64,000 nt of DNA. Source: Candidatus Enterousia sp. (GTDB lineage Bacteria > Pseudomonadota > Alphaproteobacteria > Rs-D84). A model generated the notes under the pieces. That model saw only the letters and a list, made by a program, of their open reading frames with translations, was not told the DNA's origin and ran no database searches. Positions 1 through 64,000 of the stretch are shown here, one piece after another. A program made the position numbers and the translations under genes. How positions within the stretch are numbered: position 1 is the first letter of the stretch; the number at the start of each line of letters is the position of its first letter. Location of the stretch: the NCBI GenBank assembly GCA_045645645.1, contig JAZRJE010000020.1, forward strand, positions 2,249 through 66,248, read 5' to 3'.

Positions 1-1126
1 TATCCGCTTTTTCTACGTCTTTTATGGCTTTTTTTGCCTTTTGTGTATCCAGTGCACGGTCAATTGCACCAGACGTAATTGCCCCAGCCGCAACACCAGC
101 ACCTGAGCCTAACATTGCAGCTGATGCTGACTTTTGTGCAATCGTTTCACGATATGCATTTTCTTTGAATGTTGTTATATCTATGCCAAACCAGCCTGGA
201 TCACAATCGAATACACCACCAGCGTATGCTTTTTTAGATGCGTATGGGGTGGATTTGTTGTCCGCAAAGAAATTAATCGTATATACGCAATCTAGACTGC
301 GTTGATCAAACATAGCGCCCAGGCGTCGACAGGTGATTTCCATTTCGTCGCGCATATCATACAGACGCTGTTCGTCACGTTGAATTTGCTTTTCTGCATC
401 TTGGCGCAGGGTTGCAAATACATTCATCGTACGTGATGCCAGACCGTTGTCCATTTGGGTGCATTCCGTTTGAATTTTTTTACATTTTGAAATTGCTAAA
501 TCGCCAGCAGATTTTCCCAGACATTTCGAAAATTTGTTTCCACATTCGTTGATAATACAATTGTTATAACGATTACCGCAATCAATAATTTTGTTATAAT
601 TAGACAGTTTTGCATTTGCATCACGATCCGCTTTTATCTGAGCTGTAAACAGTTGGTATTCGTGACCAGTACATTTCAGCTTTAGACGGCATAAATCCAT
701 TTTGTCGCCCCATGCAGTGTCTGTGTCGCCACTGCAGTTTGTGAAATCTTTGCCACATTTAGACTGCATGCATTGGCGTAGACCAATATCGCATGCATTC
801 TGGCCAGTGGATACAGATACACGTGCGGCTTTTTGTGATGCCGCCGCAGCATCCACTGCATTTAATGCGTTGCGTTGCTGGCGTATCATAGCGGCCAGTT
901 CGTCGTCAGATGTTGTGCCAGATGATGATGTGCTGGACGCACCAATAGCACTGTCAAACATGCTGGTTTTATTTTCAAATTCAAATGTTTCTTCATTATT
1001 GGATGTGCTACGATTGGTAACAGATGCAGAATACACATCTTGTGACACTAGTACAGAACACATTGCGACAAACAACATTGGCGCATATGGAAAAAAATTT
1101 TTTAAATGTCTTGTGTCGTATTTCAT
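1..1126 (-). CDS. Cys-rich secreted protein, family member; its 3' end runs off the left window edge, so it has no in-window stop and is absent from the supplied ORF track
   Basis: ATG at 1126-1124 with GGGG 7 nt upstream. My reverse-complement translation stays open to position 1: MKYDTRHLKNFFPYAPMLFVAMCSVLVSQDVYSAS... It contains CDIGLRQCMQSKCGKDFTNC and CGNRYNNCIINECGNKFSKC, and a Gly-zipper-like GSGAGVAAGAITSGA near the edge. The plus-strand ORFs 24..305 and 702..1130 are antisense to it. Confidence 0.75.
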   Translation of the reverse strand, partial: MKYDTRHLKNFFPYAPMLFVAMCSVLVSQDVYSASVTNRSTSNNEETFEFENKTSMFDSAIGASSTSSSGTTSDDELAAMIRQQRNALNAVDAAAASQKAARVSVSTGQNACDIGLRQCMQSKCGKDFTNCSGDTDTAWGDKMDLCRLKLKCTGHEYQLFTAQIKADRDANAKLSNYNKIIDCGNRYNNCIINECGNKFSKCLGKSAGDLAISKCKKIQTECTQMDNGLASRTMNVFATLRQDAEKQIQRDEQRLYDMRDEMEITCRRLGAMFDQRSLDCVYTINFFADNKSTPYASKKAYAGGVFDCDPGWFGIDITTFKENAYRETIAQKSASAAMLGSGAGVAAGAITSGAIDRALDTQKAKKAIKDVEKAD

Positions 1127-1141
1127 CTGAAACCCCAAATA

Positions 1142-2008
1142 TTATTTTAGTGTAGCACATGCAATTTCGTGGAATTTGCATAACTGGGTTGCCATTGCAC
1201 GTTCTTCTTCGAACCCATCACCACATTTATTTGTCATATTAGCCGCGCATACACGTTCAATGCATGCGTCACGACCAGAATTGTCGGCACATTGATTTTT
1301 TGTGCTGTTTAGTAAATTTGTACGAGTGTTTTCGTATGCCATCACAATAGCCTGTAGCAATGATTCTGCATTGTTAATGGCATTATCGCGTGCAGCAATC
1401 AGATTGTCCCGTATGTTTGACATGTGTTCGTCACACCCAGTTGCGTCAACACCACATGCGGCAAAAAATTTGTTGAAATCTGCGTCTTGTTTGCAGTTGC
1501 TGTAATCAGAACCACAACGCGTGTCCTTTATAATACAGGCTGTAAGTTCAGCTGTGCATGATGTGCTGCTACGTTTTTCTGATGCTTCTTGGGCCAATGT
1601 TTTCATTTCAGCAGCGATGCCAGCAGCTTTGCAAGATTGTTCAATTAGTGTGTCGTATGTTTCAGCAACGTCATCTACGCTGCAACCAGCAACTTTTTTT
1701 AAGCACTGTTTTGCTGCCCATGCGTAGCGTTCAGATGGTTCTGTTGGGGCGTTTTTTAGATCTTTGTCGGAAATGTTATATTTCGCAGATGCACCAACAG
1801 ATATGCTGCGCATGCCAACGGATGTTGGTTCGCCCGCACTGGACGTACCGCAATATTGGCATCTGGCCGCTGGATTTGATGATATGTTAATCGCACATGC
1901 TGAATCCAAACAGCGGGTTAAGTTCGCACGTGAACATGTTGTCGCAGCCCCAGAAACCCCAGGAACTAACGATGCTATTGTAAATAAAATTAGTGTATGT
2001 TTTTTCAT
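1142..2008 (-). CDS. Cys-rich secreted protein, family member
   Basis: ORF 1142..2080. I prefer the internal start MKKHTLILFTIASLVPGVSGA (signal peptide), which is preceded by TAAGAGAGAA. Motifs CSRANLTRCLDSAC..RCQYC and CTAELTACIIKDTRCGSDYSNC. The stop lies 15 nt upstream of the next family gene, consistent with an operon. Confidence 0.8.
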   Translation of the reverse strand: MKKHTLILFTIASLVPGVSGAATTCSRANLTRCLDSACAINISSNPAARCQYCGTSSAGEPTSVGMRSISVGASAKYNISDKDLKNAPTEPSERYAWAAKQCLKKVAGCSVDDVAETYDTLIEQSCKAAGIAAEMKTLAQEASEKRSSTSCTAELTACIIKDTRCGSDYSNCKQDADFNKFFAACGVDATGCDEHMSNIRDNLIAARDNAINNAESLLQAIVMAYENTRTNLLNSTKNQCADNSGRDACIERVCAANMTNKCGDGFEEERAMATQLCKFHEIACATLK

Positions 2009-2118
2009 TTCTCTCTTACGCGGTATTATATCAAAAATATACTTTGACTGCAAAGGGAAAATATGAAAAATATTTTTCATTTTGTAAACTTAATTGATGG
2101 TACAACCCTTTTTTTGTC

Positions 2119-2147
2119 TGGACAGATTGTAGGCTGTGTGCTATTAT
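2119..2147 (+). promoter_or_regulatory. sigma70-like promoter candidate (TGGACA-17-TATTAT)
   Basis: TGGACA at 2119-2124, 17-nt spacer, TATTAT at 2142-2147; 23 nt upstream of the 2170 start. Confidence 0.4.
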
Positions 2148-2169
2148 AGCTTGTACAGAGAGAAATAGC

Positions 2170-5100
2170 ATGAAATTTATTAGGTTTTTAGTCTTATTGT
2201 TGTTTGTTTTCCCATTGGGGTTGCGTGCTGCACAAAGTGATTTTATGGTTGCTGCTCAGTTGCTGGCGGCGGCGCGTAATGCTGATATTCAACAGGTGCA
2301 AAGCTTGGTGAATAATGGTGCGGATGTTAATTTTGTAGATTCAACAGGCTTGTCTTTGGTTTGTACGGCGCTGATGAATAATGATACGCGTGCTGCACAG
2401 ATATTGCAAATGTATGGGGCTGATGCTTCTAAATGTGACCGTCAAATAAAGCAGTATAAAAATCGTACAAAACCAGAGCGGAGTGGGGGACTGTTTAGCG
2501 GACTGTCATCCGCCCAAAGTATGACACTGACGGCGGCTGGGGCCGCCGTTGTTGTAGGTGGCTTGTTATTGTTAACAGATGTTTTTGATCCAGGTAATGA
2601 AAATAAAAATGCAGCTTCAAATGGAAATAGACCAGGTGGTAATGGTGATAGTAGTGGTGGTGAAGGAACTTCTACTGCGGCGTTTCAGTTGCCGATTGGT
2701 CCTGCGTGTGCAGCAGATGGAACTTGCTCAAATGATTTGTCGGAATGGGGTGCGGACAGTTCTTTGGAATCACGTGTGGCCGATTTTAATTATATGTCTG
2801 GTTTTAATTATCTGATGATGGCGTATGCCTATAATGCTTTTGTGCGTGGCTATTTGGGAATGGAAACGGTTCGTTTGGTGGATGCAAATACACCTTTTAA
2901 GCTGAATTCTTTGCCGTTCGCAGGTTCAACCCCAGGTGGTGGTAAGCCGATTAATGTTGCAACGATTACATCTAATGGTGCTAATGCTACTGGTAGTCTT
3001 GGTGATGGTTTTTTAACATGGGTTGATGGTACTAAAATTTTGAATGCTCAATCGATTTGTAGCAGTAAAGGGGCAGATTCGTCAGCATGTCAGGAAGCTT
3101 TGGCTGCGTTAACCCATGTTTCACGCAAGTTTTATAATCGTACAAATTTAACCAGTGTTGATGATACTGTTGAGCAATCTGGATTTGATTATTCTGGACA
3201 TGATACAGTGTTTGGGGCTGCGTCTGATTTGGAAAACTTGAATCTGAAGGTTATTGCTGGTTGGGAAGCGGGAGGGCGCCCAAATGGTGATGCGTATGGC
3301 TTTTTGCCAAATGCTCAGTTGACAGTGTATCGTACGGGAAATGGTTTCGCGGTTGATGAAACGGTTGGTGTTGTGAATAATGCAACGGATGCAACAGAAT
3401 GGGCCAGCGAAGACACCTTTACGATAAATGGTGAAACGTATACTGTAACAATAAATGAAAATAATAATACTTTTGTAGCGACTTCAAGTGGTCAGACGGT
3501 AAATGGAACAGTTGATGGGGCTGTGCTGAATTTTGCATTGGAAGATGGGACGAATTATGAAGCACAATTCGGTGGAAATGTGAATTTGCTGAAGGTTATC
3601 GATGTTAAGAATTTTAATGCCATGTTGAATGCAGCGCAGATAATGGAATCTGGTAAACCATGGGTAAATGTCATTGCAAATATTGCACAGAATCCAGCTG
3701 CGTCAGATAGCGGATATTTAACAGCACGTGGTTATCATGCGCTGGCGTCACAGATGTCAACAGATGCGCTGAAACTATCAGGTTATTTGACGTATATTGA
3801 CCAGTATTATAATTTGAATACTGCGGATGATGATGCAACTAATAAGCCGAGCATAGATGCGGCAACTTTGTATACAACAGTTGGTAATTATCAAAATCAA
3901 ATAATTGTAAATTCTGCTGGGGCGTATGAATATGGTGTTGGTGAAGATATGTCGATTGAAGCACTGGGGGCAACCTTTGAAAACTATGCGCCAGTTTTGT
4001 ATCCAAACTTAGAGCATTTGTTTGTTACTGTTGTTGCTGTAACAAATACAGAGGGGACCTCTGGTATTAAAGATATTTCTAATTATGCATCGTCTGGTGG
4101 TAAATTGGTCTTGTCAAAGTGGGGCGTTGGTCGTGATACTAATGGGACTGATATAACTACAGATGATACTTATGAACATGTTTATGCGTCACGTAAGTGT
4201 GGTTTGTCTGTTAATGGTGGGTTGGATCCATGGTGTTTTGCTGCGCCTGGAATGAATGCAGAAATGGCTGTTTCTTCAATGGCGGGTGCAATTGGTGCAG
4301 TTCAAGGTGCTTTTAATTCAATGACGATTGGGGGAAAAGCGTTATCTAATAAGCAGATATTTACTTTGTTGGCATTGACGGCTGATGGACCATATTTGGG
4401 TACTAATCCTGGATCGGGTACGGGGTGGACAAATGAAGAAGATTTAGTTGCTTATTTGCAGTCTAAATATGATTTGCCACCAGAATATTCTGGAATTCGA
4501 ATTGATGAATACTTAGATGCTTTCAAAGATGTATTCGGATATGGCGCAATAAATCTTGAACGTGCAACCAGACCTGGTACCAAGGTGTATTATTATAACG
4601 GTACGGATATTGTTGCGGCAGATGGGGTCAGTGCAAATGCATATTGGCGGGCGGCAACGAATACAGTATTTAAAGCTTCAAGTGCATTTAATTTGTCTGG
4701 GGAACGTGTTAGTGCGGCTGTATTTGATGTGCTGGAAAGTGCAGATGGTTCAATGCGTATGCCACGCGTTTGGGCAAATGATTTTGAATTTAATAATAGT
4801 GGAAAACGTGGTTTGTATATGGGAGATGTTTTAGGAGATCTAAGAACACATAAAAATCAGCCAGCGACAAGTAATTTTGGTGATATGGCGTTCAGCATAT
4901 CGGTATCAGAACGTGCGTATATTGATAATTTAAATGGTTTGGATAGCTTAGTGCTTAGTTATAACGGTGATAATTGGAATATGAATGCGTCATTCCAGCA
5001 TTATTTCACTGATGGGGTATCTCGTTTCACAGGTATGGTGAATCCTGTTTTAAATTTGGCTTCAAATGTCGTAACAACAGGTGCAGAATATAAGACGGGT

Positions 5101-5817
5101 AATTGGTCATTTGGGGGGCGTGGATATTCTGGTTTTGTGACAGATGAAAGTTTGTTGGAAAATGATCCAACAATTACAGCGCAATATATGCCAGGAAAAC
5201 TGGGGCATATTGGTGGTATGGAAAGTCATGTTGGCTATAAAACGGATAAGTTTGGATTTGTTGCATCGGTTGGATCGGCACATGAAAGTGATACTTTGTT
5301 AGGTGCGATGACGGATGGTTTGTTGGATTTGGGGGCTGGTGATACGACATATATTGATGTTCTAGCACATTATAGTTTGTTTGATGATGTGGATTTTATG
5401 GCTCGTGCGACGTTTGCGCGTACTGTATCTGATGCGTCTGGGGCGTTTGTATTGGGAATGGATGAAATTGAATCCAGTGCGTTCAGTCTGGGGGCTAATG
5501 TTGGAAATTGGGAATTTGCATTGTCTTGTCCGTTGGCGGTAACATCTGGTGCGGTTATGTATGCACATGCACAATATGATGTTGTTGAAAGTGCAGATGG
5601 GATGTATGATATTGTTGTGAATGATGCGCGTGTCGCAGAATTGTCTTTGCGTCCAGATGTTCGTGAAACACGACTGAGTGGAACATATCGTCATTCATTT
5701 GGTGAATATACTGATGGGGCAATTGGTTTTATTTATCGAATAAATCCAAATCATACGGGCGAATTTGGAAATGAATCTATATTTATGTTAAAAATGTCAC
5801 ACAGATTGGGGGTTTGA
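2170..5817 (+). CDS. Large exported protein: ankyrin repeat, subtilase (S8)-like region and a C-terminal beta-barrel-like domain (autotransporter-type architecture)
   Basis: Signal peptide MKFIRFLVLLLFVFPLGLRA. ANK-like segment ARNADIQQVQSLVNNGADVNFVDSTGLSLVCTALMNNDTRAAQILQMYGADAS. S8-like landmarks AYNAFVRGYLG, INVATITSNG (Thr where the catalytic Asp is expected), SGHDTVFGAAS, AAPG..AVSSMAGAIGAVQGAF and YGAINLERAT. The last ~280 aa alternate in beta-strand fashion. Confidence 0.5.
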   Translation: MKFIRFLVLLLFVFPLGLRAAQSDFMVAAQLLAAARNADIQQVQSLVNNGADVNFVDSTGLSLVCTALMNNDTRAAQILQMYGADASKCDRQIKQYKNRTKPERSGGLFSGLSSAQSMTLTAAGAAVVVGGLLLLTDVFDPGNENKNAASNGNRPGGNGDSSGGEGTSTAAFQLPIGPACAADGTCSNDLSEWGADSSLESRVADFNYMSGFNYLMMAYAYNAFVRGYLGMETVRLVDANTPFKLNSLPFAGSTPGGGKPINVATITSNGANATGSLGDGFLTWVDGTKILNAQSICSSKGADSSACQEALAALTHVSRKFYNRTNLTSVDDTVEQSGFDYSGHDTVFGAASDLENLNLKVIAGWEAGGRPNGDAYGFLPNAQLTVYRTGNGFAVDETVGVVNNATDATEWASEDTFTINGETYTVTINENNNTFVATSSGQTVNGTVDGAVLNFALEDGTNYEAQFGGNVNLLKVIDVKNFNAMLNAAQIMESGKPWVNVIANIAQNPAASDSGYLTARGYHALASQMSTDALKLSGYLTYIDQYYNLNTADDDATNKPSIDAATLYTTVGNYQNQIIVNSAGAYEYGVGEDMSIEALGATFENYAPVLYPNLEHLFVTVVAVTNTEGTSGIKDISNYASSGGKLVLSKWGVGRDTNGTDITTDDTYEHVYASRKCGLSVNGGLDPWCFAAPGMNAEMAVSSMAGAIGAVQGAFNSMTIGGKALSNKQIFTLLALTADGPYLGTNPGSGTGWTNEEDLVAYLQSKYDLPPEYSGIRIDEYLDAFKDVFGYGAINLERATRPGTKVYYYNGTDIVAADGVSANAYWRAATNTVFKASSAFNLSGERVSAAVFDVLESADGSMRMPRVWANDFEFNNSGKRGLYMGDVLGDLRTHKNQPATSNFGDMAFSISVSERAYIDNLNGLDSLVLSYNGDNWNMNASFQHYFTDGVSRFTGMVNPVLNLASNVVTTGAEYKTGNWSFGGRGYSGFVTDESLLENDPTITAQYMPGKLGHIGGMESHVGYKTDKFGFVASVGSAHESDTLLGAMTDGLLDLGAGDTTYIDVLAHYSLFDDVDFMARATFARTVSDASGAFVLGMDEIESSAFSLGANVGNWEFALSCPLAVTSGAVMYAHAQYDVVESADGMYDIVVNDARVAELSLRPDVRETRLSGTYRHSFGEYTDGAIGFIYRINPNHTGEFGNESIFMLKMSHRLGV

Positions 5818-5850
5818 TATGTCAACAGATGCATAACAAGAAAATTCCAT

Positions 5851-5879
5851 TTGTGATAGCATGAGGAATATGATACAAT
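5851..5879 (+). promoter_or_regulatory. sigma70-like promoter candidate (TTGTGA-17-TACAAT)
   Basis: TTGTGA at 5851-5856, 17-nt spacer, TACAAT at 5874-5879; a GGGGGAAA SD precedes the ATG at 5912. Confidence 0.4.
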
Positions 5880-5911
5880 CTGCCTAAGATTATGTTTGTG
5901 GGGGAAATCAC

Positions 5912-6856
5912 ATGAAAATATTTGTTCCTGGATTGTTTTTGATGGTGTTCAGCATGCCTGCGATGGCGGCGTCTTCGTTGGATGTGGCATTAAAGAATGT
6001 TGCTTTGTCTTGTGGCGCAATATCTGAAGAATTGTCGGATATGAAAGTGCGTGCTGGAATTGGTACAGCGGTGTCTGCGGTTGGAACCGCAACTGGGGCT
6101 GTCGCAGTTGGTGCGGGAATTGCAAAAGCTGGTGTTGATTCTGATGTTGCTGACCTGGAAGCAGAATTAGCAAAACTGAAAGCTATGGATACAGGTGATT
6201 ATACTAGGTTGAGTTTGACAGAAGCGCAAATTTCATCTTTAAACGCAGAGATATCTGCTTATGTTTCGTCATCTGCGGCACAGATTCAGGATAAAGAATC
6301 AGAAATGTCGGAACTGGAACAGAAATCTAAGAAGCTTGGTAATATTCGTACAGGTACATTGGCGACTTCGACGGCGGCAAATATTGCAGGTGCAGTTGTT
6401 GCAGGAAATAATCGCACAACAGGTGGTTTGCAACAGAAGATTAGTGCATGTATAGAAAGTGTTTCAGAATTGTCACGTGTTCGTATGCAAGCACGTTTGG
6501 ATGGCAGTGCGGATGATGCACAGTTGTCACGTGCAGAAAAGATAATTGCCGAATGTGGGGCGTGGGAAACAGTGAATGTGTCCAGTATTGATAAGCGTGC
6601 CCAGGGTGCAACAGTGGTCAGCGGTGTTGGTGCAGGATTAGGATTAATTGGAACGATAACATCTGCATCTGCAAATTCTGACAAGGTTCGTGATGGTGAT
6701 GATAAAAAAGAGCAGAATTTAAATACTGCGTCAAATGTTTTGGCCGGTGGTACAACGTTGGCATCTGGTGCGGCGACGGTGTTTAATGCAACACAAATAT
6801 CTGCGATTAAGCGTGCGGCCCAGGTTGCCGACGCATGCGAGGGGGCGCTGAAATAA
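5912..6856 (+). CDS. Secreted protein with glycine-zipper segments and coiled coil
   Basis: Signal peptide MKIFVPGLFLMVFSMPAMA. GIGTAVSAVGTATGAVAVGAGIAKAG and GVGAGLGLIGTITSA segments separated by heptad-like acidic helices. Confidence 0.7.
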   Translation: MKIFVPGLFLMVFSMPAMAASSLDVALKNVALSCGAISEELSDMKVRAGIGTAVSAVGTATGAVAVGAGIAKAGVDSDVADLEAELAKLKAMDTGDYTRLSLTEAQISSLNAEISAYVSSSAAQIQDKESEMSELEQKSKKLGNIRTGTLATSTAANIAGAVVAGNNRTTGGLQQKISACIESVSELSRVRMQARLDGSADDAQLSRAEKIIAECGAWETVNVSSIDKRAQGATVVSGVGAGLGLIGTITSASANSDKVRDGDDKKEQNLNTASNVLAGGTTLASGAATVFNATQISAIKRAAQVADACEGALK

Positions 6857-7746
6857 TGAAACGTTTGTTGATTGTATTATTTGCATTGTTTATGTTTGTT
6901 CCAAATGGGTATGCTGATGAATATTATCAGTATACTGTGTTTACAATGGATACGCCTATTAAGTGGAGTCCACGTGTTGTTGGACAGGCTGTAGAGGGGT
7001 TGTATGAAGGGATTGCACCAAGACTAGGATGGATGGAAAAAGAAGGGATAGAGAATATTCATGTTATTGGAATGCCAGTAGAGAGTTCTGATTATGTTGA
7101 TGCTCAGATGGATAGATTACCTGCAACGTTGGTGTATTTTCTTCGAGAATATACAAAGGAAGCAGAAAAGTCAGGGGGAATGCTTTCTTTGCGACAAATA
7201 GCAGATATTTGTTTGAGTAGGCAAGTCGATTTACATCCGCTTTTTTGTGAACGTTTATTGCAGAATGTGCTTGCCTTTCAGGCAAAGGTGGATGGAATAA
7301 AATATCCAGATGAACTTTTAGATCCGTCTGATGGTAATCTAAATGACGTTTATAATGAAAAAGAAAGATTGTATTCCAAAGATTTGTTGTTTTACACAAC
7401 TTTTTTTGGATATGATTATAGTAATGATAGTAAATTTTTTAGAGAACTGGATGCAGAAGTTATGTATTCGCCTGTATATGGTGAGTTTGGTAAACGTGTG
7501 TGCAAGTTGTTTGCTTTTGATGGTAAAGGGGCGTGTGAGGCTACCCTTGTTAAGGGTGATGTATGTCAGGATTATGTGTTTACGGTAAAGTTTGGTGGGC
7601 GTCGTAATATATCGGCAGATGGCAAGACAGTTTACTTTGGTGGGTATTCTGATTTTATGAAAAGTCTTGAGTTGGATTATAAAGTTTCTTCGGCTGCTTA
7701 TGATTGTGACACTAGACCCATGAAGAAAGATCGTCTTTACTTGTAG
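6856..7746 (+). CDS. Secreted hypothetical protein, translationally coupled to the upstream gene
   Basis: TAATG stop/start overlap at 6854-6858. Signal peptide MKRLLIVLFALFMFVPNGYA. The ORF-track start at 6835 would add a non-signal extension. Confidence 0.65.
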   Translation: MKRLLIVLFALFMFVPNGYADEYYQYTVFTMDTPIKWSPRVVGQAVEGLYEGIAPRLGWMEKEGIENIHVIGMPVESSDYVDAQMDRLPATLVYFLREYTKEAEKSGGMLSLRQIADICLSRQVDLHPLFCERLLQNVLAFQAKVDGIKYPDELLDPSDGNLNDVYNEKERLYSKDLLFYTTFFGYDYSNDSKFFRELDAEVMYSPVYGEFGKRVCKLFAFDGKGACEATLVKGDVCQDYVFTVKFGGRRNISADGKTVYFGGYSDFMKSLELDYKVSSAAYDCDTRPMKKDRLYL

Positions 7747-7761
7747 CTTTGGTGTTAAATT

Positions 7762-7797
7762 AACTTCGTCAAATTTGTGTTTGGCGAAGTTTTTTTA
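7762..7797 (+). terminator. Rho-independent terminator
   Basis: 12-bp stem AACTTCGTCAAA/TTTGGCGAAGTT (one G-T pair), 6-nt loop, T-run 7790-7797. Confidence 0.8.
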
Positions 7798-7806
7798 TAA
7801 AAAATT

Positions 7807-7847
7807 TAAAAAAAAATCCCCTGAAATGATGAACGGGGGAATTTTTT
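7807..7847 (-). terminator. Rho-independent terminator after grpE (A-run/T-run flanked hairpin)
   Basis: TCCCCTG ... CGGGGGA stem flanked by an A-run (7807-7816) and a T-run (7842-7847). Confidence 0.6.
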
Positions 7848-8367
7848 ATTTACATACAGTGACCATTGCTGTGCGCAAGACTGTGTCGCCAAACATATAA
7901 CCTGTTTGCATTTCTTCGATAATTGTATTTGGTAACAGTTTTTTATCGCAATCTGTTGGTGTGTCGATCATTTGAATCGCATTATGAAGCATTGGATTTA
8001 ATACCGTACCGACAGATTCAATCTTGGTAATACCAATTTGGGCGAATGCAGATTCCAATGCCATTGCCATTGATTTTATACCTGCGTCATCAGGATTGTG
8101 TTTCAGGGCTGCATCAACTGCGTCCATAACTGGTAATATCTTTTCGGCAACGCCCATTGCACGATTGCGGGCGCGTGATTCAGCGTCCAGCGCACTGCGA
8201 CGACGCGTGTTTTCTAGTTCCGCTGCGATACGCAAATATTTGTCGTTCATTTCTGCTAGTTGTGTCTGTAATTTTTCAATATCTGGTATCATATCTTTTT
8301 CTTGTGTAGATTTTTCGTCAATTGATACAGATTCAACAGCTACTTCTTTGTTTTTTTCGTCTTGCAT
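7846..8367 (-). CDS. grpE: Nucleotide exchange factor GrpE
   Basis: YLRIAAELENTRRR, LPVMDAVDAAL, NPMLHNAI and GYMFGDTVLRTAMVTV match GrpE family landmarks. Confidence 0.9.
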   Translation of the reverse strand: MQDEKNKEVAVESVSIDEKSTQEKDMIPDIEKLQTQLAEMNDKYLRIAAELENTRRRSALDAESRARNRAMGVAEKILPVMDAVDAALKHNPDDAGIKSMAMALESAFAQIGITKIESVGTVLNPMLHNAIQMIDTPTDCDKKLLPNTIIEEMQTGYMFGDTVLRTAMVTVCK

Positions 8368-8398
8368 TTTACTTCCATTTTTTTGTCGAATTATAAAA

Positions 8399-9103
8399 CT
8401 ATTTTATACTGGTTATTATAGGTATGAAATCGTGACATTTCAAGGATGCACCACCAACCAGTACACCGTCAACATTTGGTATTGACATGATTTCGCTAGC
8501 ATTTGAACCCTTAACTGATGCGCCATATAAGATTGGTGTGCCAGATAGGCCCATGTCAGATAATGTTTTTGCAATTAATGTGTGTGCAGATTCAATTTCA
8601 GATGCAGTTGGGGTCAGACCAGCACCAATTGCCCAACGTGGTTCATATGCGATAATAATTGGTGTTTTAACATCTGTGGGAACAGATTCACGAACACCTG
8701 ATTCAATAATCGACATTGTTTTTCCAGCTTGTTTTTCTTCCATTGTTTCACCGACGCATATAATTGGAATTAAACCGCTGGCCAGTGCCATTGTTGCTTT
8801 GTTTCGAACTGTGTCATTTGTTTCATTATGATACTGGCGTCGTTCACTGTGGCCTACAATAACATATTTAGCCCCTGTGTCAGCAATCATTTTAGCGGAC
8901 ACTTCACCAGTATAAGCACCGTGGTCGTGACTGCTTAAATCTTGGGCACCAATAAAAATATGTCCAGAATTCTGGTTTAACATCGTATATGGAACACATA
9001 AAATGACTGTATTATCGGTTTCTATTTCTTGCAGGCATTTTAGCATTTCTTGTAATGTAACTGATGTGCCATTCATTTTCCAATTGCCAGCGATAATTTT
9101 CAT
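8399..9103 (-). CDS. tpiA: Triosephosphate isomerase
   Basis: IAGNWKMNG, VIVGHSERR, YEPRWAIGAG and LVGGASL motifs. Confidence 0.92.
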   Translation of the reverse strand: MKIIAGNWKMNGTSVTLQEMLKCLQEIETDNTVILCVPYTMLNQNSGHIFIGAQDLSSHDHGAYTGEVSAKMIADTGAKYVIVGHSERRQYHNETNDTVRNKATMALASGLIPIICVGETMEEKQAGKTMSIIESGVRESVPTDVKTPIIIAYEPRWAIGAGLTPTASEIESAHTLIAKTLSDMGLSGTPILYGASVKGSNASEIMSIPNVDGVLVGGASLKCHDFIPIITSIK

Positions 9104-9172
9104 CGGTTTTTTCCCTTTTTTTAATTGATTTTATATCTTTTGTTCTGCTATGGTAGCGCAAAAGGGGATTAA

Positions 9173-10585
9173 ATGCTAGAATATTTACGTAATGCGGCAG
9201 AAAAACCTGTTGCGAAATTTTTTATTGCCTTGCTGGCTTTCTCGTTTGTTGGATGGGGCGTTGCAGAATGGATTTTTGGCAATGTCGCAGGGGATAATAC
9301 GATGATAAAGGTAGGGGATGGTGAAATTACCTATCAGCAGTTTGCAATGGAACGAAATCGTGAAATTGCCGCGATGACGCGCGATCAACAACGGGCGTTC
9401 TATGCGGATCCGATTTTGGCGGATCAGCTGACTAAAAAAGTATTGTCTAATTTGACTAGTCAGCGCTTGGCAGAAAATCGTGCTGACGATTTAGGGTTTG
9501 TTGTTTCAGATGCACGAATCGCACGTGAAATTCGTTCTTTCCCAGAATTCCAGGAGAAAGGTAAGTTTTCTGCTTATTTATTTGACTATGTTCTGAATAA
9601 TTCTGGATATACAGAAGCACAGTTTGCAGCTGTGTTACGTAATCAGGTTCGCAGATCGATGGTGTTGGGTGCAGTTGCATCGTCTGTAGCAGTTCCAGAA
9701 TTTGCAGTAAAGGCGGTTTATGATGCGCGCTATGCATTGCGTGATATTGATCTGGTAACTGTGAATTTTGATGATTTTAAGGTTGGACAACCGACAGATG
9801 AAGATTTGCGGGCTTTTTATGCTCAGAATCCGCGTACTGTGCCAGAATTTAGAACGGTTTCTTATATTTTAGTGCCAGCTGAGATGGATAAGCCAGATAG
9901 CTATGATAATGGATATAACACAATTGTTAAGATTGAGGATGATGTTATCGCAGGTGAAGATTTCGCAGATGTGGCTAAAAAGTATAATGCTAAATATGTA
10001 TCTTTGAAGCCTTTTAGTAAAGGGCAATTGCCAACAGATGCTGTTCTGTCCGATAAAATGATTGCTTCCTTTATGGATATGGATGAGGGCGTCGAAAGTG
10101 AGGTGATTGAAACCAAAGACGGTTTTGTTATTGCACGTGTCGAAAAAGTTGTGCCAGCACATACACAGGATTTTGATTCTGTGAAGCAGGATTTGGTTAA
10201 AGACTGGCAACGTGATGCTCAGAAAAAGCAGGCTTATGTTCGTGCTAATGAAATCTTGGTAGATTTAAATAAAAATGGTGAAATGCAGAATAAAAAATCA
10301 TTAAGTGTATCTCGTACATCTGGGGCATCTATTGATGTTTTGAATTCCGCATTTAATAATCCAATTGAAACGAATACAATTGTTCCTGGGGCTGATGCAT
10401 TTTATGTATTGCGAATAAAGTCTGAAAAAGCTCCGCAGGTTGATGACAAAAAAATGTCTGCATTGCGTAAGGAGTTAGAGAAAATAAATGATACGTTGGT
10501 TATGGATGATTATAATTCATTCTTGATGCGCGAATACCCAGTACGAATTAATGAAAAAGTTTTCAATCGCGTATTGGCAAAATAA
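9173..10585 (+). CDS. PpiD-like periplasmic chaperone (N-terminal membrane anchor, SurA-N-like region, degenerate parvulin-like domain)
   Basis: N-terminus MLEYLRNAAEKPVAKFFIALLAFSFVGWGV is typical of PpiD-type proteins. Parvulin-like stretch EDFADVAKKYN...KDGFVIARVEKV. Divergent from tpiA, as in many Alphaproteobacteria. Confidence 0.7.
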   Translation: MLEYLRNAAEKPVAKFFIALLAFSFVGWGVAEWIFGNVAGDNTMIKVGDGEITYQQFAMERNREIAAMTRDQQRAFYADPILADQLTKKVLSNLTSQRLAENRADDLGFVVSDARIAREIRSFPEFQEKGKFSAYLFDYVLNNSGYTEAQFAAVLRNQVRRSMVLGAVASSVAVPEFAVKAVYDARYALRDIDLVTVNFDDFKVGQPTDEDLRAFYAQNPRTVPEFRTVSYILVPAEMDKPDSYDNGYNTIVKIEDDVIAGEDFADVAKKYNAKYVSLKPFSKGQLPTDAVLSDKMIASFMDMDEGVESEVIETKDGFVIARVEKVVPAHTQDFDSVKQDLVKDWQRDAQKKQAYVRANEILVDLNKNGEMQNKKSLSVSRTSGASIDVLNSAFNNPIETNTIVPGADAFYVLRIKSEKAPQVDDKKMSALRKELEKINDTLVMDDYNSFLMREYPVRINEKVFNRVLAK

Positions 10586-10612
10586 AAAATCCCCAATCGG
10601 GGATTTTTTTTT
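10585..10612. terminator. Bidirectional Rho-independent terminator
   Basis: AAAAAATCCCC-AATC-GGGGATTTTTTTT lies between convergent genes. Confidence 0.8.
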
Positions 10613-11435
10613 AAGCAACTTTTTGTTGAGATTGCATTAACATCTGAATACGGATGATTTCAGCCAAATTGGTAACTTTGCCAGATGCCTGCTGAAACTG
10701 TGGTTTTAAATCTGGTTTTTTGACAGATTTTTTAATCTGTTGCGCAAATTCTTTATCTTTGGCTTCTTGTGATAATAATCGAGCTTTTTCAATATTGCGA
10801 ACCGCAATCTGCTTTGAATTTACAGCAGTTTCTTTCTGTGGAACAACAGATGAATTAACCCCAGGTTTAGCAATAACTTGTTCTCCATTGCGTGTTTGTG
10901 GAATTGTTTCTTGATGTTTGGCATCTACAGACATTGGTAATGGTTTTTTGTCGGTTTGTGTCTCAACTTGTACAGGGTGTTTCATGATTGATTTTGTTTT
11001 ATCTTTGTCTAATTCTATTTTGCATTGCGATGATAATAATGTTATTTCACCCATTGCCGAACGAACATTTCGCACAGCATATTCGCGCATTTCTTGAACA
11101 TTGCCATTAAATACCGAATCACGCTGAGGGTGCGTCATAATGTGACGTGGCCAAACACTTTTATGTGTTTCATGCATAATTTCTAAAAACTTGGTCGCAG
11201 GGTTATTCTTATCACGTGCATTAATTATGTTTTTTATCTGGGTTAAAGATGTTTGCCACGCAGTTCCTAAGTTTTTTTTGTTAGTCCAATTCATACAAGA
11301 TAATCCAAAATATAATTTAAAATATGCATTGCCTAAATTGTACTTCTTGGTAGCATCCATTGTTATATGTGCAGATTTTATTAATAATTTTTCCTGAATT
11401 TCAGGACTGTGCAGTAATTTTTGAAATGTGTTCAT
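10611..11435 (-). CDS. Hypothetical cytoplasmic protein
   Basis: Long ORF with no signal peptide and no motif I recognise; a terminator lies at its 3' end. Confidence 0.55.
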   Translation of the reverse strand: MNTFQKLLHSPEIQEKLLIKSAHITMDATKKYNLGNAYFKLYFGLSCMNWTNKKNLGTAWQTSLTQIKNIINARDKNNPATKFLEIMHETHKSVWPRHIMTHPQRDSVFNGNVQEMREYAVRNVRSAMGEITLLSSQCKIELDKDKTKSIMKHPVQVETQTDKKPLPMSVDAKHQETIPQTRNGEQVIAKPGVNSSVVPQKETAVNSKQIAVRNIEKARLLSQEAKDKEFAQQIKKSVKKPDLKPQFQQASGKVTNLAEIIRIQMLMQSQQKVA

Positions 11436-11683
11436 ATCTGACCCCTTTGGTAAAAAATATCCCCCAGGTCATCAGCCCAGGATATATATATAGGTCGCAG
11501 GTCATATATTTTCAAGGGCTTTATGTCAAGAAAAAAGATTTTTTGACATCTGTCCTAAATACATGCAAAATGTAAATGTTCATATCAAAACAACGTGCTG
11601 TTGCCAAGAATGGGCGGCATGGGTATGAACCCACATCTTGCCAATAATGGGGGTGTGGCAATTCATCGAAACTAAGGAGTTAA

Positions 11684-12712
11684 ATGATGAAAAAAACTTT
11701 AAGCGCAGCAGTTGCTTTATCGTTATTTGCGGCACCTGCATTTGCGGCAAATCTGGAAAACCCACTGTATATGCCAAAGAAAAATGAATTATATTCAAAA
11801 ACATCTGTTGGCGTTATGTACAAGGTTGCAGATGACACAACAGCTATGGTAAAAAAAGAACACGATGGCGCAACAGAATTCCCAATCTGGCGTTTACATG
11901 AAGATTTGGGTTATGGTATTACAGATAGATTGGAAGTATACGCAAAGGTTGGCTATACACACGATGGTGACATTGACCGCAAAGGCATGCATCAGGGGCG
12001 TGTTGGTTTGAAATATCGTGTATTTGAATCTACAGATGGATTTGCATGGGATGTTTATGCCGATGCACATTTGGGTGGTGTTAGCGGTATGGCTGGTTCT
12101 TATGCAGCAAATGGTTTTACATATGATAATTATTCAAATGGTCGCTGGGGCTTCCACGCAGGGACGCAGGTTGGTAAAACTTGGTCCAAATTTACAGCTG
12201 CGGCATTCTTTGAAGTACTGCAAACATTTGGAAACGATAATAATGAAATTGATGTAACAGGATATAAGTTACCTGCTGCATTAGGTGGCGCTGCTATTAC
12301 GTCATTAGGTTTCCCAGATGAAATTTCTGTTGATTTGAAATCTACAACAGAATTTAACGCTGGTTTAAAATCTTTTTATCAGATTGATGATCGTTGGTCA
12401 ATTGGTGGTGGCTTCACATTTAAGCATCATGAAGATAATGGTGTAGAAGGTTTGGCTTCGGATTTGAAAGTAATGCCTTCACCATATGATGTATATCAGA
12501 AGATGGTTGTTGATCAGCTGCTTGCAACTGTAAAAGATATGAACGACGGATTTGATGAATACATCATTTCTTTGTCTGGTTCATATCAGTTGACTGATAA
12601 AACCCAGGTCACATTATACGGTGAATACACATTCGATGATGCACATCAAATGTCACAAAATGGTACAGATGTTAAAGCTGAATTGGGTGCACGTATAAAC
12701 GTAGTATTCTAA
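11684..12712 (+). CDS. Outer-membrane beta-barrel protein (porin-like)
   Basis: AAGGAG SD. Signal peptide MMKKTLSAAVALSLFAAPAFA. Alternating aromatic/hydrophilic strands. C-terminal ...ELGARINVVF with a terminal Phe. Confidence 0.65.
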   Translation: MMKKTLSAAVALSLFAAPAFAANLENPLYMPKKNELYSKTSVGVMYKVADDTTAMVKKEHDGATEFPIWRLHEDLGYGITDRLEVYAKVGYTHDGDIDRKGMHQGRVGLKYRVFESTDGFAWDVYADAHLGGVSGMAGSYAANGFTYDNYSNGRWGFHAGTQVGKTWSKFTAAAFFEVLQTFGNDNNEIDVTGYKLPAALGGAAITSLGFPDEISVDLKSTTEFNAGLKSFYQIDDRWSIGGGFTFKHHEDNGVEGLASDLKVMPSPYDVYQKMVVDQLLATVKDMNDGFDEYIISLSGSYQLTDKTQVTLYGEYTFDDAHQMSQNGTDVKAELGARINVVF

Positions 12713-12748
12713 AACACATAAACTATAAATATAACTTATATTGGACAT

Positions 12749-12774
12749 AAAACCCATCGATTGATGGGTTTTTA
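12749..12774 (+). terminator. Rho-independent terminator
   Basis: AAAACCCATC-GATT-GATGGGTTTTT. Confidence 0.75.
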
Positions 12775-12877
12775 TAATGTCAATAGGATTAAAGGCAAAA
12801 TTTTTGTTGAATATTCAAAATAATGTGCTACGAATAAAAATATCCGTTTGGGATTAAATCTTAGAGAAGGAGATAAT

Positions 12878-15682
12878 ATGTCCAATACAAAAAATTTTGC
12901 GGACCTGATGAAAGTCTGCAGCGTTTTGCCAGCCTTGTTGGTTATGCCAGCATTTGCGGCAACACATTCGGATGATATAACCATTGCAGATGGTAAGACA
13001 CTGACTGTTCGTACTGGGGCAGAAGAAACCTATACAGGTGCGCTGACTGGTGCGGGAACGTTCGCTGTGACACCAGGTGGTAAAGTTGATGGTGTATATA
13101 AACCTACTGTAGCTGTGCTGGAAGGTAGTGTCGCTGGCTTTACGGGTGATTTTAGTACTATACAGTATGGTAATGGAGGTTTGCCAAATACGGTTAGTTC
13201 AATTGTATTTAAAAATTGGGACGCTGCGCAGGGATTTAACCTGGTTGGAAATGGATATTTTGTATTTGATGGCAATGAAACAGTTAAAATTGCAAGTGCT
13301 AAACCAGGAAATTCAGCAGGGACTGTGTTTTTAAAGGGAAATGCGCTGTCAACGGAATCGGTGGTTGATAAAAAGCTAAATGTTCATATGTCTGATGCAG
13401 ATAAAGATATTGAATTGAATGGATATAAATCGTTGTCAAAGGCTGAAATCTTTGTAATTGATGGTGGACAAACGATAAATGGCAACCTGGAAGTTGATAT
13501 CGAAGATTCAAATATTGGCAGTGTTTATGCAATGCCGAATAATACAACGATGGTTGGTGACATTGATATAGAAATTGATAATACTACTTTGGGTAAGGTT
13601 GTTGCCCAGGTTGGCGGTTCAAAAGATACAAATTCTGTTTTGACGGGTAATATTAATATTGATGTCGAAAATTCAAATGTCGGTGAAGTTATCGGACAGC
13701 ATTTTTTTGCCGAAGGTACGTCAAAATCTGGTATCAATGGGGATATTAATATTGATGTTGAAAATTCAGTTGTTGGTTTGATTAGTGGTGTTAGTTTTAA
13801 TGGTGGTGTTGACCAGATAAACTGGAATACAACAATGTATAATTCGGCAGAAAACACTAATATCCGGGTCAAAGATTCTGTTATCAAGGAAGAATTGTTG
13901 GCAACGGGGTCGCATCCAAGTGCCGGCAATGTAAAAATTGATGTATTGGGTAATACAGTTATTGGATATACGGATGCAACAGCAGAAGAGCGTACGCTTG
14001 ATAATAAAGGTGACCCGAAAGACGGTTGGATTATTGCAGGGGCGCAAAGACCGGGTGCGCGTGTTGAAAGTGCTTTGGTTAATCTGAATACCATTGATGA
14101 AAATGGTACGATTAAAATTGCAGGGGCAATCAATGCAGGTGGTCGTGAACGTCCAGAAGATCACAACAAAGATGCCGATATAGATAGTACAGGTCGCACA
14201 ACATTAAATATGTTTGGTGGCGGTAATATCTTTGTTGGTGGTGATGTTCGTGCATTCCGTGTAAAAGGTGATGCAATATTTAACGCGAATGATGTGACGG
14301 TTGATATTGCTGGTGCGTTAAAAGAATTTAAAGAAATCAATATCGGTGCTGGTACTGTTCTGACAGTCAATAATTTAGAATTGGCAGATAATTCTGTTAT
14401 GAACATTACATTGGCAGACAGTCAGAATTACGGTCAATTGGCTGTAAATGGTTCTGTAATCGGGGCCAATAATTCAACGCTGAACGTGTTGGTGTCAACA
14501 GTTGGTGAATATAAAGACGTATTGTCTGGAATTAAATTTACTGACTTTGAAACTGTGTCAGCTGGTACATTGTTTGATGTTGACCTGAACGGTTCAGATG
14601 TTATTGTAAGTGTCAAGTCTGTTGAAGATATGGCACAGCAGGTTGGTATTTCAATGGAGGCGGCTAGTGCAGTTGCTTCTTTGGCGACAGCGTCTGATGC
14701 TAAATTGCAAGAATTGTCTTTAATGGTTCAAGAAGTGTTGGCAACAGAAGGGGCCGCAGTTGTTGAACAGGAAATGGCAAAGCTTAAACCAGCAGATAAA
14801 CCAATTACACAGTCTGTTGTGGCATCTGTCCAGGGACAGGTTTTAACTGTTGCGTCTGGACGTATGGCGTCTGTTGGTGGGACAACTGGACGTGCTGGTG
14901 GTGATGTAACAGCGTCTGGCGTTTGGGCACAGGGGTTGTTTAATAAGTCTAAGTTGAATGGCCAATTCCATGGGTATACACGTGGGTTTGCGTTGGGTGC
15001 AGATACTGTTGTTGATAATGTTTATACGGTCGGGGCAGGGTATGCATACAGCAGTACAGATATTCATTCAAATGGTATGACCACAGATGTAGAAAGTAAT
15101 TCTATGTTTGTATATGGTCAGTACAAGCCATCAGAATGGTCTGTGAATGTTACAATGAACTATACTGCATCTGATTATACAGATAATGCAAGTTTGTTTG
15201 GCGTTGCGCTGGATAATGAATATAGTTCTGACGCATTTGGTATGCAAACGATGGTTGGGTATGATTTTGAAAATGGTGTAAGCCAAGAATTTGGTGTGCG
15301 CTATTTGCATGTATCCCAAGATAAACATATTGATGCACTGGGACGGACAATTCAGGAAATAAATTCTGATTTCTTGTCAACAATTCTTGGTGTGAACTAT
15401 GCGTTTGCAATTGAAAATGATTGGGCTGTTGCATTGCGTCCAGAATTGCGTGCAGCAATGACATATGATGTTGTTTCTGACAGTTCAATTGCAACAATAT
15501 TGGTTCCTGGATCATCTGCATATTATGTTGATGTCGAAAACCTGAGTCGTTTGGGCGGTGAATTCGGTATCGGATTAACTGCAGAATATCGTGGGTTGGA
15601 AATATCTTTAAACTATGAACTGGATTTGCACAGAGATTATACATCGCAAACAGGTATGTTAAAGTTTAGATATGATTTCTAA
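12878..15682 (+). CDS. Autotransporter (repetitive beta-helix passenger plus C-terminal beta-barrel)
   Basis: GAAGGAGA SD before the ATG at 12878 (the ORF-track start 12848 is TTG). Signal peptide ...VLPALLVMPAFAA. Passenger repeats GDIDIEIDNTTLG, GNINIDVENSNVG and GDINIDVENSVVG. Barrel landmarks ASGVWAQGLFNKSKLNG...GFALGAD and the final ...MLKFRYDF. Confidence 0.85.
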   Translation: MSNTKNFADLMKVCSVLPALLVMPAFAATHSDDITIADGKTLTVRTGAEETYTGALTGAGTFAVTPGGKVDGVYKPTVAVLEGSVAGFTGDFSTIQYGNGGLPNTVSSIVFKNWDAAQGFNLVGNGYFVFDGNETVKIASAKPGNSAGTVFLKGNALSTESVVDKKLNVHMSDADKDIELNGYKSLSKAEIFVIDGGQTINGNLEVDIEDSNIGSVYAMPNNTTMVGDIDIEIDNTTLGKVVAQVGGSKDTNSVLTGNINIDVENSNVGEVIGQHFFAEGTSKSGINGDINIDVENSVVGLISGVSFNGGVDQINWNTTMYNSAENTNIRVKDSVIKEELLATGSHPSAGNVKIDVLGNTVIGYTDATAEERTLDNKGDPKDGWIIAGAQRPGARVESALVNLNTIDENGTIKIAGAINAGGRERPEDHNKDADIDSTGRTTLNMFGGGNIFVGGDVRAFRVKGDAIFNANDVTVDIAGALKEFKEINIGAGTVLTVNNLELADNSVMNITLADSQNYGQLAVNGSVIGANNSTLNVLVSTVGEYKDVLSGIKFTDFETVSAGTLFDVDLNGSDVIVSVKSVEDMAQQVGISMEAASAVASLATASDAKLQELSLMVQEVLATEGAAVVEQEMAKLKPADKPITQSVVASVQGQVLTVASGRMASVGGTTGRAGGDVTASGVWAQGLFNKSKLNGQFHGYTRGFALGADTVVDNVYTVGAGYAYSSTDIHSNGMTTDVESNSMFVYGQYKPSEWSVNVTMNYTASDYTDNASLFGVALDNEYSSDAFGMQTMVGYDFENGVSQEFGVRYLHVSQDKHIDALGRTIQEINSDFLSTILGVNYAFAIENDWAVALRPELRAAMTYDVVSDSSIATILVPGSSAYYVDVENLSRLGGEFGIGLTAEYRGLEISLNYELDLHRDYTSQTGMLKFRYDF

Positions 15683-15700
15683 TCTTGAACGGTTGGTAAG

Positions 15701-15736
15701 AAAATCCTCCCTTTTCCTTCCTTGGGGGGATTTTTT
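15701..15736 (+). terminator. Rho-independent terminator
   Basis: TCCTCCC ... GGGGGGA stem followed by TTTTTT. Confidence 0.6.
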
Positions 15737-15760
15737 ATATGTTAAGTATGTTTTGTTATA

Positions 15761-15788
15761 CTTGAAAAAATCTTAAAACGTTATATAT
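15761..15788 (+). promoter_or_regulatory. Possible RpoH (sigma32)-type promoter upstream of clpP
   Basis: CTTGAAA at 15761-15767, then 16 nt after CTTG, then TTATATAT at 15781-15788. This resembles the CTTG-N16/17-CyTATnT heat-shock consensus as I recall it. Confidence 0.25.
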
Positions 15789-15857
15789 ATGTTGTAAAAT
15801 TAGCGAATCGGACTTTCGTGTGATATAATTCAAACTGGTAAACAAAAGGGATTGGTT

Positions 15858-16439
15858 ATGGCTTTAATACCAATGGTTATTGAAGAATCGCCACGTGGTG
15901 AGCGGTCTTTTGATATTTATTCGCGCCTGTTACGTGATAGAATTATAATGGTAAATGGTGCAATAGAACCAGCAATGGCAAACAGTATTGTTGCGCAATT
16001 GTTATTTTTAGAATCTGAAAATCCAAATGCAGATATATCAATGTATATAAACAGCCCTGGGGGTGATGTTTCCGCTGGGTGGGCAATTATGGATACCATG
16101 CAGTATATTAAAGCTCCTGTTTCAACAATTGGTATGGGATTGGTTGCGTCAATGGGGTCGGTTTTGCTGGCTGCAGGTGAAAAAGGTAAACGTTTCGTTT
16201 TGCCAAATACACAGATTATGATACATCAGCCATTGGCTGGGGCCGAAGGGCAGATTACAGATATGGAAATTCGTTTGACACAGTATCAAAAGAATAAAAA
16301 AACATTGATCAAGCAGATGGCTGAATTTACAGGTAAAAAAGAAAAAGAACTGTTTGAGGCAATGGAACGTGATAACTGGATGTGTCCGAAAGAAGCTAAA
16401 GATTTCGGGCTGATTGACGGTATTTTAGAACGTAAATAA
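15858..16439 (+). CDS. clpP: ATP-dependent Clp protease proteolytic subunit
   Basis: [26 protein letters not shown] and MIHQP motifs. ATG at 15858 (the ORF-track start 15852 is TTG). Confidence 0.95.
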
Positions 16440-16453
16440 TTAGGTTTTATACA

Positions 16454-17725
16454 ATGAGTGACGATAAAACAACATCAATGCCACCAGCAGCGGAAAATAA
16501 TAATCAGTTCTGCAGTTTTTGTGGAAAGGCTGTGTATGAAGTAAAAAAATTGGTTAGTGGGCGTAATGTTTGTATTTGTGATGAGTGTATCAATCTGTGT
16601 AATGATATTATGGCTGATGATATCAAAAAAGAAGTTGCACATGATGCATCTAAATTGCCAACACCGCGTCAGATTTATAATTTCTTGAATGATTATATTA
16701 TTGGGCAAGAGGAAGCAAAACGTACCTTGGCAGTGGCGGTGTATAATCATTACAAGAGACACAGCGCCATAGTGAAGTCAAATGTTGAAATTCAAAAGTC
16801 TAATGTTTTGTTAGTTGGGTCTACGGGAACTGGTAAAACATTGTTTGCGCAAACATTGGCACGTATTTTAGATATTCCATTTGCCATTGCAGATGCAACA
16901 ACGTTGACCGAAGCTGGTTACGTTGGTGATGATGTAGAAAGTGTTTTAACACGTTTGTTGCAGAATGCTAATTTTGATGTTGAACGTGCATCACGTGGCA
17001 TTATATATATTGATGAAATTGATAAGATTTCACGTAAATCCGAGAATCCATCTTTGACACGTGACGTGTCTGGCGAAGGTGTTCAACAGGCTTTGTTGAA
17101 GTTAATAGAAGGTACTGTTGCGAATGTACCAGCTGGTGGTGCGGGGCGTAAGCATCCAGGTGAAGCGACAGTTCAGTTAGATACCAGTAAGATTCTGTTT
17201 ATTTGTGGTGGGGCATTTGATGGGTTGAATAAGATTATTGCGAATCGCTCGTCCGCAAGACGTGGAATTGGATTTGGTGCAAATGTTGAATCTAAGGAAG
17301 AGCGTGATGCAAAAAGCTATATTGCTGATGTTCAACCAGAAGATTTGGTAAAATTTGGTATTATCCCAGAACTGGTGGGAAGATTGCCTGTTATCACAAC
17401 TTTGCGAGAATTAGATGAAGATGCATTGGTGAAGATTTTGACTGAACCAAAAAATGCGGTTGTAAAGCAGTTTTGTGCAATGCTTGAAATGGATGGTGTT
17501 AAATTGAATATAACGGAAGATGCTTTGCGCGAAATTGCCAAAATGGCGGTTGCTCGTAAAACAGGTGCACGTGGCTTACGTGGTATTTTGGAACGTGTTT
17601 TAATGCAACCAATGTTTGATGCACCAGATAATGAGGATTTAGCTGAGATTTTGATAGATGCAGATGTTGTTAAGGGGAATAAGCCACCAATTGAAATTTT
17701 AGCTGATTCAAAAAAAGCTGCTTAA
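16454..17725 (+). CDS. clpX: ATP-dependent Clp protease ATP-binding subunit ClpX
   Basis: Zn-finger CSFCGK...CICDEC, Walker [18 protein letters not shown] and GARGLR. Confidence 0.95.
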
Positions 17726-17753
17726 AAAATCCACCGTTTTGGTGGATTTTTTT
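17724..17753. terminator. Bidirectional Rho-independent terminator
   Basis: AAAAAATCCACC-GTTTT-GGTGGATTTTTTT lies between convergent clpX and the OB-fold gene. Confidence 0.8.
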
Positions 17754-18123
17754 ATAATTTTTCAATATAGTTTATCTCAATCTCTGTTTTAAATATTCCT
17801 CTGTCAACTTCTCCGTACATTTTTACTGTGTCTGATGGTGTTATTGTTTGGCCCCGCCATTCGTCATCGTCTATTTCAACAGCAATCGATCCTGTTGCAT
17901 CTTCGAATAAGTATGTTTCACTGCCCATGCGTTGAACAATGTTACCTTTGACAATTACTGGTACATCATCACGCATTTCCATAATTTGTTTTACTGTCGA
18001 TATTGTTTCTGCGCCTGGCACAAATCCGCCCGCACTGGTATTTGTTGCGGCTGGTTGAAAATCTGCATTTGCGTATCCAATCATAGCGACGGATAAAATT
18101 GCAAAAATTGAAATTTTTTTCAT
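17752..18123 (-). CDS. YgiW/BOF-family periplasmic OB-fold protein
   Basis: Signal peptide MKKISIFAILSVAMIGYANA. GGF..G...TV..I..M.DD.PV.VKGNIV...G...Y.F.D.TGSI.VEIDDDEW.G pattern, typical of the family. Confidence 0.75.
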   Translation of the reverse strand: MKKISIFAILSVAMIGYANADFQPAATNTSAGGFVPGAETISTVKQIMEMRDDVPVIVKGNIVQRMGSETYLFEDATGSIAVEIDDDEWRGQTITPSDTVKMYGEVDRGIFKTEIEINYIEKL

Positions 18124-18192
18124 TGTTCGTTCCTTTGTTTTTGTTGCGTGTATAAAAAAAGTATATCATATTAAAAAGGTGTTTTGTCTAGG

Positions 18193-18219
18193 AAAAAAAC
18201 GGGGTGTTTCCCCGTTTTT
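18193..18219 (-). terminator. Rho-independent terminator after the MotB-like gene
   Basis: CGGGG-TGTTT-CCCCG with an A-run on the plus strand, which reads as a T-run on the minus strand. Confidence 0.65.
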
Positions 18220-19330
18220 ATCTGTTGGTTAGCTGCATTTCTATTCGTCTGTTTTGTTGCAGGCTTGCTGCATCATTACCCAAACTGACAGGAGATGTAT
18301 CGCCAAATCCTGTTGGAAGTAATCTGCGACGAGAAACACCATTTTTTGCCAGTTCTTCTACGACAGCTGTGGCACGTAATAGTGATAACTGGGTATTGTT
18401 TCTGTAACCGCGTGTTCCAGCAATAACAGGTTTGTTATCTGTATGACCATCAACGCGTATAATCCAATTTATGTCAGTTGGAATTTGGTTTTCCATGTCT
18501 TTGATTACATTGGCAATTAAGCGTAACTGGTTTTTTCCTTCGGCGGTTAGATTGTATGCACCACTGGAAAATAAGATGTCACTGGATACAATAAATCTGT
18601 CGCCATCTGGTTGCAGTGTTGTTCTGTTCCCCATTGTATTTTTTATAGCTTTATAGAATGCGGATTGATATTGTGACATATCGTTTAGTTCCGCAACTTT
18701 GTCAGCTAGTGCTTTATTTAGTCGTGTTGACATCTCAACATATCGTATTTCTTGATTTCGTGATTTTTCTTCTGCTGCATCCAGGGCGGCTTGTAAATTT
18801 TCTAATTGTTGGGATAGTTCCAAATATTGAATATCCATTTGTTCTTCCAGTGCCGCACGTTCTAGTTCCAGTTCGTTTGCGCGTTCACTGTCCAGTGTTG
18901 CTTGGGCAAGCTGTTCTGTTAGTGAATCTACCATGTTTTGCATCTCTATACCCTGGGCTTGCAAACTGTTTACTTTGTTTTCGTAAGCCGTAATAAGATC
19001 TTCGATACTTAAATCCATTTCATTTAGTTCGTTGGTCAAAGCAATATTATTCTTTTCCAAGTTTTCTAATTCGTTCCTTGCTAGGATTAGCAAACGCTTG
19101 GCTTCTTCTTCATCCATGCTCATTTGCTGGATTTGCTCAGCCTGGTTGGCATTTGTTGCTTTTAATTCTGCAACAACACGTGCACCAGTTGATTTATTGA
19201 ATACACTGGTTGTTGTCCATAAAAACACGAATACAATTAGTAAAAATATTAATATAATTACCAGATTCGAAAACAGGTCAACGAATCCAGGCCATGGGTT
19301 TATTTGGTTACGATATCGCATGTTTAACAT
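18218..19330 (-). CDS. MotB/OmpA-family peptidoglycan-binding protein with a long internal coiled coil
   Basis: N-terminal NPWPGFVDLFSNLVIILIFLLIV (MotB-type TM). About 200 aa of heptad-rich sequence. C-terminal OmpA-like RVDGHTDNKPV...NTQLSLLRATAVVEEL...NRRIEMQL. Confidence 0.75.
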   Translation of the reverse strand: MLNMRYRNQINPWPGFVDLFSNLVIILIFLLIVFVFLWTTTSVFNKSTGARVVAELKATNANQAEQIQQMSMDEEEAKRLLILARNELENLEKNNIALTNELNEMDLSIEDLITAYENKVNSLQAQGIEMQNMVDSLTEQLAQATLDSERANELELERAALEEQMDIQYLELSQQLENLQAALDAAEEKSRNQEIRYVEMSTRLNKALADKVAELNDMSQYQSAFYKAIKNTMGNRTTLQPDGDRFIVSSDILFSSGAYNLTAEGKNQLRLIANVIKDMENQIPTDINWIIRVDGHTDNKPVIAGTRGYRNNTQLSLLRATAVVEELAKNGVSRRRLLPTGFGDTSPVSLGNDAASLQQNRRIEMQLTNR

Positions 19331-19359
19331 TTTTTATTCTCTCTCTTTGTGATATCAAG

Positions 19360-20154
19360 TTACAAATCTGAAACTGATTTTGTTAATTTTTTTACTGTTC
19401 GTGTTAATTCACGAGTTGCAAAATTAATCTGTGGTAATACTTCTACGATTTCATCGGGTGATGGCGTAGATGTACGTGTGTGCGTAGACAGATATTCTTC
19501 AAGCTCATTAAAGATAGCATTTTGTGCTAATTGCATTTGAAGCCCTAAAAAACCTACAATTAAACTGCCTGCTAATCCCATCAGAGAACTGGTAAAAGCA
19601 GTTGCCATGCCAGATAATGGACGAACTAATCCAGATTGCATTGATGACATAACAGATTCGTCTGCAAAATTTAAACTGCCAATTAATTCTGCAAAACCAC
19701 CAATTGTTAATATTAACCCCCAAAATGTCCCCAGTAATCCTAAAAATATAAGCGTATTAGTAATGTATCGTATGGATTCACGTGAATCGTCCATGCGTAA
19801 CAGAATCATTTCTAGCATTCCATTCAATGTGTTAGCAGAAAGTTGCTTTGGGCGTGTGCTAAGCATCATTGCAACAGGTCTTAATAGGTGTGGTGGTAAC
19901 TGATTGGTGCGTTTGCCCTTGGTAAATTCAGTCAGCCATTTGTATTCTGGTAATAGTCGGAACATTTCAATAAAACATGCACCAATGCCAAAAAGGGTTG
20001 TTCCGATAATGATACCGTTTAACCATATGTTTGAAATAGCTATTTGCATAAAAAGTGGATAAAAAATCACCAGCAATGCCGTAATAAATGCAATGAAAAA
20101 TGCCATGCGATTAAGTGCGCTATGAAATTGCTTTGTCATATATTTATTTCTCAT
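19360..20154 (-). CDS. MotA/TolQ/ExbB-family proton-channel protein
   Basis: Multiple TM segments. LGLLGTFWGL...SGMATAFTSSLMGLAGSLIVG is characteristic of the family. It lies 29 nt upstream of the MotB-like gene. Confidence 0.7.
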   Translation of the reverse strand: MRNKYMTKQFHSALNRMAFFIAFITALLVIFYPLFMQIAISNIWLNGIIIGTTLFGIGACFIEMFRLLPEYKWLTEFTKGKRTNQLPPHLLRPVAMMLSTRPKQLSANTLNGMLEMILLRMDDSRESIRYITNTLIFLGLLGTFWGLILTIGGFAELIGSLNFADESVMSSMQSGLVRPLSGMATAFTSSLMGLAGSLIVGFLGLQMQLAQNAIFNELEEYLSTHTRTSTPSPDEIVEVLPQINFATRELTRTVKKLTKSVSDL

Positions 20155-20324
20155 CCATTCTTTATGATAAAATCATAGTAAATTTTTTTGTGATAAGTCA
20201 ATAGGGATTATTTGGAAATTTTTCTGTTAAAAATGCTTGATTTTTGTATAATTTTGTTCATAATAGTCATCGTTCCTGCTGGTGACAATGGTGTTGCCGG
20301 CTGATTAAACCATAGGAAAATAAA

Positions 20325-20663
20325 ATGGCTTACTATGAAAGTGTCTTGGTTTTTCGCCAGGACTTGACTGAGTCGCAGGTTAAAGAAAAAGCGACAAAAT
20401 TTAGCGAAATCATCAAAGAATTAGGCGGTAGTGTTAAATCTACGGAATTCTGGGGATTGAAGAACTTGGCTTATATTATTCGTAAAAATCGCAAGGCTCA
20501 TTATGTCATGTTGAATATCGAATTAGATGGTTCAAAAATTACAGAATTGGAACGTCGTTCACGTATTGATGAAGACGTTATTCGTTTCTTGAACGTACGT
20601 GTTGACGAATTGGCTTCAACACCTTCTATTATGATGAAGAAAAATACAGAGGAGGCAGAATAA
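20325..20663 (+). CDS. rpsF: 30S ribosomal protein S6
   Basis: [14 protein letters not shown]...[19 protein letters not shown]. Confidence 0.93.
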
Positions 20664-20890
20664 TGGCAGTTCGTGCAGCAATTTATCGTAAAAAATCTAA
20701 CCCTTTGAAGGGAAAGGTTATTGATTATAAAGACATCAAAACATTGTCACACTATATTACAGAACGTGGCAAGATTGTTCCATCACGTATTAGTGGTGTG
20801 TCCCAGAAAGATCAACGTGCATTGGCAACAGCTATCAAACGTGCGCGTCATTTGGGATTGATGCCATTTGTTCGTAATAATTTGGGCTAA
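20663..20890 (+). CDS. rpsR: 30S ribosomal protein S18
   Basis: [50 protein letters not shown]; overlaps the rpsF stop (TAATG). Confidence 0.93.
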
Positions 20891-20991
20891 GATTGTGAAT
20901 GGTGCTTGTTTGTGTTCTGTGATGCATACAAGCATTTCACATATAAATATTTGGGAATTATCTCTAACTTACAAAAATAAGGACAGATAAA

Positions 20992-21579
20992 ATGAAAGTT
21001 ATTTTGACAGAAAAAATTAATAAATTGGGCAACATTGGCGATACAGTAGAAGTGAAAACTGGTTTCGCACGCAATTATTTGTTGCCAAATGGTAAAGCAA
21101 TGCGTTTTACACGTGAAAATGTTGCGTTGTTTGAAGCAAAGAAAGCAGAATTGACAGCTCGTCAGGAATCTGCAAAGAAGGCAGCAGAAGCAAATGTTGA
21201 AGCCGTGAAAAATGCAAAGTTGCATATGATACGTCAGGCTGGTGATACTGGTCAGTTGTATGGTTCTGTATCGACACGTGATATCGCACGTATGTTAAAA
21301 GAAGTTGCAGGTGTTGCTGTTGAATCAGCTCAAGTTTTGTTGGGTGCACCAATTAAGTCTGTCGGTGCATTTGATACAAAAATTGCATTGCATGCTGATG
21401 TTATCGTTCCTGTAAAAATTTATGTCGCACAGACACAGGATGAAATTGATGCGTTGGTTGCTGGTAAAACTTTGACTTTTGGTACTAAGAAAGTAGAAGA
21501 AGTTGAAGAAGAAGCGGTGGCTGAGGTTGTAAAAGAAGACGCTGTAACTGAAACTGCTGAAGTGTCAGATGCAGAATAA
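20992..21579 (+). CDS. rplI: 50S ribosomal protein L9 with an acidic C-terminal extension
   Basis: MKVILTEKINKLGNIGDTVEVKTGFARNYLLPNGKA; the C-terminus is rich in E/V/A. Confidence 0.92.
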   Translation: MKVILTEKINKLGNIGDTVEVKTGFARNYLLPNGKAMRFTRENVALFEAKKAELTARQESAKKAAEANVEAVKNAKLHMIRQAGDTGQLYGSVSTRDIARMLKEVAGVAVESAQVLLGAPIKSVGAFDTKIALHADVIVPVKIYVAQTQDEIDALVAGKTLTFGTKKVEEVEEEAVAEVVKEDAVTETAEVSDAE

Positions 21580-21597
21580 TTTTTTGTGAATATATAA

Positions 21598-21637
21598 AGA
21601 TCTCCCCCCCCCCCAGTGAAGGGGAGATTTTTATTTT
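21598..21637 (+). terminator. Rho-independent terminator containing a C11 tract
   Basis: ATCTCCCC ... GGGGAGAT stem followed by TTTTTATTTT; the loop begins with the C-run 21604-21614. Confidence 0.65.
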
Positions 21638-21651
21638 GCTAAGAACAATCA

Positions 21652-21679
21652 TTGACAATGATTTGTAATTGTCTAAAAT
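21652..21679 (+). promoter_or_regulatory. sigma70-like promoter candidate (TTGACA-16-TAAAAT)
   Basis: TTGACA at 21652-21657 and TAAAAT at 21674-21679. This would give a very short leader, or none, for the ATG at 21690. Confidence 0.4.
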
Positions 21680-21689
21680 GTGGCTCGTT

Positions 21690-22505
21690 ATGAAATTTGA
21701 TGTAGAGTTAGCTCGTTCTTCTTATGATTTGGATAGTGGCACTTATGTGGCAAGTAATTTTGCACAGTTTTCGCCAGCTTATGTCGTTACAAATGAAAAT
21801 GTTCGTGATGCGTTGGGGGTGTTGCAACCACATTTAGGGGCGCGGGTTTTGACTGTTGCGGGCAGTGGGGATCAGGCGTTGTTTTATAAATTGGCTGGTG
21901 CATCATTGGTTGATACTTTTGATATTACTTTTAATGCTAAAATGATGATGGATATTAAAACTGTCGCAATTCAAGTCTTGTCGCAGGTTGATTATATGGG
22001 GCTGTTACAAAAAATTAAGCATAGTCGTAATATAGAAAAAATTCCATACTATCAGCAAATAAAGGATTATTTGCCTGCTGATACCAGGGATTATGTAAAT
22101 CAAATGTCTGGGGTTTATTTGACGCGCGGAGGTTCTTATTTGGATAACGTGTTATATAAAAATGAATATGAAAAAGCGCGAGAATTGATAAAGAAACCGT
22201 TTAATTTTATATGGACTGATTTGACAGATTTGGCGTCACATTTAACACAAACGTATGATCAGATTTATTTGTCTAATATTTTGCAATATCGGACAGATCC
22301 TGAATATCTTATTGGTGTGATTGGTGGGTTGGTGCCATATTTAGCGCCACAAGGTAAAATATTAGTAAATATTGCACCATGGTTTAATGGTGAAGAATTG
22401 GCCACAATCAGGGCGTTGCAAAGAAATATGGAAGAATCAAATATTGCGATGGTTAATCGCGTTAAAAATCATTGGCATCATATGTGTATATTGAAAAAAA
22501 GATAG
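21690..22505 (+). CDS. Hypothetical protein, possibly a SAM-dependent methyltransferase-like / DUF3419-like fold
   Basis: ORF 21669..22505. RVLTVAGSGDQALFYKLAGASLVDTFDITFNAKMMMDIK resembles a class I MTase motif I region. The start is uncertain (TTG 21669, ATG 21678, ATG 21690). Confidence 0.35.
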   Translation: MKFDVELARSSYDLDSGTYVASNFAQFSPAYVVTNENVRDALGVLQPHLGARVLTVAGSGDQALFYKLAGASLVDTFDITFNAKMMMDIKTVAIQVLSQVDYMGLLQKIKHSRNIEKIPYYQQIKDYLPADTRDYVNQMSGVYLTRGGSYLDNVLYKNEYEKARELIKKPFNFIWTDLTDLASHLTQTYDQIYLSNILQYRTDPEYLIGVIGGLVPYLAPQGKILVNIAPWFNGEELATIRALQRNMEESNIAMVNRVKNHWHHMCILKKR

Positions 22506-22571
22506 CTGTAATACAGATTTTTACCTTTGAATTTTTATTAAAATATGTTAGAATTTGCGGTAAGAGAGAAT

Positions 22572-24419
22572 ATGAAATCACTGTACCGCATTTTGTTTTA
22601 TGTGATGTTTTTGTTGCCCAGTGTCGCTGGTGCTGCACCTGTTGCGACAACAGCAGGTAATAATTTAACTGCATATAATCCTAATTCAATCGGATCTGTT
22701 AATAATAATCAGTGGAATATGCTGATGAACAGTCGTACGGGTACTGAAAATGCGCCTGTGGCAGATTTTGGTAATTGTAATGCTTTGGTGTTGCGTTGTG
22801 CGCAACCAAAGTGTGCGACGGGTGGATGTACATCGATGGATATAACGGTGCCAATTGTGACGGGCTGTGTTATGGATAATGCGACCTGTAAGCAGCATGG
22901 TGATGCGTTAATTCAAACGATTGCTGCACAAGTTGTTGCAAATTCAAATGCAAAGGCAATGCAGGCTGCACAACAACAGCAAGCCGCTGCCGCCGCTCAG
23001 ACCAGCCAGCAAATGGTGCAAATGCAGCAGCAGATGAATATGCAAATGCAGCAAATGCAGCAACAGATGCAGGCGCAAAATGATGCAACAGTTGCGCAAT
23101 TACAGGCTGCGCTGGAAGAGCAAAAACAGCTGGCTGCCCAACAGCAACAAACGGTAACAGTTGCAACAGCAACGACGACTAAAGATGATACGTCTGCAAA
23201 TGGTTTGACCGCAGCACAACAAGAAGCAGCGGAACGTGGAATTGATGCAGATTTGTTGGTGCGTGAACAGGTTTCTGGAGAAATTTTATCGAAGCTGGAA
23301 AGTGCTGAAACTGCCTTAAAGGCATTAAAGGCATCGATGAAAGATACATTTGATTATGCTGGATGCGATTCCAAAGGAAACAATTGTGCTGGGCCAAAGC
23401 GTGTCAAAGTATTTAAGCAAAAGGCAATGAATTTCTTTGATCCATATAATGATGTGCTGGACGAATTGTATGATGCATTGATTACAGCTCAGGCGGTTGG
23501 TGTGGATATTACCGATATATACATGATGCTGAATGGGTCGTGTAATGTGTGGGGTGAATATTTGTGTTCGGATACTATACGTGCCTCGTATAACAATCAA
23601 AATTGCCCTAATGGCAAATCTGTACCATCACCGACAACACGTGGTGGTGCATCATGCAGTCTGAGGGCAATTATCGGTGCCGAAGACAGTCCTGCGTGTA
23701 CATTGAACCGTACGTTGAAAGATATGGAAGAGGTACAACGCAATTGGTTGGATGCAGAAGAGGGCAATCGTGATTCTACAGTGCGTATTGGGTGTGCGTC
23801 ATCTGCATTGGAAAGTTCGGCATTGTTCCGTAATCGCAAAAAGCAGGCTGATATTGATATAGAAGTATTAGAACGTATTATTGAACAAGATGCACCAGCG
23901 GTGTTTGGGCGTGTTTATGGTGGTGATGAAATAACAGTGGCGGATGCGTGGAAGTATTGTGCAGTTGATGGGGATGGTATGGAAGAACTGCAAAAAGCAG
24001 TCGCTATGAAAAAATTGCCAAATAAGGTGTGTGTCGGTAAACTGAAAGGTGTTCAGGTATATGCGCCACCTGTTGCAGAGAGTACAACGATAAAGTCTGA
24101 TTCGGTTGCAATTTATCGGGTTGATTGTACCAATAGTGTCTGGAAAAATACAGCACAGTGTAAATGTGAGTCGTCTGGTGGAACATGGTGGGGAAATGCT
24201 AGTGGATGCAGATGCGGTATGTTATTTGAATTAAAGGCAGGAGAGTGTGTTTTAAAAGGGGCGACTGAGTATGAAAAAACAAGTCGAGAGTTTTATTCTT
24301 CTATGTGTTCATGGCGTGGTGGAAATCCACGGTTGGATGGAAGTTGTGACTGTGCGAATGCGGGTGATAAATTTGTGGAATGTATGAAATTAAGTACAAA
24401 TGTAGTGGATGTAGAATAA
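22572..24419 (+). CDS. Cys-rich secreted protein with a Q/M-rich low-complexity coiled coil, family member
   Basis: TAAGAGAGAA precedes the ATG at 22572. Signal peptide MKSLYRILFYVMFLLPSVAGA. CNALVLRCAQPKCATGGC, then the QQQMNMQMQQMQQQMQAQ region; the C-terminal half is dense in Cys. Confidence 0.8.
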   Translation: MKSLYRILFYVMFLLPSVAGAAPVATTAGNNLTAYNPNSIGSVNNNQWNMLMNSRTGTENAPVADFGNCNALVLRCAQPKCATGGCTSMDITVPIVTGCVMDNATCKQHGDALIQTIAAQVVANSNAKAMQAAQQQQAAAAAQTSQQMVQMQQQMNMQMQQMQQQMQAQNDATVAQLQAALEEQKQLAAQQQQTVTVATATTTKDDTSANGLTAAQQEAAERGIDADLLVREQVSGEILSKLESAETALKALKASMKDTFDYAGCDSKGNNCAGPKRVKVFKQKAMNFFDPYNDVLDELYDALITAQAVGVDITDIYMMLNGSCNVWGEYLCSDTIRASYNNQNCPNGKSVPSPTTRGGASCSLRAIIGAEDSPACTLNRTLKDMEEVQRNWLDAEEGNRDSTVRIGCASSALESSALFRNRKKQADIDIEVLERIIEQDAPAVFGRVYGGDEITVADAWKYCAVDGDGMEELQKAVAMKKLPNKVCVGKLKGVQVYAPPVAESTTIKSDSVAIYRVDCTNSVWKNTAQCKCESSGGTWWGNASGCRCGMLFELKAGECVLKGATEYEKTSREFYSSMCSWRGGNPRLDGSCDCANAGDKFVECMKLSTNVVDVE

Positions 24420-24423
24420 ACAG

Positions 24424-25110
24424 ATGAAAACTAAATTAAAATTTTTTGTATTCTTGTTTATGCTTATGGCACCTTTGGTGTCGGGAGCGGCGTCTAATGG
24501 TTGTGATAATCCAGATAATGAATATATTGCGCCAGAATTGGCATTGTGTTCGACGCATGTGTATAACATTGGTTTACCGACAAACCCAACAGATGACACA
24601 AATCGTGGGTATATGAAGGATGTGGTTGCGTTAAAGACGACGATTATGACCCAGCAATTGAATAAACAGTATGAATATCTGGAATCGATGATACGTCGCT
24701 TTAAGACTCAATTGGAAAAAGCTATTTTGACAACAAAGTTGCAGACGTCTGGGGCGGGTGGTGCTTCGTCTGGTGGTTCGTCTGGTTTCAAATCGGATGA
24801 TAATTTTATTGTTTTGTCTGGAACGCAAAATTGCTTAAAAATGGTCACAATAGATGCGTCTTTGTCGTGTTTGCAGTCGAATGTACGTATTGCAATGGAT
24901 GCGGTGACAGCGGGAAATGTTCGTGATGCAAAAAAACAATTGGAAAAGGATGCAGAGGCAGCAAAAACAATGGAAATTACAGAAGATAGCTGTAATAGTA
25001 TGAATGCCTCAAAGAAAGATACGGTTTCAGGGTGTGCGACAGCTTTAAATTATAAATTGATGCAAAAGATAGATGATCGTTCGCGTGAAATGCAACGTCA
25101 ACGTCAATAA
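24424..25110 (+). CDS. Secreted coiled-coil protein with six Cys
   Basis: Signal peptide MKTKLKFFVFLFMLMAPLVSGA; starts 5 nt after the upstream stop. Confidence 0.7.
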   Translation: MKTKLKFFVFLFMLMAPLVSGAASNGCDNPDNEYIAPELALCSTHVYNIGLPTNPTDDTNRGYMKDVVALKTTIMTQQLNKQYEYLESMIRRFKTQLEKAILTTKLQTSGAGGASSGGSSGFKSDDNFIVLSGTQNCLKMVTIDASLSCLQSNVRIAMDAVTAGNVRDAKKQLEKDAEAAKTMEITEDSCNSMNASKKDTVSGCATALNYKLMQKIDDRSREMQRQRQ

Positions 25111-25125
25111 GTTTGTTGTTTGTAT

Positions 25126-25150
25126 AAAATCCCTGGTTTGGGATTTTATT
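25126..25150. terminator. Bidirectional Rho-independent terminator
   Basis: AAAATCCC-TGGTTT-GGGATTTT lies between convergent genes. Confidence 0.65.
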
Positions 25151-25151
25151 A

Positions 25152-25859
25152 TTAGTTTGTTTCAGTGCGTATTAATTGTGATTTTTTATACATTGTTTCA
25201 AATTGTTTTTCTGCATCGGCCAGTGTTTTGGGTGCGTCCCCTTGGGGGGCGGTGAAATCTGCACCGTTATGTATTATTAAACGTATGCCATCAGAATGTT
25301 CACAATCAATGTGGTATTTTGATTTTTCATATTTCTTGCCGTGGCAGCGACCGTTTTTTATACCGATATATTCTTCGTTCGCCAGTTCTTGGCATGTTGG
25401 TTCGGTGGAACGCAAAAGAATGCTGCCTGTGGCTAATTTTTCTGTTTCGTCAGAATAGAAAACGTTTTCTAAGATGCCTGGACAGAATACTTTGACTTGT
25501 TGGCCGTCTTTGGTGGCAAAAAGTCCGTTAGAAGATGTTTTGCGTGCGCCAAAACATTCGCCGTTTAATATATTTGTGTCATAATCTGCATTGATGTTCT
25601 TGCGTGCAGATATGTCTTTCTTTGTCATTGCTGTATTTTCAGTTGATACAGGATCTTGGGCGGCGCCACATATTATTTTTTGTCCCCAACATTCTGATGT
25701 TTTGTCCCAATATTCTGCTTCGAATCCGATACCCATTGTGGTATAGCAATTTGATGGATCTAAGCGACATATGGTGTCTTGTTCCCACCATTTGATGGCA
25801 CAATGTGCATATGTTGTATTAATAATGATTGCCAAGGATAATAAAGATATTTTTTTCAT
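25152..25859 (-). CDS. Secreted Cys-containing protein
   Basis: Signal peptide MKKISLLSLAIIINTTYA; ten Cys; lies 9 nt downstream of the 25869..28439 gene. Confidence 0.7.
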   Translation of the reverse strand: MKKISLLSLAIIINTTYAHCAIKWWEQDTICRLDPSNCYTTMGIGFEAEYWDKTSECWGQKIICGAAQDPVSTENTAMTKKDISARKNINADYDTNILNGECFGARKTSSNGLFATKDGQQVKVFCPGILENVFYSDETEKLATGSILLRSTEPTCQELANEEYIGIKNGRCHGKKYEKSKYHIDCEHSDGIRLIIHNGADFTAPQGDAPKTLADAEKQFETMYKKSQLIRTETN

Positions 25860-25868
25860 TTTTGGTTT

Positions 25869-28439
25869 CTATTGTTGTTGTGTTGTTGTGGTCGAAATAA
25901 GCGCATTTGTACAATAGCCCCATTCTGTATTTGCGCCTGTTTCATTGTAGAATACTTTATTTAATTCGTCGCCAGTAGCGTCGTGTTTTCCGTCTGCGTT
26001 ATTTGTGCATGTTTCATTCCCACTGGCGTTTGTTGTACAATTTATCTTACCTGATTTATCAACCCAGGCAGAATCAATCCACAGACCACCCAGACGTTCG
26101 CATTCTTCGGCCAGGTTTTTACCCATGTCTATTCTTATTTTATCCATTACAATGTTAACGTCTTGTAAAACATCAATTGAAATAGTGTAATTAGGATTAT
26201 TTGCATCGGATGGGCGTACACATGTTTGTAGCGCATAACGTACCAGACGTTGATACATACTGCCTGCATAATTGCCACAAGTGTTAAGCAGTTCTTCAAT
26301 GTTTGTTGATGGGTCTATTTCTGTTATCCCAGAAGTTGGTTCCGATGTGCCGCCAGGGCATCTGGTAGAGTTTGGATCGTATTCAGGGTATTTTGAACAT
26401 ATTTGACATTGATAGCCGCATTCATCAGAATCTCCAATAGGCAAGTCGTTTTCATCAGCAAGATAGTAACCAACGTGACAACTTGTATAACAACGTCCGT
26501 CTACGGGGCATGTATAAGTTGATGGCATGTTGGGGGTTATTTCTGTGATTTCAAATTCTTCATTAGTTGGTAGGTTTGATCCAGATGGAATGTATGCGTT
26601 GTTTGAAGAATTGTATCGATCCCATATTTGTTGGTTGCATTCTGCGTTTTGGGCGTATTTTTGTTCCCCTGGGGCGTATACGCGACATGCGTATGGATAC
26701 GAGTGTAATGTGTCGTTGCTGGGGGTCGTGCATAAATCTTGGGCATATTCTTCTAGTGCAGTTTTACAGTTTTGTGCAATCTTCGCGTCTGTAATTTCAT
26801 GCATTGCGACCACCAGTTCTTTTAATCCAATAGGGCCACCACCATATAGGTTTGAGCACGCATCTAATTTTTCACGACATAATTCTTCAGAAAGCTCTAA
26901 ACGTTGACCTAATAGCAGCTGTTCTTTAACATTGCTAAAGTCTTTTAATGATTGGTTTTGTTCGTCATAACATGTGGTTACTACATCCAGACACTCATTT
27001 TTTACCTGACGAATGCGTTCTTGCTGGTATTGGTATATTTCCGCTATTGATTGACGCAAGAATTCATCCCAGACTTGGTCGGATAAATCACGACATTTAT
27101 CCAGACTGTTCGCTGCAAATGAACGCATGCGATTCAATTCCGCCAGAATTAAGCGGTTTGTCTGATTTGATAGTACGTCACCAGATAATGATATTTGACC
27201 GTCTAGTTGGTAAAATTGAGGTGAATATATCGGTTGGCCTGTTTCGCGGTTTAAATAACGACCAGATACATCCAGACAATGAACAAAATTTGTGCCACAT
27301 GCATTTTTAGCTGTCAGATCGCGACGTACGTTGGCAACACATTCGTTGATATATACAGAATTATGTGAATTGTAATTGTCAAGACGTGCGGTGTGCATTG
27401 TTCGTTCCGTTTCGCGAACGCTACCCTTAGCTGCGTTTATTTTAGTGTCCAAATTGTTTGCCAATGCTGTACAATCGTTTTCAATATACATCCCATATGC
27501 AGATACAACCATATTTAGTGTAGCTTTTGATGAGCATGTTTCAGAAATCATAGCAACGCATTGGGAATGAACGGCGTTGTATAAAGCTTCACCACTAAGA
27601 TTTGCAATATTTGCGCCGTCGGCTAAATCGGTGGTGGACCAAATTTGTTTTATGTCGCCGCCAGCATCCAATGTACCAGCAGTGGATAGGGCTTGTGATT
27701 TTGTTTTGTTTAATACGTTTGTTATGTTTGATAGTTGTTGTGCTGATGCTGATTTGTCTTTGGATTGGGATGCTAATGCTTCGCCACTGCTGGCTGAAAT
27801 CATGGCCGTTACTTCTGCACCAGTTTTATCAATTACACTGATGTTAAAGTCATGAAAGTCTTGTAGTTGACTGGCCGTTTGTGATAATAAACTTTCTCGT
27901 TGTTTAATTTCGTTCAATCTGGAAGAACATGCACAACGACGATAGGATTCATTTTGAGCTGCGCAGAATTGATCCATACAGGTAAAGTATGCATCACGAC
28001 AGATATTGTATTCTGAACCAAATGTATTTGATTCCATTCCTGGTGTTACAACAGCAGCACGACTGACGCGTGATATGCTAGTTTGTTTTTTGTTTGTTGT
28101 GCGTGTACTGGCAATTTGCTTTCCAGTACGTGGCGCATTTTTTGCAGTTTGTTGTACCGATGGTCGCACAATAGTGCCACGAACAATGGTGTTGTTTGAG
28201 CGTTGTGTTTGAGATGTTATATTGCGAGATGTAACCTGTTGTGGACTGGTTTCACGTGGTGTGGTTGTGCGACTGACTGTCTTAGAAGAAGTGCGTGGGT
28301 TATTGTTTGTATTTCCACGGGTGACAATCTGGGGAGCTACGTTAGTGTTTCTGTTAACTGTATTTGCATCACGAACAGCAGCGTTGACAATGCCAACGCA
28401 TGAAAAACATGTCGCAATAAATAATGCCGTCTTTTTCAT
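25869..28439 (-). CDS. Large Cys-rich secreted protein, family member, with a basic T/R/N-rich disordered N-terminal region
   Basis: AAGGA SD. Signal peptide MKKTALFIATCFSCVGIVNA. CRDAYFTCMDQFCAAQNESYRRCACSS, CGTNFVHC, CLDVVTTC, CREKLDAC. Confidence 0.85.
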   Translation of the reverse strand: MKKTALFIATCFSCVGIVNAAVRDANTVNRNTNVAPQIVTRGNTNNNPRTSSKTVSRTTTPRETSPQQVTSRNITSQTQRSNNTIVRGTIVRPSVQQTAKNAPRTGKQIASTRTTNKKQTSISRVSRAAVVTPGMESNTFGSEYNICRDAYFTCMDQFCAAQNESYRRCACSSRLNEIKQRESLLSQTASQLQDFHDFNISVIDKTGAEVTAMISASSGEALASQSKDKSASAQQLSNITNVLNKTKSQALSTAGTLDAGGDIKQIWSTTDLADGANIANLSGEALYNAVHSQCVAMISETCSSKATLNMVVSAYGMYIENDCTALANNLDTKINAAKGSVRETERTMHTARLDNYNSHNSVYINECVANVRRDLTAKNACGTNFVHCLDVSGRYLNRETGQPIYSPQFYQLDGQISLSGDVLSNQTNRLILAELNRMRSFAANSLDKCRDLSDQVWDEFLRQSIAEIYQYQQERIRQVKNECLDVVTTCYDEQNQSLKDFSNVKEQLLLGQRLELSEELCREKLDACSNLYGGGPIGLKELVVAMHEITDAKIAQNCKTALEEYAQDLCTTPSNDTLHSYPYACRVYAPGEQKYAQNAECNQQIWDRYNSSNNAYIPSGSNLPTNEEFEITEITPNMPSTYTCPVDGRCYTSCHVGYYLADENDLPIGDSDECGYQCQICSKYPEYDPNSTRCPGGTSEPTSGITEIDPSTNIEELLNTCGNYAGSMYQRLVRYALQTCVRPSDANNPNYTISIDVLQDVNIVMDKIRIDMGKNLAEECERLGGLWIDSAWVDKSGKINCTTNASGNETCTNNADGKHDATGDELNKVFYNETGANTEWGYCTNALISTTTTQQQ

Positions 28440-28489
28440 CCTTAAATAATTATCTTTAATAATAACAAATAATCAAAAAAAATACTAAT

Positions 28490-28518
28490 AAAAAAATCCC
28501 ATCTGAGTGGGATTTTTT
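28490..28518 (-). terminator. Rho-independent terminator after infA
   Basis: ATCCCA-TCTGAG-TGGGAT flanked by an A-run and a T-run. Confidence 0.7.
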
Positions 28519-28759
28519 AATTTTGTTCTGTTGGTGACTTTGTTCGTTCGACAAATGTTATTCGTCCCTTGTCCAGGTCGTATGGGGTCATTTCAACGCG
28601 TACGCGTTCGCCAACGTTTACCCAGATGCGTGCCTTGCGCATTTTGCCGCATACGGTTGCTAAAATTTCATGTCCATTTTCAAGTTTTACGCGAAACATT
28701 GTATTTGGTAATTTGTCTTCAACTGTGCCGCTAAAAACAATAACGTCGTCTTTTGCCAT
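28517..28759 (-). CDS. infA: Translation initiation factor IF-1
   Basis: [69 protein letters not shown]. Confidence 0.95.
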
Positions 28760-28889
28760 TTGTAATCCTTGTTAATTTTCTGCGAATAATGGTATTATGT
28801 TGACGAAAAAAAAGCAAGATTTTTTTATTTTCTTGTGTGTTAGTAAAATATTTGATAAAATTATCTTAAATTTTGTATGGGGGCTTATT

Positions 28890-31064
28890 GTGAAATTAGG
28901 AATTCTTGCGACTTTATTGTGTGTTTTGCCAGGCTTGTCTATGGCTGATTCCCGTGGAGAAGAGGTGCGTGTCGGTGTTAAGCGTGCGTCTAATGCTGCT
29001 GCGCGTATGCCGACTTTAACAGCGTATACAGGTGGTGGTGTGCCGTCCACGGTTAATGTTTCAAAAAAAGTTACGGTGAAGGATAGTGTCGCAGATACTG
29101 AGAAGGTGCCTGATGTTCCAGAAGAAGTGCCTGGTGATGATGGTGTAGGTGACGAATCGGGTAATAGTACGCCTGTTGTTAATGGAAATTGTCGAGATGC
29201 GTATCGTGAATGTATGGACTTGTTTTGCTTGCTGGATGAGTCAGAGGGAAATCGTTGTGCCTGTTCTTCTAATATAGAGAAGTCTAAAGGGTTGATTCAA
29301 GAAATACAAAATATTCAGTTAGAGGCAGATAAGTTGTACACAGAGGGTGTCGAACGTGAACAGTTGGGCGCCAAGGCAAGGTTAGTGTTTGGTGAAAGTG
29401 AAACGGCTAAGAAAAAATCTGTTTTTTCTGGGTTTGATTTTGCAGCATGGGCTAGTGGTGGTGTTGATGATGAAGAAGGTGAATTGGGTGAGGATCTAGA
29501 TATAGGTGATGCGCTTTATGAAATGGCTGCAGAACAATGTGCGGCTGAGCTGGAGGCCTGTGGTTCCAAGGCAGAGATGGAAGAACTTTTGTATTCGCGT
29601 CAAATAACGGCAGATTGTAAGGCTTTTAATTTGTACTTAAATGAGCAGAAGCTAAATGCACAGGCAAATAAGCGTACGGCTGAAGCTGCTGTGCGTAAAG
29701 CGCGTTTGGAAATGTTAGATACAACCAACAAATATAATCAAGGAGAATGTTTGCTGGCGTATCGTGCCTGTATCGCCGATAAAGGTGGTTGCGGATCGAA
29801 TTTTGAAAATTGCTTAGATGCTGATTTGTTGGGACGTCGTGCCAGTGCTTGTGAAAATGTTTTGGATCAATGTATGGCTGTACGTGATTATGTTTTGAAA
29901 GATTGGCAGGCAGAATCGGAGGCGATTTTAGTTGATGCTGCGAAGTATGCAGATAAGTATCGTCGTCAAACTTGTTTGGCGCAAATTCAGGTTTGTTTGG
30001 AAGATGGTTGTTCGACATCTACAAATTCAGCTTGCTTGTCAGATGTAAATGTTGCAGCAGGCGTTTGCCCGATTATTGATGAGTGCGATTCGATTGTGCC
30101 AGGGTTGAAGTCGGTTGTTAACGATAAGTTGTTCTATCTGCGTACGCAGTTTTGTCAGAATGATGTAGATGCATGTCTGCGTGATAAATGCGGTGAAAAC
30201 TTTACAGCGCCAGAGTGTGTTGGTAAGAAGACGTCTGATATTGTTGCGTTGTGTCCACAAAATATGTTCCCTTCATGTAAAACGGAACCACAGTTTGATA
30301 TAATTGTTCAGGCTGTATTGTTGCAGATGGATTATCAGTTGATGCAGGGATGTGTAAATTATTTTGGTGAACAGTTGGGTAAAGTTTGTGGAACAGACAT
30401 GGCTTGTTTGCCATCAGATTCTACGGTTGAAAGCTTGCAAAAGTTGCCAGAAAGTGCAGATGGAATTGCACAGTTGCGTGCGCAGGTTCAGGCGAATTCT
30501 GTGGCGGCGGTTGACGAATTTTTTGCTCAGTTCCAGCAAGATGTGACAGTGGCTGCATGTATGGATAGTGAAAAGCCAAAGGGGCAAAAGAGTTTGGGTG
30601 ATACTGTGTTTACATCTGCAAAAATGATTGCGCGTATTGGTGCTGAAAATCGTGCGTTACGTGCATTGGAAACTAAGATTGCAGAGTTGTCTCGTCAACA
30701 AGATTTAGAAGAAGCAGAAGCAAACTGTTATAATACGTATAAGGTGGAAACACCAGATAAATCAGCGAAGAATTATAGTTATGTTCGCAGTGTAGCGTTT
30801 GAACCATCGTTGCGTAATTGTCATGTATGTCGTATGCAACAGGTTTGTGAAACTGGCGGTGAATCTAAGGCAACTTCTGCATTAAAAGCGGCTGCTGGCG
30901 GTTTGTCTGCTGGCGCATCTGCTGGCACAATGATTAGTGCTGGTTGGGGAACTGCGATTGGTGGCATAGTTGGTGCTGTTGGTGGGGCTATTGGCGGTGC
31001 GATGTCTGGTGGAAAAAAAGATTTTTGCCAGGAAATCGAATCGTGTGAAGATATAAATATGTAA
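28890..31064 (+). CDS. Large Cys-rich secreted protein, family member, with a C-terminal glycine zipper and a CEDINM tail
   Basis: GTG at 28890 after GGGGG gives the signal peptide VKLGILATLLCVLPGLSMA; the ORF-track ATG at 28797 would add a non-signal extension running into the infA promoter region. CRDAYRECMDLFCLLDESEGNRCACSS, CLLAYRACIADKGGCGSNFENC, CQNDVDACLRDKCGENF. Confidence 0.85.
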   Translation: MKLGILATLLCVLPGLSMADSRGEEVRVGVKRASNAAARMPTLTAYTGGGVPSTVNVSKKVTVKDSVADTEKVPDVPEEVPGDDGVGDESGNSTPVVNGNCRDAYRECMDLFCLLDESEGNRCACSSNIEKSKGLIQEIQNIQLEADKLYTEGVEREQLGAKARLVFGESETAKKKSVFSGFDFAAWASGGVDDEEGELGEDLDIGDALYEMAAEQCAAELEACGSKAEMEELLYSRQITADCKAFNLYLNEQKLNAQANKRTAEAAVRKARLEMLDTTNKYNQGECLLAYRACIADKGGCGSNFENCLDADLLGRRASACENVLDQCMAVRDYVLKDWQAESEAILVDAAKYADKYRRQTCLAQIQVCLEDGCSTSTNSACLSDVNVAAGVCPIIDECDSIVPGLKSVVNDKLFYLRTQFCQNDVDACLRDKCGENFTAPECVGKKTSDIVALCPQNMFPSCKTEPQFDIIVQAVLLQMDYQLMQGCVNYFGEQLGKVCGTDMACLPSDSTVESLQKLPESADGIAQLRAQVQANSVAAVDEFFAQFQQDVTVAACMDSEKPKGQKSLGDTVFTSAKMIARIGAENRALRALETKIAELSRQQDLEEAEANCYNTYKVETPDKSAKNYSYVRSVAFEPSLRNCHVCRMQQVCETGGESKATSALKAAAGGLSAGASAGTMISAGWGTAIGGIVGAVGGAIGGAMSGGKKDFCQEIESCEDINM

Positions 31065-31089
31065 ATAGATACAGAATAAGAGAGAGAGT

Positions 31090-33585
31090 ATGAAAAAAGT
31101 TTATGCATTATGTGGTGTCTTAGCATCGGTGTTGTCATTGTATGCAATGGATGCATCGGCGGCGACTAAGAAAAAGACCTCAACAACAAAACAGGCTGCG
31201 ATTCAAAAGGGGACGTCTGTTCGTGCCAAGGTGACGGCATCTAACCTGTATGATCAGGAATGTTATGATGCGTTCTATGGTTGTATGGATCAGTTCTGTA
31301 TTTCTGATACGTCCAATGGTGGCAGTTGTACCTGCAGTGATTTGTCACTTGAATATGAAAAGAAGTTTGCCAAAGTCCAAGAAAAAATGATAGAAGCTGA
31401 ACGAATCGCAACAGAAGAAGTTGAACGTGTTCAGGCTGGTGCTGATGCCGATATTATCTTTTCTGGTAAACGTGTTTACGATGAAGATGGTAATATTGCA
31501 GATGCTGAACAGGACAAGCAGAACGATAAAGATAAAAAGCGCAAAGAATTACTGGCCATGTTTGAAAATGACTGGTATGACGATGAAGAAGAAGAACTGG
31601 TTGATATTTCTTCGTTAGAAGGGGATGAACTGTTTGCCGCAGCCGAAGAATTGTGTATGGAACAGGTTCCAGAATCCTGTTCTAAGGATTTAACACTGCT
31701 GCGCCAGATGTATTCACGTCAAATTGTGTCTGATTGTAAAGCGTTTGAAAATACAATCGCAGCCAAGGAAATAGAAGCAGATCGTGCCATGACCGCTGCC
31801 GAAGGTGCAGTTCGTGCAGCCTTAAAAGAAAGTTTTGACAGCGCAAATAAATATGATTTGGGTACGTGTATGGTTGAATTTAAAAAATGTATGCGCACCG
31901 AAGATGCCTGTGGTGAAAATTGGGAAAATTGTGTTTCAACAATTGCATCTGAAAATATGCAGAATGAAAAAACAAAAAGTGTTGCTGGGACAACTATTGA
32001 AACAATTAATACATATGATATCACTGCTTCAACAATGGAAATTTTGGATTCAAAACGTATAATTTGTGAACGTGTTTTGGATAACTGTGTCGCGGTTCGT
32101 GATAATGTTTGGCCTGCTTTCCTGCGTGAGGCTGCACCGACGATTCGTGTTGCGGAAACTGCAGCAGAATCCAGAATGCGTCAATCGTGCTTGACTAATA
32201 TTTCAAAATGTATTCAAAAGGCCTGTAAAGATGACATTGTTGGCAAAGGTGTAGATACAATGGATGCATGTTTGTCACGTCCAGATATGGCACGCAGTTT
32301 TTGTAAGGTTGAAATAGATCCTTGTGAACGTATGGAACCGTTAATTTGGGGGTATGTCGTTGATAAATTGGCGGCAATGCGTGTTGATGCATGTACACAA
32401 GAAGTCAAAGATTGTTTTACAGCTGAAACACGTTGTGGTGAAAACTTTGAAAATTGTATAGGTATGGATTATGATTTCATCCATGATATTTGTCCGATTG
32501 ATAGTCTGGTTGTGTGCAAGGCGAATAATCCAAAATTCTCGATGGATGATTTGGATTCAATGTTGATGGGATTGTATTTGAACATAGACAACAGTGCATT
32601 GGATAACTGTCAGGAAATTGTTGATAATAAAATGGCAGAGATTTGTGGTTCTACGACAGACTGTAATGTATTTGCAACAGATGAAGTTTTGGGAACTGGC
32701 AGTTTGTTATCGCAGAAAGATGGGAATGTATATCGTGTAACTGGAATGATATCGTTTGGTGATATCAAGATGGGCAGTGCCAGTGTGACCAAAGATGAAT
32801 CTGAAAAACTGCAACCAGGTCAAATTGGTATAAAAGAATATATGAATAATGTACGTTCAAAGAATGAGAATGTAAAGAATAGTACAGAAATAATTGCGAC
32901 GATTGAGACAGAACTGGAACATATTGCTGGGACGATAAATCGTACAATTGAATTGATAGAATTGGATCCTAAGGTACAATTTTGTATCAGTGGTCGTGAT
33001 TTATCGCAGATTACAGGAAAAAAGAATGCGAAGACAGGCGCACGTTTTCCGAATCTGTTAAATCAGAAGAAGGTACAAATTGCGGCATCAGCGTTGCGCA
33101 AGGCACAGGATAACTATAATGCGAAGTTCCAAAAGCTTGTAGCAGAAGCCACCAAAGACGCCGATGCGGATTTGGCGCAGTATATGTGTCAGCGCTTAGC
33201 GGCGACAGATGGTGAATTGATTGGGGGGCTGAATTCAGATGTTGATACGCCATTGGCACCACCATATGCGATTTCTTATGATGTTGGTGCAGGCTTGAAC
33301 AGTAGTGATTTGTTAACTGGTGGTCATTCGTCTGTTGAAGGATTAAATTCTTCTGTAGACTTTTCCAAGAAATCAACAAAACACAAGTTTGAGGGGGCTG
33401 GTTATACACGTGAAGCATGGTCAACATATGATCGTGAATCCAGAATCTGTCATTTTTGTACCAGCACGATTACACAAAAGTGTGAAACTAAAAAAAGTAG
33501 CGGGTTCCTGGGAATAGGTGCAAGTCAAAAGGCAAGTTGTACGCCGTCTGAACCTGTGGAAAAGTGTGAAGATATCAAAATGTAA
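31090..33585 (+). CDS. Large Cys-rich secreted protein, family member, with a CEDIKM tail
   Basis: TAAGAGAGAGAG precedes the ATG. Signal peptide MKKVYALCGVLASVLSLYAMDASA. CYDAFYGCMDQFCISDTSNGGSCTCSD, CMVEFKKCMRTEDACGENWENC, CTQEVKDCFTAETRCGENFENC. Colinear with the 28890 gene. Confidence 0.88.
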   Translation: MKKVYALCGVLASVLSLYAMDASAATKKKTSTTKQAAIQKGTSVRAKVTASNLYDQECYDAFYGCMDQFCISDTSNGGSCTCSDLSLEYEKKFAKVQEKMIEAERIATEEVERVQAGADADIIFSGKRVYDEDGNIADAEQDKQNDKDKKRKELLAMFENDWYDDEEEELVDISSLEGDELFAAAEELCMEQVPESCSKDLTLLRQMYSRQIVSDCKAFENTIAAKEIEADRAMTAAEGAVRAALKESFDSANKYDLGTCMVEFKKCMRTEDACGENWENCVSTIASENMQNEKTKSVAGTTIETINTYDITASTMEILDSKRIICERVLDNCVAVRDNVWPAFLREAAPTIRVAETAAESRMRQSCLTNISKCIQKACKDDIVGKGVDTMDACLSRPDMARSFCKVEIDPCERMEPLIWGYVVDKLAAMRVDACTQEVKDCFTAETRCGENFENCIGMDYDFIHDICPIDSLVVCKANNPKFSMDDLDSMLMGLYLNIDNSALDNCQEIVDNKMAEICGSTTDCNVFATDEVLGTGSLLSQKDGNVYRVTGMISFGDIKMGSASVTKDESEKLQPGQIGIKEYMNNVRSKNENVKNSTEIIATIETELEHIAGTINRTIELIELDPKVQFCISGRDLSQITGKKNAKTGARFPNLLNQKKVQIAASALRKAQDNYNAKFQKLVAEATKDADADLAQYMCQRLAATDGELIGGLNSDVDTPLAPPYAISYDVGAGLNSSDLLTGGHSSVEGLNSSVDFSKKSTKHKFEGAGYTREAWSTYDRESRICHFCTSTITQKCETKKSSGFLGIGASQKASCTPSEPVEKCEDIKM

Positions 33586-33610
33586 AAATCCCCCGCACGG
33601 GGGATTTTTT
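33584..33610 (+). terminator. Rho-independent terminator
   Basis: AAAAATCCCCC-GCAC-GGGGGATTTTTT. Confidence 0.85.
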
Positions 33611-33781
33611 ATGGGGGTGTTTGTTTGGGTATATTTGACATGGATGTTTTTTTTAGTTTTTTTTGCTTGTGAAAAATGGCCATATAATATATCATATATA
33701 GTGTATAGGAATGTATATAGTGTCGATACAGAAAACTGTTGTCGTGTGTGGTTTTGCTGAAAAAGATAAGGAAGTTAAGGG

Positions 33782-34474
33782 ATGGGATTGTGTAATTTAA
33801 GGCCATTTAAACGTTTTTTATTGTTTGTTCTTATGGCGTTGATAGATATGTCTTATCATACCAAGTTGTTTGCGTACAGTTTGACTGCTGCGGAACGTCC
33901 AAATTGTGGTACTGCTGCGGGGCAGGCATGTGCAGGTTTTTCGACGGGGATGTATTTGTCTGTGGTTGGTGCATCCAATTTAATTATATTAAGTGATAAT
34001 GCTGATTTGTATAAATTGTACAGTAGTACCAGTGCAGGTGTTTCTGGATATCGCAGTATATGCATTTGTTTCACGAAAACAGAATTAGAAAAATTACAAA
34101 GTTGTGACAGAAATTATGGCAGTTGTGGTACAGGGGCCACAGGTATGAGGATGCATGTTTTGCGTTCAGGGCGCAATTCGACAGGTCATCAACATATATC
34201 GTGCGGTGTCTATATGGGTGGGTGTACATGTAATTCGGGATATTATGCGATTATGAATGGGTGTCTGCCGTGTTCAAAAGGGTATTATTGCCCGAAAAAA
34301 ACACCTGTACAATCTACTTATGCTGCGGGGGGCAGTACCCAGTGTCCAACCCCAGGGGTAACAGCGGGTGCTGGGGCGAACAGTATATCCAGTTGTTATA
34401 TCCCGACAGGGTATGTTGGTAAGTCCAATGGCCATACGTATAAATATGTTGCGAATTGTTTTTATGGTAGTTAG
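33782..34474 (+). CDS. Small secreted Cys-rich protein, tandem paralog 1 (GCC2/GCC3-like repeat)
   Basis: AAGGAAG/TAAGGG SD region. N-terminus FKRFLLFVLMALIDMSYHTKLFA. CTCNSGYYAIMNGCLPCSKGYYC...CPTPGVTAGAGANSISSCYIP. Confidence 0.75.
   Translation: MGLCNLRPFKRFLLFVLMALIDMSYHTKLFAYSLTAAERPNCGTAAGQACAGFSTGMYLSVVGASNLIILSDNADLYKLYSSTSAGVSGYRSICICFTKTELEKLQSCDRNYGSCGTGATGMRMHVLRSGRNSTGHQHISCGVYMGGCTCNSGYYAIMNGCLPCSKGYYCPKKTPVQSTYAAGGSTQCPTPGVTAGAGANSISSCYIPTGYVGKSNGHTYKYVANCFYGS
33845..33876 (+). repeat. 32-nt segment identical to 35316..35347 (signal-peptide region of paralogs 1 and 3)
   Basis: GATATGTCTTATCATACCAAGTTGTTTGCGTA is read at both places. Confidence 0.9.
34030..34075 (+). repeat. 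46-nt segment identical to 35501..35546 (paralogs 1 and 3)
   Basis: CAGTGCAGGTGTTTCTGGATATCGCAGTATATGCATTTGTTTCACG is read at both places; it encodes SAGVSGYRSICICFT. Confidence 0.9.
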
Positions 34475-34500
34475 GGGGACAGAATTTATTTGTTTTGTGG

Positions 34501-34530
34501 TTGACAGGTATTGAAATCTTGTGTTAGAAT
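34501..34530 (+). promoter_or_regulatory. sigma70-like promoter candidate (TTGACA-18-TAGAAT)
   Basis: TTGACA at 34501-34506 and TAGAAT at 34525-34530; a GGAGGAA SD precedes the ATG at 34578. Confidence 0.45.
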
Positions 34531-34577
34531 TCGTGGCAAAGGGTGGTTTTTGTTAATTATTATGGAGGAAAGAAACT

Positions 34578-35237
34578 ATGCGGGCCGTTGATTTAAGTTT
34601 TTTTAAAAGGTTTTTTTTGTTTGTGTTGGTGTCGTTGATTAATGTGGTGTATAACACGAATTTGTCTGCGTATACGACCCAAGCTGCAGTAAATGGCAAC
34701 TGTACAGCATCAACGACAGGGTGGTCCTGTAAACGTATTTCTTCATGGGGCGAATCATTTATCCAAGGCCCAGTTAGTTTATATAATACAGCAGTTGCTA
34801 ACCAAGTGTGTTTGTGTTTAAGTACCGCAGAAATGAATTCTGCCACTAATTGTAGAACAGCATCCAGTGGTAGTCCAAAAAGATGTAACGCCATGTATAC
34901 TGGAACGATGGGTACGATGGGTTATATTTATTATGATGTTGTTGCGAAATCATGTAACGGCACACTTGATTGTTATTGTGACGCAGGTTATTATGCTGCT
35001 AATTCAAAGACATGTACCAAATGCAGTGGAAGCTATTATTGTGCAGGTAAAGGTAACATGGTATCACAAGTGGGTGGTATTGGACTGGCAACAAGTAAGG
35101 CTTGCCCAAGTCCAGGGACAACCGCTGGTGGTGCAACGACTATTGGCAGCTGTTATATTCCTGCAAACTCACTTATTACAGAAAGTGGCACTGGGCATAC
35201 ATATGATTATGCGTATGATTGTTATTATGCAAGTTAA
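34578..35237 (+). CDS. Small secreted Cys-rich protein, tandem paralog 2 (GCC2/GCC3-like repeat)
   Basis: N-terminus FFKRFFLFVLVSLINVVYNTNLSA. CYCDAGYYAANSKTCTKCSGSYYC...CPSPGTTAGGATTIGSCYIP. Confidence 0.75.
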   Translation: MRAVDLSFFKRFFLFVLVSLINVVYNTNLSAYTTQAAVNGNCTASTTGWSCKRISSWGESFIQGPVSLYNTAVANQVCLCLSTAEMNSATNCRTASSGSPKRCNAMYTGTMGTMGYIYYDVVAKSCNGTLDCYCDAGYYAANSKTCTKCSGSYYCAGKGNMVSQVGGIGLATSKACPSPGTTAGGATTIGSCYIPANSLITESGTGHTYDYAYDCYYAS

Positions 35238-35252
35238 ATTGTGGGGAAAGAT

Positions 35253-36026
35253 ATGCGACAGATTAAGTTGACATTATTTAAGCGTTTTCTGTTGTTTTTT
35301 TTGATGCTTTTTGTTGATATGTCTTATCATACCAAGTTGTTTGCGTATGTTTTCACTGGTCATAATATGTCAAATTGTGGTATTACAGCTGGGCAAGCAT
35401 GTTCTGGTTATTCTTCTGGGGTTTATGTAACTCTCCTTAGTCAGCTAAATATAATGGTGTTGAGTGAAAACAAAACTCTTTATGGTTTAATATCGAGTGG
35501 CAGTGCAGGTGTTTCTGGATATCGCAGTATATGCATTTGTTTCACGCAAGCAGAATTAAGTAAATTACAAAGTTGTGCAAGCAGTAGTTATGGCAGTTGT
35601 GGTATGGGGGCTACTGGTACGGCTATGCATGTTTTGTATGAAGGGCAGGATGCTACAGGTAATGAACATATATCATGTGGCAGATATAAGGGGGGGTGTA
35701 TATGTACTTCGGGATATTATGCGGTTGTGAATGGATGTGTTATGTGTTCTAGTGGATATTATTGTTCTTCTAATACACATGTTTATTATGATCAGGCAGG
35801 GGGGGGAAGTAAGGCTTGTTCACTAGGCTATTATCAGCCAAATACAGGTCAGATCTCTTGTTACCGTTGCCCAAGTGCATCATCTGTATCTGGTACGGCA
35901 TATGGTGTAACAGCAAATACTGGGGCAACGTCGGTTACGGATTGTTATATTGCTTCTACACAGAATTTACAGGATGCATTTGGTTTTTTCAATTTTAGTA
36001 AAAATTGTAGTGCGCAGGCTTCGTAA
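35253..36026 (+). CDS. Small secreted Cys-rich protein, tandem paralog 3 (two GCC2/GCC3-like repeats)
   Basis: GGGGAAAG SD before the ATG at 35253 (the ORF-track start 35241 is GTG). LFKRFLLFFLMLFVDMSYHTKLFA. CICTSGYYAVVNGCVMCSSGYYC and CSLGYYQPNTGQISCYRCPSASSVSGTAYGVTANTGATSVTDCY. Confidence 0.75.
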   Translation: MRQIKLTLFKRFLLFFLMLFVDMSYHTKLFAYVFTGHNMSNCGITAGQACSGYSSGVYVTLLSQLNIMVLSENKTLYGLISSGSAGVSGYRSICICFTQAELSKLQSCASSSYGSCGMGATGTAMHVLYEGQDATGNEHISCGRYKGGCICTSGYYAVVNGCVMCSSGYYCSSNTHVYYDQAGGGSKACSLGYYQPNTGQISCYRCPSASSVSGTAYGVTANTGATSVTDCYIASTQNLQDAFGFFNFSKNCSAQAS

Positions 36027-36039
36027 AGGATTAATGAAT

Positions 36040-36177
36040 ATGAGTAAAAAGGAAAAAATGAAAAAAATGGCCGAAGATTTCTTGTGGGCGAATGCTGGGG
36101 ATTCTGTGGGCTGTTATGGGGGGGGAAAACGGGTGTTTAAAAAAATGCCATGGTATAAAATGATGCAAGGTAGTTAA
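36040..36177 (+). CDS. Possible 45-aa ORF between paralog 3 and the first GT2 gene
   Basis: AAGGA lies 9 nt upstream of the ATG at 36040. MSKKEKMKKMAEDFLWANAGDSVGCYGGGKRVFKKMPWYKMMQGS. It contains a G8 tract and ends 3 nt before the GT2 start. Coding status is unproven. Confidence 0.3.
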   Translation: MSKKEKMKKMAEDFLWANAGDSVGCYGGGKRVFKKMPWYKMMQGS

Positions 36178-36180
36178 GCA

Positions 36181-37182
36181 ATGAAAAGTAACCCAAAAAA
36201 GATAGAAAAAGTAATAAAAACTAATAAAAAACCAGCAATTTCAATAATTGTTGCTAATTATAATAATGATATTTATCTGGATGATTGTATCCGCAGTATT
36301 GTAACGCAGTCATTTTCTGATTTTGAATGTATCATTATCGACGATGGTTCAACGGATGGTTCAAAACATATTATAAACCGTTGGGCAAAACAAGATCCAC
36401 GTATTATCCCAGTGTTCCAAGAAAATAAGGGGGCGTCTGCAGCACGTAATGTTGGCTTAAATATGGCACGTGGACGCTGGATCGGATTTTTGGATGCAGA
36501 CGATTGTTTTTGTGCAGATGGTTTAAAAGTTTTATATGAATGTGGTGAACAAAATTCTGCTGATATTGTTGGTGGCGGTGGTGTGCGTGTGCCAGATGAT
36601 TTTAAGCTGGGGGATGCAAAATCGACAGCAAATTTTACAAATCCACCCTTTATTATTTTAGGTTTTAATGACGCTGATGTGGTCAAGATGGAATATTTGG
36701 GTGAAACACATCGTTTGGTGTGGGTCTGGCGCAGGTTGTTCCGTCGTGAAGTATTAGAAAATGTGCGTTTTGATGAAAATTTGTATCCTGGGGAAGACAC
36801 GTGCTTTATCTATGAGGCTTTGCCACGTGCGGGACGTATCATCGAATGCAGGGGGATGGTTGTTTATCATCGTATGGCGCGTCGTTCGGTGTCTTCGGCA
36901 CCGTTTAACCAGAAGTCTTTTAACTGGATTGTGCCAACAATGAAGCGTTTGCGTTGGATCATGGATACATATTATTCAAAACGATATCAAAAACACTTTT
37001 ATAGCCATTACTTGGATATGTTGACGTTTGAAATCGTTGTTAGAACACTTGGTAACGGGCGCATGATGTATGAAGCGGCGCATCACCTGCGTGAGATATA
37101 TGGGACTAGATTTTTCCCAACAAAATATATGAAGCGTAGCCGTCGTATAATTTTATGGTTGTTTATGAAAATTTTCGGGTAG
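36181..37182 (+). CDS. Family 2 glycosyltransferase
   Basis: ISIIVANYNNDIYLDDCIRSIVTQSFSDFECIIIDDGSTDGS and GFLDADD. Confidence 0.85.
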   Translation: MKSNPKKIEKVIKTNKKPAISIIVANYNNDIYLDDCIRSIVTQSFSDFECIIIDDGSTDGSKHIINRWAKQDPRIIPVFQENKGASAARNVGLNMARGRWIGFLDADDCFCADGLKVLYECGEQNSADIVGGGGVRVPDDFKLGDAKSTANFTNPPFIILGFNDADVVKMEYLGETHRLVWVWRRLFRREVLENVRFDENLYPGEDTCFIYEALPRAGRIIECRGMVVYHRMARRSVSSAPFNQKSFNWIVPTMKRLRWIMDTYYSKRYQKHFYSHYLDMLTFEIVVRTLGNGRMMYEAAHHLREIYGTRFFPTKYMKRSRRIILWLFMKIFG

Positions 37183-38253
37183 GTGCACATGAAGTTATCT
37201 GTAATTGTACCATGCTATAATGTTGCGCCATTTCTGTCACGCTGCTTGATGAGTCTGACAAATCAAAGCGTGACTGATTTGGAAATTATTTGTATCGACG
37301 ATAAATCAACTGATAACACATTAGATGTTTTAAAAATGTGTGCAAGGGAAGATTTGCGTATTCGTATCATTGAAAATGATGAAAATATGGGCGTCGGATA
37401 CAGCAGAAATCGTGGATTAGATGCTGCAACTGGTGAATATGTTGGATTCGTCGACCCAGATGATTGGGTTGATACCGATTTTTATGAAAAGTTGATTAAG
37501 GTAGCTGAAAAAACAAAAACGCCAGTAGTGTGCGGTGATGTTTTTGAACACCCTGTTACAGGCAAGCCATTTCATAGAAATGCGAATTTTAAGCGTTCTG
37601 GCCATTGGCATTGGATGGGATTCTGGTCAGCGGTTTATTCGCGTGATTTTCTGAATCAATTTAATTTGTTTTTCCCAAGCTTGGTTATCGGTGAAGATTC
37701 TGTGTTTGAAGCAGCCGTAAAAGTGCATATGCCAAAATCGATTGGTTATGTGTCTGGGACTGCGTACCATTATGTCCGGCGAATCGAAGGCGCAAATGTT
37801 CATAAATGGTCTGATAAACAAATGAATGATTATATCAGCGCAGTTGAACAGATTGTAGATATATATAATATGGCCGATAATGTTACACCAGATAATTATA
37901 ATGTTGGTGTGGTTATGTATTTCTTTTCTCATTTATGTAATGCGATATATCATAATTCGCCAGAACAAGGAAAAAAGATTGCACAAGCGTTGTGTGGAAT
38001 TTCAAAAAAATTAAAATATGTTCAGGGTTTCTTTGACAAAAGAGCTGATCTGCTGACTGCGTTGGTGCGTAATGATCCAGATGCAGTTATTGAAGATATG
38101 AAGGTACATCGCTATTATTATATTTCATATAGGTTGCCAGGAATTAAAAAGCCAGTTATGACAGTCAAATATAATAAAAAATGTAAAGTAGTTAGGTTGT
38201 TTGGTATGAGAATACTGGAACGGCATTACGAAGAACAAAATACATATATTTAA
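37183..38253 (+). CDS. Family 2 glycosyltransferase
   Basis: LSVIVPCYNVAPFLSRCLMSLTNQSVTDLEIICIDDKSTDNT and GFVDPDD. The start is GTG 37183 or ATG 37189, immediately after the upstream stop. Confidence 0.85.
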   Translation: MHMKLSVIVPCYNVAPFLSRCLMSLTNQSVTDLEIICIDDKSTDNTLDVLKMCAREDLRIRIIENDENMGVGYSRNRGLDAATGEYVGFVDPDDWVDTDFYEKLIKVAEKTKTPVVCGDVFEHPVTGKPFHRNANFKRSGHWHWMGFWSAVYSRDFLNQFNLFFPSLVIGEDSVFEAAVKVHMPKSIGYVSGTAYHYVRRIEGANVHKWSDKQMNDYISAVEQIVDIYNMADNVTPDNYNVGVVMYFFSHLCNAIYHNSPEQGKKIAQALCGISKKLKYVQGFFDKRADLLTALVRNDPDAVIEDMKVHRYYYISYRLPGIKKPVMTVKYNKKCKVVRLFGMRILERHYEEQNTYI

Positions 38254-38276
38254 AAACGCCCCAGCGGGGCGTTTTT
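38252..38276. terminator. Bidirectional Rho-independent terminator
   Basis: AAAAACGCCCC-AGC-GGGGCGTTTTT lies between convergent genes. Confidence 0.85.
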
Positions 38277-39573
38277 AATTCAGTAAATCATTACTTTTTA
38301 TGTATTCGGAATCTGTTTTCTTAAGATGTTTTTTTGCCGTGTTCGCGTATTTGTGGGCTTTTTCTGTGTCGCCCAGCAGGTTATAATATTCTGCCATTGC
38401 CCATGCGCTGCGACCAGGATCTGTATCATCATATGCAAGGGATAAAACCCAATATGCCAGTGGGGTAGGTGATGATAATATAGATCGCTTACATAATTCA
38501 ATTGCACGTGTTTTATCATATGGTTTGTTTCGCTCAGTCAGGACCAACGCCAGTGCGGTTTCTATCTGGGGGGCGTTGTTTAACTGTTTTAGTGATTGTT
38601 CGTATGCGTATACACTGTCATCATAATGACCAAACTGATATTCTATGTCGCCCAATAATTCATAAAAATAACCATTGTCAGGTTGACGCGATATTAATGT
38701 CTGGGTGCCTGTACGAGCTGCGTCCAAATTCCCGCCACGCATGTTTGCAATTGCACGTGCATAAATAGCTGCATCCGATTTATCAGAATATGGATATTTG
38801 GTTAGAACAGTTTTTGATGTGTCTAAATAGCCAATCAGTTTTGCACGAATCATTTCAAATTGGGGCGTAGTTGTATCGGCTGATAATGATGAATGTTTTT
38901 CTAGATATTGTTTGGCGTTGTTTAGACGTTCTCGTGTAAGTGGATGATTAATGCGATTGGGATTGATACGACTTTCCAATGCGCTGGTTTGATCATGCAT
39001 TTGTTCGAAAACTGTGATAAACCCATTTGGGTTTAAATCTGCTTTTATCATTAATTCTAGACCAAGTTTATCTGCAATACGCTCTTCGTCACGTGAAAAT
39101 GACATCATGGACTGGTTCGCAATTCCACCAGATCCAGCCAGTACCCCAGCGCCTAGTGATGGGTTGCCACCAGCAACCATTAGACCGACCCCTAAAGCTT
39201 GTATAAGCATCGTTCGCTTCATTTCTGCATCCATCCGAGCGGATAGTTGCGCCATGTGTCCACCAATCGTGTGGCCCAATTCGTGGGCAATAACAGCCTG
39301 AAGTGCAGCTGGTGTTTTAATTTGTTTCAACAGCCCAGTGTAAATATATACGTCTTCGCCACCACGAACAAACGCATTAAAGTCATCATCATTAACAATA
39401 TGTATCTTTAATCTATTTGATGGAATATCTGCAGCAGAGGCCAAGGGATTGACCAGTGACGTTAGCATATATTCTGTTTCTGTATCATTAATTAAGGTCA
39501 TGCCATATGTCGGAAACACGAGTAGTATAGATAATAAAAATGTAATAATTTTATGCACCAGCGACCACCCCAC
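38275..39573 (-). CDS. M48-family zinc metalloprotease with a C-terminal TPR region (BepA-like)
   Basis: N-terminal hydrophobic leader. HELGHTIGGH (HExxH). TPR-like repeats in the C-terminal half. The start overlaps the recG stop by about 20 nt. Confidence 0.8.
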   Translation of the reverse strand: MGWSLVHKIITFLLSILLVFPTYGMTLINDTETEYMLTSLVNPLASAADIPSNRLKIHIVNDDDFNAFVRGGEDVYIYTGLLKQIKTPAALQAVIAHELGHTIGGHMAQLSARMDAEMKRTMLIQALGVGLMVAGGNPSLGAGVLAGSGGIANQSMMSFSRDEERIADKLGLELMIKADLNPNGFITVFEQMHDQTSALESRINPNRINHPLTRERLNNAKQYLEKHSSLSADTTTPQFEMIRAKLIGYLDTSKTVLTKYPYSDKSDAAIYARAIANMRGGNLDAARTGTQTLISRQPDNGYFYELLGDIEYQFGHYDDSVYAYEQSLKQLNNAPQIETALALVLTERNKPYDKTRAIELCKRSILSSPTPLAYWVLSLAYDDTDPGRSAWAMAEYYNLLGDTEKAHKYANTAKKHLKKTDSEYIKSNDLLN

Positions 39574-41608
39574 GATTAAATATGTACATTAGAGTTTGTG
39601 TCCATTCGTCAATAGTATTATCACGTGCAGCATTAGCAGCTAGTTTAAATAAATCGCGATGTTCACGATAGTCTACAAAATGATATTGTATCCAGCCACT
39701 TTGTTTCGTGCCCATTAATTCGCCGACACCACGCATCATAAGATCTTGTTCTGCAATTGCAAAACCATCATCTGTTTCACATAACACATCTAAACGCTTT
39801 AATCCGTCATCGGATAAGTTGTTGCCAAAAATTAGAACGCAATACGATTGTGTATTGCCGCGCCCAACACGCCCGCGTAACTGGTGTAGTGCTGCCAGAC
39901 CAAAGCGCTCTGCATTTTCTATAACAATAATGGATGCGCGTGGAACATCTATGCCAACTTCTATGACAGTGGTGGCCACTAAAATTTGCATGTCAGATTG
40001 GTCGTCTGCAAATTCTTCCATAACCTTATCCCGTTGCTTTTTATCCATTTGACCATGTACCAGACCTGCTGTGGGAAAGTATTGTGTTAACATTTTGTGA
40101 CGATCAGCCACTGCTGTTATATTTGTGTCAGTGTTTTCGGCTTCTTCTACAAGTGGACACACCCAAAAAACCTTAGCCCCGCTTGCAATTTGTGGTCGTA
40201 GACGTTCAATCAATTCATTAAGTCGCAACATTGGAAGCTTAGTTGTTTTTATAGTTTTGCGACCCGCTGGCTTCTGGTTTATTATTGAAACATCCATATC
40301 ACCATATATTGTCATCGATAGTGTTCGTGGTATTGGGGTCGCAGACAGTGCCAATAAATCTGGATTGTTGCCTTTTTTGCGCAGGGATTCACGCTGATTA
40401 ACACCAAAGCGATGTTGTTCGTCAATAATAACCAAGCCTAGATCTTTGTATTCAACGTCATCAGAAAATAAGGCGTGTGTACCAATTATTAGGCGTGTGC
40501 GACCTGATTTTAGTGATATCAATTTTTCACGACGGGCAATACCTTTGTCGCGCCCAGTTAATATGTCGCAGACAATGCCAATTTTATCGCAAAGTTGTCT
40601 TAATTTAGTGTAGTGCTGTTGTGCCAAAGTGTCTGTTGGGGCTAATAATGCGGTACATGCCCCTGTTTCTGCCATTTTTACGGCTGCGGCCATTGCAACA
40701 ATCGTTTTGCCACTGCCAACATCACCTTGAACCAGACGCATCATAGGAATTGGTTGCTGCATATCGTTAAATATTTCATCGCAGGTTCGTTTTTGAGCGT
40801 TTGTCATATCAAATGGTAAATTATTGTAAAATTTTTCCATAAGATTGTATTTTTTTGTACGAACTGTACGGTGATTGCGTGCATCAGTGCGATTCCGACG
40901 ACTGATGACAATTGCTGATTGATGTGCTAATAATTCACAGTATGCCAGTTTTACCATATATGTTGCATTTGGTTGCAAGTCGTTTGCTGATTCTGGAAAG
41001 TGTACATGTCGCAGTGCATCAAAAAATTCGTGTATGCGTTCATCTGGTTCGTTTGAAAGTTTGCTTGGAAGAATTGCAAAAATTTGCTCACGTATATTGG
41101 CAAATGTTTTTTGAGTAAGGCCTTCACCAGCAGGATAAATTGCTTGAATAGACGGTATCTTAGATGCGTTTTGCAATTCTTCGATAAATTCTGGGTGATT
41201 AATCGTCGGACGTGCGTTACGTTCTAATTTTCCAGATATTATACGCCATTCACCAACGGGAAGTTTTTTTAACCAATAATCTAGATAATTTGAATTAAAA
41301 AACTGAATAATGACAGTGTTTCCGATTTTGTCATTGCATGTTATTTGGGTCGGGCGTTTACGTCCACGAAAAAAACCACTGGTTTTATGGTTTTTGATAA
41401 GCAATGGAATCGTTATTGTGTCGCCTGGGGTTGTGTCCATTACATTGTCAGTAATATCACGTGCACGAACATATGATGGGCGGTGTAACAGAAAGTTTAA
41501 TACTTTTCTGCCCCCAAGAACTTCTTCAAGGCGTGTTGCTAATACTGGGCCAACACCCTTAATAAATTGTAAATCAGTGTTTAGAAAATCAATAAGTTCT
41601 TTTTTCAT
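39551..41608 (-). CDS. recG: ATP-dependent DNA helicase RecG
   Basis: Wedge/OB N-terminal region, GDVGSGKT, IIDEQHRFGV, SATPIPRT, QLRGRVGRG. Confidence 0.93.
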   Translation of the reverse strand: MKKELIDFLNTDLQFIKGVGPVLATRLEEVLGGRKVLNFLLHRPSYVRARDITDNVMDTTPGDTITIPLLIKNHKTSGFFRGRKRPTQITCNDKIGNTVIIQFFNSNYLDYWLKKLPVGEWRIISGKLERNARPTINHPEFIEELQNASKIPSIQAIYPAGEGLTQKTFANIREQIFAILPSKLSNEPDERIHEFFDALRHVHFPESANDLQPNATYMVKLAYCELLAHQSAIVISRRNRTDARNHRTVRTKKYNLMEKFYNNLPFDMTNAQKRTCDEIFNDMQQPIPMMRLVQGDVGSGKTIVAMAAAVKMAETGACTALLAPTDTLAQQHYTKLRQLCDKIGIVCDILTGRDKGIARREKLISLKSGRTRLIIGTHALFSDDVEYKDLGLVIIDEQHRFGVNQRESLRKKGNNPDLLALSATPIPRTLSMTIYGDMDVSIINQKPAGRKTIKTTKLPMLRLNELIERLRPQIASGAKVFWVCPLVEEAENTDTNITAVADRHKMLTQYFPTAGLVHGQMDKKQRDKVMEEFADDQSDMQILVATTVIEVGIDVPRASIIVIENAERFGLAALHQLRGRVGRGNTQSYCVLIFGNNLSDDGLKRLDVLCETDDGFAIAEQDLMMRGVGELMGTKQSGWIQYHFVDYREHRDLFKLAANAARDNTIDEWTQTLMYIFNRGVVAGA

Positions 41609-41648
41609 ACGATTTAAATTTAGTGAATTTTATCACGGTTTTCAATAG

Positions 41649-41673
41649 AAAACCCGCCATGTGGCGGGAAAAA
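41649..41673 (-). terminator. Rho-independent terminator after bamD
   Basis: On the minus strand: CCCGCC-ACAT-GGCGGG followed by TTTTC. Confidence 0.6.
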
Positions 41674-41678
41674 GTTTT

Positions 41679-42404
41679 TTATTTTAATTTTTTTGTCCAC
41701 TCATTTTCTGGAAAATTTAACCTTAGCATATCTGCATACCCACTTGCTTGTTCTGGTAGGCCGATGGCTGTATAACATTCGGTTAATCGGTATAGCGCTT
41801 CTGGTGGCATAACTGTTTCTTGGGCGCCAGATACGATTGATTGCAGGTGTGAAATTGCAGCAGGCCAGTTTTCGCGTGCCATTTCATTGCGTGCGGAATA
41901 CATGACTTTGCCTGCGATGTAATTTTTTAGTATAAGTATTTTATTTTCTGCATTTTTTGTATATGGACTGCGTGGAAAACGCTTTTTTAGATTTTGAAAT
42001 TCTGCCAGTGCATATGCGGACATGCCAGGTTCACGACGTACATCACTTACCTGGCGGTAATAGCACATGCCACGAAGATACAGCATGTATGCAACATCGC
42101 TGTGACCAGGGTGAAAACGCATATATCGATCAATAGCCAGTATTGCGCTGGCAAAATCGTCGTCCATGTAATATGAATATGCACTCATGACTAAGGCGTC
42201 TGGTGCAAATTGACTGGATGGGTATTGGGTTTCTGCTTTTTGAAATTCAATAGCTGCAATTTCATAGTTTTCGTCGTTGAATTCTGCGTATGCAGTTTTG
42301 TATATTTCTGCTATTGGTTGCGTGGTGGTTGTTTCATTTGCGGTTGTGCCAGCACATGCACCTAACAAAAAGCCACTGCAAGCCAAAGCTAATAATTTTT
42401 TCAT
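41679..42404 (-). CDS. bamD: Outer membrane protein assembly factor BamD (lipoprotein)
   Basis: Lipobox FLLGAC; TPR-like YfiO pattern (YPSSQFAPDALVMSAYSYY, HPGHSDVAYMLYLRGMCYY). Confidence 0.85.
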   Translation of the reverse strand: MKKLLALACSGFLLGACAGTTANETTTTQPIAEIYKTAYAEFNDENYEIAAIEFQKAETQYPSSQFAPDALVMSAYSYYMDDDFASAILAIDRYMRFHPGHSDVAYMLYLRGMCYYRQVSDVRREPGMSAYALAEFQNLKKRFPRSPYTKNAENKILILKNYIAGKVMYSARNEMARENWPAAISHLQSIVSGAQETVMPPEALYRLTECYTAIGLPEQASGYADMLRLNFPENEWTKKLK

Positions 42405-42456
42405 GGGTTTATTCCTGTCTTGATTTTGTTTGATTAAACGCAGTATAATCTAAACT

Positions 42457-43920
42457 ATGAAACTAGGCAAACATATTTTCGGTGTCGGTGCAATGACTGG
42501 TATCAGTCGGATATTTGGCTTTATTCGTGACATGTTGATTGCACGCGTTTTGGGGGCAGGACGATTGTCCGATATTTTTTTAGCTGCTTTTAAGTTGCCT
42601 AATTTGTTTCGAGATTTATTGGGGGAAGGGGCCTTGTCCGCAATATTTATCCCAATGTATACTGATTTAAAGAAAGATGATGGTTTTGCTAAAAATGTTT
42701 TTTCGTGGCTGTTTGTGGTGTTGTTGGGCATAACAATATTGTTTGAAATCTTTATGCCAGTTGTTATTTGGGGATTGGCTCCAGGGTTTGATGCAGATCC
42801 AGGTAAGATAGATATGACAATAAAAATTGCGCGCATAATGTTTGTTTATGTGATATTTGTTTGTGGTTCTGCTTTTTTGTCTGCGATTTTAAACGCTTTT
42901 TCTAAGTTTTTGTTAGCTGCTTTTATGCCTGTACTGTTAAATGTTATGTTAATAGGGGCGTTGTTATGTGCGATGGTGTTTGGAACAGCAAATGTGTTGT
43001 ATTTAATGGCAGGAACAGTTGTTGTATCAGGTGTAGTTCAGTTTGCGATATTGTGGGGACGAATTCGACGTCGGAATTTTGGACTGCGTTTGATTATACC
43101 GCGATTGACCCCAGGGATTAAAAGCCTGTTTAAACGTTTGGGGGTTAGTATCGTTGGAACTGGATTTTATCAGATAACAATAATTGTAGGAACTTTTGTC
43201 GCAAGCTTTCAAAGTGGGGCTGTATCATGGCTTTATTACGCAGATAGAATAGTGCAATTGCCTTTTGCGATGATTGGATTAGCTGTTGGAACAGTCTTGA
43301 TGTCTTCCATATCAAATGCGTTAGCAGATAAAAATATGCGCAGTGTTTATATTCAACAAAATTCATCTATGCGACGCTCGTTAATGTTGATTCTGCCATG
43401 TGTTGTTGGATTGTTCGTTTTAGCAAATCCAATTATAAAATATTTGTTTCAATATGGGGCGTGGACAGCAGCGTCTACATCAGCTGTGGCAAATGCGATA
43501 ATGATTCAGGTTTTGGTGTTGCCAGCAATGCTGATAAGTCAGGTTTATAGCAAGACTTTGTATGCTTCCCAAGACGTTAAGACCCCAGTTAAGACCAGTA
43601 TGGTGTCATTGGGCGTTGCAGCAGTGTTGTATTTAGCGTTATTCCCTGTTGTTGGGTACTTGGCGATACCAATAGGTGTTGTTATTAGTGGATATTTGAA
43701 AAATTATTTACTGGGACGGGCGTGTCGCAAGCGTGCGTTGGTAAATCATGATGCCAGAACATTGCGTGCAATTGCAGCATTTGCTGTTTGGGCAATGTTG
43801 CTTGGGTTTGGACTGTATAATATACCTATAACTAGTGTTTGGATGTTAGGGATGGCAATTGCGGGTTATGCAATAGTATATTTGCCTGTTGCGTATGTTG
43901 TTGATAAAAAAATTAGATAA
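42457..43920 (+). CDS. murJ: Lipid II flippase MurJ
   Basis: SRIFGFIRDMLIARVLGAG..SDIFLAAFKLPNLFRDLLGEGALSAIFIPMY; polytopic membrane protein. Confidence 0.9.
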   Translation: MKLGKHIFGVGAMTGISRIFGFIRDMLIARVLGAGRLSDIFLAAFKLPNLFRDLLGEGALSAIFIPMYTDLKKDDGFAKNVFSWLFVVLLGITILFEIFMPVVIWGLAPGFDADPGKIDMTIKIARIMFVYVIFVCGSAFLSAILNAFSKFLLAAFMPVLLNVMLIGALLCAMVFGTANVLYLMAGTVVVSGVVQFAILWGRIRRRNFGLRLIIPRLTPGIKSLFKRLGVSIVGTGFYQITIIVGTFVASFQSGAVSWLYYADRIVQLPFAMIGLAVGTVLMSSISNALADKNMRSVYIQQNSSMRRSLMLILPCVVGLFVLANPIIKYLFQYGAWTAASTSAVANAIMIQVLVLPAMLISQVYSKTLYASQDVKTPVKTSMVSLGVAAVLYLALFPVVGYLAIPIGVVISGYLKNYLLGRACRKRALVNHDARTLRAIAAFAVWAMLLGFGLYNIPITSVWMLGMAIAGYAIVYLPVAYVVDKKIR

Positions 43921-43990
43921 AATAAAATTTGAATATTGAGCTTGTTTGTGATAAAATCTGATTATAATAGAATGTAAGGAGTCCTTTGAT

Positions 43991-44893
43991 ATGAAAAAAA
44001 TAGTTTCTTTTGTAGCGTTGACTGCTTTGTTAGCTGGCTGCGCAGATTTGAGTACAACATCAACCTCAAATACATTTGGTGCAGATGGTTTTGGTGAAGA
44101 AGTTTTAGTTTCAAGTACGGGTGCAGAACAGTCTTTGAATACGGATGCGTACTTGATGGCTGCAGCGCCAAAGTATTATATCGGTACGGCTTATAAAGTT
44201 GAAGATGTTCAATATATTCCTGTTGAAGATATGACCTATAACCAGACAGGTGTTGCTGGGGTAATTCCGACTGAATTAAATGGAACAAAAACTAGCAATG
44301 GTGAGGTGTTTGATGTTAATCAATTGGTTGCAACCAGTAAGACTTTGCCATTGCCAACGATTGTTCGTGTAACTAATTTGGATAATGGACAATCTGTAAT
44401 TGTCCGTGTCAATAATCGTGGTCCGTTTGTGAATACACGTATTATGGATATATCTCCTGCGGCAGCACAAAGAATTGGATTGCGTGGTCAGGGTAAGGTT
44501 CAAGTTCAAGTCATGGCCCAAGAATCTGCAAGTGTAAAAGCGGCTACGTTGGGCGCGAATGAACCACAACAGCCTGCACCAGTTGCAACAGCACCTGTGA
44601 TGCAAGAAACAGTAACTGTGACTGCAGAACCTGTGTCAGCTCCTGTTGCTTCTGGTGATTATAGTGTACAGGTAGCTGCGTTTTATGCAGAAGATAGTGC
44701 TGCGACATTGGCAAACCGTATGAAGGCATATGGTGATGCTGTTGTTGTAACCGAAGGTGATATGTATAAAGTCCGTATTATTAACCTTGATGCAGCGAAG
44801 GCACGCAGTGTAATTGATGCGTTACGTAATAATGAGGGGATGGCCCCAGGGTTATTAAAGTCTGGCAGATGGGTAAATGCAGATAGTATTTAA
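43991..44893 (+). CDS. rlpA: Septal-ring lytic transglycosylase RlpA-family lipoprotein (DPBB plus SPOR)
   Basis: Lipobox LLAGC. TSNGEVFDVNQLVATSKTLPLPTIVRVTNLDNGQSVIVRVNNRGPF. C-terminal SPOR-like YSVQVAAFYAEDSAATLANRM. Confidence 0.85.
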   Translation: MKKIVSFVALTALLAGCADLSTTSTSNTFGADGFGEEVLVSSTGAEQSLNTDAYLMAAAPKYYIGTAYKVEDVQYIPVEDMTYNQTGVAGVIPTELNGTKTSNGEVFDVNQLVATSKTLPLPTIVRVTNLDNGQSVIVRVNNRGPFVNTRIMDISPAAAQRIGLRGQGKVQVQVMAQESASVKAATLGANEPQQPAPVATAPVMQETVTVTAEPVSAPVASGDYSVQVAAFYAEDSAATLANRMKAYGDAVVVTEGDMYKVRIINLDAAKARSVIDALRNNEGMAPGLLKSGRWVNADSI

Positions 44894-44920
44894 AAATTCC
44901 CCGAATGGGGAATTTTTTTA
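44892..44920 (+). terminator. Rho-independent terminator
   Basis: AAAAATTCCCC-GAAT-GGGGAATTTTTTT. Confidence 0.85.
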
Positions 44921-44978
44921 TTGTTCCGACGTAAATACCTCAGGCGTAAGCCCGAGGTATTATTTATTTTTATGCATC

Positions 44979-45680
44979 TTATTCGCGCCATGTAACGGAT
45001 GAAAACATTGAATTAATTTTGTTGCGCAGTTCTGCGTCATTAAAGAATTGTTCCCGAGATACAGAATCTGTTTTTGTGTCAGGTGTTTCAAAGTGTGGAA
45101 TATATTTTTGAATTGCTACATTTTTAACCTGATATGTTTTCAATATATCAACTATTTCTAGTAAATCAGATTTGTTTATATATCGTGGGTCGCACGTTAT
45201 ACGAACTTCAAAATCCTTGCCTGTGCCGCACCAGAATTCTAGTGATTTAATCATGTTTTTATATGCAATAGATTGACCAGTCAGATCGGTATACTTATTC
45301 TGTGTTGCTTTGAAATCTAGTCCAATCCAATCAATTGTATCTGCGGCTTTTTTTAATGTTTCTGGATAAAAACCATTTGTATGCAGACCAATTTTAAATC
45401 CCAGCTTGCGAATGCGTTGCATATATTCTATAACTGCATCACCTTGCATCAGGGCTTCGCCACCAGAAAATACAACTGCTTCTAATTTGCCAACTCTGGA
45501 TTGTAGCCATTCTTCTACGCGGTCTGGATCATATTCGCCGTCATGTGGGGTTAATAAATGGGGATTGGAACAATACGCACACCGCAATGGACATCCAACT
45601 AAAAACACCACAGACGCAAGTTTCCCAGGATAATCAATTGTGGTAAACGAAACCAATCCCCCAATTTGTATAGGCTTCAT
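44979..45680 (-). CDS. nrdG: Anaerobic ribonucleoside-triphosphate reductase activating protein (radical SAM)
   Basis: CPLRCAYCSNPH (CxxxCxxC); the start lies 4 nt after the stop of the small glycyl-radical ORF. Confidence 0.85.
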   Translation of the reverse strand: MKPIQIGGLVSFTTIDYPGKLASVVFLVGCPLRCAYCSNPHLLTPHDGEYDPDRVEEWLQSRVGKLEAVVFSGGEALMQGDAVIEYMQRIRKLGFKIGLHTNGFYPETLKKAADTIDWIGLDFKATQNKYTDLTGQSIAYKNMIKSLEFWCGTGKDFEVRITCDPRYINKSDLLEIVDILKTYQVKNVAIQKYIPHFETPDTKTDSVSREQFFNDAELRNKINSMFSSVTWRE

Positions 45681-45684
45681 AACA

Positions 45685-45864
45685 TTATGCCGCTTTTTTT
45701 AACAGTTCAGCGTGGCGACAACCTGCGCTAAGGCAGTTTGGTTCTGTAAATGTTTTTCGTTCACAGAATTCAGAATACTTACCAATGTTAAAATTTGATA
45801 CAGGGCGAATAAATCCCATAGAGCGTGAAAATACTTCGCAACGTGTTCTTTGGCAGTTAGTCAT
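45685..45864 (-). CDS. 59-aa stand-alone NrdD C-terminal glycyl-radical domain (not in the ORF track, below its 60-aa cutoff)
   Basis: AGGGAGGAAA SD at 45871-45880. My translation: MTNCQRTRCEVFSRSMGFIRPVSNFNIGKYSEFCERKTFTEPNCLSAGCRHAELLKKAA. R-x-x-G-[YF]...N-x-G-K..E...R is the glycyl-radical signature of class III RNRs. Confidence 0.75.
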   Translation of the reverse strand: MTNCQRTRCEVFSRSMGFIRPVSNFNIGKYSEFCERKTFTEPNCLSAGCRHAELLKKAA

Positions 45865-45904
45865 AGCGTGTTTCCTCCCTTTCTTTTTTGCTGACTGTTA
45901 TTTT

Positions 45905-47929
45905 TTATGCCTGATTTGCGCCGTTTTCTGCGTCGCATTTCGGACAAAATTCATGTTTCCCAGGCAAATAGCCATGTTTCGGACAAATTGAGAATGTTGG
46001 TGTCAATGTCATATATGGCACTTTATAATTTTCAAATATTGTTCGAACAATTTTTTGTGCGGCATCGCCAGATGAAACTGGTTCTCCCATATACAGGTGT
46101 AGCATTGTTCCGCCTGTATATTTACGCTGTAATTCTTCCTGGTGTTCTAGTGCAACGAATGGATCATCAGTAAAGTTTACAGGTAATTGGGTTGAATTCG
46201 TATAATATGGTGCGTCCCTGGTCCCAGCTGTTATAATGTCTGGGAAATTTTTGACGTCTGTTTTTGCAAATCTATATGAACATCCTTCGGCTGGTGTTGC
46301 TTCCAGGTTGTACAAGTTTCCTGTTTGTTCTTGAAAGTTTGCCAGATTTTCGCGAATAAAGTCCATAACATCCAAAACTAACTTTTTCCCAAATACAGTT
46401 GCTATATTGTCGGAACCATTTGTAAAGTTCATAACCATTTCATTAGCACCGTTTACACCAATTGTTGAAAAGTGGTGATTCCAGTCGCCTAAATAGCGAC
46501 GTGTAAATGGATACAAGCCACGTTCCATGTTTTTGGTAATGATCTTACGCTTTATCTCTAGACTGTCGCGGCCCAGATCCAGTAAGCGTTTTAATTCGCG
46601 AAATAATCCTTCGCGGTTACCCTTATGGATATAACCTAAGCGTGCCAGGTTTATTGTAACAACACCTATTGAGCCTGTCTTTTCCGCTGAGCCAAACAGA
46701 CCGCCACCACGTTTCAATAATTCACGTACATCTAGACGTAAGCGACAGCACATAGAACGAACATCTGTTGGGTTCAAGTCAGAATTTAAGAAGTTCTGAA
46801 AGTTTGGAATCCCATATTTTGCAGCCAATTCAAATAATGGTTTTACATTTGGATGATTCCATGGAAAATCTGGTGTAATGTTATATGTCGGAATTGGAAA
46901 TGTAAATGGTCGACCCAATGCATCCCCTTCGGTCATGACTTCGATAAACGCTTTGTTTATCATGTCCATTTCTGCTTGCAGTTCTCCATACGTAAAATCA
47001 ACTTGTTTACGGCCAATAAATGGACGTTGATCACGTAAATCTGTTGGACAAGTCCAATCAAATGTGAAATTTATAAATGGTGTTTGTGTGCCCCAACGAC
47101 ATGGAACACCACAGTTAAACACTAACGTTTGCATGGCATTTTTGACATCTGCATATGATAAGTTGTCGATACGTACATATGGTGCCAGATATGTGTCAAC
47201 TGATGAAAATGCTTGGGCGCCGGCGAATTCATTTTGCAGTGTACCCAGGAAGTTGACCATGTGTGAAATCGCCGTTGCCATGTGTTTGGCTGGTTCGCAA
47301 TGCAGGTATCCAGGAACGCCGTTGAAACCTTCGTATAACAGTTCTCTTAGGGACCAGCCTGCACAATATCCTGTTAACCAACCCAAATCATGTACGTGAA
47401 TTGCCGCATTTTTATGTGCCTCTGCAACTGCACGTGGATATAAGTTTAACCAATATTCAGCGGTTACACGTTCTGATGTGCGTAAAATTAAACCGCCAAT
47501 TGAATAGCCTACATTCGCATTTTCCTTTATGCGCCAATTAGAACCACCAACATATCCTTCGATTATATCTACGGCATCTACCATCGATTCGCGAATTTCA
47601 GTGCGTTTCTGACGATATATGATGTATGATTCTGCTGTCTTATATGCACCATTATCCATCAGTGTTCTGATAACTGTATCCTGGATTGTTTCGACAGATG
47701 GCGTGCGTTCTGCAAATTCTGCCCCTAATGTGTCCAGTACAGATTGTGTGATAGATATAATTTGTTCATTACTTAATTCTGTTGTAACATCAACCGCGCG
47801 TTTGATTGCATTATAAATTTTGATTGCATCAAAGGGAACCGTTTCGCCACCACGCTTTTGAACCGCAACTAGCTTGGTTGTTAATGTTGGTGTAATTTCG
47901 ATTTTTGTTTCAATATGTGTTTCTGACAT
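45905..47929 (-). CDS. nrdD: Anaerobic ribonucleoside-triphosphate reductase large chain; ends right after the Zn-ribbon and lacks the glycyl-radical motif
   Basis: ATP-cone N-terminus (VQKRGGETVPFDAIKIYNAIKRA), conserved core, C-terminus ...SICPKHGYLPGKHEFCPKCDAENGANQA followed by a stop. Confidence 0.9.
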   Translation of the reverse strand: MSETHIETKIEITPTLTTKLVAVQKRGGETVPFDAIKIYNAIKRAVDVTTELSNEQIISITQSVLDTLGAEFAERTPSVETIQDTVIRTLMDNGAYKTAESYIIYRQKRTEIRESMVDAVDIIEGYVGGSNWRIKENANVGYSIGGLILRTSERVTAEYWLNLYPRAVAEAHKNAAIHVHDLGWLTGYCAGWSLRELLYEGFNGVPGYLHCEPAKHMATAISHMVNFLGTLQNEFAGAQAFSSVDTYLAPYVRIDNLSYADVKNAMQTLVFNCGVPCRWGTQTPFINFTFDWTCPTDLRDQRPFIGRKQVDFTYGELQAEMDMINKAFIEVMTEGDALGRPFTFPIPTYNITPDFPWNHPNVKPLFELAAKYGIPNFQNFLNSDLNPTDVRSMCCRLRLDVRELLKRGGGLFGSAEKTGSIGVVTINLARLGYIHKGNREGLFRELKRLLDLGRDSLEIKRKIITKNMERGLYPFTRRYLGDWNHHFSTIGVNGANEMVMNFTNGSDNIATVFGKKLVLDVMDFIRENLANFQEQTGNLYNLEATPAEGCSYRFAKTDVKNFPDIITAGTRDAPYYTNSTQLPVNFTDDPFVALEHQEELQRKYTGGTMLHLYMGEPVSSGDAAQKIVRTIFENYKVPYMTLTPTFSICPKHGYLPGKHEFCPKCDAENGANQA

Positions 47930-47951
47930 TTTTAAACTCCAATACTATAAA

Positions 47952-47967
47952 ACACAATATATAGTGA
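47952..47967 (-). promoter_or_regulatory. NrdR-box-like palindrome (proximal)
   Basis: ACACAATATATAGTGA, 23 nt upstream of the nrdD ATG. It matches the 16-bp NrdR box consensus as I recall it (acaCwAtATaTwGtgt). Confidence 0.6.
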
Positions 47968-47983
47968 TGTTTTGTTGCGTTTG

Positions 47984-47999
47984 ATAACAATATATAGTT
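47984..47999 (-). promoter_or_regulatory. NrdR-box-like palindrome (distal)
   Basis: ATAACAATATATAGTT, 32 bp centre-to-centre from the proximal box, which is the typical tandem spacing. Confidence 0.5.
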
Positions 48000-48347
48000 T
48001 TTTTGAGTTTCAGACAATATCTAAAACATAAATTTTTTTTATTTTTTACTTTACTTTTTAAAATGTTAAATTTCTGCATATTTGCGCATGAAAACAGAAT
48101 CGGTGGTTTAATACGAAATGTTCTTTTGTGTAAAGATTTTGTTGTTTTGTATATAGGAACTGATTCGTTTATATCGTGATAATACAAAATATAGATGTCG
48201 AATCAGTTGTTGGTACTATATATTGATGATATGAAGAATGTTTTCTTTAAAATAGGTTGTGTTTCCCATAAAAAACGGCTACATTGTTGTTTGTATGAGG
48301 TAATGGTGCCTCATAAAAAGCTTAACGTATAAATAAAGAGCATTATT

Positions 48348-49937
48348 ATGATTAAAAATATTTATGAAATGCTGCATCAGGCGTGTGTTCAGAACAAGGA
48401 TCGTATTTTCTTTGTCAGACAAAACGAAACTTATGCAGATTTGTTAAGAAAGGTGAAACAGCGTGCTGTTACATTGGCAAAGCGATTTGGTGTTAAAAAG
48501 GGGGATACTGTTGCAATTTTGTCGGGTAATACCCCAGAATTTATCAAATCATATTTTGCCGTTACATCCCAAGGGGCGCGTGTTTTGATGTTGGATACAG
48601 GTCTGCAGCCTGCAGAGCATATTAATATGATGAAGCGGACTGATTGTAAATTGGTATTAGCGCAAAAAAATTATTTTATTGATGATGCACCAGCTCAAAT
48701 GATTGATATTGAGATGATTGATGATACCGATGATCAAGATTTTGTTGCCGCAGATGTGGGACGTAATGATATTGCACAAGTGTCTTTTACTTCTGGATCA
48801 ACTGGCAATCCAAAGGTTGTTGGTTTAACGCATAATAATTTGTTGTCATTGGCAGATGGGGCGCAATTTTATAAAGATGTGATTTTTCCTGGATATACAT
48901 TTTATGGTTTTTTACCTCTATACCATATATATGGTGTGGTGATTAATATTATTGTACCAGTGGCGTTGCATGGAAAGTTGTTGTTGCAGCCTGTGTTAAA
49001 ACCACAAGAATTTTTAAAGGATTTTAGGCAGTATAAGCCAGAGGTTATTCCAGCTGTACCCCGTATTTGGGAAGTTTTCTATAAAAAGATTGTAGATGCT
49101 GCGCGTGCAAAGCATGCGTGGACGTTAATTCGTGTTGTTGTTTCTTTACGTCATGTGTTGCGTGCAATTGGTCTGGGGGGGATTGTAAAAAAAGTAACTA
49201 AGCCAATTCATGATTTGTTCGGTGGTAATACCAAAGTTTTGGTGTCTGCAGGTGCGACATTGAAACCATCTATTCGTAAATTTTATGAAAGATTGGGATT
49301 TGTTGTTGGTGATTGTTATGGTTTGACAGAAACAACGGGACCTAGCAACTTTAATTTTGCATTTCGTCGTGCGAATGGTCAGATGTATTATGCAGGGCCG
49401 TTGTTGGGTAACGAATTAAAGATTCATAATCCAAATAAAGAGGGAGTAGGTGAAATTTGGATTCGGGGAAATATGGTTATGCCAGGTTATATCGGTAATG
49501 ACGAAGCAAATGCAGCTGCCTTTGAAGATGGTTGGTTCAAGACGGGCGATATCGGCATGTTGGATAAAAAACGTCGATTGATTGTAAAAGGACGTCAAAA
49601 GCAAGTCATTGTTTTAGATAGTGGTAAGAATGTTTATCCAGATGAACTGGAAGATTTGTATATGCAAAATGATGAAATATTGGCTGCTGCTGTATTTGAA
49701 TATGTTATAAAAGGTAAAATTGTCCCATATGGCGTATTTCAGGTAAAGCCAGGAACAAGTGTTGAACGTATCGAATTTTTGATTAAAAAATCAAATTTGT
49801 CGATTGCGCAGTATAAGTGGGTAAAGCATTTTGCGATTACAGAAGAAGAATTGCCACAAACTTCAGCAAAGAAAATTAAGCACTTTGCGGTACGTGAAAT
49901 GCTGGAAAATGACGCCTTTGTTCGTGCAGATAAATAG
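48348..49937 (+). CDS. AMP-dependent synthetase/ligase (acyl-CoA synthetase-like)
   Basis: SFTSGSTGNPKVVGLTHNNL, YGLTETTG, GWFKTGDIG, and a K near the C-terminus (SAKKIKH). Confidence 0.8.
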   Translation: MIKNIYEMLHQACVQNKDRIFFVRQNETYADLLRKVKQRAVTLAKRFGVKKGDTVAILSGNTPEFIKSYFAVTSQGARVLMLDTGLQPAEHINMMKRTDCKLVLAQKNYFIDDAPAQMIDIEMIDDTDDQDFVAADVGRNDIAQVSFTSGSTGNPKVVGLTHNNLLSLADGAQFYKDVIFPGYTFYGFLPLYHIYGVVINIIVPVALHGKLLLQPVLKPQEFLKDFRQYKPEVIPAVPRIWEVFYKKIVDAARAKHAWTLIRVVVSLRHVLRAIGLGGIVKKVTKPIHDLFGGNTKVLVSAGATLKPSIRKFYERLGFVVGDCYGLTETTGPSNFNFAFRRANGQMYYAGPLLGNELKIHNPNKEGVGEIWIRGNMVMPGYIGNDEANAAAFEDGWFKTGDIGMLDKKRRLIVKGRQKQVIVLDSGKNVYPDELEDLYMQNDEILAAAVFEYVIKGKIVPYGVFQVKPGTSVERIEFLIKKSNLSIAQYKWVKHFAITEEELPQTSAKKIKHFAVREMLENDAFVRADK

Positions 49938-49958
49938 AGAGCAGGGTGATTCGTACTG

Positions 49959-49989
49959 AAAAAACCAGATGTAAAAAATCTGGTTTTTT
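49959..49989 (+). terminator. Rho-independent terminator
   Basis: AAAAAACCAGAT-GTAAAAA-ATCTGGTTTTTT. Confidence 0.8.
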
Positions 49990-49995
49990 GCGGTC

Positions 49996-50024
49996 TTGAC
50001 AAAAGTTGTTTTGTCTACTATATA
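49996..50024 (+). promoter_or_regulatory. sigma70-like promoter (TTGACA-17-TATATA)
   Basis: TTGACA at 49996-50001, 17-nt spacer, TATATA at 50019-50024. Confidence 0.5.
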
Positions 50025-50050
50025 AATAAATGTTTGGTGCGGGGGTCGAA

Positions 50051-50596
50051 ATGCGTAAACGTAACCGTGGAACTTTGATGCAGGCTAAGGCTGATATGGA
50101 TGTGCGGGTGCAACAATTGCGTGATGTTGTTGCGCGTGGTGCTTGTGCAACAAAGCGTTTACCTTTGCTGAGAGAGGAGTTGCAGGCAACACAGTTTTAT
50201 CAGCGTACTAATTGTATGTATGAATCGATTCGGTATCAAGACGATGAAAAGGCCCCAGAAGATTTAGAGTTTGAAATAAATGTGTTGGAACGTGAGGTTA
50301 AACAAGCGGATTCTGCCAAGCTAGAATTGACAAAGGCAGCTAGTTTTTATCGTGCATATCATTTGGTTGTATTTGGACCAAAGTTGCGTGATTTAAGAAG
50401 TAGATTGAACGCTGCAGAATATTGGGCAGAACAATGGAAAAATAATTTGTTGGAAATTGGGCTGGATTCTGAAAAGAATGATGATGAATCTATTTATGAT
50501 AAGTCTCATTTTGAGTGCGAATATGCCCGTGTTAATGAAGAAATTTTTAAGTTGCGTGCTAAAATAACAGAAATTCAAAACATCAAATATATGTGA
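50051..50596 (+). CDS. Hypothetical coiled-coil protein
   Basis: GGGGG SD before the ATG at 50051. The ORF-track ATG at 50030 lies only 5 nt after the -10 element. The sequence is helical and heptad-like. Confidence 0.55.
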   Translation: MRKRNRGTLMQAKADMDVRVQQLRDVVARGACATKRLPLLREELQATQFYQRTNCMYESIRYQDDEKAPEDLEFEINVLEREVKQADSAKLELTKAASFYRAYHLVVFGPKLRDLRSRLNAAEYWAEQWKNNLLEIGLDSEKNDDESIYDKSHFECEYARVNEEIFKLRAKITEIQNIKYM

Positions 50597-50646
50597 TAGA
50601 TACAAATTAACGGAAAAGCAAAAATAAATAATTTTTTACTAAATGG

Positions 50647-50674
50647 TTGACAAAATAAAAATATGTGTTATATA
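50647..50674 (+). promoter_or_regulatory. sigma70-like promoter (TTGACA-16-TATATA)
   Basis: TTGACA at 50647-50652 and TATATA at 50669-50674. Confidence 0.5.
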
Positions 50675-50709
50675 TTTGGGCGACAAACAATATAACAAAG
50701 GATTTTATT

Positions 50710-50952
50710 ATGTATATCGAAAGTCATTTGATAGAAGGTTCGTTGGGTTTGGCAACAAATGATACTGTTGTTGCTGATGTTGTACCAAATGAAGAAAAGT
50801 ATGTTGAACCTGTTTTCGACAGTACAATTATTGATACCCCAGCAGAGGTGCGTACACCATCTTCTGAATGTTTGCGTTGCGCGTATAATGCATTCGCTGA
50901 TAGCTTGGGTTGTGTAAGTTCTTTTGGATTATGTCCATATTTGGTACGCTAA
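50710..50952 (+). CDS. 80-aa hypothetical protein with an acidic N-terminal part and a Cys-rich C-terminus
   Basis: AAGGA lies 9 nt upstream of the ATG at 50710. MYIESHLIEGSLGLATNDTVVADVVPNEEKYVEPVFDSTIIDTPAEVRTPSSECLRCAYNAFADSLGCVSSFGLCPYLVR. Confidence 0.45.
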   Translation: MYIESHLIEGSLGLATNDTVVADVVPNEEKYVEPVFDSTIIDTPAEVRTPSSECLRCAYNAFADSLGCVSSFGLCPYLVR

Positions 50953-51033
50953 TGGGGTTATTGTTATTTTTTGGATAAAAATATAATTTTTACCTTGCAT
51001 TTTGAATAAAATGCTATAAAATAACAGTCCGTT

Positions 51034-51110
51034 GCATCCATAGCTTAACTGGATAAAGCATCTGACTACGGATCAGAAGACTGAGGGTTCGAATCCTTCT
51101 GGATGCGCCA
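51034..51110 (+). tRNA. tRNA-Arg (anticodon ACG), CCA encoded
   Basis: I folded the cloverleaf by hand: acceptor GCATCCA/TGGATGC, D-stem GCTT/AAGC, anticodon stem TCTGA/TCAGA with loop CTACGGA, T-arm GAGGG-TTCGAAT-CCTTC, discriminator G, CCA. Total 77 nt. Confidence 0.92.
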
Positions 51111-52652
51111 CTTCTTTATTTCTCCCACATTTTCATCAAAAATATTGAAAATCGGCGCCAATTTTGGTGTTCCAAATTTTTCTGCAAAATCATATGAAAT
51201 TTGCTCAGGAAAACACAAGTTTAGAACACCCTGCCGTTTTTTGAAGTTCCCTGTGCGCCAAATATCCAATGGTCTGCGTATAAACTGCAAAACATATTCC
51301 GTTGCCTGGTCAAGTGGCATTGTCTCTATTTCCTGCACCTGCTGTTCATCGTTCAGTTGCTGTATCTGCGCCGTCAGCATGCTGATGCGTTCTTGGCACA
51401 TTGAAACAACCTCTGGTGGATTATTCGGGGTCATTAACAAATTGAATGCCTGGGTCTTTTCACGTTCTTTCTGCGCAATCAATGCTTGTCGTTCCGCAAC
51501 ACGCTGCTGCAAATCCGCTGTTTGTTCCTCATAAGCCCGTTGAATTGCACGCCCAGCCAGCGCAATAAAGCGCTGGTCTGGGGTTATTTTTTCCAAAATA
51601 CATTCCAAGTCTTGGTGTATTTCGTCTGGTTTTATGCCTTTGCCATACATGGGACAACCCTTGCAATAACAATGATAATACAAAAAGCGCTTGCCGCCTT
51701 TGCCTTTTGGGCGACTGGCGGTCAATGGCTTTCCGCATTTTGCACACTGAACAAAGCGGCGCAATGGGAATGTTTCATCTTCGGTATTATATTGCCGCGT
51801 CACCTTTTCATTCATGCGACCACCGTTCAGGCGTTCCTGAATGGCACGATATGTTTCCACTGAAATCAACGGTTCCATCGCCCATTTCTGGTATGGAATC
51901 CCCCATCGGGGATAAGCAAAGTATCCCGTATATTTTTCATTGGTTAACAGATTATGTATCGCATTATAGGTCAAACGAAACGGTCGCCCATCCCTGTAAA
52001 GACATAACGGCTTATCCCGCAAATATTCAAACACATCCCGTTGGGTCAGAAATCGGCACGATGCAAAGCCTTCCAGCGCAGTTTGAATAAATGTCGCTGT
52101 CGGTTCATTGCGCACCTGGTGCATGCGCCCATTCTTGCGAACTTCTTTTAAGCCCACAGGTGGCCGCATAACCCAAAAGCCCTGTTTGGCATGCTCAATC
52201 ATGTTGTTTTTCGTGCGCCCCGCATTTTTTTTACGTTCATATTGACTTAATGCTGCTGACACATTTTCCAGTAGTTCGCTTTCATCTGTATCCTCCAGCG
52301 TCATATTCACGGTTTGCAGCGAATGCCCCATTTTGCGAATTTGTTCACGCAAAATGCCATGAACAACCACATCACGAGCAAATCGGTTCAAATCAAATGC
52401 CAAGACAATATAATTCTGGTCTGTTTCGGACAAGAATTTCAGCATTTCATTAAACGCTGGCCTGTCTTGCTTTGCCCCCGAAACACCAGGTTCCATAAAC
52501 ACGCGGTCCACAGGCAGTCCTCGTTGCCTTGCCCATGCACGGCATGTTTGTTCTTGACTGTCCAGGCCTTGGCCATCTGTCACCTGGCGGCGGCTGGACA
52601 CACGACAGTAAATAACAACCCTTTTGGGGGATTCTTGGTTTAATTTAGGCAT
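51066..52652 (-). CDS. Large serine recombinase (integrase); its last 15 codons are encoded by the complement of the tRNA-Arg gene
   Basis: GGAG SD. Resolvase-type N-terminus VVIYCRVSSRRQVTDGQGLDSQ...LAFDLNRFARD. Recombinase domain, Zn-ribbon CAKCGK...CYCKGC and a coiled coil. The C-terminus ...EIKKWRIQKDSNPQSSDP reads through 51110-51066. Confidence 0.88.
   Translation of the reverse strand: MPKLNQESPKRVVIYCRVSSRRQVTDGQGLDSQEQTCRAWARQRGLPVDRVFMEPGVSGAKQDRPAFNEMLKFLSETDQNYIVLAFDLNRFARDVVVHGILREQIRKMGHSLQTVNMTLEDTDESELLENVSAALSQYERKKNAGRTKNNMIEHAKQGFWVMRPPVGLKEVRKNGRMHQVRNEPTATFIQTALEGFASCRFLTQRDVFEYLRDKPLCLYRDGRPFRLTYNAIHNLLTNEKYTGYFAYPRWGIPYQKWAMEPLISVETYRAIQERLNGGRMNEKVTRQYNTEDETFPLRRFVQCAKCGKPLTASRPKGKGGKRFLYYHCYCKGCPMYGKGIKPDEIHQDLECILEKITPDQRFIALAGRAIQRAYEEQTADLQQRVAERQALIAQKEREKTQAFNLLMTPNNPPEVVSMCQERISMLTAQIQQLNDEQQVQEIETMPLDQATEYVLQFIRRPLDIWRTGNFKKRQGVLNLCFPEQISYDFAEKFGTPKLAPIFNIFDENVGEIKKWRIQKDSNPQSSDP
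51104..51111 (+). repeat. Left copy of the 8-bp junction repeat TGCGCCAC (putative attL core)
   Basis: Identical 8-mer at 57766-57773. Confidence 0.5.
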
Positions 52653-52752
52653 TTTTTACTCCTTTTTTGGCCTTAAAGCGTCATGTAGGACGCCATTTAT
52701 AATCTGTGTCAGATGCCCCATTATTTCATGCACCTGTTGGTCTGTAAGGGCA

Positions 52753-52935
52753 TTATTTAATGCACCCAAACATTCCCTGCATTCCGCAAGCGATAGCAAA
52801 GCCATAACACAAATCTTTGTATTGGATTCGTGCTCTGGCGTATCCAGTCGCAGAATGAGCGGTTAATTGGTTGGCGATAGTTCTGGCATATCCAGTCACT
52901 ATTGCCAACAAGTTTAATATGTTGTTTTTAGCCAT
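52753..52935 (-). CDS. 60-aa hypothetical ORF (island)
   Basis: GGAGGTG SD. Its ATG overlaps the stop of the upstream ORF (ATGGCTAA). It contains the two palindromic sites, so coding status is uncertain. Confidence 0.35.
   Translation of the reverse strand: MAKNNILNLLAIVTGYARTIANQLTAHSATGYARARIQYKDLCYGFAIACGMQGMFGCIK
52835..52847. promoter_or_regulatory. 13-bp palindrome CTGGCGTATCCAG (operator-like), copy 1
   Basis: CTGG-N5-CCAG. A second copy, CTGGCATATCCAG, lies 48 bp away. Both lie 180-245 bp upstream of the recombinase start. Confidence 0.4.
52883..52895. promoter_or_regulatory. 13-bp palindrome CTGGCATATCCAG (operator-like), copy 2
   Basis: It sits in the 18-bp direct repeat TCTGGC(G/A)TATCCAGTC(G/A)C shared with copy 1. 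Confidence 0.4.
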
Positions 52936-53680
52936 TTAACACCTCCGTTGACTTAACAACATCGGACACAACACGGCCATTTTGGTATTTTATAACCCGT
53001 TCGCCAAACAGCGGATTTTCACCGCCGTCTGTTTCCGTGTATATTCGATTGCGTTCGGGTTCAATTTTCACTTTCTTAATGCCAGCCTGGCACAAACGCT
53101 GCGCAATCTTGCGTGGCAGTTCCAAAAAGCATTCCGCACCAAATTGAACAACCTTTTGCATTGCGCATTCATCGTTCAAAACACGCCCCAGGTTCACAAT
53201 CGTATGTGAATAGGTGTAATTGTCGCCATCAGCAACGATTGCTGGTAAATCATGCGCCAGGCACAGCCCAACACAATTATTGCCGTCAATCACCATGAAT
53301 GGCCTTTCATCCAATGCCAAACAATCGGCACGACATGCCAAAACTGCGAATTGCAGCATGCTGATATCACGATACATTGGCATGTCCAGGATTTTGAAAA
53401 TGCTTTTTATGCTTTCCAATCCCAGACCACGGCATTTCAGCACAAAGCCAATGCCTGCCCGTGCCACGTCCAGGGCGCTGATGCGTTCCTTATTTGGTTC
53501 GGCAATCAGTCCCCGTTTATGCCAATCGTTTAAGACACTGGCGGTTAAATCATCAAAATCCACATCATGCGCTGGATTTAGCAATTTAACCAGTTGATGT
53601 TCCATGACCTTTTCTGCGAATGCATCAAAGGTTGCGTGTGTTTGCAAACTAATAAGTTCGTTTTTTATAAAGTTCCCCAT
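52928..53680 (-). CDS. Hypothetical protein (island), possible MerR-like HTH near the N-terminus
   Basis: 250-aa ORF. LNDWHKRGLIAEPNKERISALDVARAGIGFVLKCRGLGLESIKSIFKIL resembles the MerR-type helix-turn-helix/wing pattern. The resemblance is weak. Confidence 0.4.
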   Translation of the reverse strand: MGNFIKNELISLQTHATFDAFAEKVMEHQLVKLLNPAHDVDFDDLTASVLNDWHKRGLIAEPNKERISALDVARAGIGFVLKCRGLGLESIKSIFKILDMPMYRDISMLQFAVLACRADCLALDERPFMVIDGNNCVGLCLAHDLPAIVADGDNYTYSHTIVNLGRVLNDECAMQKVVQFGAECFLELPRKIAQRLCQAGIKKVKIEPERNRIYTETDGGENPLFGERVIKYQNGRVVSDVVKSTEVLNG

Positions 53681-53803
53681 TTTTTTATCCTTTTGGTTTT
53701 GGGGTTAGCAACAGTTGCCGGACACACATCATTGTTTGTCCGGATTATTGCTCTCGACTGAATCGTGAGTCAAATCACATTTCACTCCGCAATGCAGCCG
53801 ACA

Positions 53804-53840
53804 TAAAAAAAGCCCGTGCGGACATTCACACCGCACAGGC
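53804..53840 (-). terminator. Rho-independent terminator (minus strand) inside the island
   Basis: On the minus strand: GCCTGTGCGG-loop-CCGCACGGGC followed by TTTTTTT. Confidence 0.6.
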
Positions 53841-53895
53841 CTCATAATCATTTATCTTTTTCGTATCACTCTTTGGGAAACTATTTTATTTTGAA

Positions 53896-53923
53896 CAAAA
53901 AAACACTGCCATAAATGGCAGTT
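53896..53923 (-). terminator. Rho-independent terminator (minus strand) inside the island
   Basis: On the minus strand: ACTGCCA-TTTA-TGGCAGT followed by GTTTTTTT. Confidence 0.55.
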
Positions 53924-53938
53924 CTTATAACTCTTTAT

Positions 53939-54127
53939 CCGAATCTTAATCACGAATCATAATAAACGAATCATAAACTAAAAACGAAAAGTGTAGAATT
54001 CCCCTTATATGAATTTTCATTCATGCTCCGATGAATCGTTAAATTGCCACTCTTTTGTTTTTGTTCATTTACACTCCTTATGAATCGTATCCGAATCATA
54101 ATGAAATATCCGCAATCCGAATCAGAA
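53939..54127 (+). repeat. Iteron-like array of GAATC-core direct repeats
   Basis: GAATC at 53941, 53954, 53968, 54033, 54082, 54093 and 54119, all on the same strand, plus an inverted copy at about 54190. Three copies share [AC]CGAATCATAA. Confidence 0.7.
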
Positions 54128-54446
54128 CAATCTCACCAAAGCCTTGCTGGACTTGGGATTGCGTGATTTTAGCATAAAATAAAAAAAGCGATTCGTCAAG
54201 CCCCAATGCCAGTTTTTTTGTCCATTGGACTTTTGGTTTTATTGGTGTTAAACTAGGAAATGAATCCAAGGGATTGGGTTCGGGGCTGTAGCAGGCCTTC
54301 TTGTTCGGTGCGAAAGCATCGTTAAATTGATGTTTCGGTGTTTTTTGCACCGTTATAACCCCGCATTGGTCGGGGAGCTGTGTGTTATACAACAGGGGCA
54401 ACCCAAAGACCACGGAATCAATAACAAGATGATTGCTAACTCCCCG

Positions 54447-54474
54447 ACCGCCATTCCGTTGGCGGTTATTTTTT
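54447..54474 (+). terminator. Intrinsic terminator/attenuator hairpin 17 nt upstream of a start codon
   Basis: ACCGCCA-TTCCGT-TGGCGGT followed by TATTTTTT. It overlaps an alternative 10-bp pairing, GGTCGGGGAG (54368-54377) with CTCCCCGACC (54440-54449). Confidence 0.5.
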
Positions 54475-54490
54475 GCGAAATGGGGAATAT

Positions 54491-55054
54491 ATGACACCGG
54501 AATATGTGCTATTTTTGTTAAAACAAGCGATTTGTAGTTTTTATGAACACGACCACAAATTGCTAGAGATTGCTGCACATGAGCGGGCGTGTGTTTCTAG
54601 AGTTGCAATTTATTTACAGCAATTATTAAACAAGGAACCCGATGCCAAAAATCTTTGCGTTGATTGCGACTATGGCAGTATGACAACCGATACAGGAGAA
54701 AAGTTCAAAAAATATATGGATGCAAATGGCGCATATGGAGGGGATGATGGGCAGTATGGGCGCATTTTTCCAGATTTAATCATTCATGAACGTGGAACAC
54801 AGCAAAACAATCTGTTAGTTGCCGAATTCAAGGGATATTGGCACACAGGCACATGGGGACAAGACCAAACGAAACTTGAACGCCTAACAGACAGGGCGCC
54901 TTCATTGAACCTCAAACCGTATTTTTGTTATCAGCATGGTGTGTTTATTGCACTGGGGCGACGACAAGCATATTTCGTTGAATTTGAAAACGGACAACAA
55001 ATATCAACCACAGCCACCATTGATGAACTATGCAAACGAAAGGAAAACCTGTGA
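54491..55054 (+). CDS. Hypothetical protein with a PD-(D/E)xK nuclease-like motif (island)
   Basis: GGGGA SD before the ATG at 54491 (the ORF-track start 54473 is TTG). RIFPDLIIHERGTQQNNLLVAEFKGYW fits the PD...E.K pattern. Confidence 0.4.
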   Translation: MTPEYVLFLLKQAICSFYEHDHKLLEIAAHERACVSRVAIYLQQLLNKEPDAKNLCVDCDYGSMTTDTGEKFKKYMDANGAYGGDDGQYGRIFPDLIIHERGTQQNNLLVAEFKGYWHTGTWGQDQTKLERLTDRAPSLNLKPYFCYQHGVFIALGRRQAYFVEFENGQQISTTATIDELCKRKENL

Positions 55055-55920
55055 ATAAGCCCATCTTAATTCTTGGAATGTTTATACTAACCGGGTGTGC
55101 CACACTAAGCAAAGAGGCGGTTGAAGCGCAGCGATTAACACAAAGCCCCGACTTGATAGAGGCGCTAAGAATATATACTGGAACAAATCCAACATATTGC
55201 AAAGAATATTGCGCCACACGGTCCTGGTGGTGTCAAACCGATTGCGAGCGTGATTCAAAAGATGCGCTTGCATTCAAAGACCAGAGTATAAATTATGATT
55301 GTTTGGACAAAAGCGAATATCAAATATATCGCACGGACGAGTGCGTCTTGTATCGGCGTGGGGTTCGCACATCGAAAATTAATTATTTTGATTTTAGCCG
55401 CTTTATTCCGCAAGACAGCCATATAAAAACAGAAGACGATTTTGTTGCTGTATCCAATAAGTTCCGTTCATTGAAATCAAAACTAGAAGCCTGCCAGAGC
55501 CAGAAAGAAAAAACAACCGCTGAAAAAAATGCATGCCAAGATGCGCTTTTAAGGCCGATTATTCGTTTTTCTGAACATGGGATACAACCATGCAAAGAGG
55601 TGTTAAGCACAGAATACCAAGCAATGTTAAAAAGCCAGGTTTCATGGTTTGAATGGGCGACCCACCATGACCCAAAAGAAAACATAGACACGTGCCTAGA
55701 TGCATATCGGCCACTTGTAAGCCAACTGAGCGCCCTGGGGCAAATGTATTCGGCCCGACAGATTGCGTCATATTGCACAAATATGCCAGAAAGCCCCATT
55801 TATAGTAAAAGTGAGGCGGTAGAAAAAATTCGGAAAACGGTGGAGCAGTTTGGTAAAGATAATTTTTGCGACACAAAAGACCACAATACCGAACTGAAAA
55901 AACTGGGACTAAATATATAG
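55051..55920 (+). CDS. Cys-rich lipoprotein (island cargo)
   Basis: GTGA start/stop overlap at 55051-55054. VNKPILILGMFILTGC lipobox. Multiple Cys. Confidence 0.6.
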   Translation: MNKPILILGMFILTGCATLSKEAVEAQRLTQSPDLIEALRIYTGTNPTYCKEYCATRSWWCQTDCERDSKDALAFKDQSINYDCLDKSEYQIYRTDECVLYRRGVRTSKINYFDFSRFIPQDSHIKTEDDFVAVSNKFRSLKSKLEACQSQKEKTTAEKNACQDALLRPIIRFSEHGIQPCKEVLSTEYQAMLKSQVSWFEWATHHDPKENIDTCLDAYRPLVSQLSALGQMYSARQIASYCTNMPESPIYSKSEAVEKIRKTVEQFGKDNFCDTKDHNTELKKLGLNI

Positions 55921-55928
55921 GACAAAAC

Positions 55929-56477
55929 ATGAAATTTAATTTGATATTTTTGCTGTTTTTGCTTTGTTCGTGTGTACAGTCGAATGAACAAAGTGTCATA
56001 AACGAAGTAGAAAAGACCACAGGTGTTGTTGACATTGTACAACAAGAACACGTGGACAACAAATTAAAACGTGTGCAACGCATGAATCATGAGCGGGGTC
56101 ACTGCATGGAATTATTCCCAAACGAATACCAAACCATGCTAGAAAGAACTCAAAGTTATTACGAAAGCCAAATGAGAAGCCATGAACATGAATTTTCTAG
56201 ATGTAAAGCGGCAAACCGGTGCATATTTTTACCAAGTGGCGAAAATATCACTGCTCCCGAATTAAAATCTAAATGTAAGGGGATGTGTGAACTTCAAGTC
56301 CCAACAGCAGAACAAATACTTGAGTCCGTAAAAGAGAGCATGCATAACTTTGCCCAATATCGTAAGTGTTCAACCGATGGCTGGGAGTCAGAGGTGCTAA
56401 AATACATTTGTCCGTGCGACGTATGCTACGACACGCCAATTTGTGCCCCGAATGCCCCAGTCCCAGCGCAAAAATAA
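55929..56477 (+). CDS. Cys-rich lipoprotein (island cargo)
   Basis: ATG at 55929. MKFNLIFLLFLLCSC lipobox. Multiple Cys, including CPCDVCYDTPIC. Confidence 0.6.
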   Translation: MKFNLIFLLFLLCSCVQSNEQSVINEVEKTTGVVDIVQQEHVDNKLKRVQRMNHERGHCMELFPNEYQTMLERTQSYYESQMRSHEHEFSRCKAANRCIFLPSGENITAPELKSKCKGMCELQVPTAEQILESVKESMHNFAQYRKCSTDGWESEVLKYICPCDVCYDTPICAPNAPVPAQK

Positions 56478-56857
56478 TTAAACACGCTGTCGAGCCACGA
56501 CAATGCGTTTGTCGCATATAGTATATAACACAACACCATGGCACAGGTGTATAATCCATATCCTATATCCATCATGCCAGTCCATATACCTGTCTACCAT
56601 ACCCCCACCCCCATGTGTGGGGTTAGAAGCGAGGGCAGGATAATAAGAATGCTTTTTTACAAATAATGGTTGCATTTCATTTTTACCGTGATATACATAT
56701 TTATGTCTCGTGGCAGGACACGCCGTTCGTGCAAAGACCAAGGTCATACCACCCAGCATAATATTAACCTATGGTGATGTTTATCTGGACAAAAATTTAC
56801 GAACTTCCAAAAAAATACAGATAATCAGCACCGAATAACAGAAATAAGGATAATATT

Positions 56858-57493
56858 ATGAATAATTTAAGTGTTTTTCAATCCCAAGCAAAACAATTAT
56901 TAAAAGACTTTAACGCTGGCAAGCCATTTGCATTAAACCGTGTTGCCGTGTATATTCACGACACAAGCAAATTCAGTTTAATGAAGGCGCAACATGTCAT
57001 TGCCAAAGAACAGGGATTCAATTCATGGGCCGAACTTACAAAGGACACGCCTGAGCATTTGGCGCTTGTAAAACAAATGATGAAATATCCCACATTAACA
57101 AGTTCTGGCTTCCTGCAACGCAACTTCAAAAAAACATATGCCGAATGGAAAAAAGAGTTTGATGAAGACCGTGCAGAATTATTTTCCACAGGCACAATAT
57201 GCAGCAACATTTTATCCAATTATGATATCGTGTTGAAAATTGCGGATTGGTTGCGCAAAAACATAGAGCCAATAAAAACACAAAATTTGCGTCACACAAG
57301 TTATGGTCATAAACATAGAATGGAACGCATGTTTGACCGAACTGAACCGCACCATGTGTATGTATCAAATGGTGTTTTCATAGCCGCCGCAATTTTGGCT
57401 GGTTTTATCCCTAAACCCCATGGCATTAACTGCACATTTAACATGAGTGAGCGCAGCTGGCAAACTGCATATAAAAAATTCAAAATGTATTAA
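56858..57493 (+). CDS. Hypothetical protein (island)
   Basis: 211-aa ORF preceded by AAGGA; no motif I can name. Confidence 0.5.
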   Translation: MNNLSVFQSQAKQLLKDFNAGKPFALNRVAVYIHDTSKFSLMKAQHVIAKEQGFNSWAELTKDTPEHLALVKQMMKYPTLTSSGFLQRNFKKTYAEWKKEFDEDRAELFSTGTICSNILSNYDIVLKIADWLRKNIEPIKTQNLRHTSYGHKHRMERMFDRTEPHHVYVSNGVFIAAAILAGFIPKPHGINCTFNMSERSWQTAYKKFKMY

Positions 57494-57765
57494 AGTCCAT
57501 AAATGCGCCGTTAAATCACAGTCCCAGAAAAAAAGAATGCTTTTTTCATGGGGCCCCAGTGCAAAAATGCACCAGGACCAGCATGAATTTTTATCACATG
57601 GTCATATGTTCTAATCTCTCTTTGTGGTAATATTCACATGTTTTGGGCTTTTTGCCTGTTGGGCATAGGTTTGCCGCACATCATCCAAAAGTCCCGCAGC
57701 GCAAATATATTCGGCGCTTTTCACGATTTCGGCATGCAAAATTTTCCAATGATTTAAGATATTAG

Positions 57766-57773
57766 TGCGCCAC
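57766..57773 (+). repeat. Right copy of the 8-bp junction repeat TGCGCCAC (putative attR core)
   Basis: Identical to 51104-51111; base composition shifts just to the right. Confidence 0.5.
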
Positions 57774-57780
57774 GAATTTA

Positions 57781-57805
57781 ATACCGCCTTTTGGCGGTGT
57801 TTTTA
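57781..57805. terminator. Bidirectional Rho-independent terminator (tdk, and presumably the original tRNA-Arg terminator)
   Basis: ACCGCC-TTTT-GGCGGT followed by GTTTTTATTTTT. Confidence 0.75.
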
Positions 57806-58384
57806 TTTTTTCTTTTGATTGATACCATGATATAGCATGTTGTAATGTTGGCGACATACCGATTTATAATTACTGTCACCAAGGGCAAATTGATTGCCTG
57901 CACGAATAACGTTGTCGTTTTTATCAAAGCGCAAGTGATGTGTGGCTAATTCCATACAGCCATTTATTTGACAATTTGATTCGTGCAGATGCAGTTCTGC
58001 ACCGACTTCAATTAAACGACGTGATGCTGGAAATATCTGTTCATTGCTGTCACACATCAATCCATAGCACATTACAGTTATGTTTAAAATGTCGGCAATT
58101 TGTACCAGTTTATCAATGTCTCTCGGAGAGAAAAATTGCACTTCATCAACTAATATTACGCGTGTGTTTGGGCTGGGGGTATATGTTTCTAAATTCGGTA
58201 TCGCAATAGCTTTTGTTTCAATGCCGATTCGGGATTTTACAGTGTCTTCAGAAAAACGTGTGTCGAATGATGGTTTGATAACTTCGGTTTTTACGCCGTT
58301 TTGATTATAATTATAAGCATTAATAATTAAAAGTGCTGATTTGGAACTGCTCATTACGCCATAATGAAAATGTAATGTGGCCAT
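57803..58384 (-). CDS. tdk: Thymidine kinase
   Basis: LHFHYGVMSSSKSALLI (P-loop region), ILVDEVQFF, C-terminal CQINGC...CRQHY Zn-ribbon-like Cys. Confidence 0.85.
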   Translation of the reverse strand: MATLHFHYGVMSSSKSALLIINAYNYNQNGVKTEVIKPSFDTRFSEDTVKSRIGIETKAIAIPNLETYTPSPNTRVILVDEVQFFSPRDIDKLVQIADILNITVMCYGLMCDSNEQIFPASRRLIEVGAELHLHESNCQINGCMELATHHLRFDKNDNVIRAGNQFALGDSNYKSVCRQHYNMLYHGINQKKK

Positions 58385-58483
58385 ATGCTTGTCTCCTTTG
58401 AAATAATATTGTTTAGTTGTCAGGATTTATATCAGAATTTTTCAAATCTGTCATGAAAAATATGATATAATTTATGTGCTATT

Positions 58484-59419
58484 ATGAATGTATATGGGAA
58501 AACTTTTGTGTTTTTATGTATTGCTGGAGGGGTATATGAAGCCTTTGCGGCTGGTTTTTTGCGTGCAGAATCTTTCCCTGGAACATTTCAGGATTTGTCT
58601 TTTGAAAGTCGTATGGCTGTGTTGGCTGATGGATATGATGGGTTTGAAACAAAATTTGAAAATGGTGTGTGTGTAGCAGGATGTCCATATAGGGGGATAA
58701 CAGTTCCAGAAATGGATGCCTTGATTATACAAAATACAGCTGCAGGAAATCTGGCAGCACAGCAGCTGATGAATAGCCAACCTGTTGTTGATATACAGTC
58801 GAATGATGCAGTTGTTCAGACTGTATATAATTATGGTACATCATCGCAAAGTCAAGATATGATATCCGATGTCGGGACGTCGGTTGCACAGTTGCCGCAA
58901 GTGCAACCAACATGGGAATGCAAGTATCATAGTGAAATTGTTAAATCGAATAATACTGTCCCAAATCAGGCTCCGTTGGATATTAATCTGGTTGTTACAT
59001 CAGATTATGGGTGGCGAAATGCACCTGTACGGGGGGCGTCTACAATGCATAATGGGATTGATTTGTTAGCATCATCTGGAACACCTGTTTATGTTCCTGC
59101 GTCGGGAACAGTCATTGAATTGCCTGGTGGAACATGTGGAATTGGGGTGACTGTTGATCATGGCGCTGGTTGGAAAACAAAATACTGTCATTTAAGTCAG
59201 CGAACAGTAAATATTGGTGAACGTGTTCAGTCAGGTTGTCAAATCGGGACTGTTGGAAACACAGGGGCCAGTACCGGGGCGCATTTACACTATGCAATAA
59301 TATATAATGATAAACCATATGACTTGTTGTACAGGATTAATCATTTAGGGCGTAGTTATCAGATGGATACATTATCGGTCAGTCGACCAGATGGTGTTGT
59401 TTTACCTGGGCGAATTTAA
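58484..59419 (+). CDS. M23-family metallopeptidase (secreted)
   Basis: Signal-like N-terminus. HNGIDLLASSGTPVYVPASGTV and GNTGASTGAHLHYAI. Confidence 0.85.
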   Translation: MNVYGKTFVFLCIAGGVYEAFAAGFLRAESFPGTFQDLSFESRMAVLADGYDGFETKFENGVCVAGCPYRGITVPEMDALIIQNTAAGNLAAQQLMNSQPVVDIQSNDAVVQTVYNYGTSSQSQDMISDVGTSVAQLPQVQPTWECKYHSEIVKSNNTVPNQAPLDINLVVTSDYGWRNAPVRGASTMHNGIDLLASSGTPVYVPASGTVIELPGGTCGIGVTVDHGAGWKTKYCHLSQRTVNIGERVQSGCQIGTVGNTGASTGAHLHYAIIYNDKPYDLLYRINHLGRSYQMDTLSVSRPDGVVLPGRI

Positions 59420-59765
59420 CAGAGAAACTGCCGTTGTTTATAGCGGAAAAAGATATAATATGGGGGCTTAATATGCTGTTTGTTGCCCATTGTGGAAACT
59501 TTTTATGTAATATACCGCTGGCACCAGTAATTATATTGGCGGTTCGAACGCCAGATGTGGCCAGATCCATAATTGCAGACCATGCTTCTTCTTCTGTGTA
59601 CTGATGTAAGTCAAGTGTTGTATGATTTGGGACAGGTTTGACATTATGAACGATTCGTTTAGATAATTGTAATTCAGAGCGAACACGTTTTCTTATGTCG
59701 TTGTCATCTGGGATGAAATCATCGCCAATCATTGCTGCAATATCGTTGTCGTTCAGTTGTTTCAT
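59379..59765 (-). CDS. Smr-domain protein
   Basis: TLDLHQYTEEEAWSAIMDLATSGVRTANIITGASGILHKKFPQW. Its 3' end overlaps the convergent M23 gene by 41 nt. Confidence 0.65.
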   Translation of the reverse strand: MKQLNDNDIAAMIGDDFIPDDNDIRKRVRSELQLSKRIVHNVKPVPNHTTLDLHQYTEEEAWSAIMDLATSGVRTANIITGASGILHKKFPQWATNSILSPHIISFSAINNGSFSVKFAQVKQHHLVD

Positions 59766-59771
59766 TTTGTT

Positions 59772-60824
59772 TTACAAATCTTTGAACTGGTCAAACAAAT
59801 TGTCCAGATTTTTTTTGAATTCATTCCATTGTTTTTTGATATTAGCTGTAGCTGTTTCCATGTTTTTGCGTGTTGTCGTTGATTTTATTTTTTTTATGCC
59901 TGCATCAATGGCGTTGACTGTGACGCGGGCAGCATTGTCCAGCATTGCTGTCGCTGTTTGTTTGAATGCTTGCGCTTGGGGGGTGGATGTGGCGTCGTGT
60001 ATTTGTTGTTTTATCTTTTTGGTGCCAGATTTGATTTTATCATATGCGTCTGAGGATTGTTTTTGCTGGTGTTGCAATATTATTTTATGAAAATTAAATT
60101 TATCTTTTATGTTAGATGCATAATTTTTGTCGTCGTATAAATTAGCAAATTCACATGCGTATAAGCAGTATACAGAAGCTATTTTTGTTTCATTAGGGGT
60201 AGAACTGGATAGTTCTTGGTTTATTTTAGCCTGTAAAATATCAAAAATGGATGATAATAAGTAATCTTTTTCACGATTAAAACGAGGTAAAGCCATCATC
60301 TTTTGTAAATTGCTTAGGATTGTACGAACCTCAGAATCGCTGGTTTTTGGATTTTTTAGTTTTGCCAATTCTATTTCAATTATGCATTTAGCTAGATAAT
60401 CGTGACGGGTGTTTTGGTTGATTTTCTTTGAATCGTATTTTTTTATATATTCTGGATTCGTGTATTTTGTTTCATAGAAAGATAATACATTATATTTTAA
60501 TTTGTCATCTTTTATTTCATCAACAAGCCATGGTAATTGGGTGTATTCATCATATAGCAGGGTTGCAATAACACCAAATTGAAAATCCATAACTATATCT
60601 TCACTTTGACCCGTTTTTGAGGCTACATAAATTGCGTCTATTAATTTTTGTATAGTTGGATTTTGTGTAATATTCTTGGCTGCTTTCAGGTGTTGTTTGG
60701 ATGGTGTGTCAACCAGCTTTTGAACAGCTTTGGATAATTTAGGTACGTATTCATGAGGAGATTTTTTGTCCATCAAGGCACGATATATTTCTGTAATGGA
60801 TGGAAAGATAATCTGTTTTGCCAT
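59772..60824 (-). CDS. Hypothetical helical protein
   Basis: I prefer the ATG at 60824 (AAGGGA SD), because the longer ORF-track start at 60908 would run through the rne terminator hairpin. Confidence 0.55.
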   Translation of the reverse strand: MAKQIIFPSITEIYRALMDKKSPHEYVPKLSKAVQKLVDTPSKQHLKAAKNITQNPTIQKLIDAIYVASKTGQSEDIVMDFQFGVIATLLYDEYTQLPWLVDEIKDDKLKYNVLSFYETKYTNPEYIKKYDSKKINQNTRHDYLAKCIIEIELAKLKNPKTSDSEVRTILSNLQKMMALPRFNREKDYLLSSIFDILQAKINQELSSSTPNETKIASVYCLYACEFANLYDDKNYASNIKDKFNFHKIILQHQQKQSSDAYDKIKSGTKKIKQQIHDATSTPQAQAFKQTATAMLDNAARVTVNAIDAGIKKIKSTTTRKNMETATANIKKQWNEFKKNLDNLFDQFKDL

Positions 60825-60862
60825 ATATGTATCCCTTTTTGTTGATGTGTATATTATATCAT

Positions 60863-60888
60863 AAAACGCCCCAAAGGGGGCGTTTTTT
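60863..60888 (-). terminator. Rho-independent terminator after rne
   Basis: AAAACGCCCC-AAA-GGGGGCGTTTTTT, immediately after the rne stop codon. Confidence 0.8.
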
Positions 60889-62683
60889 ATCCCATCAATT
60901 TTTTCCAAAGACTTTGTTTCTTTTGAGGTTGTTTTTTTCGCTTACGACGTGGTGCCGTCATAGTTGTCTTTTTTGCCTCTGTGTGACGTGCATTTTTGCG
61001 TTGCGCATCTGTAGATGGTGCATGTGCCCCCAATAGGTCTTCGGTTTTATTTTGTTCTGGTGCAACGCGTTGAATTGAATATTGGTCAATATTCATTAAA
61101 CTGTCATCACCAATTATTACGATTTCTGTTTCAAATTTAGCTTCCATCTCTGCTAATTCGGCACGTTTATGATTTAATAAATAAATCGCAACGTCTGTTG
61201 GAACTGTCATAATGATTTTTTGGGCAGATTTTGCCAACAGCTTTTCTTGCAGGTGACGGAACAGAATGATTGCAGCTGTTTGTATTGATGGAACAACGCC
61301 CGAACCCATGCAGTGTGGACACTGAACATATGAAGATTCCATGAAGCTGCTGCGTAAACGCTGGCGCGATAACATTAATACACCAAAATTGTTGATTTTT
61401 GCAACCTGGGTGCGTGCACGATCACGTTTCATGACTTCGCGCATCTTTAGTTCTAGTTTGCGGTTGTTGCGTTCTTCTTCCATGTCTATAAAGTCAACAG
61501 CAATAATTCCCGCTAAATCACGCAGACGTAATTGTAATGCAATTTCTTCGGCCGCTTCTAAATTAGTGTTCAAAGCGGTTTGTTCAATATCTTTTTCTTT
61601 AATTGCACGCGATGAATTAACGTCAATTGTTACCATTGCTTCTGTTTGATTTATTACCAATGAGCCACCAGATGGAAGTGTGACGTATGGACCATGTAGA
61701 CCTTCAAGTTGTTTTTCTACACCAGCTTTAACCATTAGTGGAACAGCAATGTCTTTGTATTGAATTAATTGCTTGCGTGGGGCACGACCGTACATTTGTT
61801 GAAAATATGTTTTTGCTGCGTCATATGCTTCTTCGCCTTGGATAAGCAATGTGTCTTCTTTGTCGCTAAGAAAATCGCGAACAACACGACGTAACAATGA
61901 ATCTTCGGTATGTATTGTTACTGGTGCAACAGATTCTAATGTTGTTTTGCGGATTTCATTCCACAAGTTTACCAGATAATCGTAATCACCAGCAATGTCA
62001 GATGCTGCGGCACCAAATGCTGCAGTACGCAATACGACAGTCATGCCTTTTGGTATTTTTAATCCATGCAAGATTTCACGTAAACGTGCTCGTTCAGATT
62101 TGTCAGAAATCTTTTTAGAAATTCCATAGCTGTTTCGTTTGCGTGAATTAGGCATCAGAACAGCAAATCGACCCGCTAATGACAGGTATGTTGTCATCGA
62201 TGCGCCTTTTTGTCCACGTTCTTCTTTGACGCCTTGTATTAATAGAATTTGTTTTGGTTTTATAACGTCCTGAATCTTGAATTCATGTGCACGTTTGATA
62301 AATTCTTTGTTGTCTTCGCCAGCACTATGGTCATCGTATTCGGCAACTTCATCTTCTTCGTCGTTTGGATCGTCGTCGTCATCAACAATGTTGGCGTGTG
62401 CTAATTCTAGCAGTTTCTTTTTCTGTTCAGGTGTTACCTGATAGTAATCAGGGTGTATTTCAGAAAATGGTAAAAATCCATTCTTGCCAGTACCGTAGTC
62501 AACAAATGCTGCTTGTAAAGATGGTTCGACACGTATAACCTTGGCCAGATAGATATTTCCCTTAATCTGGGGTTTTGTCGTTGTTTCAACGTCAAAATCA
62601 GATACACGGTTGGTTGCAGTGTCTACAACAACAACACGTGTTTCTTCTGGGTGGACTGCATCCACATAAATTTTCTTTGACAT
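60887..62683 (-). CDS. rne: Ribonuclease E/G-family endoribonuclease (compact RNase E type with an acidic insert in the S1 region)
   Basis: S1 domain GNIYLAKVIRVEPSLQAAFVDYG, TIDVNS, Zn-link CPHCMGSG, basic C-terminal tail, acidic insert DDDDDPNDEEDE. Confidence 0.88.
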   Translation of the reverse strand: MSKKIYVDAVHPEETRVVVVDTATNRVSDFDVETTTKPQIKGNIYLAKVIRVEPSLQAAFVDYGTGKNGFLPFSEIHPDYYQVTPEQKKKLLELAHANIVDDDDDPNDEEDEVAEYDDHSAGEDNKEFIKRAHEFKIQDVIKPKQILLIQGVKEERGQKGASMTTYLSLAGRFAVLMPNSRKRNSYGISKKISDKSERARLREILHGLKIPKGMTVVLRTAAFGAAASDIAGDYDYLVNLWNEIRKTTLESVAPVTIHTEDSLLRRVVRDFLSDKEDTLLIQGEEAYDAAKTYFQQMYGRAPRKQLIQYKDIAVPLMVKAGVEKQLEGLHGPYVTLPSGGSLVINQTEAMVTIDVNSSRAIKEKDIEQTALNTNLEAAEEIALQLRLRDLAGIIAVDFIDMEEERNNRKLELKMREVMKRDRARTQVAKINNFGVLMLSRQRLRSSFMESSYVQCPHCMGSGVVPSIQTAAIILFRHLQEKLLAKSAQKIIMTVPTDVAIYLLNHKRAELAEMEAKFETEIVIIGDDSLMNIDQYSIQRVAPEQNKTEDLLGAHAPSTDAQRKNARHTEAKKTTMTAPRRKRKKQPQKKQSLWKKLMG

Positions 62684-62896
62684 TTTGTAATCCTTTTATT
62701 TTCTGGGCGTATGAAACTGTATATGTAATCTGTCCCCATGGGGCGTCTGTGCCCATGCCAAGGGATAGCACTACGATAACCATCAGCGCCATGCAAATTA
62801 CAAAAAGCAATGATAAGATAAACACTTATATAAGCCCTTATGTTTTTTCATACACAAAGGCGATTTTAACATGCTGTATCACAGTTCGCAAGGTAT

Positions 62897-63934
62897 TTAT
62901 TTTTTATTTGTTTTGCGAACTTTTTGTGCAGTATGTTTTAATTTTTGTTGAATTTGAGGTATTTTTTCTTTGGCCTGTTTTGCCCAAGCTTTCATTTTTG
63001 AGCGCAAATAATGTTCATATATGAAGAACAGGCCACCAACACCAATTAACGGTAATACATAATATATGATTCTGTATGCTAATAGTGCCCCAAAAATGTC
63101 CGCCTTGTCCAATGTGTCGGGCAGTGCTGTTAGAAATATTGTTTCAAATACGCCGATGCCTCCTGGAACTTGACTGAAAATACCAGTTGCTTGGGCGATA
63201 ACAAACAGGCCGATGAATGTGCCGAATGGTATTTGAACAAATGGTGTTAGACAAAAATATAAGACCAGACCAGCCAAAATGCTGTCCGCAATTCCCAACA
63301 GTATTTGAATTGTTGCAATCTTTGGTGTCGGTACCTGGAACTTTATTTGACCAATTCGTATGCTTTTCTTTTGAAATGCCATTGTCGATGCGAAATAAGC
63401 TAAGATTAGTGACAGGCATATGCCAAATAACCAGCCTAGTCCCATTGAAAGGCCTGCAGACTGCGATACTTGATCGTGTGGGATTAAAAAGTATCCAATT
63501 ACTACAATTGCTGCAACACCAAGAAAGTATGTTACACCTGACAATGTTAACATTTTGAATATATCAGATGCACGAATGCGCCAGCGGGTGTAAAGTCTAT
63601 ATCGAATCGCACCGCCACTTATTGCGGCATTGCCAGCGTTGTTACTGATTGCAAATCCCAGCATTCCTGCCAGCATCCATTTCCACCATGTGATGCGACC
63701 ACCAACGTAATTAAGTGCAAGATAATCATATAGTGACAACACTAAATATCCAGCAAAACATGCCAAACAGGCGGCGCATAAATTCGTCATTGGTATGTCT
63801 ATGATTGCATGGAATATATCTGATAAACTGTAGTTGCGCAGTTGCCACCACAGCATTGTTACGGCCAGTGCAAAAAAGAAAATACCTGAATAACTAATTA
63901 TTTTTTTTATCAGGCGTTTTGTCTGTGCTGACAT
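62897..63934 (-). CDS. Polytopic membrane protein, lysylphosphatidylglycerol-synthase-TM / flippase-like (UPF0104-like)
   Basis: AAGGA SD before the ATG at 63934 (MSAQTKRLIKKIISYSGIFFFALAVTMLWWQLR). About 8 TM segments. Basic C-terminal tail. Confidence 0.5.
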   Translation of the reverse strand: MSAQTKRLIKKIISYSGIFFFALAVTMLWWQLRNYSLSDIFHAIIDIPMTNLCAACLACFAGYLVLSLYDYLALNYVGGRITWWKWMLAGMLGFAISNNAGNAAISGGAIRYRLYTRWRIRASDIFKMLTLSGVTYFLGVAAIVVIGYFLIPHDQVSQSAGLSMGLGWLFGICLSLILAYFASTMAFQKKSIRIGQIKFQVPTPKIATIQILLGIADSILAGLVLYFCLTPFVQIPFGTFIGLFVIAQATGIFSQVPGGIGVFETIFLTALPDTLDKADIFGALLAYRIIYYVLPLIGVGGLFFIYEHYLRSKMKAWAKQAKEKIPQIQQKLKHTAQKVRKTNKK

Positions 63935-64000
63935 AAATATCCTTTTCAGGTGGTTTAGGATACCAATCATTAACATAAAAAGCAAATTTAAAAAAATTGC

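Follow-up and report, generated by a model that had tools for sequence, protein, structure and literature searches.

Exported cysteine-rich helical proteins with a predicted disulfide ladder in Candidatus Enterousia

Described systems and the Enterousia locus

Among the closest described systems, the CHCH (twin CX9C) and small Tim (twin CX3C) proteins of the mitochondrial intermembrane space are Mia40-dependent single hairpins of about 10 kDa. The cysteine-rich proteins of Candidatus Enterousia described here resemble them in that same-side Cys pairs are predicted to nest, outer with outer and inner with inner, onto an antiparallel helix, and the intermembrane space is topologically equivalent to the periplasm; we draw this as an analogy only and claim no homology. 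Unlike CHCH and small Tim proteins, the Enterousia proteins have a CX6C/CX7C spacing of one heptad, a length of ~800 aa with four concatenated hairpins plus loop disulfides predicted, Sec-dependent export and no sequence or Pfam relationship. Long helical bundles with conserved cystines also characterize surface domains in protozoan parasites (trypanosome VSG, the DBL domains of PfEMP1) as well as viral fusion proteins of class I, the last of which carry a CX6C(C) chain-reversal loop at a helix-turn-helix. Cystine-stabilised long bundles would be common to these proteins and the Enterousia family, as would the CX6C loop to the viral ones, but they belong to another kingdom and other folds, with no Foldseek match in PDB or BFVD.

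Among bacteria, chlamydial OmcB, OmcA and MOMP are likewise Cys-rich exported envelope proteins of a reduced-genome, obligately host-dependent bacterium, and intermolecular disulfides are possible in Enterousia too, where one is predicted between the products of g25869 and g25152 (Table 1). The Omc proteins nevertheless lack homology to the Enterousia family (no Pfam or PDB match), the chlamydial fold is beta-rich whereas the Enterousia fold is modelled as alpha-helical, Cys parity points to bonding almost entirely within the Enterousia chains, and Enterousia keeps peptidoglycan genes. Helicobacter Hcp (Sel1-like) proteins are exported and all-alpha, with a conserved disulfide bridging the helix pair of each repeat, but their 36-aa SLR repeats are recognised by Pfam Sel1, which does not match the Enterousia family, and the Enterousia helices are far longer with a different Cys spacing. 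The C-terminal GWGTAIGGIVGAVGGAIGGAM of the g28890 subfamily resembles the zipper hairpin of glycine-zipper outer-membrane proteins (Rickettsia 17-kDa antigen, SlyB/Pcp, YMGG), and 2 of 50 members match Gly-zipper_Omp at E=1.7e-4; those proteins, however, are small, N-terminally lipidated lipoproteins, whereas the Enterousia zipper is a C-terminal appendage on a 700-aa protein without a lipobox.

The window analysed here, a stretch of 64,000 nucleotides, belongs to an anaerobic, uncultured gut alphaproteobacterium with a genome below 1 Mb, Candidatus Enterousia (order Rs-D84). Genes of a diderm envelope were found (BamD, a SurA-like protein, OmpA, an autotransporter and MurJ), with MurJ and RlpA-like peptidoglycan genes within the window. 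The lineage has been reported to lack respiratory chains, to keep the peptidoglycan and shape genes RodA, MreB and MrdA, and to be partner-dependent, with numerous unexplained membrane proteins (PMC12306168).

Three paralogs built on a four-Cys module

By sequence comparison, g25869, g28890 and g31090 are three true paralogs of an anciently diverged, lineage-restricted family. A sequence-only reading of the window had proposed that g28890 and g31090 are colinear paralogs, as BLASTP confirmed (E=3e-55, 29% identity across 473 aa), while g25869 is more distant (BLASTP E=4e-19 and 6e-18; hhalign probability 99.4%; family HMM E=1.5e-123). The family comprises 832 clusters at 50% identity; the 1241 homologs of g31090 include none that is named, and the named relatives of the family are all annotated "hypothetical protein". 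The assignment of the module to no named domain was upheld at the sequence level, with no significant match of the family in Pfam, NCBIfam or PDB-sequence searches and a single weak PHROG match, to a glycine-rich tail; Foldseek with the AF2 model (pLDDT 83) likewise returned no structural match in PDB or BFVD (best E=0.43 and 0.05). The family appears to be undescribed.

The block g25152-g25869-infA-g28890-g31090 is syntenic in all 80 GTDB species loci examined, at 51-68% identity; g25152 itself was found in 69 of the 80 and sits immediately downstream of g25869 in the 8 that were mapped. Beyond these three, Enterousia genomes carry at least one more paralog, a fourth adjoining the block in another genome, plus small module-only relatives. 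As previously proposed, all six non-infA genes between positions 22572 and 33585 have classical n-h-c signal-peptide-like N-termini by a heuristic test, which infA and rplI lack; the same test finds such N-termini in each of the three paralogs and, across the family, in 117 of the 145 representatives. The Cys content of the six genes is 2.6-5.1%, compared with 0-2.3% in most housekeeping open reading frames of the window.

Table 1. Features of the locus and of related genes in the window.
Feature	Coordinates	Strand	Description and basis
Module ORF cut by window edge	2..1141	-	Modules CDIGLRQCMQSKCGKDFTNC and CGNRYNNCIINECGNKFSKC; family HMM, regex
Small exported module protein	1142..2080	-	~288 aa from MKKHTL, 20 Cys; family HMM
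g22572	22572..24419	+	615 aa, exported, 26 Cys, Q-rich coiled segment; separate conserved family
g24424	24424..25110	+	228 aa, exported, 6 Cys; conserved downstream partner of g22572
Terminator-like hairpin	25124-25149		Similar to that at 33584..33609; ends g22572-g24424 and g25869-g25152 alike
g25152	25152..25859	-	235 aa, exported, 9 mature Cys; 10 nt downstream of g25869, same strand
g25869, paralog C	25869..28439	-	856 aa, odd mature Cys count; BLASTP, hhalign, family HMM
g25869 degenerate module, CVANVRRDLTAKNACGTNFVHC	27276..27341	-	Second Cys replaced by Asp, putative partner lost too
g25869 equivalent of 5-Cys signature	27927-28001	-	
infA terminator-like hairpin	28491-28518		infA's own
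infA (IF-1)	28517..28759	-	Non-member between divergent paralogs; ortholog matches Pfam eIF-1a
g28890, paralog B	28890..31064	+	724 aa, GTG start, 36 mature Cys; BLASTP to g31090
g28890 equivalent of 5-Cys signature	29190-29264	+	
g28890 4-Cys module 1, CLLAYRACIADKGGCGSNFENC	29748..29813	+	Regex; BLASTP
g28890 second, variant module, CQNDVDACLRDKCGENFTAPEC	30153-30218	+	
g31090, paralog A	31090..33585	+	ORF; 831 aa, 36 mature Cys
g31090 5-Cys signature, C-x6-C-M-D-x-F-C-x9-C-x-C	31261..31335	+	N-terminal; invariant columns
g31090 4-Cys module 1, CMVEFKKCMRTEDACGENWENC	31867..31932	+	C260, C267, C274, C281; regex and profile match
g31090 4-Cys module 2, CTQEVKDCFTAETRCGENFENC	32392..32457	+	C435, C442, C449, C456; regex and profile match
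Bidirectional terminator-like hairpin	33584..33609	.	End of g28890-g31090 unit

All peptide strings quoted in the earlier reading were found in the translations of their genes, and the recurring module on which it was built lies far above chance, with CGx[DN][FWY]xxC present 6 times in the window and 0.04 times in shuffled sequence. CX6C spacings number 10 in g31090 (1.2 expected, a count reached by none of 5000 shuffles) and 8 in g28890, and a profile comparison by hhalign matches one g31090 module to the other (probability 96.4%, E=1e-9). The N-terminal signature is invariant at C58, C65, M66, D67, F69, C70, C80 and C82. The module also extends beyond the range first described, into two small exported proteins at the start of the window. 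One of these, at 1142-2080, has a signature-like N-terminus, a single complete module, CTAELTACIIKDTRCGSDYSNC, with CGVDATGC after it, and 6 CX6C spacings against 0.9 expected, and matches the family HMM (E=0.0018, domain i-E 6e-5).

In the g31090 protein, the signal peptide is followed by a basic linker, then by a helical Cys-ladder (residues ~56-525) and an alpha/beta C-terminal domain (~530-831) ending in C-E-D-I-K-M. The AF2 model of this protein (pLDDT 82.8) is dominated by long helices, such as 195-252 and 334-381, and exceeds pLDDT 90 in the C-terminal domain. For g28890, the N-termini of orthologs align at the GTG start, which is preceded by a GGGGG Shine-Dalgarno-like run; a hydrophobic stretch resembling a glycine zipper (nt 30879-31013) is followed by the C-terminal CQEIESCEDINM, the glycine-zipper matches being weak and that of the window protein below threshold. 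The g25869 protein shares the N-terminal signature and first hairpins and has neither the C267/C326 pair nor the C379-C456 block (g31090 numbering); a deletion takes out exactly the latter and leaves CX6C next to CX6C as a new pair. Its C-terminal region (nt 25872-26642) is Cys-rich and hypervariable, with C-terminal blocks only 12-29% identical among orthologs.

Cysteine pairing and the predicted ladder

Across about 75 species the mature Cys are invariant: each of the 36 in g31090 is 99-100% conserved among 78 orthologs, with flanking blocks 41-97% identical, and the count of 36 is kept in 77 of 79 g31090 and 75 of 76 g28890 orthologs. Among diverse representatives of the family, 122 of 145 have an even Cys count, a statistic drawn, like the other parity counts, from phylogenetically related orthologs and therefore overstated; this parity suggests that nearly all Cys of the family are intramolecularly bonded. 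Substitutional loss removed exactly two Cys in 11 sequences and one in a single sequence, the jointly lost pairs being C58-C197, C267-C326, C367-C412, C379-C394, C442-C468 and C519-C525, with C790-C826 added from co-absence. Because every lost pair is the outer-outer or inner-inner pair of a hairpin joining CX6C to CX6-7C, a nested antiparallel topology is indicated. Mean-field DCA (Neff 192) placed 16 of the top 100 couplings on the antiparallel diagonals of the four hairpins so defined, where 2.6 would be expected (p=5e-9). The disulfide-stapled helical bundles proposed from the sequence thus drew support from AF2 helices, Cys invariance, even parity, paired loss and coevolution, and we regard this architecture, with its predicted pairing, as well supported by comparison and modelling; from these patterns we infer actual disulfide chemistry.

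Facing-helix CX6C pairs might instead hold Zn or Fe-S, as in a periplasmic store or redox protein. Cys pairs of adjacent helices could form tetrahedral sites, the habitat is anaerobic and reducing, and an oxidase was not identified, with no gene for DsbA, DsbB or VKOR seen in the ~64 kb and the syntenic loci searched. Metal binding is nonetheless the least probable of the alternatives weighed here: Cys are lost by twos rather than fours, the sister pair in the same hairpin surviving each loss; even parity persists while Cys number spans 18 to 39; local CX6C and CX5C loops are present (274-281, 449-456, 519-525); conservation of His, Asp or another co-ligand was not noted; and the proteins are exported.

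The reducing gut lumen, the reported lack of respiratory chains in the lineage and the absence of DsbA, DsbB and VKOR from the loci searched count against disulfides, as they leave no evident oxidant.

Under the preferred disulfide reading, signal-peptide cleavage would leave a basic low-complexity linker followed by ~470 residues folding as long alpha-helices, held together by nested disulfides that form a ladder of about 18 conserved bonds. Four "twin CX6C/CX7C" antiparallel hairpins would form (58,65 with 189,197; 260,267 with 326,333; 367,374 with 405,412; 435,442 with 468,476), the predicted partners being 58-197, 65-189, 260-333, 267-326, 367-412, 374-405, 379-394, 435-476 and 442-468, and the two 4-Cys modules that arose by duplication would each place a small CGxNFxxC loop in the turn. 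The alpha/beta C-terminal domain would come next, ending in a membrane-association element (glycine zipper or hydrophobic segment) and a final short motif, [E/D]-hydrophobic-x-[M/F]. In g31090 and g28890, every one of the 36 Cys would be disulfide-bonded.

The count is odd in 61 of 71 g25869 orthologs (29, 31 and so on to 39, in steps of two), and all 69 g25152 sequences counted (68 orthologs and the window copy) have 9 Cys, a parity that here represents a single conserved state. The odd count of g25869, together with the constant 9 of its operon partner, predicts an intermolecular disulfide, and a heterodimer may thus arise in which the single unpaired Cys of g25869 bonds that of the co-transcribed g25152. 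Alternatively, the odd Cys may remain free or link like chains into homodimers.

Probable envelope role and neighbouring genes

We lean, with moderate confidence, towards Sec-exported structural envelope proteins of Rs-D84 that carry the predicted ladder and the g25869-g25152 bond. The family probably helps to build the Enterousia cell envelope; its members would be constitutive structural components that fold in the periplasm, attach to a membrane and form a rigid scaffold resistant to proteases and denaturants, or a contact structure. The cross-linked, chlamydia-like envelope layer that the sequence-only reading drew by analogy may apply here. Since no outer-membrane translocation signal or dedicated secretion system adjoins the family genes, surface exposure stays putative.

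The earlier suggestion of variable adhesins, worked out here as surface-displayed paralogs that diversify for binding of host or partner ligands or for immune evasion, with disulfides conferring no more than stability in the gut, seems unlikely as a general explanation. It would suit a reduced-genome, probably partner-dependent organism and so large a family, GCC2/GCC3-like Cys-rich repeats terminate some subfamily members, and Ephrin_rec_like domains occur in small proteins nearby. However, g28890 and g31090 each keep a strict 1:1 ortholog at a fixed syntenic position, at 64-68% identity and with blocks up to 97%, unlike a contingency or variable family; repeats, phase-variation tracts and recombination cassettes are absent; and so is the outer-membrane export or anchor domain of any known adhesin class, the Pfam Autotransporter domain matching only the unrelated gene at 12848-15682. 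The suggestion may hold for the hypervariable C-terminal 250 aa of g25869, where indels occur and Cys are gained in pairs, and which in the scaffold reading would be the best candidate for an exposed, partner-contacting portion.

Effectors or toxins secreted into a host or prey cell, such as pore-forming or membrane-remodelling helical proteins, would also be large, helical and exported, and could serve an organism that must draw metabolites from other cells; hydrophobic or glycine-zipper segments at the C-terminus fit such a function. We judge this quite improbable, as secretion-system and immunity-like genes are not adjacent, toxin families in Pfam or PDB show no similarity, and core-genome synteny beside infA and ribosomal operons resembles that of housekeeping structural genes.

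Three neighbours of the paralogs fall outside the family: g25152 and g24424 were rejected as members for want of homology (by family HMM and hhalign for g25152), and g22572, grouped with the three paralogs in the sequence-only reading, gave a non-significant BLASTP result, no family HMM match at E<10 and a profile-profile probability of 2.8%, having in common with them only a C-x6-C-x4-C spacing. It represents a family of more than 1300 homologs with 18-34 Cys, even in 111 of 113, and the g22572-g24424 pair, which occupies another position in other genomes, is kept together at a different chromosomal site in genome L083.

Organism and gene layout

The window derives from the chromosome of an alphaproteobacterium of the gut that has not been cultured. 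Its nearest loci lie in GTDB species genomes titled "Candidatus Enterousia sp.", "Alphaproteobacteria bacterium" or "uncultured Rickettsiales bacterium", from the guts of sheep, deer, yak, chicken, horse, mouse and human hosts, and include a circular genome of 958,618 bp. Candidatus Enterousia and its relatives occur widely in the guts of humans, rodents, birds and ruminants and are not known to have any means of feeding themselves. [quoted passage not shown] The window encodes the anaerobic ribonucleotide reductase NrdD and its activase, together with the diderm envelope components BamD, a SurA-like protein, OmpA-like proteins, an autotransporter and MurJ.

Table. Features discussed in the text, in window coordinates; g handles give the gene start
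Feature	Coordinates	Strand	Remarks
Small exported protein	2-1141	-	ORF; contains 4-Cys module
Small exported protein	1142-2080	-	contains 4-Cys module
Exported protein	2170-5817	+	1215 aa
Exported proteins, two	5912-6856, 6835-7746	+	about 300 aa each
PF03797 gene	12848-15682		
Adjacent pair	18218-19330, 19360-20154	-	MotB/OmpA-like; MotA/TolQ/ExbB-like
g22572	22572-24419	+	615 aa
g24424	24424-25110	+	228 aa
Terminator-like hairpin	25124-25149		
g25152	25152-25859	-	235 aa
g25869	25869-28439	-	856 aa; Cys-ladder paralog
Terminator-like hairpin	28491-28518		
infA		-	between g25869 and g28890
g28890	28890-31064	+	724 aa counted from GTG start; Cys-ladder paralog
g31090	31090-33585	+	831 aa; Cys-ladder paralog
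Terminator-like hairpin	33584-33609		
Small exported proteins, three in tandem	33782-34474, 34578-35237, 35241-36026	+	219-261 aa, 6.5-7% Cys
tRNA-Arg gene	51034-51110		
Serine recombinase gene	51066-52652	-	

The three terminator-like hairpins define four units in the Cys-rich region: g22572-g24424, g25869-g25152, infA and g28890-g31090. The start of g28890 was placed at a GTG codon, on which ortholog N-termini agree, and an ATG at 28797 falls within a promoter-like -10 box. Over positions 1-50000 GC skew is unusually strong and positive (+0.2 to +0.34 in 2-kb windows) where genes lie on the forward strand and close to zero where they lie on the reverse strand. Further along, the 3' end of the serine recombinase gene overlaps the tRNA-Arg gene, GC content rises to 0.44 with negative GC skew at 52-54 kb, and positions 51034-57500 are probably an integrated mobile element.

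Membership, breadth and synteny of the Cys-ladder family

The sequence-only reading had described a family of secreted, Cys-rich coiled-coil proteins sharing a recurring 4-Cys module, C-x6-C-x4/6-C-G-x-[ND]-[FWY]-x-[NK]-C. Every peptide it quoted is present in the translations, and all six non-infA genes to which it had assigned signal peptides pass a heuristic test that infA, rplI and a glycosyltransferase fail, namely a basic n-region, a hydrophobic h-region 10 or more residues long and, at -3/-1, small residues. The flagged genes are also Cys-rich as proposed, with 2.6-5.1% Cys versus 0-2.3% in most housekeeping ORFs of the window. The module itself proved real: the strict pattern C-x6-C-x4,6-C-G-x-[DN]-[FWY]-x2-C was found five times in the window, and its second half six times versus 0.04 in shuffled sequence. 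Near the start of the window, two small exported proteins carry the module as well. In g31090 the two module copies align with one another in a profile comparison (probability 96.4%, E=1e-9), which indicates an internal duplication, and CX6C is the commonest Cys spacing in this protein (10/35 versus 1.2 expected, a count reached by 0 of 5,000 shuffles).

Three of the genes form what we term the Cys-ladder family. The suggestion that g28890 and g31090 are colinear paralogs was borne out (E=3e-55), with g25869 as a remoter paralog (E=4e-19 and 6e-18; profile-profile probability 99.4%). The inclusion of g22572 did not hold: BLASTP (E=2.5), hhalign (probability 2.8%) and a family HMM silent at E<10 rule it out even as a remote member. 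This protein has a family of its own, with more than 1300 homologs, and forms with g24424 a conserved pair located elsewhere in other genomes. Residues 125-200 of g22572 (window about 22944-23171; QQMVQMQQQMNMQMQQMQQQMQ) are a Gln/Ala/Met-rich low-complexity helical segment that yields a spurious sub-threshold TFIIA Pfam match, as it does in precomputed annotations of many homologs.

Searches of Pfam-A, NCBIfam and PHROGs returned no model at threshold for g25869, g28890, g31090, g25152, g24424 or g22572, the TFIIA match of g22572 and a PHROG tape-measure match of g28890 both being confined to Q-rich or G-rich stretches of low complexity. When 50 diverse members were scanned against Pfam, nothing emerged beyond two sporadic, weak glycine-zipper hits (Gly-zipper_Omp, E=1.7e-4), and profile searches against PDB sequences gave no match at E<=1 with a close-ortholog alignment and a best E of 0.69 with a diverse alignment. 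An AlphaFold2 model built on the close orthologs (pLDDT 64.7, pTM 0.36) was uninformative in Foldseek; that built on the diverse alignment of 83 sequences reached pLDDT 82.8 and pTM 0.53, mostly above 90 in the C-terminal half, and its best Foldseek matches were at E=0.43 in the PDB and E=0.05 in BFVD. In this model long helices dominate (84-115, 195-252, 334-381, 485-519) and are followed by an alpha/beta domain (530-830) that closes in beta-hairpins. The predicted fold is without a detectable solved relative. The assertion that no named domain applies was upheld, with no significant match to a curated model, a PDB sequence or a Foldseek structure for the Cys-ladder family. Literature searches yielded general Enterousia/Rs-D84 papers only, with no description of the family or of a twin-CX6C motif. 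The family is undescribed, without names, models or structures; its general kind, disulfide-rich bacterial envelope proteins, is already known.

A profile of the three paralog cores retrieved 832 clusters at 50% identity (E<=1e-3), and 353 of them reached E<=1e-30, and word-indexed searches retrieved more than 1200 sequences at 90% clustering. Every named relative is a "hypothetical protein" of an alphaproteobacterial MAG, apart from a few labelled Muribaculaceae or Bacteroides that look like binning errors. "Distant" representatives at 26-35% identity were considered as members from other taxa and proved to be extra paralogs within the same lineage. Another Enterousia genome carries a 988-aa, 38-Cys paralog adjoining the block immediately past rpsK, and a wolf-gut relative has three tandem full-length copies plus one shorter C-terminal-domain relative. 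The block g25152(-) g25869(-) infA(-) g28890(+) g31090(+) keeps its order in 80/80 species-level loci, at median identities of 43, 51, 91, 68 and 64%, respectively, so these are core, vertically inherited genes rather than a contingency family. With at least four large paralogs and small relatives, the family fills more than 1% of an Enterousia genome and is conserved in every species examined, which makes it likely to be central to building the cell or attaching it to a partner.

In two loci of other Rs-D84 genomes (L081, 1-20000; L082, 1-23000), Cys-ladder paralogs and other Cys-rich genes directly follow rpsM-rpsK at the end of the ribosomal-protein cluster. In L081 these genes lie upstream of rpoA and rplQ, and in L082 no rpoA was called. 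One of the genes past rpsM-rpsK encodes 665 aa, among them 67 Cys, and its product has an Ephrin_rec_like domain.

Cysteine conservation and predicted pairing

All 36 mature Cys are 99-100% conserved across 78 g31090 and 75 g28890 orthologs, in surrounding 40-residue blocks that are 41-97% identical, and exactly 36 Cys are present in 77/79 g31090 orthologs and 75/76 g28890 orthologs. Of 145 diverse representatives, 122 have an even number; the g22572 family, although unrelated, likewise has an even number in 111 of 113 cases despite counts anywhere between 18 and 34. An even-number Cys bias in exported proteins is reportedly an established genomic mark of organisms that make structural disulfides (Dutton et al. 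2008).

Losses of Cys point to the partners (g31090 numbering). Among sequences with a substituted core Cys, counted with the g25869 subfamily excluded, 11 had two substitutions, one had three and one had one. The recurrent lost pairs were C58+C197, C367+C412 (5 sequences), C379+C394 (2), C442+C468 (2) and C519+C525 (2); C790 and C826 were usually missing together, and C267+C326 are absent throughout the g25869 subfamily. Within the sets 58,65/189,197, 260,267/326,333, 367,374/405,412 and 435,442/468,476, lost pairs are outer-outer or inner-inner, a nested topology as in an antiparallel helical hairpin, and a parallel arrangement fits none of them. By exclusion, the remaining hairpin partners would be 65-189, 260-333, 374-405 and 435-476, with the CGxNFxxC halves of the modules (274-281, 449-456) closing turns, and each duplicated unit would form a three-rung ladder (C1-C6, C2-C5, C3-C4). 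The Cys could instead bind metal, but their loss by twos, with the sister pair of the hairpin kept, argues against tetrahedral sites, and we regard metal-binding proteins as highly improbable.

Mean-field DCA (531 sequences, Neff 192) placed 16 of the top 100 couplings on the antiparallel diagonals of these four hairpins versus 2.6 expected (hypergeometric p=5e-9), including the top-ranked coupling, 257-343. A deletion in g25869 spans exactly C379 to C456 and joins what is left of two hairpins, their outer halves, as a new CX6C/CX6C pair (483,490/521,528), which is what a modular ladder would tolerate. We consider a disulfide-ladder architecture of the family, as read from these sequence patterns, to be likely. 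DCA also gave a strong parallel coupling series (j-i about 130) between residues 84-125 and 195-252 of g31090 (window 31339-31464 and 31672-31845), both of them long helices; it could stem from three helices packed within one chain or from a coiled-coil contact between subunits of a homo-oligomer.

The Cys number of g25869 is odd in 61 of 71 orthologs (29, 31, 33, 35, 37 or 39), which are non-independent samples, and this stepping by two implies that Cys come and go pairwise in its variable C-terminus, on top of a single extra one. Its small exported operon partner g25152 follows on the same strand after 10 nt, and in 69/69 orthologs the number of mature Cys is exactly 9. That two neighbouring genes of conserved synteny both encode odd-numbered proteins suggests that one intermolecular disulfide links g25869 to g25152, homodimers or a free thiol being the alternatives. 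Parity predicts at most one intermolecular bond, the one between these two proteins. The idea that g25152 is a C-terminal domain split off from the family was rejected, its hhalign probability being below 50%, on 9 columns only.

Localisation, function and comparison with known systems

No lipobox is present in any family member, and the signal-peptide Cys is poorly conserved (24-51%). The g28890 subfamily has a glycine-zipper-like segment of about 45 residues followed by a conserved Cys-containing tail, other paralogs have a hydrophobic segment close to the C-terminus, and most g31090- and g28890-type proteins end in the motif [E/D]-[IVL]-x-[MF]. Since the tail Cys count toward parity, the tail should sit on the oxidising side, which fits a re-entrant zipper better than a membrane-spanning anchor. 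Past the signal peptide, most members continue into a basic linker of low complexity in which Ala, Arg, Thr and Ser abound (e.g. residues 25-55 of g31090 and 21-140 of g25869), with a recurrent R-G a few residues past the cleavage site and "ARAA" repeats; this linker might be a periplasm-spanning or peptidoglycan-contacting tether.

Core synteny beside infA or ribosomal operons and a moderate to high degree of conservation are in keeping with constitutive structural proteins. Our preferred reading, to which we give a little under an even chance, is a membrane-attached, periplasm-folded helical scaffold of the envelope, stabilised by cystines. No secretion system lies adjacent to the genes, and a role as secreted effectors is improbable. 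A variable adhesin family, which we think unlikely, would fit the C-terminus of g25869 only; this hypervariable, Cys-rich region, with g25152, is the likeliest candidate for the exposed, ligand-contacting part, and the pair would offer a concrete target for finding what Enterousia binds.

Several known systems invite comparison. The nested cystines that would staple antiparallel helices follow the same principle as CHCH/twin CX9C and twin-CX3C proteins; however, CHCH proteins have two CX9C motifs, one per helix, whereas Cys-ladder spacing is CX6C or CX7C, and size and sequence also differ, with no CHCH Pfam match in the family. The chlamydial cysteine-rich outer-membrane complex (OmcB/OmcA) is alike in biological setting and in nothing else: OmcB and OmcA are beta-rich and extensively cross-linked between molecules, whereas Cys-ladder proteins are predicted to be mainly alpha-helical with bonds that, by parity, would be mostly intramolecular, and no homology was found by Pfam or PDB matches. 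Helicobacter Hcp/Sel1 proteins share an all-alpha fold with helix-bridging cystines, but consist of tandem 36-aa SLR repeats (Pfam Sel1), and no Sel1 or TPR match occurs in Cys-ladder members. Glycine-zipper outer-membrane lipoproteins (Rick_17kDa_Anti, Gly-zipper_Omp, YMGG) combine a zipper domain at threshold with an N-terminal lipobox; the glycine-zipper-like segment of the g28890 subfamily brings to mind the Rickettsia 17-kDa antigen and SlyB, but stays below threshold and is not lipidated. The only hits of g28890 itself were to YiaD_Gzip in NCBIfam (E=0.16) and, in Pfam, to Bacteriocin_IIc and C19orf12 (E>0.3). Type V autotransporter adhesins have a C-terminal beta-barrel translocator (PF03797) that is absent from the Cys-ladder family and found in the window only in one unrelated gene. 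With this family, bacterial envelope proteins would gain a new class, all-alpha, cystine-laddered and without structural precedent.

The oxidant was sought in the window and syntenic loci, which sample less than 10% of a genome. Pfam found no DsbA or DsbB on the scanned window ORFs, phmmer with approximate E. coli DsbA/DsbB queries found none below E=0.1 among all ORFs of the window and 81 loci, and a CXXC-motif screen for oxidases returned noise only. Strict Cys parity in three unrelated exported families shows oxidative folding to be, in all likelihood, general to the Enterousia envelope. Each protein of a non-respiring anaerobe in a reducing habitat would then apparently receive structural disulfides by the dozen, which would pose a sharp biochemical question: what is their oxidant? 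One tentative and rather doubtful reading joins these points into a lineage-specific Rs-D84/Enterousia envelope structure built from paralogous twin-CX6C ladder proteins, one of them a covalent heterodimer, that would serve as an organ of contact with a needed cell and acquire about 18 disulfides per subunit via an unrecognised oxidative route, in an anaerobe without a respiratory chain for reoxidising a DsbB-type enzyme.

The three small tandem proteins downstream of g31090 are mutual paralogs (54%, 32% and 28% identity) of a family distinct from the Cys-ladder proteins, and the third matches a Cys-rich module of eukaryotic type, Ephrin_rec_like of Pfam (PF07699, E=5e-8). The three were considered as relatives of the g25869 C-terminus and rejected, with no significant similarity in the window. 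The adjacent MotB/OmpA-like and MotA/TolQ/ExbB-like genes, in a lineage reported to be without flagella, could encode a stator-like energiser for another envelope function. The 1215-aa and two roughly 300-aa exported proteins near the window start have low Cys content and no Pfam match, and enlarge the unexplained secretome of this small genome.

Follow-up and report, generated by a model that had tools for sequence, protein, structure and literature searches.

Three tandem cysteine-rich genes as a probable array of an unannotated family of small exported proteins in uncultured Alphaproteobacteria

Three tandem genes in the DNA studied here (p1, p2, and p3) probably represent an array from a multigene family, as yet unannotated, whose products in uncultured Alphaproteobacteria are small, exported, and rich in disulfides, and the best reading of their sequences is that they encode proteins exported by Sec, either surface-displayed or secreted, on which diversifying selection acts. 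Repeats of the Ephrin_rec_like type (Pfam PF07699, formerly GCC2_GCC3) have been viewed as a eukaryotic invention: the domain was reported to have arisen in early eukaryotes, with a single bacterial protein (from Ilumatobacter coccineum), finds of Eph/ephrin domains in prokaryotes were few and isolated, and such stray bacterial cases were ascribed to transfer (PMC6993872). A deep, expanded, and unannotated bacterial family built on this repeat would widen the known range of the fold, and it offers annotators a definable new family, every named member of which is now a “hypothetical protein”. The family's evolution resembles that of contingency or surface-variation families, and the family is likely a host- or phage-facing surface component in poorly known uncultured Alphaproteobacteria. 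No earlier description of such bacterial proteins was found in the literature.

Layout and relatedness of the three genes

Within the window (the whole stretch of DNA analyzed, 64 kb), the open reading frames of p1, p2, and p3 follow one another on the forward strand at positions 33782-34474, 34578-35237, and 35253-36026. The original prediction of three tandem paralogs was borne out, as BLASTP comparisons gave 53% identity for p1/p3 (E=2e-73), 32% for p1/p2 (E=2e-20), and 26% for p2/p3 (E=2e-7), a similarity far above chance that confirms the three as true paralogs at the sequence level, with p2 the most divergent. A hidden Markov model (HMM) of the tail module found exactly three copies in the window, and cysteine content was 6.5-7.0% in p1-p3 versus far lower values in the window's housekeeping genes. 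Most of the predicted shared motifs were recovered as described: the N-terminal motif is present as FKRFLLFVL, FKRFFLFVL, and FKRFLLFFL, DMSYHTKLFA occurs in p1 and p3, the C-terminal pattern reads CPTPGVTAGAGANSISSCYIP in p1 and CPSPGTTAGGATTIGSCYIP in p2, and the additional segment of p3 is CSLGYYQPNTGQISCYRCPSASSVSGTAYGVTANTGATSVTDCY. The pattern C-x-C-x-[SA]-G-Y-Y-A...C-x2-C-S-x-[GS]-Y-Y-C likewise holds in all three proteins, but its spacer is 4 residues (p1 and p3) or 5 residues (p2) rather than the 3 or 4 proposed.

Upstream of the array, an intrinsic-terminator-like hairpin with a T run (33589-33611, forward strand; TCCCCCGCACGGGGG + ATTTTTTATG) ends an 831-aa gene and is the predicted boundary upstream of the array's own transcription unit or units. 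The p1-p2 spacer holds a strong sigma-70-like promoter match (34501-34530, forward strand; TTGACA-18-TAGAAT, TG extended, 11/12), which as a consensus match only is putative, and p2 (219 aa) is preceded by the ribosome-binding site GGAGGA. Two starts are available for p3, ATG at 35253 (257 aa) and GTG at 35241 (261 aa, 35241-36026); the ATG appears the better one, given the gene call in a public collection (P0001), the family N-terminus MRQIKL..., and the ribosome-binding site GGGGAAAG. Since p3 starts 15 nt past the p2 stop codon, these two genes probably share one transcript.

Protein architecture and identity of the repeats

The predicted proteins have a four-part architecture. The first part would be an extended signal peptide of 31 residues (p1, aa 1-31, 33782-33874; p2, aa 1-31, 34578-34670; p3, 35253-35345) with a conserved dibasic n-region (K-L-S/T-x-F-K-R), a strongly hydrophobic core at residues 12-24 (Kyte-Doolittle 2.6-2.8), and a cleavage region Y-H-T...A/Y, where the slash marks the putative site; this conserved leader is confined to a subgroup of the family that includes p1-p3. 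The second part is a predicted N-domain with exactly seven cysteines (p1, aa 32-147, 33875-34222; p2, aa 32-131, 34671-34970; p3, 35346-35696), a count shared by 16 of the 18 long-leader members. The third and fourth parts (p1, aa 148-230 of 230, 34223-34471; p2, aa 132-219, 34971-35234; p3, 35697-36023) would be beta-hairpin units (C-x-x-G-Y-Y, two cysteines each) of the Ephrin-receptor-like/TNFR-like type, in varying number, followed by a family-specific C-terminal module in which the second half of an Ephrin_rec_like repeat is joined to an extension of about 25 residues. This module has the pattern C-P..G-T-T..G-A-T-S-I-T-x-C-Y-I-P...C-Y-Y-x-x-end, its extension (C-Y-I-P...D..G.Y.F...C-Y-Y-x-x) forms the end of the protein, and the cysteines of repeats plus tail were always even in number (8-24) across the long-leader members examined.

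Several other sorting routes were rejected. A bacterial lipoprotein is not indicated, as p1-p3 have no lipobox and the cleavage region (...K-L-F-A/Y or ...N-L-S-A/Y) has no cysteine close by, and no transmembrane segment was found past the leader in p1-p3. A Tat signal was rejected because R-R occurs only twice in the family, the p1-p3 leaders carrying K-R and other members commonly K-K, K-H, N-K, or R-K; many-disulfide proteins are in any case poor Tat substrates. Sorting or anchor domains of the PEP-CTERM, T9SS CTD, or MYXO-CTERM type were excluded by the polar tail ending in C-Y-Y-x-x and by the lack of any such NCBIfam or Pfam match (NCBIfam matched neither p1-p3 nor ten canonical members), and Pfam reported no ESPR domain in p1-p3.

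The prediction that all three proteins carry GCC2_GCC3 repeats held directly for p3 only. This protein matches PF07699 with 33.1 bits (E=4.9e-8; gathering score 23.1) over a segment at 35811-35945 on the forward strand (aa 191-235 in the GTG numbering; model positions 12-48 of 48), whereas p1 and p2 stayed without a Pfam match at a cut-off as permissive as E<=10 and appear to carry degenerate repeats that are linked to this domain only through family homology. With close relatives left out of its construction, a tail HMM scored E=6e-13 for p3, 3e-9 for p1, and 0.03 for p2. In the wider family, 21 of 38 members matched PF07699 at E<=0.01, and the minimal member P0046 matched the full 48-position model with 36.4 bits. 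The suggested furin-like and TNFR_c6 (PF00020) alternatives found no match in p1-p3; among the 38 members, furin-like models matched none and TNFR_c6 matched one (E=0.009). A check against the VSP model was also negative for p1-p3.

Profile and structure comparisons agreed with the p3 assignment. A family profile searched against the PDB matched Chlamydomonas Mst1 (7e-14), ELAPOR1 (1e-7), and EphA2 (1e-4), with HMMER flagging the Mst1 alignments as strongly biased in composition. Structure prediction was confident for part of p3: an AF2 model from 129 sequences had an overall pLDDT of 74.6 (32 for AlphaFold with 8 sequences), and residues 150-257 consisted entirely of beta-hairpins with a pLDDT of 83-97, but the N-domain was of low confidence (50-68). 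The best Foldseek matches in the PDB were thyroglobulin, Mst1, Eph receptor cysteine-rich domains (CRDs), and TNFRs (all E 8e-3 or worse), and a giant-virus Ephrin_rec_like protein was matched in BFVD (3e-5). Together, the predicted fold and the profile matches point to the Ephrin-receptor/TNFR-like cysteine-rich class for the C-terminal repeats.

Convergence, in which the bacterial repeats would be non-homologous to eukaryotic Ephrin_rec_like and the pattern C-x-x-G-x-Y...C-x-x-C-P was reached independently as a simple disulfide ladder, would account for the fact that cysteines, glycine, and tyrosine carry most of the similarity, for the compositional bias, for PDB fold matches with E >1e-3, and for the behavior of p1 and p2, which lack Pfam matches and whose own profile gave non-significant scores against Eph structures (EphA2, E=0.59-6.5). 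We nevertheless consider it unlikely, as p3 and 21 of the 38 members score above or close to a curated Pfam threshold, P0046 covers the complete model, and the repeat end G-A-T-S..C is common to both groups beyond the cysteines. An ancient transfer of the domain and common descent are further candidate origins of the similarity.

Family membership, gene neighborhoods, and origin

The extent of the family emerged only from an exhaustive HMM search of a library of 1.84 billion representatives, which returned 220 related proteins at E<=1e-3, more than 100 of them small and of secreted type; word-indexed protein searches (p3 alone or a 5-sequence profile) gave only 3-6 near relatives. The family is deep: its members fall into more than 100 clusters at the 50% identity level, with proteins of 65-340 aa and 1-8 repeat units. 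Among 129 aligned small members, the terminal module was present in 106, and the last cysteine lay 4 residues from the end in 75. Source names were attached to four members only, all of them metagenome-assembled genome (MAG) entries named “hypothetical protein [Alphaproteobacteria bacterium]”, and a scan of a genome collection found one locus, in a “Proteobacteria bacterium” MAG. Two members combine the family features with other domains, namely P0142 (a weak N_methyl motif and 4 repeats) and P0079 (CarboxypepD_reg domains and the tail).

Family members occur singly, scattered among housekeeping genes; the neighbors at four loci (L004, L007, L008, and L012) are bacterial housekeeping genes. 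The loci compared showed no conserved partner gene, secretion system, or anchor, the neighbors varying by genome, and a functional tie of the array to an M23 peptidase or to the pair of GT2 glycosyltransferases downstream was dropped for the same reason. Plasmid and phage records contained no family member and thus gave no sign of mobility. In the window, the 13-kb stretch around the array is rich in secreted cysteine-rich proteins, with a second paralogous family at 25869-33585; these large cysteine-rich neighbors were not beside family members in the other loci fetched.

In two related genomes, family members come after an M23 peptidase gene. This arrangement, together with small size, a signal peptide, high cysteine content, and a fast diversification that recalls toxin or inhibitor families, is what secreted disulfide-rich effectors (a toxin, a bacteriocin-like peptide, or a protease inhibitor) acting against competitors or host enzymes would show. 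However, the M23 adjacency is probably mere synteny of related genomes, Pfam and NCBIfam gave no toxin, bacteriocin, immunity, or defense match, immunity or export genes are not adjacent, and conservation peaks in the tail and not in a candidate active site, which makes an effector role highly improbable.

The original prediction further raised host mimicry or horizontal acquisition, for which we found no support. The genes or their repeat domain might have been acquired from a protist or animal host so as to imitate a host surface receptor, and this repeat type is indeed known overwhelmingly from eukaryotes, among solved structures as well as in publications, with profile matches that include eukaryote-like multi-repeat proteins (e.g., P0014 on a eukaryote-like contig). 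Yet GC, GC3, and codon usage of p1-p3 are the same as in the rest of the window, unlike a foreign island at 51-53.7 kb that does stand out by composition; the close relatives are all bacterial and span the many clusters described above; and the best eukaryote-like matches reach only 25-32% identity, over single repeats, with no counterpart of the leader, the N-domain, or the C-terminal extension (tail versus Mst1, -3.2 bits). Within Eph receptors this module serves as a spacer and the ligand is bound by another domain, so that mimicry would have no obvious ligand. These comparisons therefore lend no support to host mimicry or to a recent transfer from a eukaryote, and we regard such an origin as very unlikely; a “eukaryote-like” domain alone is no proof of mimicry or of recent transfer.

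Strain variability, proposed role, and known systems

The array was compared between strains on metagenome contigs. The p1-p3 proteins are 74-91% identical between strains, whereas flanking genes are 98-99.8% identical (dN/dS 0.15-0.21, dS 0.007-0.04). Protein identity was 82.5% with dN/dS 1.43 for p3, 74% with dN/dS 1.16 for the C-terminal part of p2, and 91% with dS 0.17 and dN/dS 0.29 for p1. The p3 value comes from small counts, 8.7 synonymous versus 43.3 non-synonymous differences, and is not significantly >1, which makes relaxed constraint just as possible. Modules also have discordant histories: P0006 and P0007 share 28% identity in their N-domains and 98% in their tails, P0005 and P0006 share 57% in their leaders and 98% in their tails, and p1 and p3 share 60% in their N-domains and 27% in their tails. 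On these identities, the discordance indicates paralog-to-paralog recombination. At L013 the p1-p2 locus runs into the M23-adjacent one, which would make L013 a possible inter-locus recombinant or an assembly artifact, and the p3 ortholog of the other strain (L001) has a 23-nt deletion with a frameshift, reflecting gene decay or, again, an assembly artifact. Classical phase variation was considered and rejected, as no inverted repeats or simple-sequence tracts were found within the array and the deletion is not repeat-associated.

The rapid variation between strains suggests surface or secreted interaction proteins, not recent host-derived genes. We propose that p1-p3-type proteins would be exported by Sec, form short rigid rods by oxidative folding in the periplasm, and then be displayed on the cell envelope or released from it. 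Export and docking or assembly would be the tasks of the conserved leader and tail, and diversity in the N-domain, in the number of repeats, and in the type of tail would arise through paralog recombination together with relaxed or positive selection. Surface or secreted proteins facing a changing partner, which may be host immunity, phage, predators, or competitors, would be expected to behave in this way. A bolder version, which we offer tentatively and hold to be doubtful, is that the family is a bacterial counterpart of protozoan variant surface families, in which leader, N-domain, repeat, and tail cassettes would be reshuffled between dispersed and tandem loci so as to vary the surface toward host immunity, phage, and predators, with the unpaired cysteine and the C-terminal module docking covalently to the envelope.

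The odd cysteine of the N-domain could instead form an intermolecular bond, and the proteins could be structural envelope parts that, with the large cysteine-rich neighbors, build a disulfide-cross-linked outer layer. The conserved odd count, the location of the array inside the cysteine-rich stretch, and the Ephrin_rec_like protein Mst1, which builds a Chlamydomonas filament (PDB titles), fit such a role, but structural proteins are usually conserved while p1-p3 show hypervariability and mosaicism and one strain can dispense with them, the large cysteine-rich genes are not adjacent at other loci, and members are scattered singly; we thus judge a structural role decidedly unlikely. Diversifying exported interaction proteins remain our preferred reading of the family, and it can be set against several known systems.

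ESPR (type V secretion) and YSIRK-G/S (Gram-positive) motifs influence the secretion route or site of surface proteins, and they resemble the p1-p3 leader in being a family-wide extra motif in the n-region. They differ in sequence, however, with no match to the leader motif K-L-S-x-F-K-R...Y-H-T, and any role of this leader is conjectural. The Eph receptor CRD, Mst1, ELAPOR1, and thyroglobulin share with the family the motif C-x-x-G-x-Y...C-x-x-C-P-x-G...G-A-T-S...C and the same disulfide-ladder beta-hairpin fold, which for p1-p3 is predicted only. Known PF07699 proteins are large extracellular multidomain proteins of eukaryotes and giant viruses, in contrast to bacterial proteins of this small size with their own leader, seven-cysteine N-domain, and C-Y-I-P...C-Y-Y extension.

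Giardia VSPs (PF03302) offer a functional analogy, as they too form a multigene family of cysteine-rich extracellular repeats that diversifies by recombination, and the VSP model gave sub-threshold matches in 2 of 38 family members (best 22.9 bits versus a gathering cut-off of 31.4). Unlike VSPs, which have a transmembrane anchor and a CRGKA tail, p1-p3 have no hydrophobic segment after the leader and end in C-[YFS]-x-x-S, and the mutually exclusive expression of VSPs has no sign of a parallel in this family, which is bacterial. The closest bacterial precedent, YM304_37510 of Ilumatobacter coccineum, carries PF07699 and was read as a rare transfer from eukaryotes (PMC6993872). That case is a single large actinobacterial protein with an HYR domain, whereas the p1-p3 family is a deep and expanded group of small alphaproteobacterial proteins with flanking modules of its own and hypervariability at the strain level.

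Architecture of a putatively secreted cysteine-repeat family

The three tandem plus-strand genes of the original prediction agreed with the open reading frames for paralog 1 (33782-34474, 230 aa), paralog 2 (34578-35237, 219 aa), and paralog 3 (35241-36026). For paralog 3, we prefer the ATG at 35253 (257 aa), because the public gene call (P0001) uses it, it yields the family N-terminus MRQIKL, and a purine-rich ribosome-binding site lies upstream. Pairwise protein comparisons gave 53% identity between paralogs 1 and 3 (E=2e-73), 32% between 1 and 2 (BLASTP, E=2e-20), and 26% between 2 and 3 (2e-7), and a conserved-tail HMM found exactly three copies within the window; judged by this similarity, the genes are true paralogs, as had been proposed. 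All the motifs quoted for them are present, although the spacer after G-Y-Y-A is 4-5 residues rather than 3-4.

Word-indexed protein searches returned near relatives only; when 1.84 billion representative proteins were searched exhaustively with a profile, 220 relatives were recovered at E<=1e-3. Among the 129 small relatives that were aligned, 106 share a terminal module with the stop directly after it (C-x-x-C-P-S-x-G-G-x-x-G-T-T-x-x-x-G-A-T-S-I-T-x-C-Y-I-P-x-G-x-x-x-x-D-x-x-G-x-Y-x-F-x-x-x-C-Y-Y-x-x), and the last cysteine stands four residues before the end in 75. Roughly one member in four, the window's three among them, carries a 31-residue leader in which M-R-x-I-K-L-S-x-F-K-R precedes a hydrophobic core and Y-H-T-x-L-x-A|Y follows it; the others have ordinary short signal peptides. 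In this long-leader subgroup, 16 of 18 members have precisely seven cysteines in the N-domain after the leader (33875-34222, 34671-34970, and 35346-35696 in paralogs 1 to 3), so that one cysteine is probably left unpaired, and the cysteine number from C-x-C-x-x-G-Y-Y to the end is always even (8 to 24), which implies that the repeat block grows by two-cysteine hairpin units; across the whole family (alignment A4), the outcome of the parity test varies with the position chosen for the leader cut. The family is defined by a leader, a seven-cysteine N-domain, a variable hairpin block, and a terminal C-Y-I-P...C-Y-Y module, and no description of it was found in Pfam, NCBIfam, or the literature that could be searched, while the repeat itself is of a known kind.

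Neither a lipobox nor a hydrophobic segment beyond the leader was present in the three paralogs. For them we discarded a lipoprotein signal, an ESPR, and known C-terminal sorting signals; we also discarded a Tat signal, since K-R or K-K usually forms the dibasic pair and hydrophobicity is strong in the h-region.

Module mosaicism and strain-level hypervariability

The histories of leader, N-domain, and tail are discordant. Relatives P0006 and P0007 share 28% identity in the N-domain and 98% in the tail, the corresponding values for paralogs 1 and 3 are 60% and 27%, and P0005 and P0006 combine leaders of 57% identity with tails of 98%. P0006 lies at a different locus, 3' of an M23 peptidase gene (contigs L005 and L006), and a further species (L007) has two tandem members at the M23-adjacent position. 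The two loci meet on a short metagenome contig, L013 (1-1331), where the 3' end of paralog 1, the spacer between paralogs 1 and 2, and the 5' part of paralog 2 (92% identity to the window, 34283-35095) are joined to the M23-adjacent locus, represented by its 3' part and the flank downstream (95-100% identity to L005, 1581-2570). The junction runs through the hybrid gene P0005, and L013 reflects either true recombination between the loci or a chimeric assembly. Within the window, paralogs 1 and 3 share an 82-nt patch of 91% identity against a background of ~73%.

The family is also marked by hypervariability between strains. Metagenome contig L001, which spans window positions 34852-39724, is 97-100% identical to the window in DNA over two family-2 glycosyltransferase genes (GT2a and GT2b) and an M48 peptidase gene, and identity falls to 80-93% inside paralogs 2 and 3. 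Protein identity, dN/dS, and dS were 98.8%, 0.21, and 0.024 for GT2a, 98.0%, 0.20, and 0.042 for GT2b, and 99.8%, 0.15, and 0.007 for M48. Corresponding values were 82.5%, 1.43, and 0.074 for paralog 3 and 73.8%, 1.16, and 0.129 for the C-terminal part of paralog 2, where synonymous changes are few and the ratios do not exceed 1 significantly, yet lie far above those of the flanking genes. Paralog 1, compared with contig L002, gave 90.9%, 0.29, and 0.166. The elevated dS points to old alleles or to gene conversion. The paralog 3 ortholog of L001 has a 23-nt frameshifting deletion (L001 385-600 against window 35238-35470), directly 3' of a 125-nt leader region of 100% identity and with no repeat tract there; either the ortholog is a pseudogene or the contig is misassembled at this point.

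We infer that the proteins are Sec-exported, would oxidize in the periplasm into short rod-like forms, and may be displayed on or released from the envelope; leader and tail would be kept for export and for docking or assembly, and N-domain, repeat number, and tail type would diversify through recombination together with relaxed or positive selection. A disulfide-cross-linked structural role may instead be served, to which the odd cysteine and the cysteine-rich neighborhood point, but such a role fits poorly with hypervariability. As a further alternative, the family may comprise secreted toxins or inhibitors, although no model for these was matched and partner genes are lacking.

Genomic surroundings

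The source is a diderm bacterium, and the window encodes an autotransporter, BamD, a SurA/PpiD-like chaperone, OmpA, MurJ, and RlpA, together with a pair of genes for anaerobic ribonucleotide reductase that share 79-97% identity with NrdD and radical-SAM genes on L012, a related contig. A terminator-like hairpin (33589-33611) closes the gene upstream of the array, a strong promoter-like site (34501-34530) lies in the spacer between paralogs 1 and 2, and paralog 3 starts 15 nt past paralog 2. No terminator was found between paralog 3 and the two glycosyltransferase genes 3' of it (36181-38253), and this arrangement is kept in L001.

The array ends a 13-kb stretch where genes for other cysteine-rich secreted proteins are concentrated, among them those of three large paralogs of 755-856 aa (25869-28439, minus strand; 28797-31064 and 31090-33585, plus strand). 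This second family, with 35-38 cysteines each and the motif C-x-[DE]-A-[YF]-x-x-C-[ML]-D-x-F-C (BLASTP among them, 2e-54, 4e-17, and 3e-18), had no Pfam or NCBIfam match and is unrelated in sequence to the small family. As neither these neighbors, in the other genomes examined, nor glycosyltransferases accompany family members elsewhere, no functional coupling is drawn. Other signal-peptide ORFs with 4-6% cysteine and without family assignment lie at 2-1138 (-), 1142-2080 (-), 22545-24419 (+), and 25152-25859 (-); for an apparent anaerobe, cysteine-rich exported proteins are unusually abundant in this region.

Elsewhere in the window, the gene for a large serine recombinase (51066-52652, -) overlaps tRNA-Arg(ACG) (51034-51110, +) with its 3' end. 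GC3 is ~0.46 for the genes at 51034-53680, compared with 0.32 on average in the window, which points to a mobile element integrated at the tRNA. Coding-strand GC skew over the whole window is 0.2-0.39 for plus-strand and ~0 for minus-strand genes, and cumulative skew climbs over most of it, consistent with a strong replication-strand bias and mostly co-oriented genes. In a Proteobacteria MAG, a prepilin-like gene (L004 6904-7368, -; N-terminus ...GRSMIEMLGVLAIMGV...) lies 2.3 kb from a family member. Separately, the 1071-aa protein P0142 carries four Ephrin_rec_like repeats together with a weak N-terminal methylation motif, a hint that pilin-like proteins of bacteria use the repeat as well.

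Fold class and origin of the repeat

GCC2/GCC3 repeats had been claimed for all three proteins. Paralog 3 passes the Pfam model PF07699 (Ephrin_rec_like, formerly GCC2_GCC3) with 33.1 bits against a curated cut-off of 23.1, in a match spanning its extra repeat and the first half of the tail, but paralogs 1 and 2 had no Pfam match at all, and their putative repeats are assigned by homology. When a tail HMM was trained on 94 distant members, excluding every close relative, E-values scaled to a nominal one-million-sequence database were 6e-13 for paralog 3, 3e-9 for paralog 1, and 0.03 for paralog 2, which is linked in turn to paralog 1 through BLASTP. Among 38 family members, 21 matched PF07699, six an ELAPOR1 TNFR-like model, and two, weakly, Giardia VSP; the minimal member P0046 (111 aa) matched the whole 48-position PF07699 model. 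The 129-sequence profile reached solved structures of Chlamydomonas Mst1 (7e-14), ELAPOR1 (1e-7), and EphA2 (1e-4), and a profile from paralog 1/2-type sequences alone did not reach Eph structures significantly. AlphaFold with a deep alignment gave a pLDDT of 74.6 overall, only 50-68 in the N-domain, and 83-97 for residues 150-257, which are all short beta-hairpins. Foldseek matched thyroglobulin, Mst1, Eph receptor CRDs, and TNFRs in the PDB, with no E-value better than 8e-3, and a giant-virus Ephrin_rec_like protein in BFVD at 3e-5. Together, these Pfam, profile, and structural matches leave an Ephrin-receptor-like/TNFR-like fold class well supported as a prediction.

Horizontal acquisition, as a recent event, and host mimicry, both originally suggested, are poorly supported. 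The three genes are normal for the window in GC (0.39-0.42), GC3 (0.27-0.34), and codon usage, and the recombinase-bearing island at 51-53.7 kb is clearly distinct (GC3 0.46). All four source-named members are "MAG: hypothetical protein [Alphaproteobacteria bacterium]", the single GTDB match is a "Proteobacteria bacterium" MAG, ordinary bacterial housekeeping genes surround members on four contigs (L004, L007, L008, and L012), and the plasmid and phage records searched held no copy. The best eukaryote-like match, P0014, whose contig carries eukaryote-style gene models, has only its periodic arrangement of cysteines in common with the family (25-32% identity per repeat). The repeat may also have arisen by convergence; ancient transfer, common descent, and convergence were not separable with the tools used.

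Compared with known systems, Mst1, ELAPOR1, EphA2, and the fold matches have no counterpart to the ~25-residue C-Y-I-P...C-Y-Y extension, which scored -3.2 bits against Mst1 and matched no Pfam or NCBIfam model. In a published survey, the domain is treated as having originated in eukaryotes, and its rare bacterial occurrences are put down to transfer (PMC6993872); contrary to that view, the family described here, distributed in Alphaproteobacteria, is a deep and native bacterial one.

Follow-up and report, generated by a model that had tools for sequence, protein, structure and literature searches.

Evidence for a mobilizable island at the 3' end of tRNA-Arg(ACG) in Candidatus Enterousia, inserted by a large serine recombinase whose gene spans the attachment site

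Background

The textbook rule assigns tyrosine integrases to tRNA genes and serine integrases to protein-coding genes. Large serine integrases of phages and ICEs target protein-coding genes or intergenic sites, and their own genes are left unsplit by integration. Archaeal tyrosine integrases of the SSV1 type (type I) carry attP inside the integrase gene, so that integration splits the gene, deep within it.

Tyrosine integrases classically insert at the 3' ends of tRNA genes (PMC4383910), and few precedents have been published for serine recombinases at tRNA or tmRNA genes, namely DsiB at ssrA, a Paracoccus phage and a minority of the tycheposons. In the ssrA islands of Dehalococcoides, DsiB, a serine recombinase of ~540 aa, is encoded at the island edge by attL, and the 3' end of dsiB invariably extends over attL and into the 3' end of the tmRNA gene (McMurdie et al. 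2011, PMC3146451). These islands are integrative, carry variable cargo and are without transfer genes, and their authors had already suggested that only the circle encodes the whole enzyme (PMC3146451). The accessible portions of two further accounts associate a serine recombinase of Paracoccus phage vB_PamS_Pami6 with a tRNA-Met integration site (PMC6536676), and give 27 of 937 Prochlorococcus tycheposons as having a large serine recombinase (LSR) in place of the tyrosine recombinase (bioRxiv 10.1101/2020.12.28.424599).

Here we analysed a window (the whole stretch under analysis, 64,000 nucleotides) from the genome G000 of Candidatus Enterousia, a gut Alphaproteobacterium. Positions 51112-57773 are very probably an integrated, mobilizable island of 6,662 bp, which its own LSR placed within GCGCCA, the six bases that end tRNA-Arg(ACG).

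Results

The tRNA-Arg(ACG) gene (51034..51110, + strand) is intact by both ARAGORN and Rfam (RF00005 at 67.3 bits), as an earlier note on this DNA had claimed, and six congeners have a tRNA of exactly the same sequence (100% identity). The left att-core copy and the B arm of attB are both formed by the last 6-7 nt of the gene. The 8-bp identity block TGCGCCAC, which contains the terminal bases of the tRNA, makes up the attL copy (51104..51111, + strand) and recurs as the attR copy (57766..57773, + strand), the repeat that the same note had reported. Moreover, an extra, third copy lies within the cargo (55210-55217), while a reverse-complement copy of the core is absent from the island. A blastn-short search of 50000-59000 with 120-nt attP and attB for a second or inverted attP copy returned only the two junctions, and no dyad symmetry of attB/attP was clear by eye. 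Across eight related elements, attL and attR share an identity block of 6-10 bp that always includes the tRNA's last six bases, and we infer that the crossover probably falls within GCGCCA. Since the island's attP has the same terminal bases, the tRNA is intact after insertion.

Beyond attR lies the native 3' flank of the tRNA (57774..57809, + strand; the B' arm), with a terminator hairpin at 57783-57798 and a T run, overlapping the stop codon of the convergent thymidine kinase gene tk (57803-58384, - strand; Pfam PF00265, 1e-31). When 51111 is joined to 57774, the reconstructed site reads as the tRNA, then the hairpin ACCGCC-TTTT-GGCGGT, then the T run. This tRNA-plus-terminator arrangement had been proposed as a plausible empty site, to be sought in relatives, and an unoccupied allele does exist in G104: its segment C13 13560-13860 is collinear with window positions 50904-51111 plus 57774-57865, with only ordinary divergence, and has the same neighbours (the end of a 95-aa ORF, the tRNA promoter, the tRNA, the terminator and the convergent thymidine kinase gene). 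Thus the insert comprises 6,662 bp (51112-57773), and insertion has displaced the native tRNA terminator to the island's far end. The native flank matches the sequence directly after CCA in G104, G015 and G019; in the latter two, CCA is directly followed by CGAATT and a hairpin. In most congeners tRNA-Arg follows tk in the same orientation, and therefore the tRNA-hairpin-tk empty site is particular to the lineage of G000, G080 and G104.

The higher G+C that had been described as lasting until about 57773 was found in part. The island (42.3% G+C) is above the rest of the window (39.4%) and exceeds every other 6.66-kb stretch of it (maximum 41.9%), but the rise lies mostly in the left 2.6 kb (51112-53700; 45.0%), the middle (40.9%) and the right part (40.1%) being scarcely above background. 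The shift is real but modest. Points that go beyond the earlier note are this partial extent of the shift, the lineage-specific tRNA-hairpin-tk order, the 45-nt overlap of LSR gene and tRNA with the resulting split, and the phage-defence cargo.

The sole recombinase in the island is the LSR, whose gene in its integrated, truncated form (51066..52652, - strand) encodes 528 aa with matches in Pfam, PHROG and NCBIfam. The domains formerly read from the sequence held up, each on its own evidence: i) the catalytic domain matches Resolvase (PF00239, E 1.1e-27, residues 12-158), and the motif I-Y-x-R-V-S-S-x-x-Q together with R64, R90 and R93 is invariant in 26 sequences; ii) the Zn-ribbon is recognizable from four invariant cysteines (C303, C306, C328 and C333), the Pfam match to Zn_ribbon_recom (18 bits) being under the 25.3-bit cut-off; iii) the coiled coil appears in the AF2 model of a full-length homologue, P0017, as paired long helices (378-407 and 411-440). 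The Recombinase domain (PF07508) was also matched (28.1 bits against a cut-off of 21.1; 2e-6). The P0017 model comprises NTD, RD, ZD and coiled coil, with helix 124-157 preceding the RD, and its best Foldseek matches are full-length serine integrases or their complexes (E 1e-16; 7e-17). Furthermore, Pfam found a tyrosine-integrase domain in none of the ten island ORFs scanned, including all three of at least 250 aa, and no second resolvase, ParB or Mom domain in the same ten. The 6-10 bp identity blocks are consistent with LSR-mediated recombination of short attP and attB sites by a 2-bp crossover without host factors.

The LSR gene, at the very edge of the island, spans the attachment site. 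It overlaps the tRNA by 45 nt (51066-51110), and the last 15 codons plus stop of the integrated gene are the reverse complement of the tRNA's 3' half; integration thus leaves a 528-aa protein with a tRNA-encoded tail. A detached 3' tail exon, with 51 codons plus stop after shared W-R codons, lies at the opposite end of the island (57611..57773, - strand; reconstructed circle ORF). Only when the circle is closed at the attP junction does its frame continue that of 51112-52652, for 567 aa in the reconstruction. Eight elements, with LSRs at 50-97% identity, have a tail with a conserved motif close inside attR, and in P0017, a natural homologue of 574 aa, the same tail is contiguous with the rest of the protein. 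The helical prediction for the tail is of low confidence (AF2 pLDDT about 55-65). Conservation of the tail DNA could come partly from its forming the P arm of attP and not from protein function; the conserved motif spans about 90 nt, longer than a usual half-site.

On the excised circle the two LSR pieces would join into the 567-aa protein. This full-length LSR would then integrate the circle by recombining attP with attB in the manner usual for serine integrases, cutting both strands with a 2-nt stagger, rotating subunits and religating the ends, and integration would thereby change the very enzyme that catalyses it. Excision would fall to the truncated LSR, perhaps with a small backbone protein as directionality factor (the 60-aa ORF or the 250-aa MerR-like protein described below). 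We tentatively propose, as a possibility that we hold to be the less likely case, that the splitting of the gene is a built-in switch of directionality or commitment, in which the full-length form, present only on the circle, integrates, and the tail-less integrated form is either silent (lock-in) or excision-competent. If so, a large clade of serine integrases targeting tRNA and tmRNA genes would set direction by gene topology, and not solely by a separate directionality factor; moreover, the split gene suggests an experimentally testable way to control recombination direction.

Next to the LSR gene lie two backbone ORFs on the - strand. The first (52753..52935; 60 aa) is a candidate accessory or directionality factor; its counterparts in G080 and G171 are 81-85% identical (aa), and it has no family match. 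The second (52928..53680; 250 aa) is 89% identical (aa) in the same two genomes and has a weak Pfam match to DUF1836. Its Atlas feature matches to MerR_1 clusters (0.86-0.87) are under the 0.9 trust level, and an assignment as a MerR/excisionase-type HTH protein is a lead only. A relative of it (68% aa) occurs in G046 beside an LSR of only 29% identity. A further ORF (54096..54578, - strand; 160 aa) is partly conserved, with 39-42% aa matches in the G080, G171 and G052 islands and no family match.

The cargo lies on the + strand. The product of 54473..55054, whose start codon is uncertain, resembles PD-Lambda-3_A (PADLOC PDLC03986, E 5.9e-16, residues 18-164) and is by this one HMM match, to one component, a candidate anti-phage defence component; a second PD-Lambda-3 component found no match in the adjacent ORFs even at E 5. 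The ORFs that follow (55030-55920, 296 aa, with a 33% relative inside the G052 LSR island; 55866-56477, 203 aa) gave no significant family matches and are possibly defence-gene partners. In G080 the stretch 55030..56477 is swapped for other genes.

The remaining backbone protein, p211 (56858..57493, + strand; 211 aa), is 92% identical (aa) in G080 and bears on a reading compatible with insertion by the LSR: that the element is a phage satellite or plasmid-like replicative element, which uses the LSR only for lysogeny-like parking and p211 as an origin-binding or replication protein. p211 matches PHROG 9576 and 17839 (both of unknown function), and its AF2 model (pLDDT 80.5) has a winged-helix-like C-terminal domain with resemblance to RFX DBD (VIA Z 6.7) and, weakly, to the phage P4 origin-binding domain (Z 6.1). 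Spread across species also needs some cell-to-cell route. However, both structural matches are below the trust level that parts real from common folds, so that a DNA-binding role of p211 is suggested only weakly; capsid, terminase, primase, helicase and Rep family were not detected in the island, nor were transfer genes recognised there; and the LSR has no relative at E 1e-20 among 50,697 phage records. We consider the satellite reading unlikely.

The island's history across species bears on a more doubtful alternative, a fixed relic, in which a single LSR insertion cut its own gene, no excision is possible and descent is vertical only. The integrated LSR is indeed without the conserved tail, searches of IMG/VR and JGI metagenomes did not turn up the attP circular junction, and G000 and G080 have a common flanking gene order. 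Several lines of evidence nevertheless make a relic improbable: i) the same element sits at tRNA-Arg in three further Candidatus Enterousia species (G080, G171 and G159; LSRs 96-97% identical at the aa level, the G171 and G159 values included, and at the same tRNA), and its genes are 90-93% identical (nt) between species, against 70-85% for the host flanks (NrdD 84%, tk 70-79%); ii) G159 has the LSR (93% nt) despite a tk of only 70% identity and a tRNA in a different local arrangement; iii) G104 has the same arrangement as G000 but an empty site; iv) the cargo is swapped between G000 and G080, the two islands comparable across their middle; v) none of the four species has a broken LSR ORF. In particular, the G080 island (9,407 bp) has identical ends at the same tRNA and a different middle, which carries a restriction-modification set (an Eco57I-type methylase and a ResIII/T5orf172 protein), so that G000 and G080 hold different phage-defence cargo. 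For host biology, the element illustrates how very small gut symbionts (0.9 Mb) trade phage-defence genes.

Judged by its sequence relatives and their positions, the LSR belongs to a large, little-described clade tied to the 3' ends of tRNA and tmRNA genes. A tRNA (Arg, Thr, Tyr, Glu or Asn) stands at the LSR 3' end in 26 of 29 family loci. Over many phyla, the tRNA or tmRNA 3' end falls 1477-1504 nt after the catalytic motif, a range 27 nt wide, in 63 of 79 loci, five of these 63 having tmRNA as the target. In G016, an LSR only 22% identical has the same 45-nt overlap with the same tRNA. The clade covers Proteobacteria, candidate-phyla bacteria and other phyla, and its link to tRNA/tmRNA ends is regular to the base level. 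That another enzyme (a tyrosine integrase, lost or acting in trans) inserted the island and the LSR is cargo, a resolvase or an invertase might be argued from the classical targets of tyrosine integrases and from a short repeat that by itself names no enzyme, but is scarcely credible given the lack of a tyrosine-integrase domain in the scanned ORFs, an identity block that is short for tRNA-targeting tyrosine integrases, an LSR frame that runs across attP into the conserved tail, and an overlap of LSR gene and att core whose geometry recurs in those 63 loci at many tRNAs and tmRNA. Insertion by a serine recombinase, which the earlier note had favoured for an island of about 6.7 kb, is further borne out by the shared core and by the same LSR at this tRNA in three further species.

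Discussion

For inserting large DNA, serine integrases are the tools of choice, and those with a short, universally conserved tRNA end as their natural attB could give ready-made landing sites in many organisms.

Among described systems, the DsiB islands are likened to the present one by description, not by sequence, the CcrB model reaching 73 bits against the island LSR where its cut-off is 900. The LSR gene here likewise overlaps, with its 3' end, attL and the target RNA gene (by 45 nt). On the other hand, the DsiB islands enter the tmRNA gene at the T-loop and have a 20-bp direct repeat, whereas here the target is tRNA-Arg, with an 8-bp repeat and a crossover placed in the last six bases. 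The DsiB islands also encode DsiA, a second and small serine recombinase, along with a module of six genes (ParB/Mom/RecF), neither of which is found here, and no conserved attR tail exon is described for them (PMC3146451), while one is present in the tRNA-Arg island. For Pami6 and the tycheposons, likewise compared by description, the accessible portions of the accounts mention neither an overlap of gene and att site nor a split gene, and they name no integration site for the tycheposons that have an LSR.

The enzyme itself resembles the integrases of phiC31, Bxb1, A118/LI, TP901-1 and SPbeta (SprA) in having NTD, RD, ZD, coiled coil and a short att core, and the P0017 model matched full-length structures of phage/ICE serine integrases at Foldseek E 1e-16 to 1e-11. 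With the SSV1-type integrases it shares an attachment site within the recombinase gene, but it is a serine LSR and is split at its last ~50 codons. With tRNA islands of tyrosine integrases (Islander/Williams 2002 type) the locus shares insertion at the tRNA 3' end, supply of the displaced bases and a recombinase gene beside the tRNA, and it shows the feature by which such islands are recognized, i.e., a tRNA at one end, an 8-bp copy of its 3' end at the other and an empty site in G104; its enzyme, however, is from an unrelated family, and a much shorter segment is duplicated. The island, which has one clean empty site and three more occupied ones to set beside it, is a well-delimited counter-example to the textbook division between tyrosine integrases at tRNA genes and serine integrases at protein-coding genes.

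Precise insertion of an island at the 3' end of tRNA-Arg(ACG)

The sole tRNA of the window is a tRNA-Arg(ACG) (51034-51110, + strand; called by ARAGORN, with which Rfam concurs). Its last seven bases plus one more form the 8-mer attachment core TGCGCCAC (51104-51111), and this tRNA-end repeat, which the earlier note had placed at the far end of the island as well, was confirmed there at 57766-57773. As the tRNA and the thymidine kinase gene (tk; 57803-58384, - strand) converge in the window, unlike in most congeners, the genus was queried with the window's left flank to find an unoccupied site. The related genome G104 has the window's local gene arrangement without the insert, in the order: i) the end of a 95-aa ORF, ii) the tRNA promoter, iii) the tRNA, iv) CGAATTCAAG, v) a hairpin and vi) the convergent tk. 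When window segments 50904-51111 and 57774-57865 were joined, they aligned collinearly with this empty site; thus the empty-site allele which the earlier note had proposed to seek in related genomes is present in G104. The insert is 6,662 bp long (51112-57773) and sits exactly at the end of the tRNA, which is left intact while its terminator is displaced.

The claim that G+C stays higher until about position 57773 held only in part: a shift exists (42.3% in the island vs 39.4% in the rest of the window, exceeding any other 6.66-kb stretch), but it is concentrated in the leftmost 2.6 kb (45.0%), where the recombinase and its neighbour lie. Since tRNA, repeat and recombinase were all confirmed, the initial description was right save for the extent of this shift. 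The island is real and well delimited, and its interpretation as an element inserted at the tRNA end by a large serine recombinase is supported. The host of the window, Candidatus Enterousia, is a gut and rumen Alphaproteobacterium, whose genome here comprises 0.92 Mb in 22 contigs.

Further direct copies of TGCGCCAC lie inside the islands, at 55210-55217 in the cargo of the window's genome (G000) and at +8917 and +9298 near the right end of the island in the related genome G080; the expectation is ~0.4 copies per 64 kb on each strand, and the extra ones may represent chance or secondary sites. By eye, no convincing dyad symmetry was seen in attB (the empty target) or attP (the junction on the excised circle). 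A blastn-short comparison of attP and attB with positions 50000-59000 found no second, inverted attP copy in the island, and Rfam returned only tRNAs from the window and four relatives.

Integration splits the recombinase gene

The ORF at 51066-52652 (- strand) encodes a 528-aa large serine recombinase (LSR) that matches Pfam Resolvase (1e-27), Recombinase (2e-6) and, below threshold, Zn-ribbon, as well as PHROG 95 "integrase" (5e-57). No tyrosine-integrase domain was found by Pfam in the ten island ORFs scanned, all three of at least 250 aa included, in agreement with the earlier claim that the only recombinase is of the serine rather than the tyrosine type. Among 50,697 phage records, tblastn detected no LSR relatives at E 1e-20. 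The AF2 model of P0017, a 574-aa database homologue, predicts the usual catalytic domain, recombinase domain, zinc ribbon and coiled coil, and its best Foldseek matches were full-length serine integrase-DNA complexes (E about 1e-16).

The LSR ORF ends 45 nt within the tRNA, whose acceptor and T arms, read in reverse complement, encode the final residues of the protein (W-R-I-Q-K-D-S-N-P-Q-S-S-D-P). In the reconstructed circle closed across the core, the LSR frame gains 51 codons into 57611-57773 (- strand), the tail exon, and reaches 567 aa. The frame continues likewise across attP in G080, G268 and G147, and a tail search located the corresponding piece immediately inside attR in another four elements, those of G238 (at tRNA-Arg(TCT)), G093, G052 and G292 (at tRNA-Arg(CCG)). 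These tails have a motif of ~20 residues in common despite LSR identities of just 50-57%, and in the P0017 model the tail forms two helices at low confidence. Database homologues of full-length size (P0017, P0020 and P0021) measure 565-582 aa. Since the tails sit inside attR in the islands and P0017 carries its tail contiguously, the LSR gene would be full-length only in the attP form. An enzyme of serine-integrase architecture lies at the island edge with its gene split. The attP junction was not found in IMG/VR or JGI metagenomes.

In all eight elements, attL and attR (the two island ends) share an identity block of 6-10 bp that includes the six terminal bases of the tRNA (GCGCCA, or CGCACCA for Arg-CCG), and the crossover must fall within these.

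A recombinase clade tied to tRNA and tmRNA ends

At 26 of the 29 host-family loci with LSR relatives (28-97% identity), an opposite-strand tRNA lies at the LSR 3' end: tRNA-Arg(ACG), Arg(TCT) or Arg(CCG) for the closest relatives, Thr(TGT) or Thr(GGT) at 36-40% identity, and Tyr, Glu or Asn at about 30%. A second, very distant LSR lineage is represented in G016 by a 502-aa protein of 22% identity (locus L034 8418-9926, G016:C16), whose gene, like that of the window, overlaps the 3' end of tRNA-Arg(ACG) by 45 nt. This tRNA is a target shared by unrelated-looking serine integrases.

The search was widened to GTDB with one genome per species. The best 80 loci came from Alpha- and Gammaproteobacteria, Peregrinibacteria, Saccharibacteria, Paceibacterota, Bacteroidota and others, and 79 of them had a recognisable catalytic motif. 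At 63 of these 79, the 3' end of an opposite-strand tRNA (58 loci) or tmRNA (5 loci) was found 1477-1504 nt after that motif. The very regularity of this spacing argues that the enzyme itself, and not a lost partner, is tied to the tRNA target. The five LSRs that adjoin tmRNA with the same geometry (L119, L122, L127, L137 and L151; CPR) are 33-34% identical to that of the window, and their hosts are Saccharibacteria, Peribacteraceae and Peregrinibacteria.

Rearrangement of the tRNA and tk genes within the genus

In most congeners examined, tRNA-Arg(ACG) lies ~50 nt downstream of tk on the same strand, and a short spacer and terminator hairpin follow directly 3' of the tRNA. The orientation of the tRNA-Arg(ACG) unit (promoter, gene and terminator) relative to tk varies within the genus (loci L034-L046 and L106): the two genes converge in G000, G080 and G104 (window parts 50977-51111 and 57774-58384), and in G002 the tRNA lies 1.2 kb beyond tk, on the opposite strand. 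The breakpoints fall exactly at gene boundaries.

A larger island, spanning 45-57.8 kb with the tRNA mid-way, was first suggested by the 45-51 kb region being unmatched near tk in relatives, but this region encodes NrdDG and an AMP-binding enzyme, host genes that also occur in G080 and G104, which rules out the larger extent. Inversion of the tRNA by the LSR was dropped, as G104 is convergent yet free of any island; with the same orientation at an empty site, the flip is older than the insertion.

The block of NrdG, NrdD, AMP-binding enzyme and a 188-aa ORF (window 44979-50596) is inverted in G104 (L106 7577-13220) relative to G000 and G080. The inverted NrdG-NrdD block directly adjoins the tRNA, and these 0.9-Mb genomes show heavy rearrangement near the locus. 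Many congeners also have a conserved non-coding unit of 165-240 nt 3' of the tRNA-Arg terminator (L037 10503-10685; L080 about 17650-17812; also L035, L036, L038-L040 and L043-L045), whose last 19-21 nt, in at least G021, G268 and G052, duplicate the tRNA 3' end. This unit, absent from G000 and without an Rfam match, may represent either a second attachment site or an element that is miniature or decayed.

Transfer between species and exchange of cargo

The tRNA-Arg(ACG) of G080 holds an island of 9,407 bp whose ends agree with those in G000, in the P-arm sequence ahead of the core as well as in the sequence that follows it. LSRs 96-97% identical occupy the same tRNA in G171 and G159, the latter in the tk-tRNA arrangement. 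Between species, DNA identity is 90-93% for element genes vs 70-85% for host genes (NrdD 84%; tk 79% in G080 and 70% in G159). Therefore, the element moved between species after their split.

The left part of the conserved backbone comprises the LSR, a 60-aa ORF (52753-52935, - strand) and a 250-aa protein (52928-53680, - strand), and its right part a 211-aa protein (56858-57493, + strand) and the tail exon. Between the two parts, the genes are swapped: G000 encodes a PD-Lambda-3_A-like protein (E 6e-16), for which no partner was detected, and two ORFs without assigned function, while G080 encodes an Eco57I-type methylase and a ResIII/T5orf172 protein. Judged by these gene assignments, the island is a small carrier of putative phage-defence genes, and this predicted defence cargo varies as the element spreads between species.

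The 211-aa protein had no significant Foldseek match in PDB and no usable one in Atlas; its C-terminal domain is winged-helix-like, with weak VIA-wide matches (Z 6-7). The 250-aa protein resembles MerR-type HTH proteins, at lead level only. It is 68% identical to one adjoining an LSR of only 29% identity (L074 443-1177, G046:C5), 41-42% identical in two further elements, and absent from islands whose LSRs are 50-57% identical. As its distribution and identity disagree with LSR kinship, modules have been shuffled among the elements.

Proposed direction control and comparison with known systems

Under the model that we propose, the circle would express the 567-aa enzyme, which would recombine attP with the attB at the tRNA end through the mechanism standard for serine integrases. 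Once the island is integrated, the cell would produce the 528-aa form, and excision would require this form, possibly aided by a backbone protein, for which the 60-aa ORF and the 250-aa protein are candidates.

A Mycobacterium prophage survey gives tRNA sites for tyrosine integrases only, and the LSR survey of Durrant et al. defines targets as protein clusters, with no mention of tRNA in its main text. The present island runs against the common generalisation that tRNA genes are targets of tyrosine integrases, and supplies a testable model of direction control. A literature search lying mostly outside subscription journals found no published account of the conserved tail exon or of the breadth of the clade. 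Precedents are few: i) DsiB of the Dehalococcoides ssrA islands (PMC3146451), whose authors speculated that the enzyme might be complete only on the circle; ii) a single Paracoccus phage whose serine recombinase is associated with tRNA-Met (PMC6536676); iii) LSRs in 27 of 937 tycheposon-type elements, according to a preprint (bioRxiv 10.1101/2020.12.28.424599). The island is not categorically new, but a variant of known serine-integrase elements that targets a tRNA end and has its attP within the enzyme's own gene.
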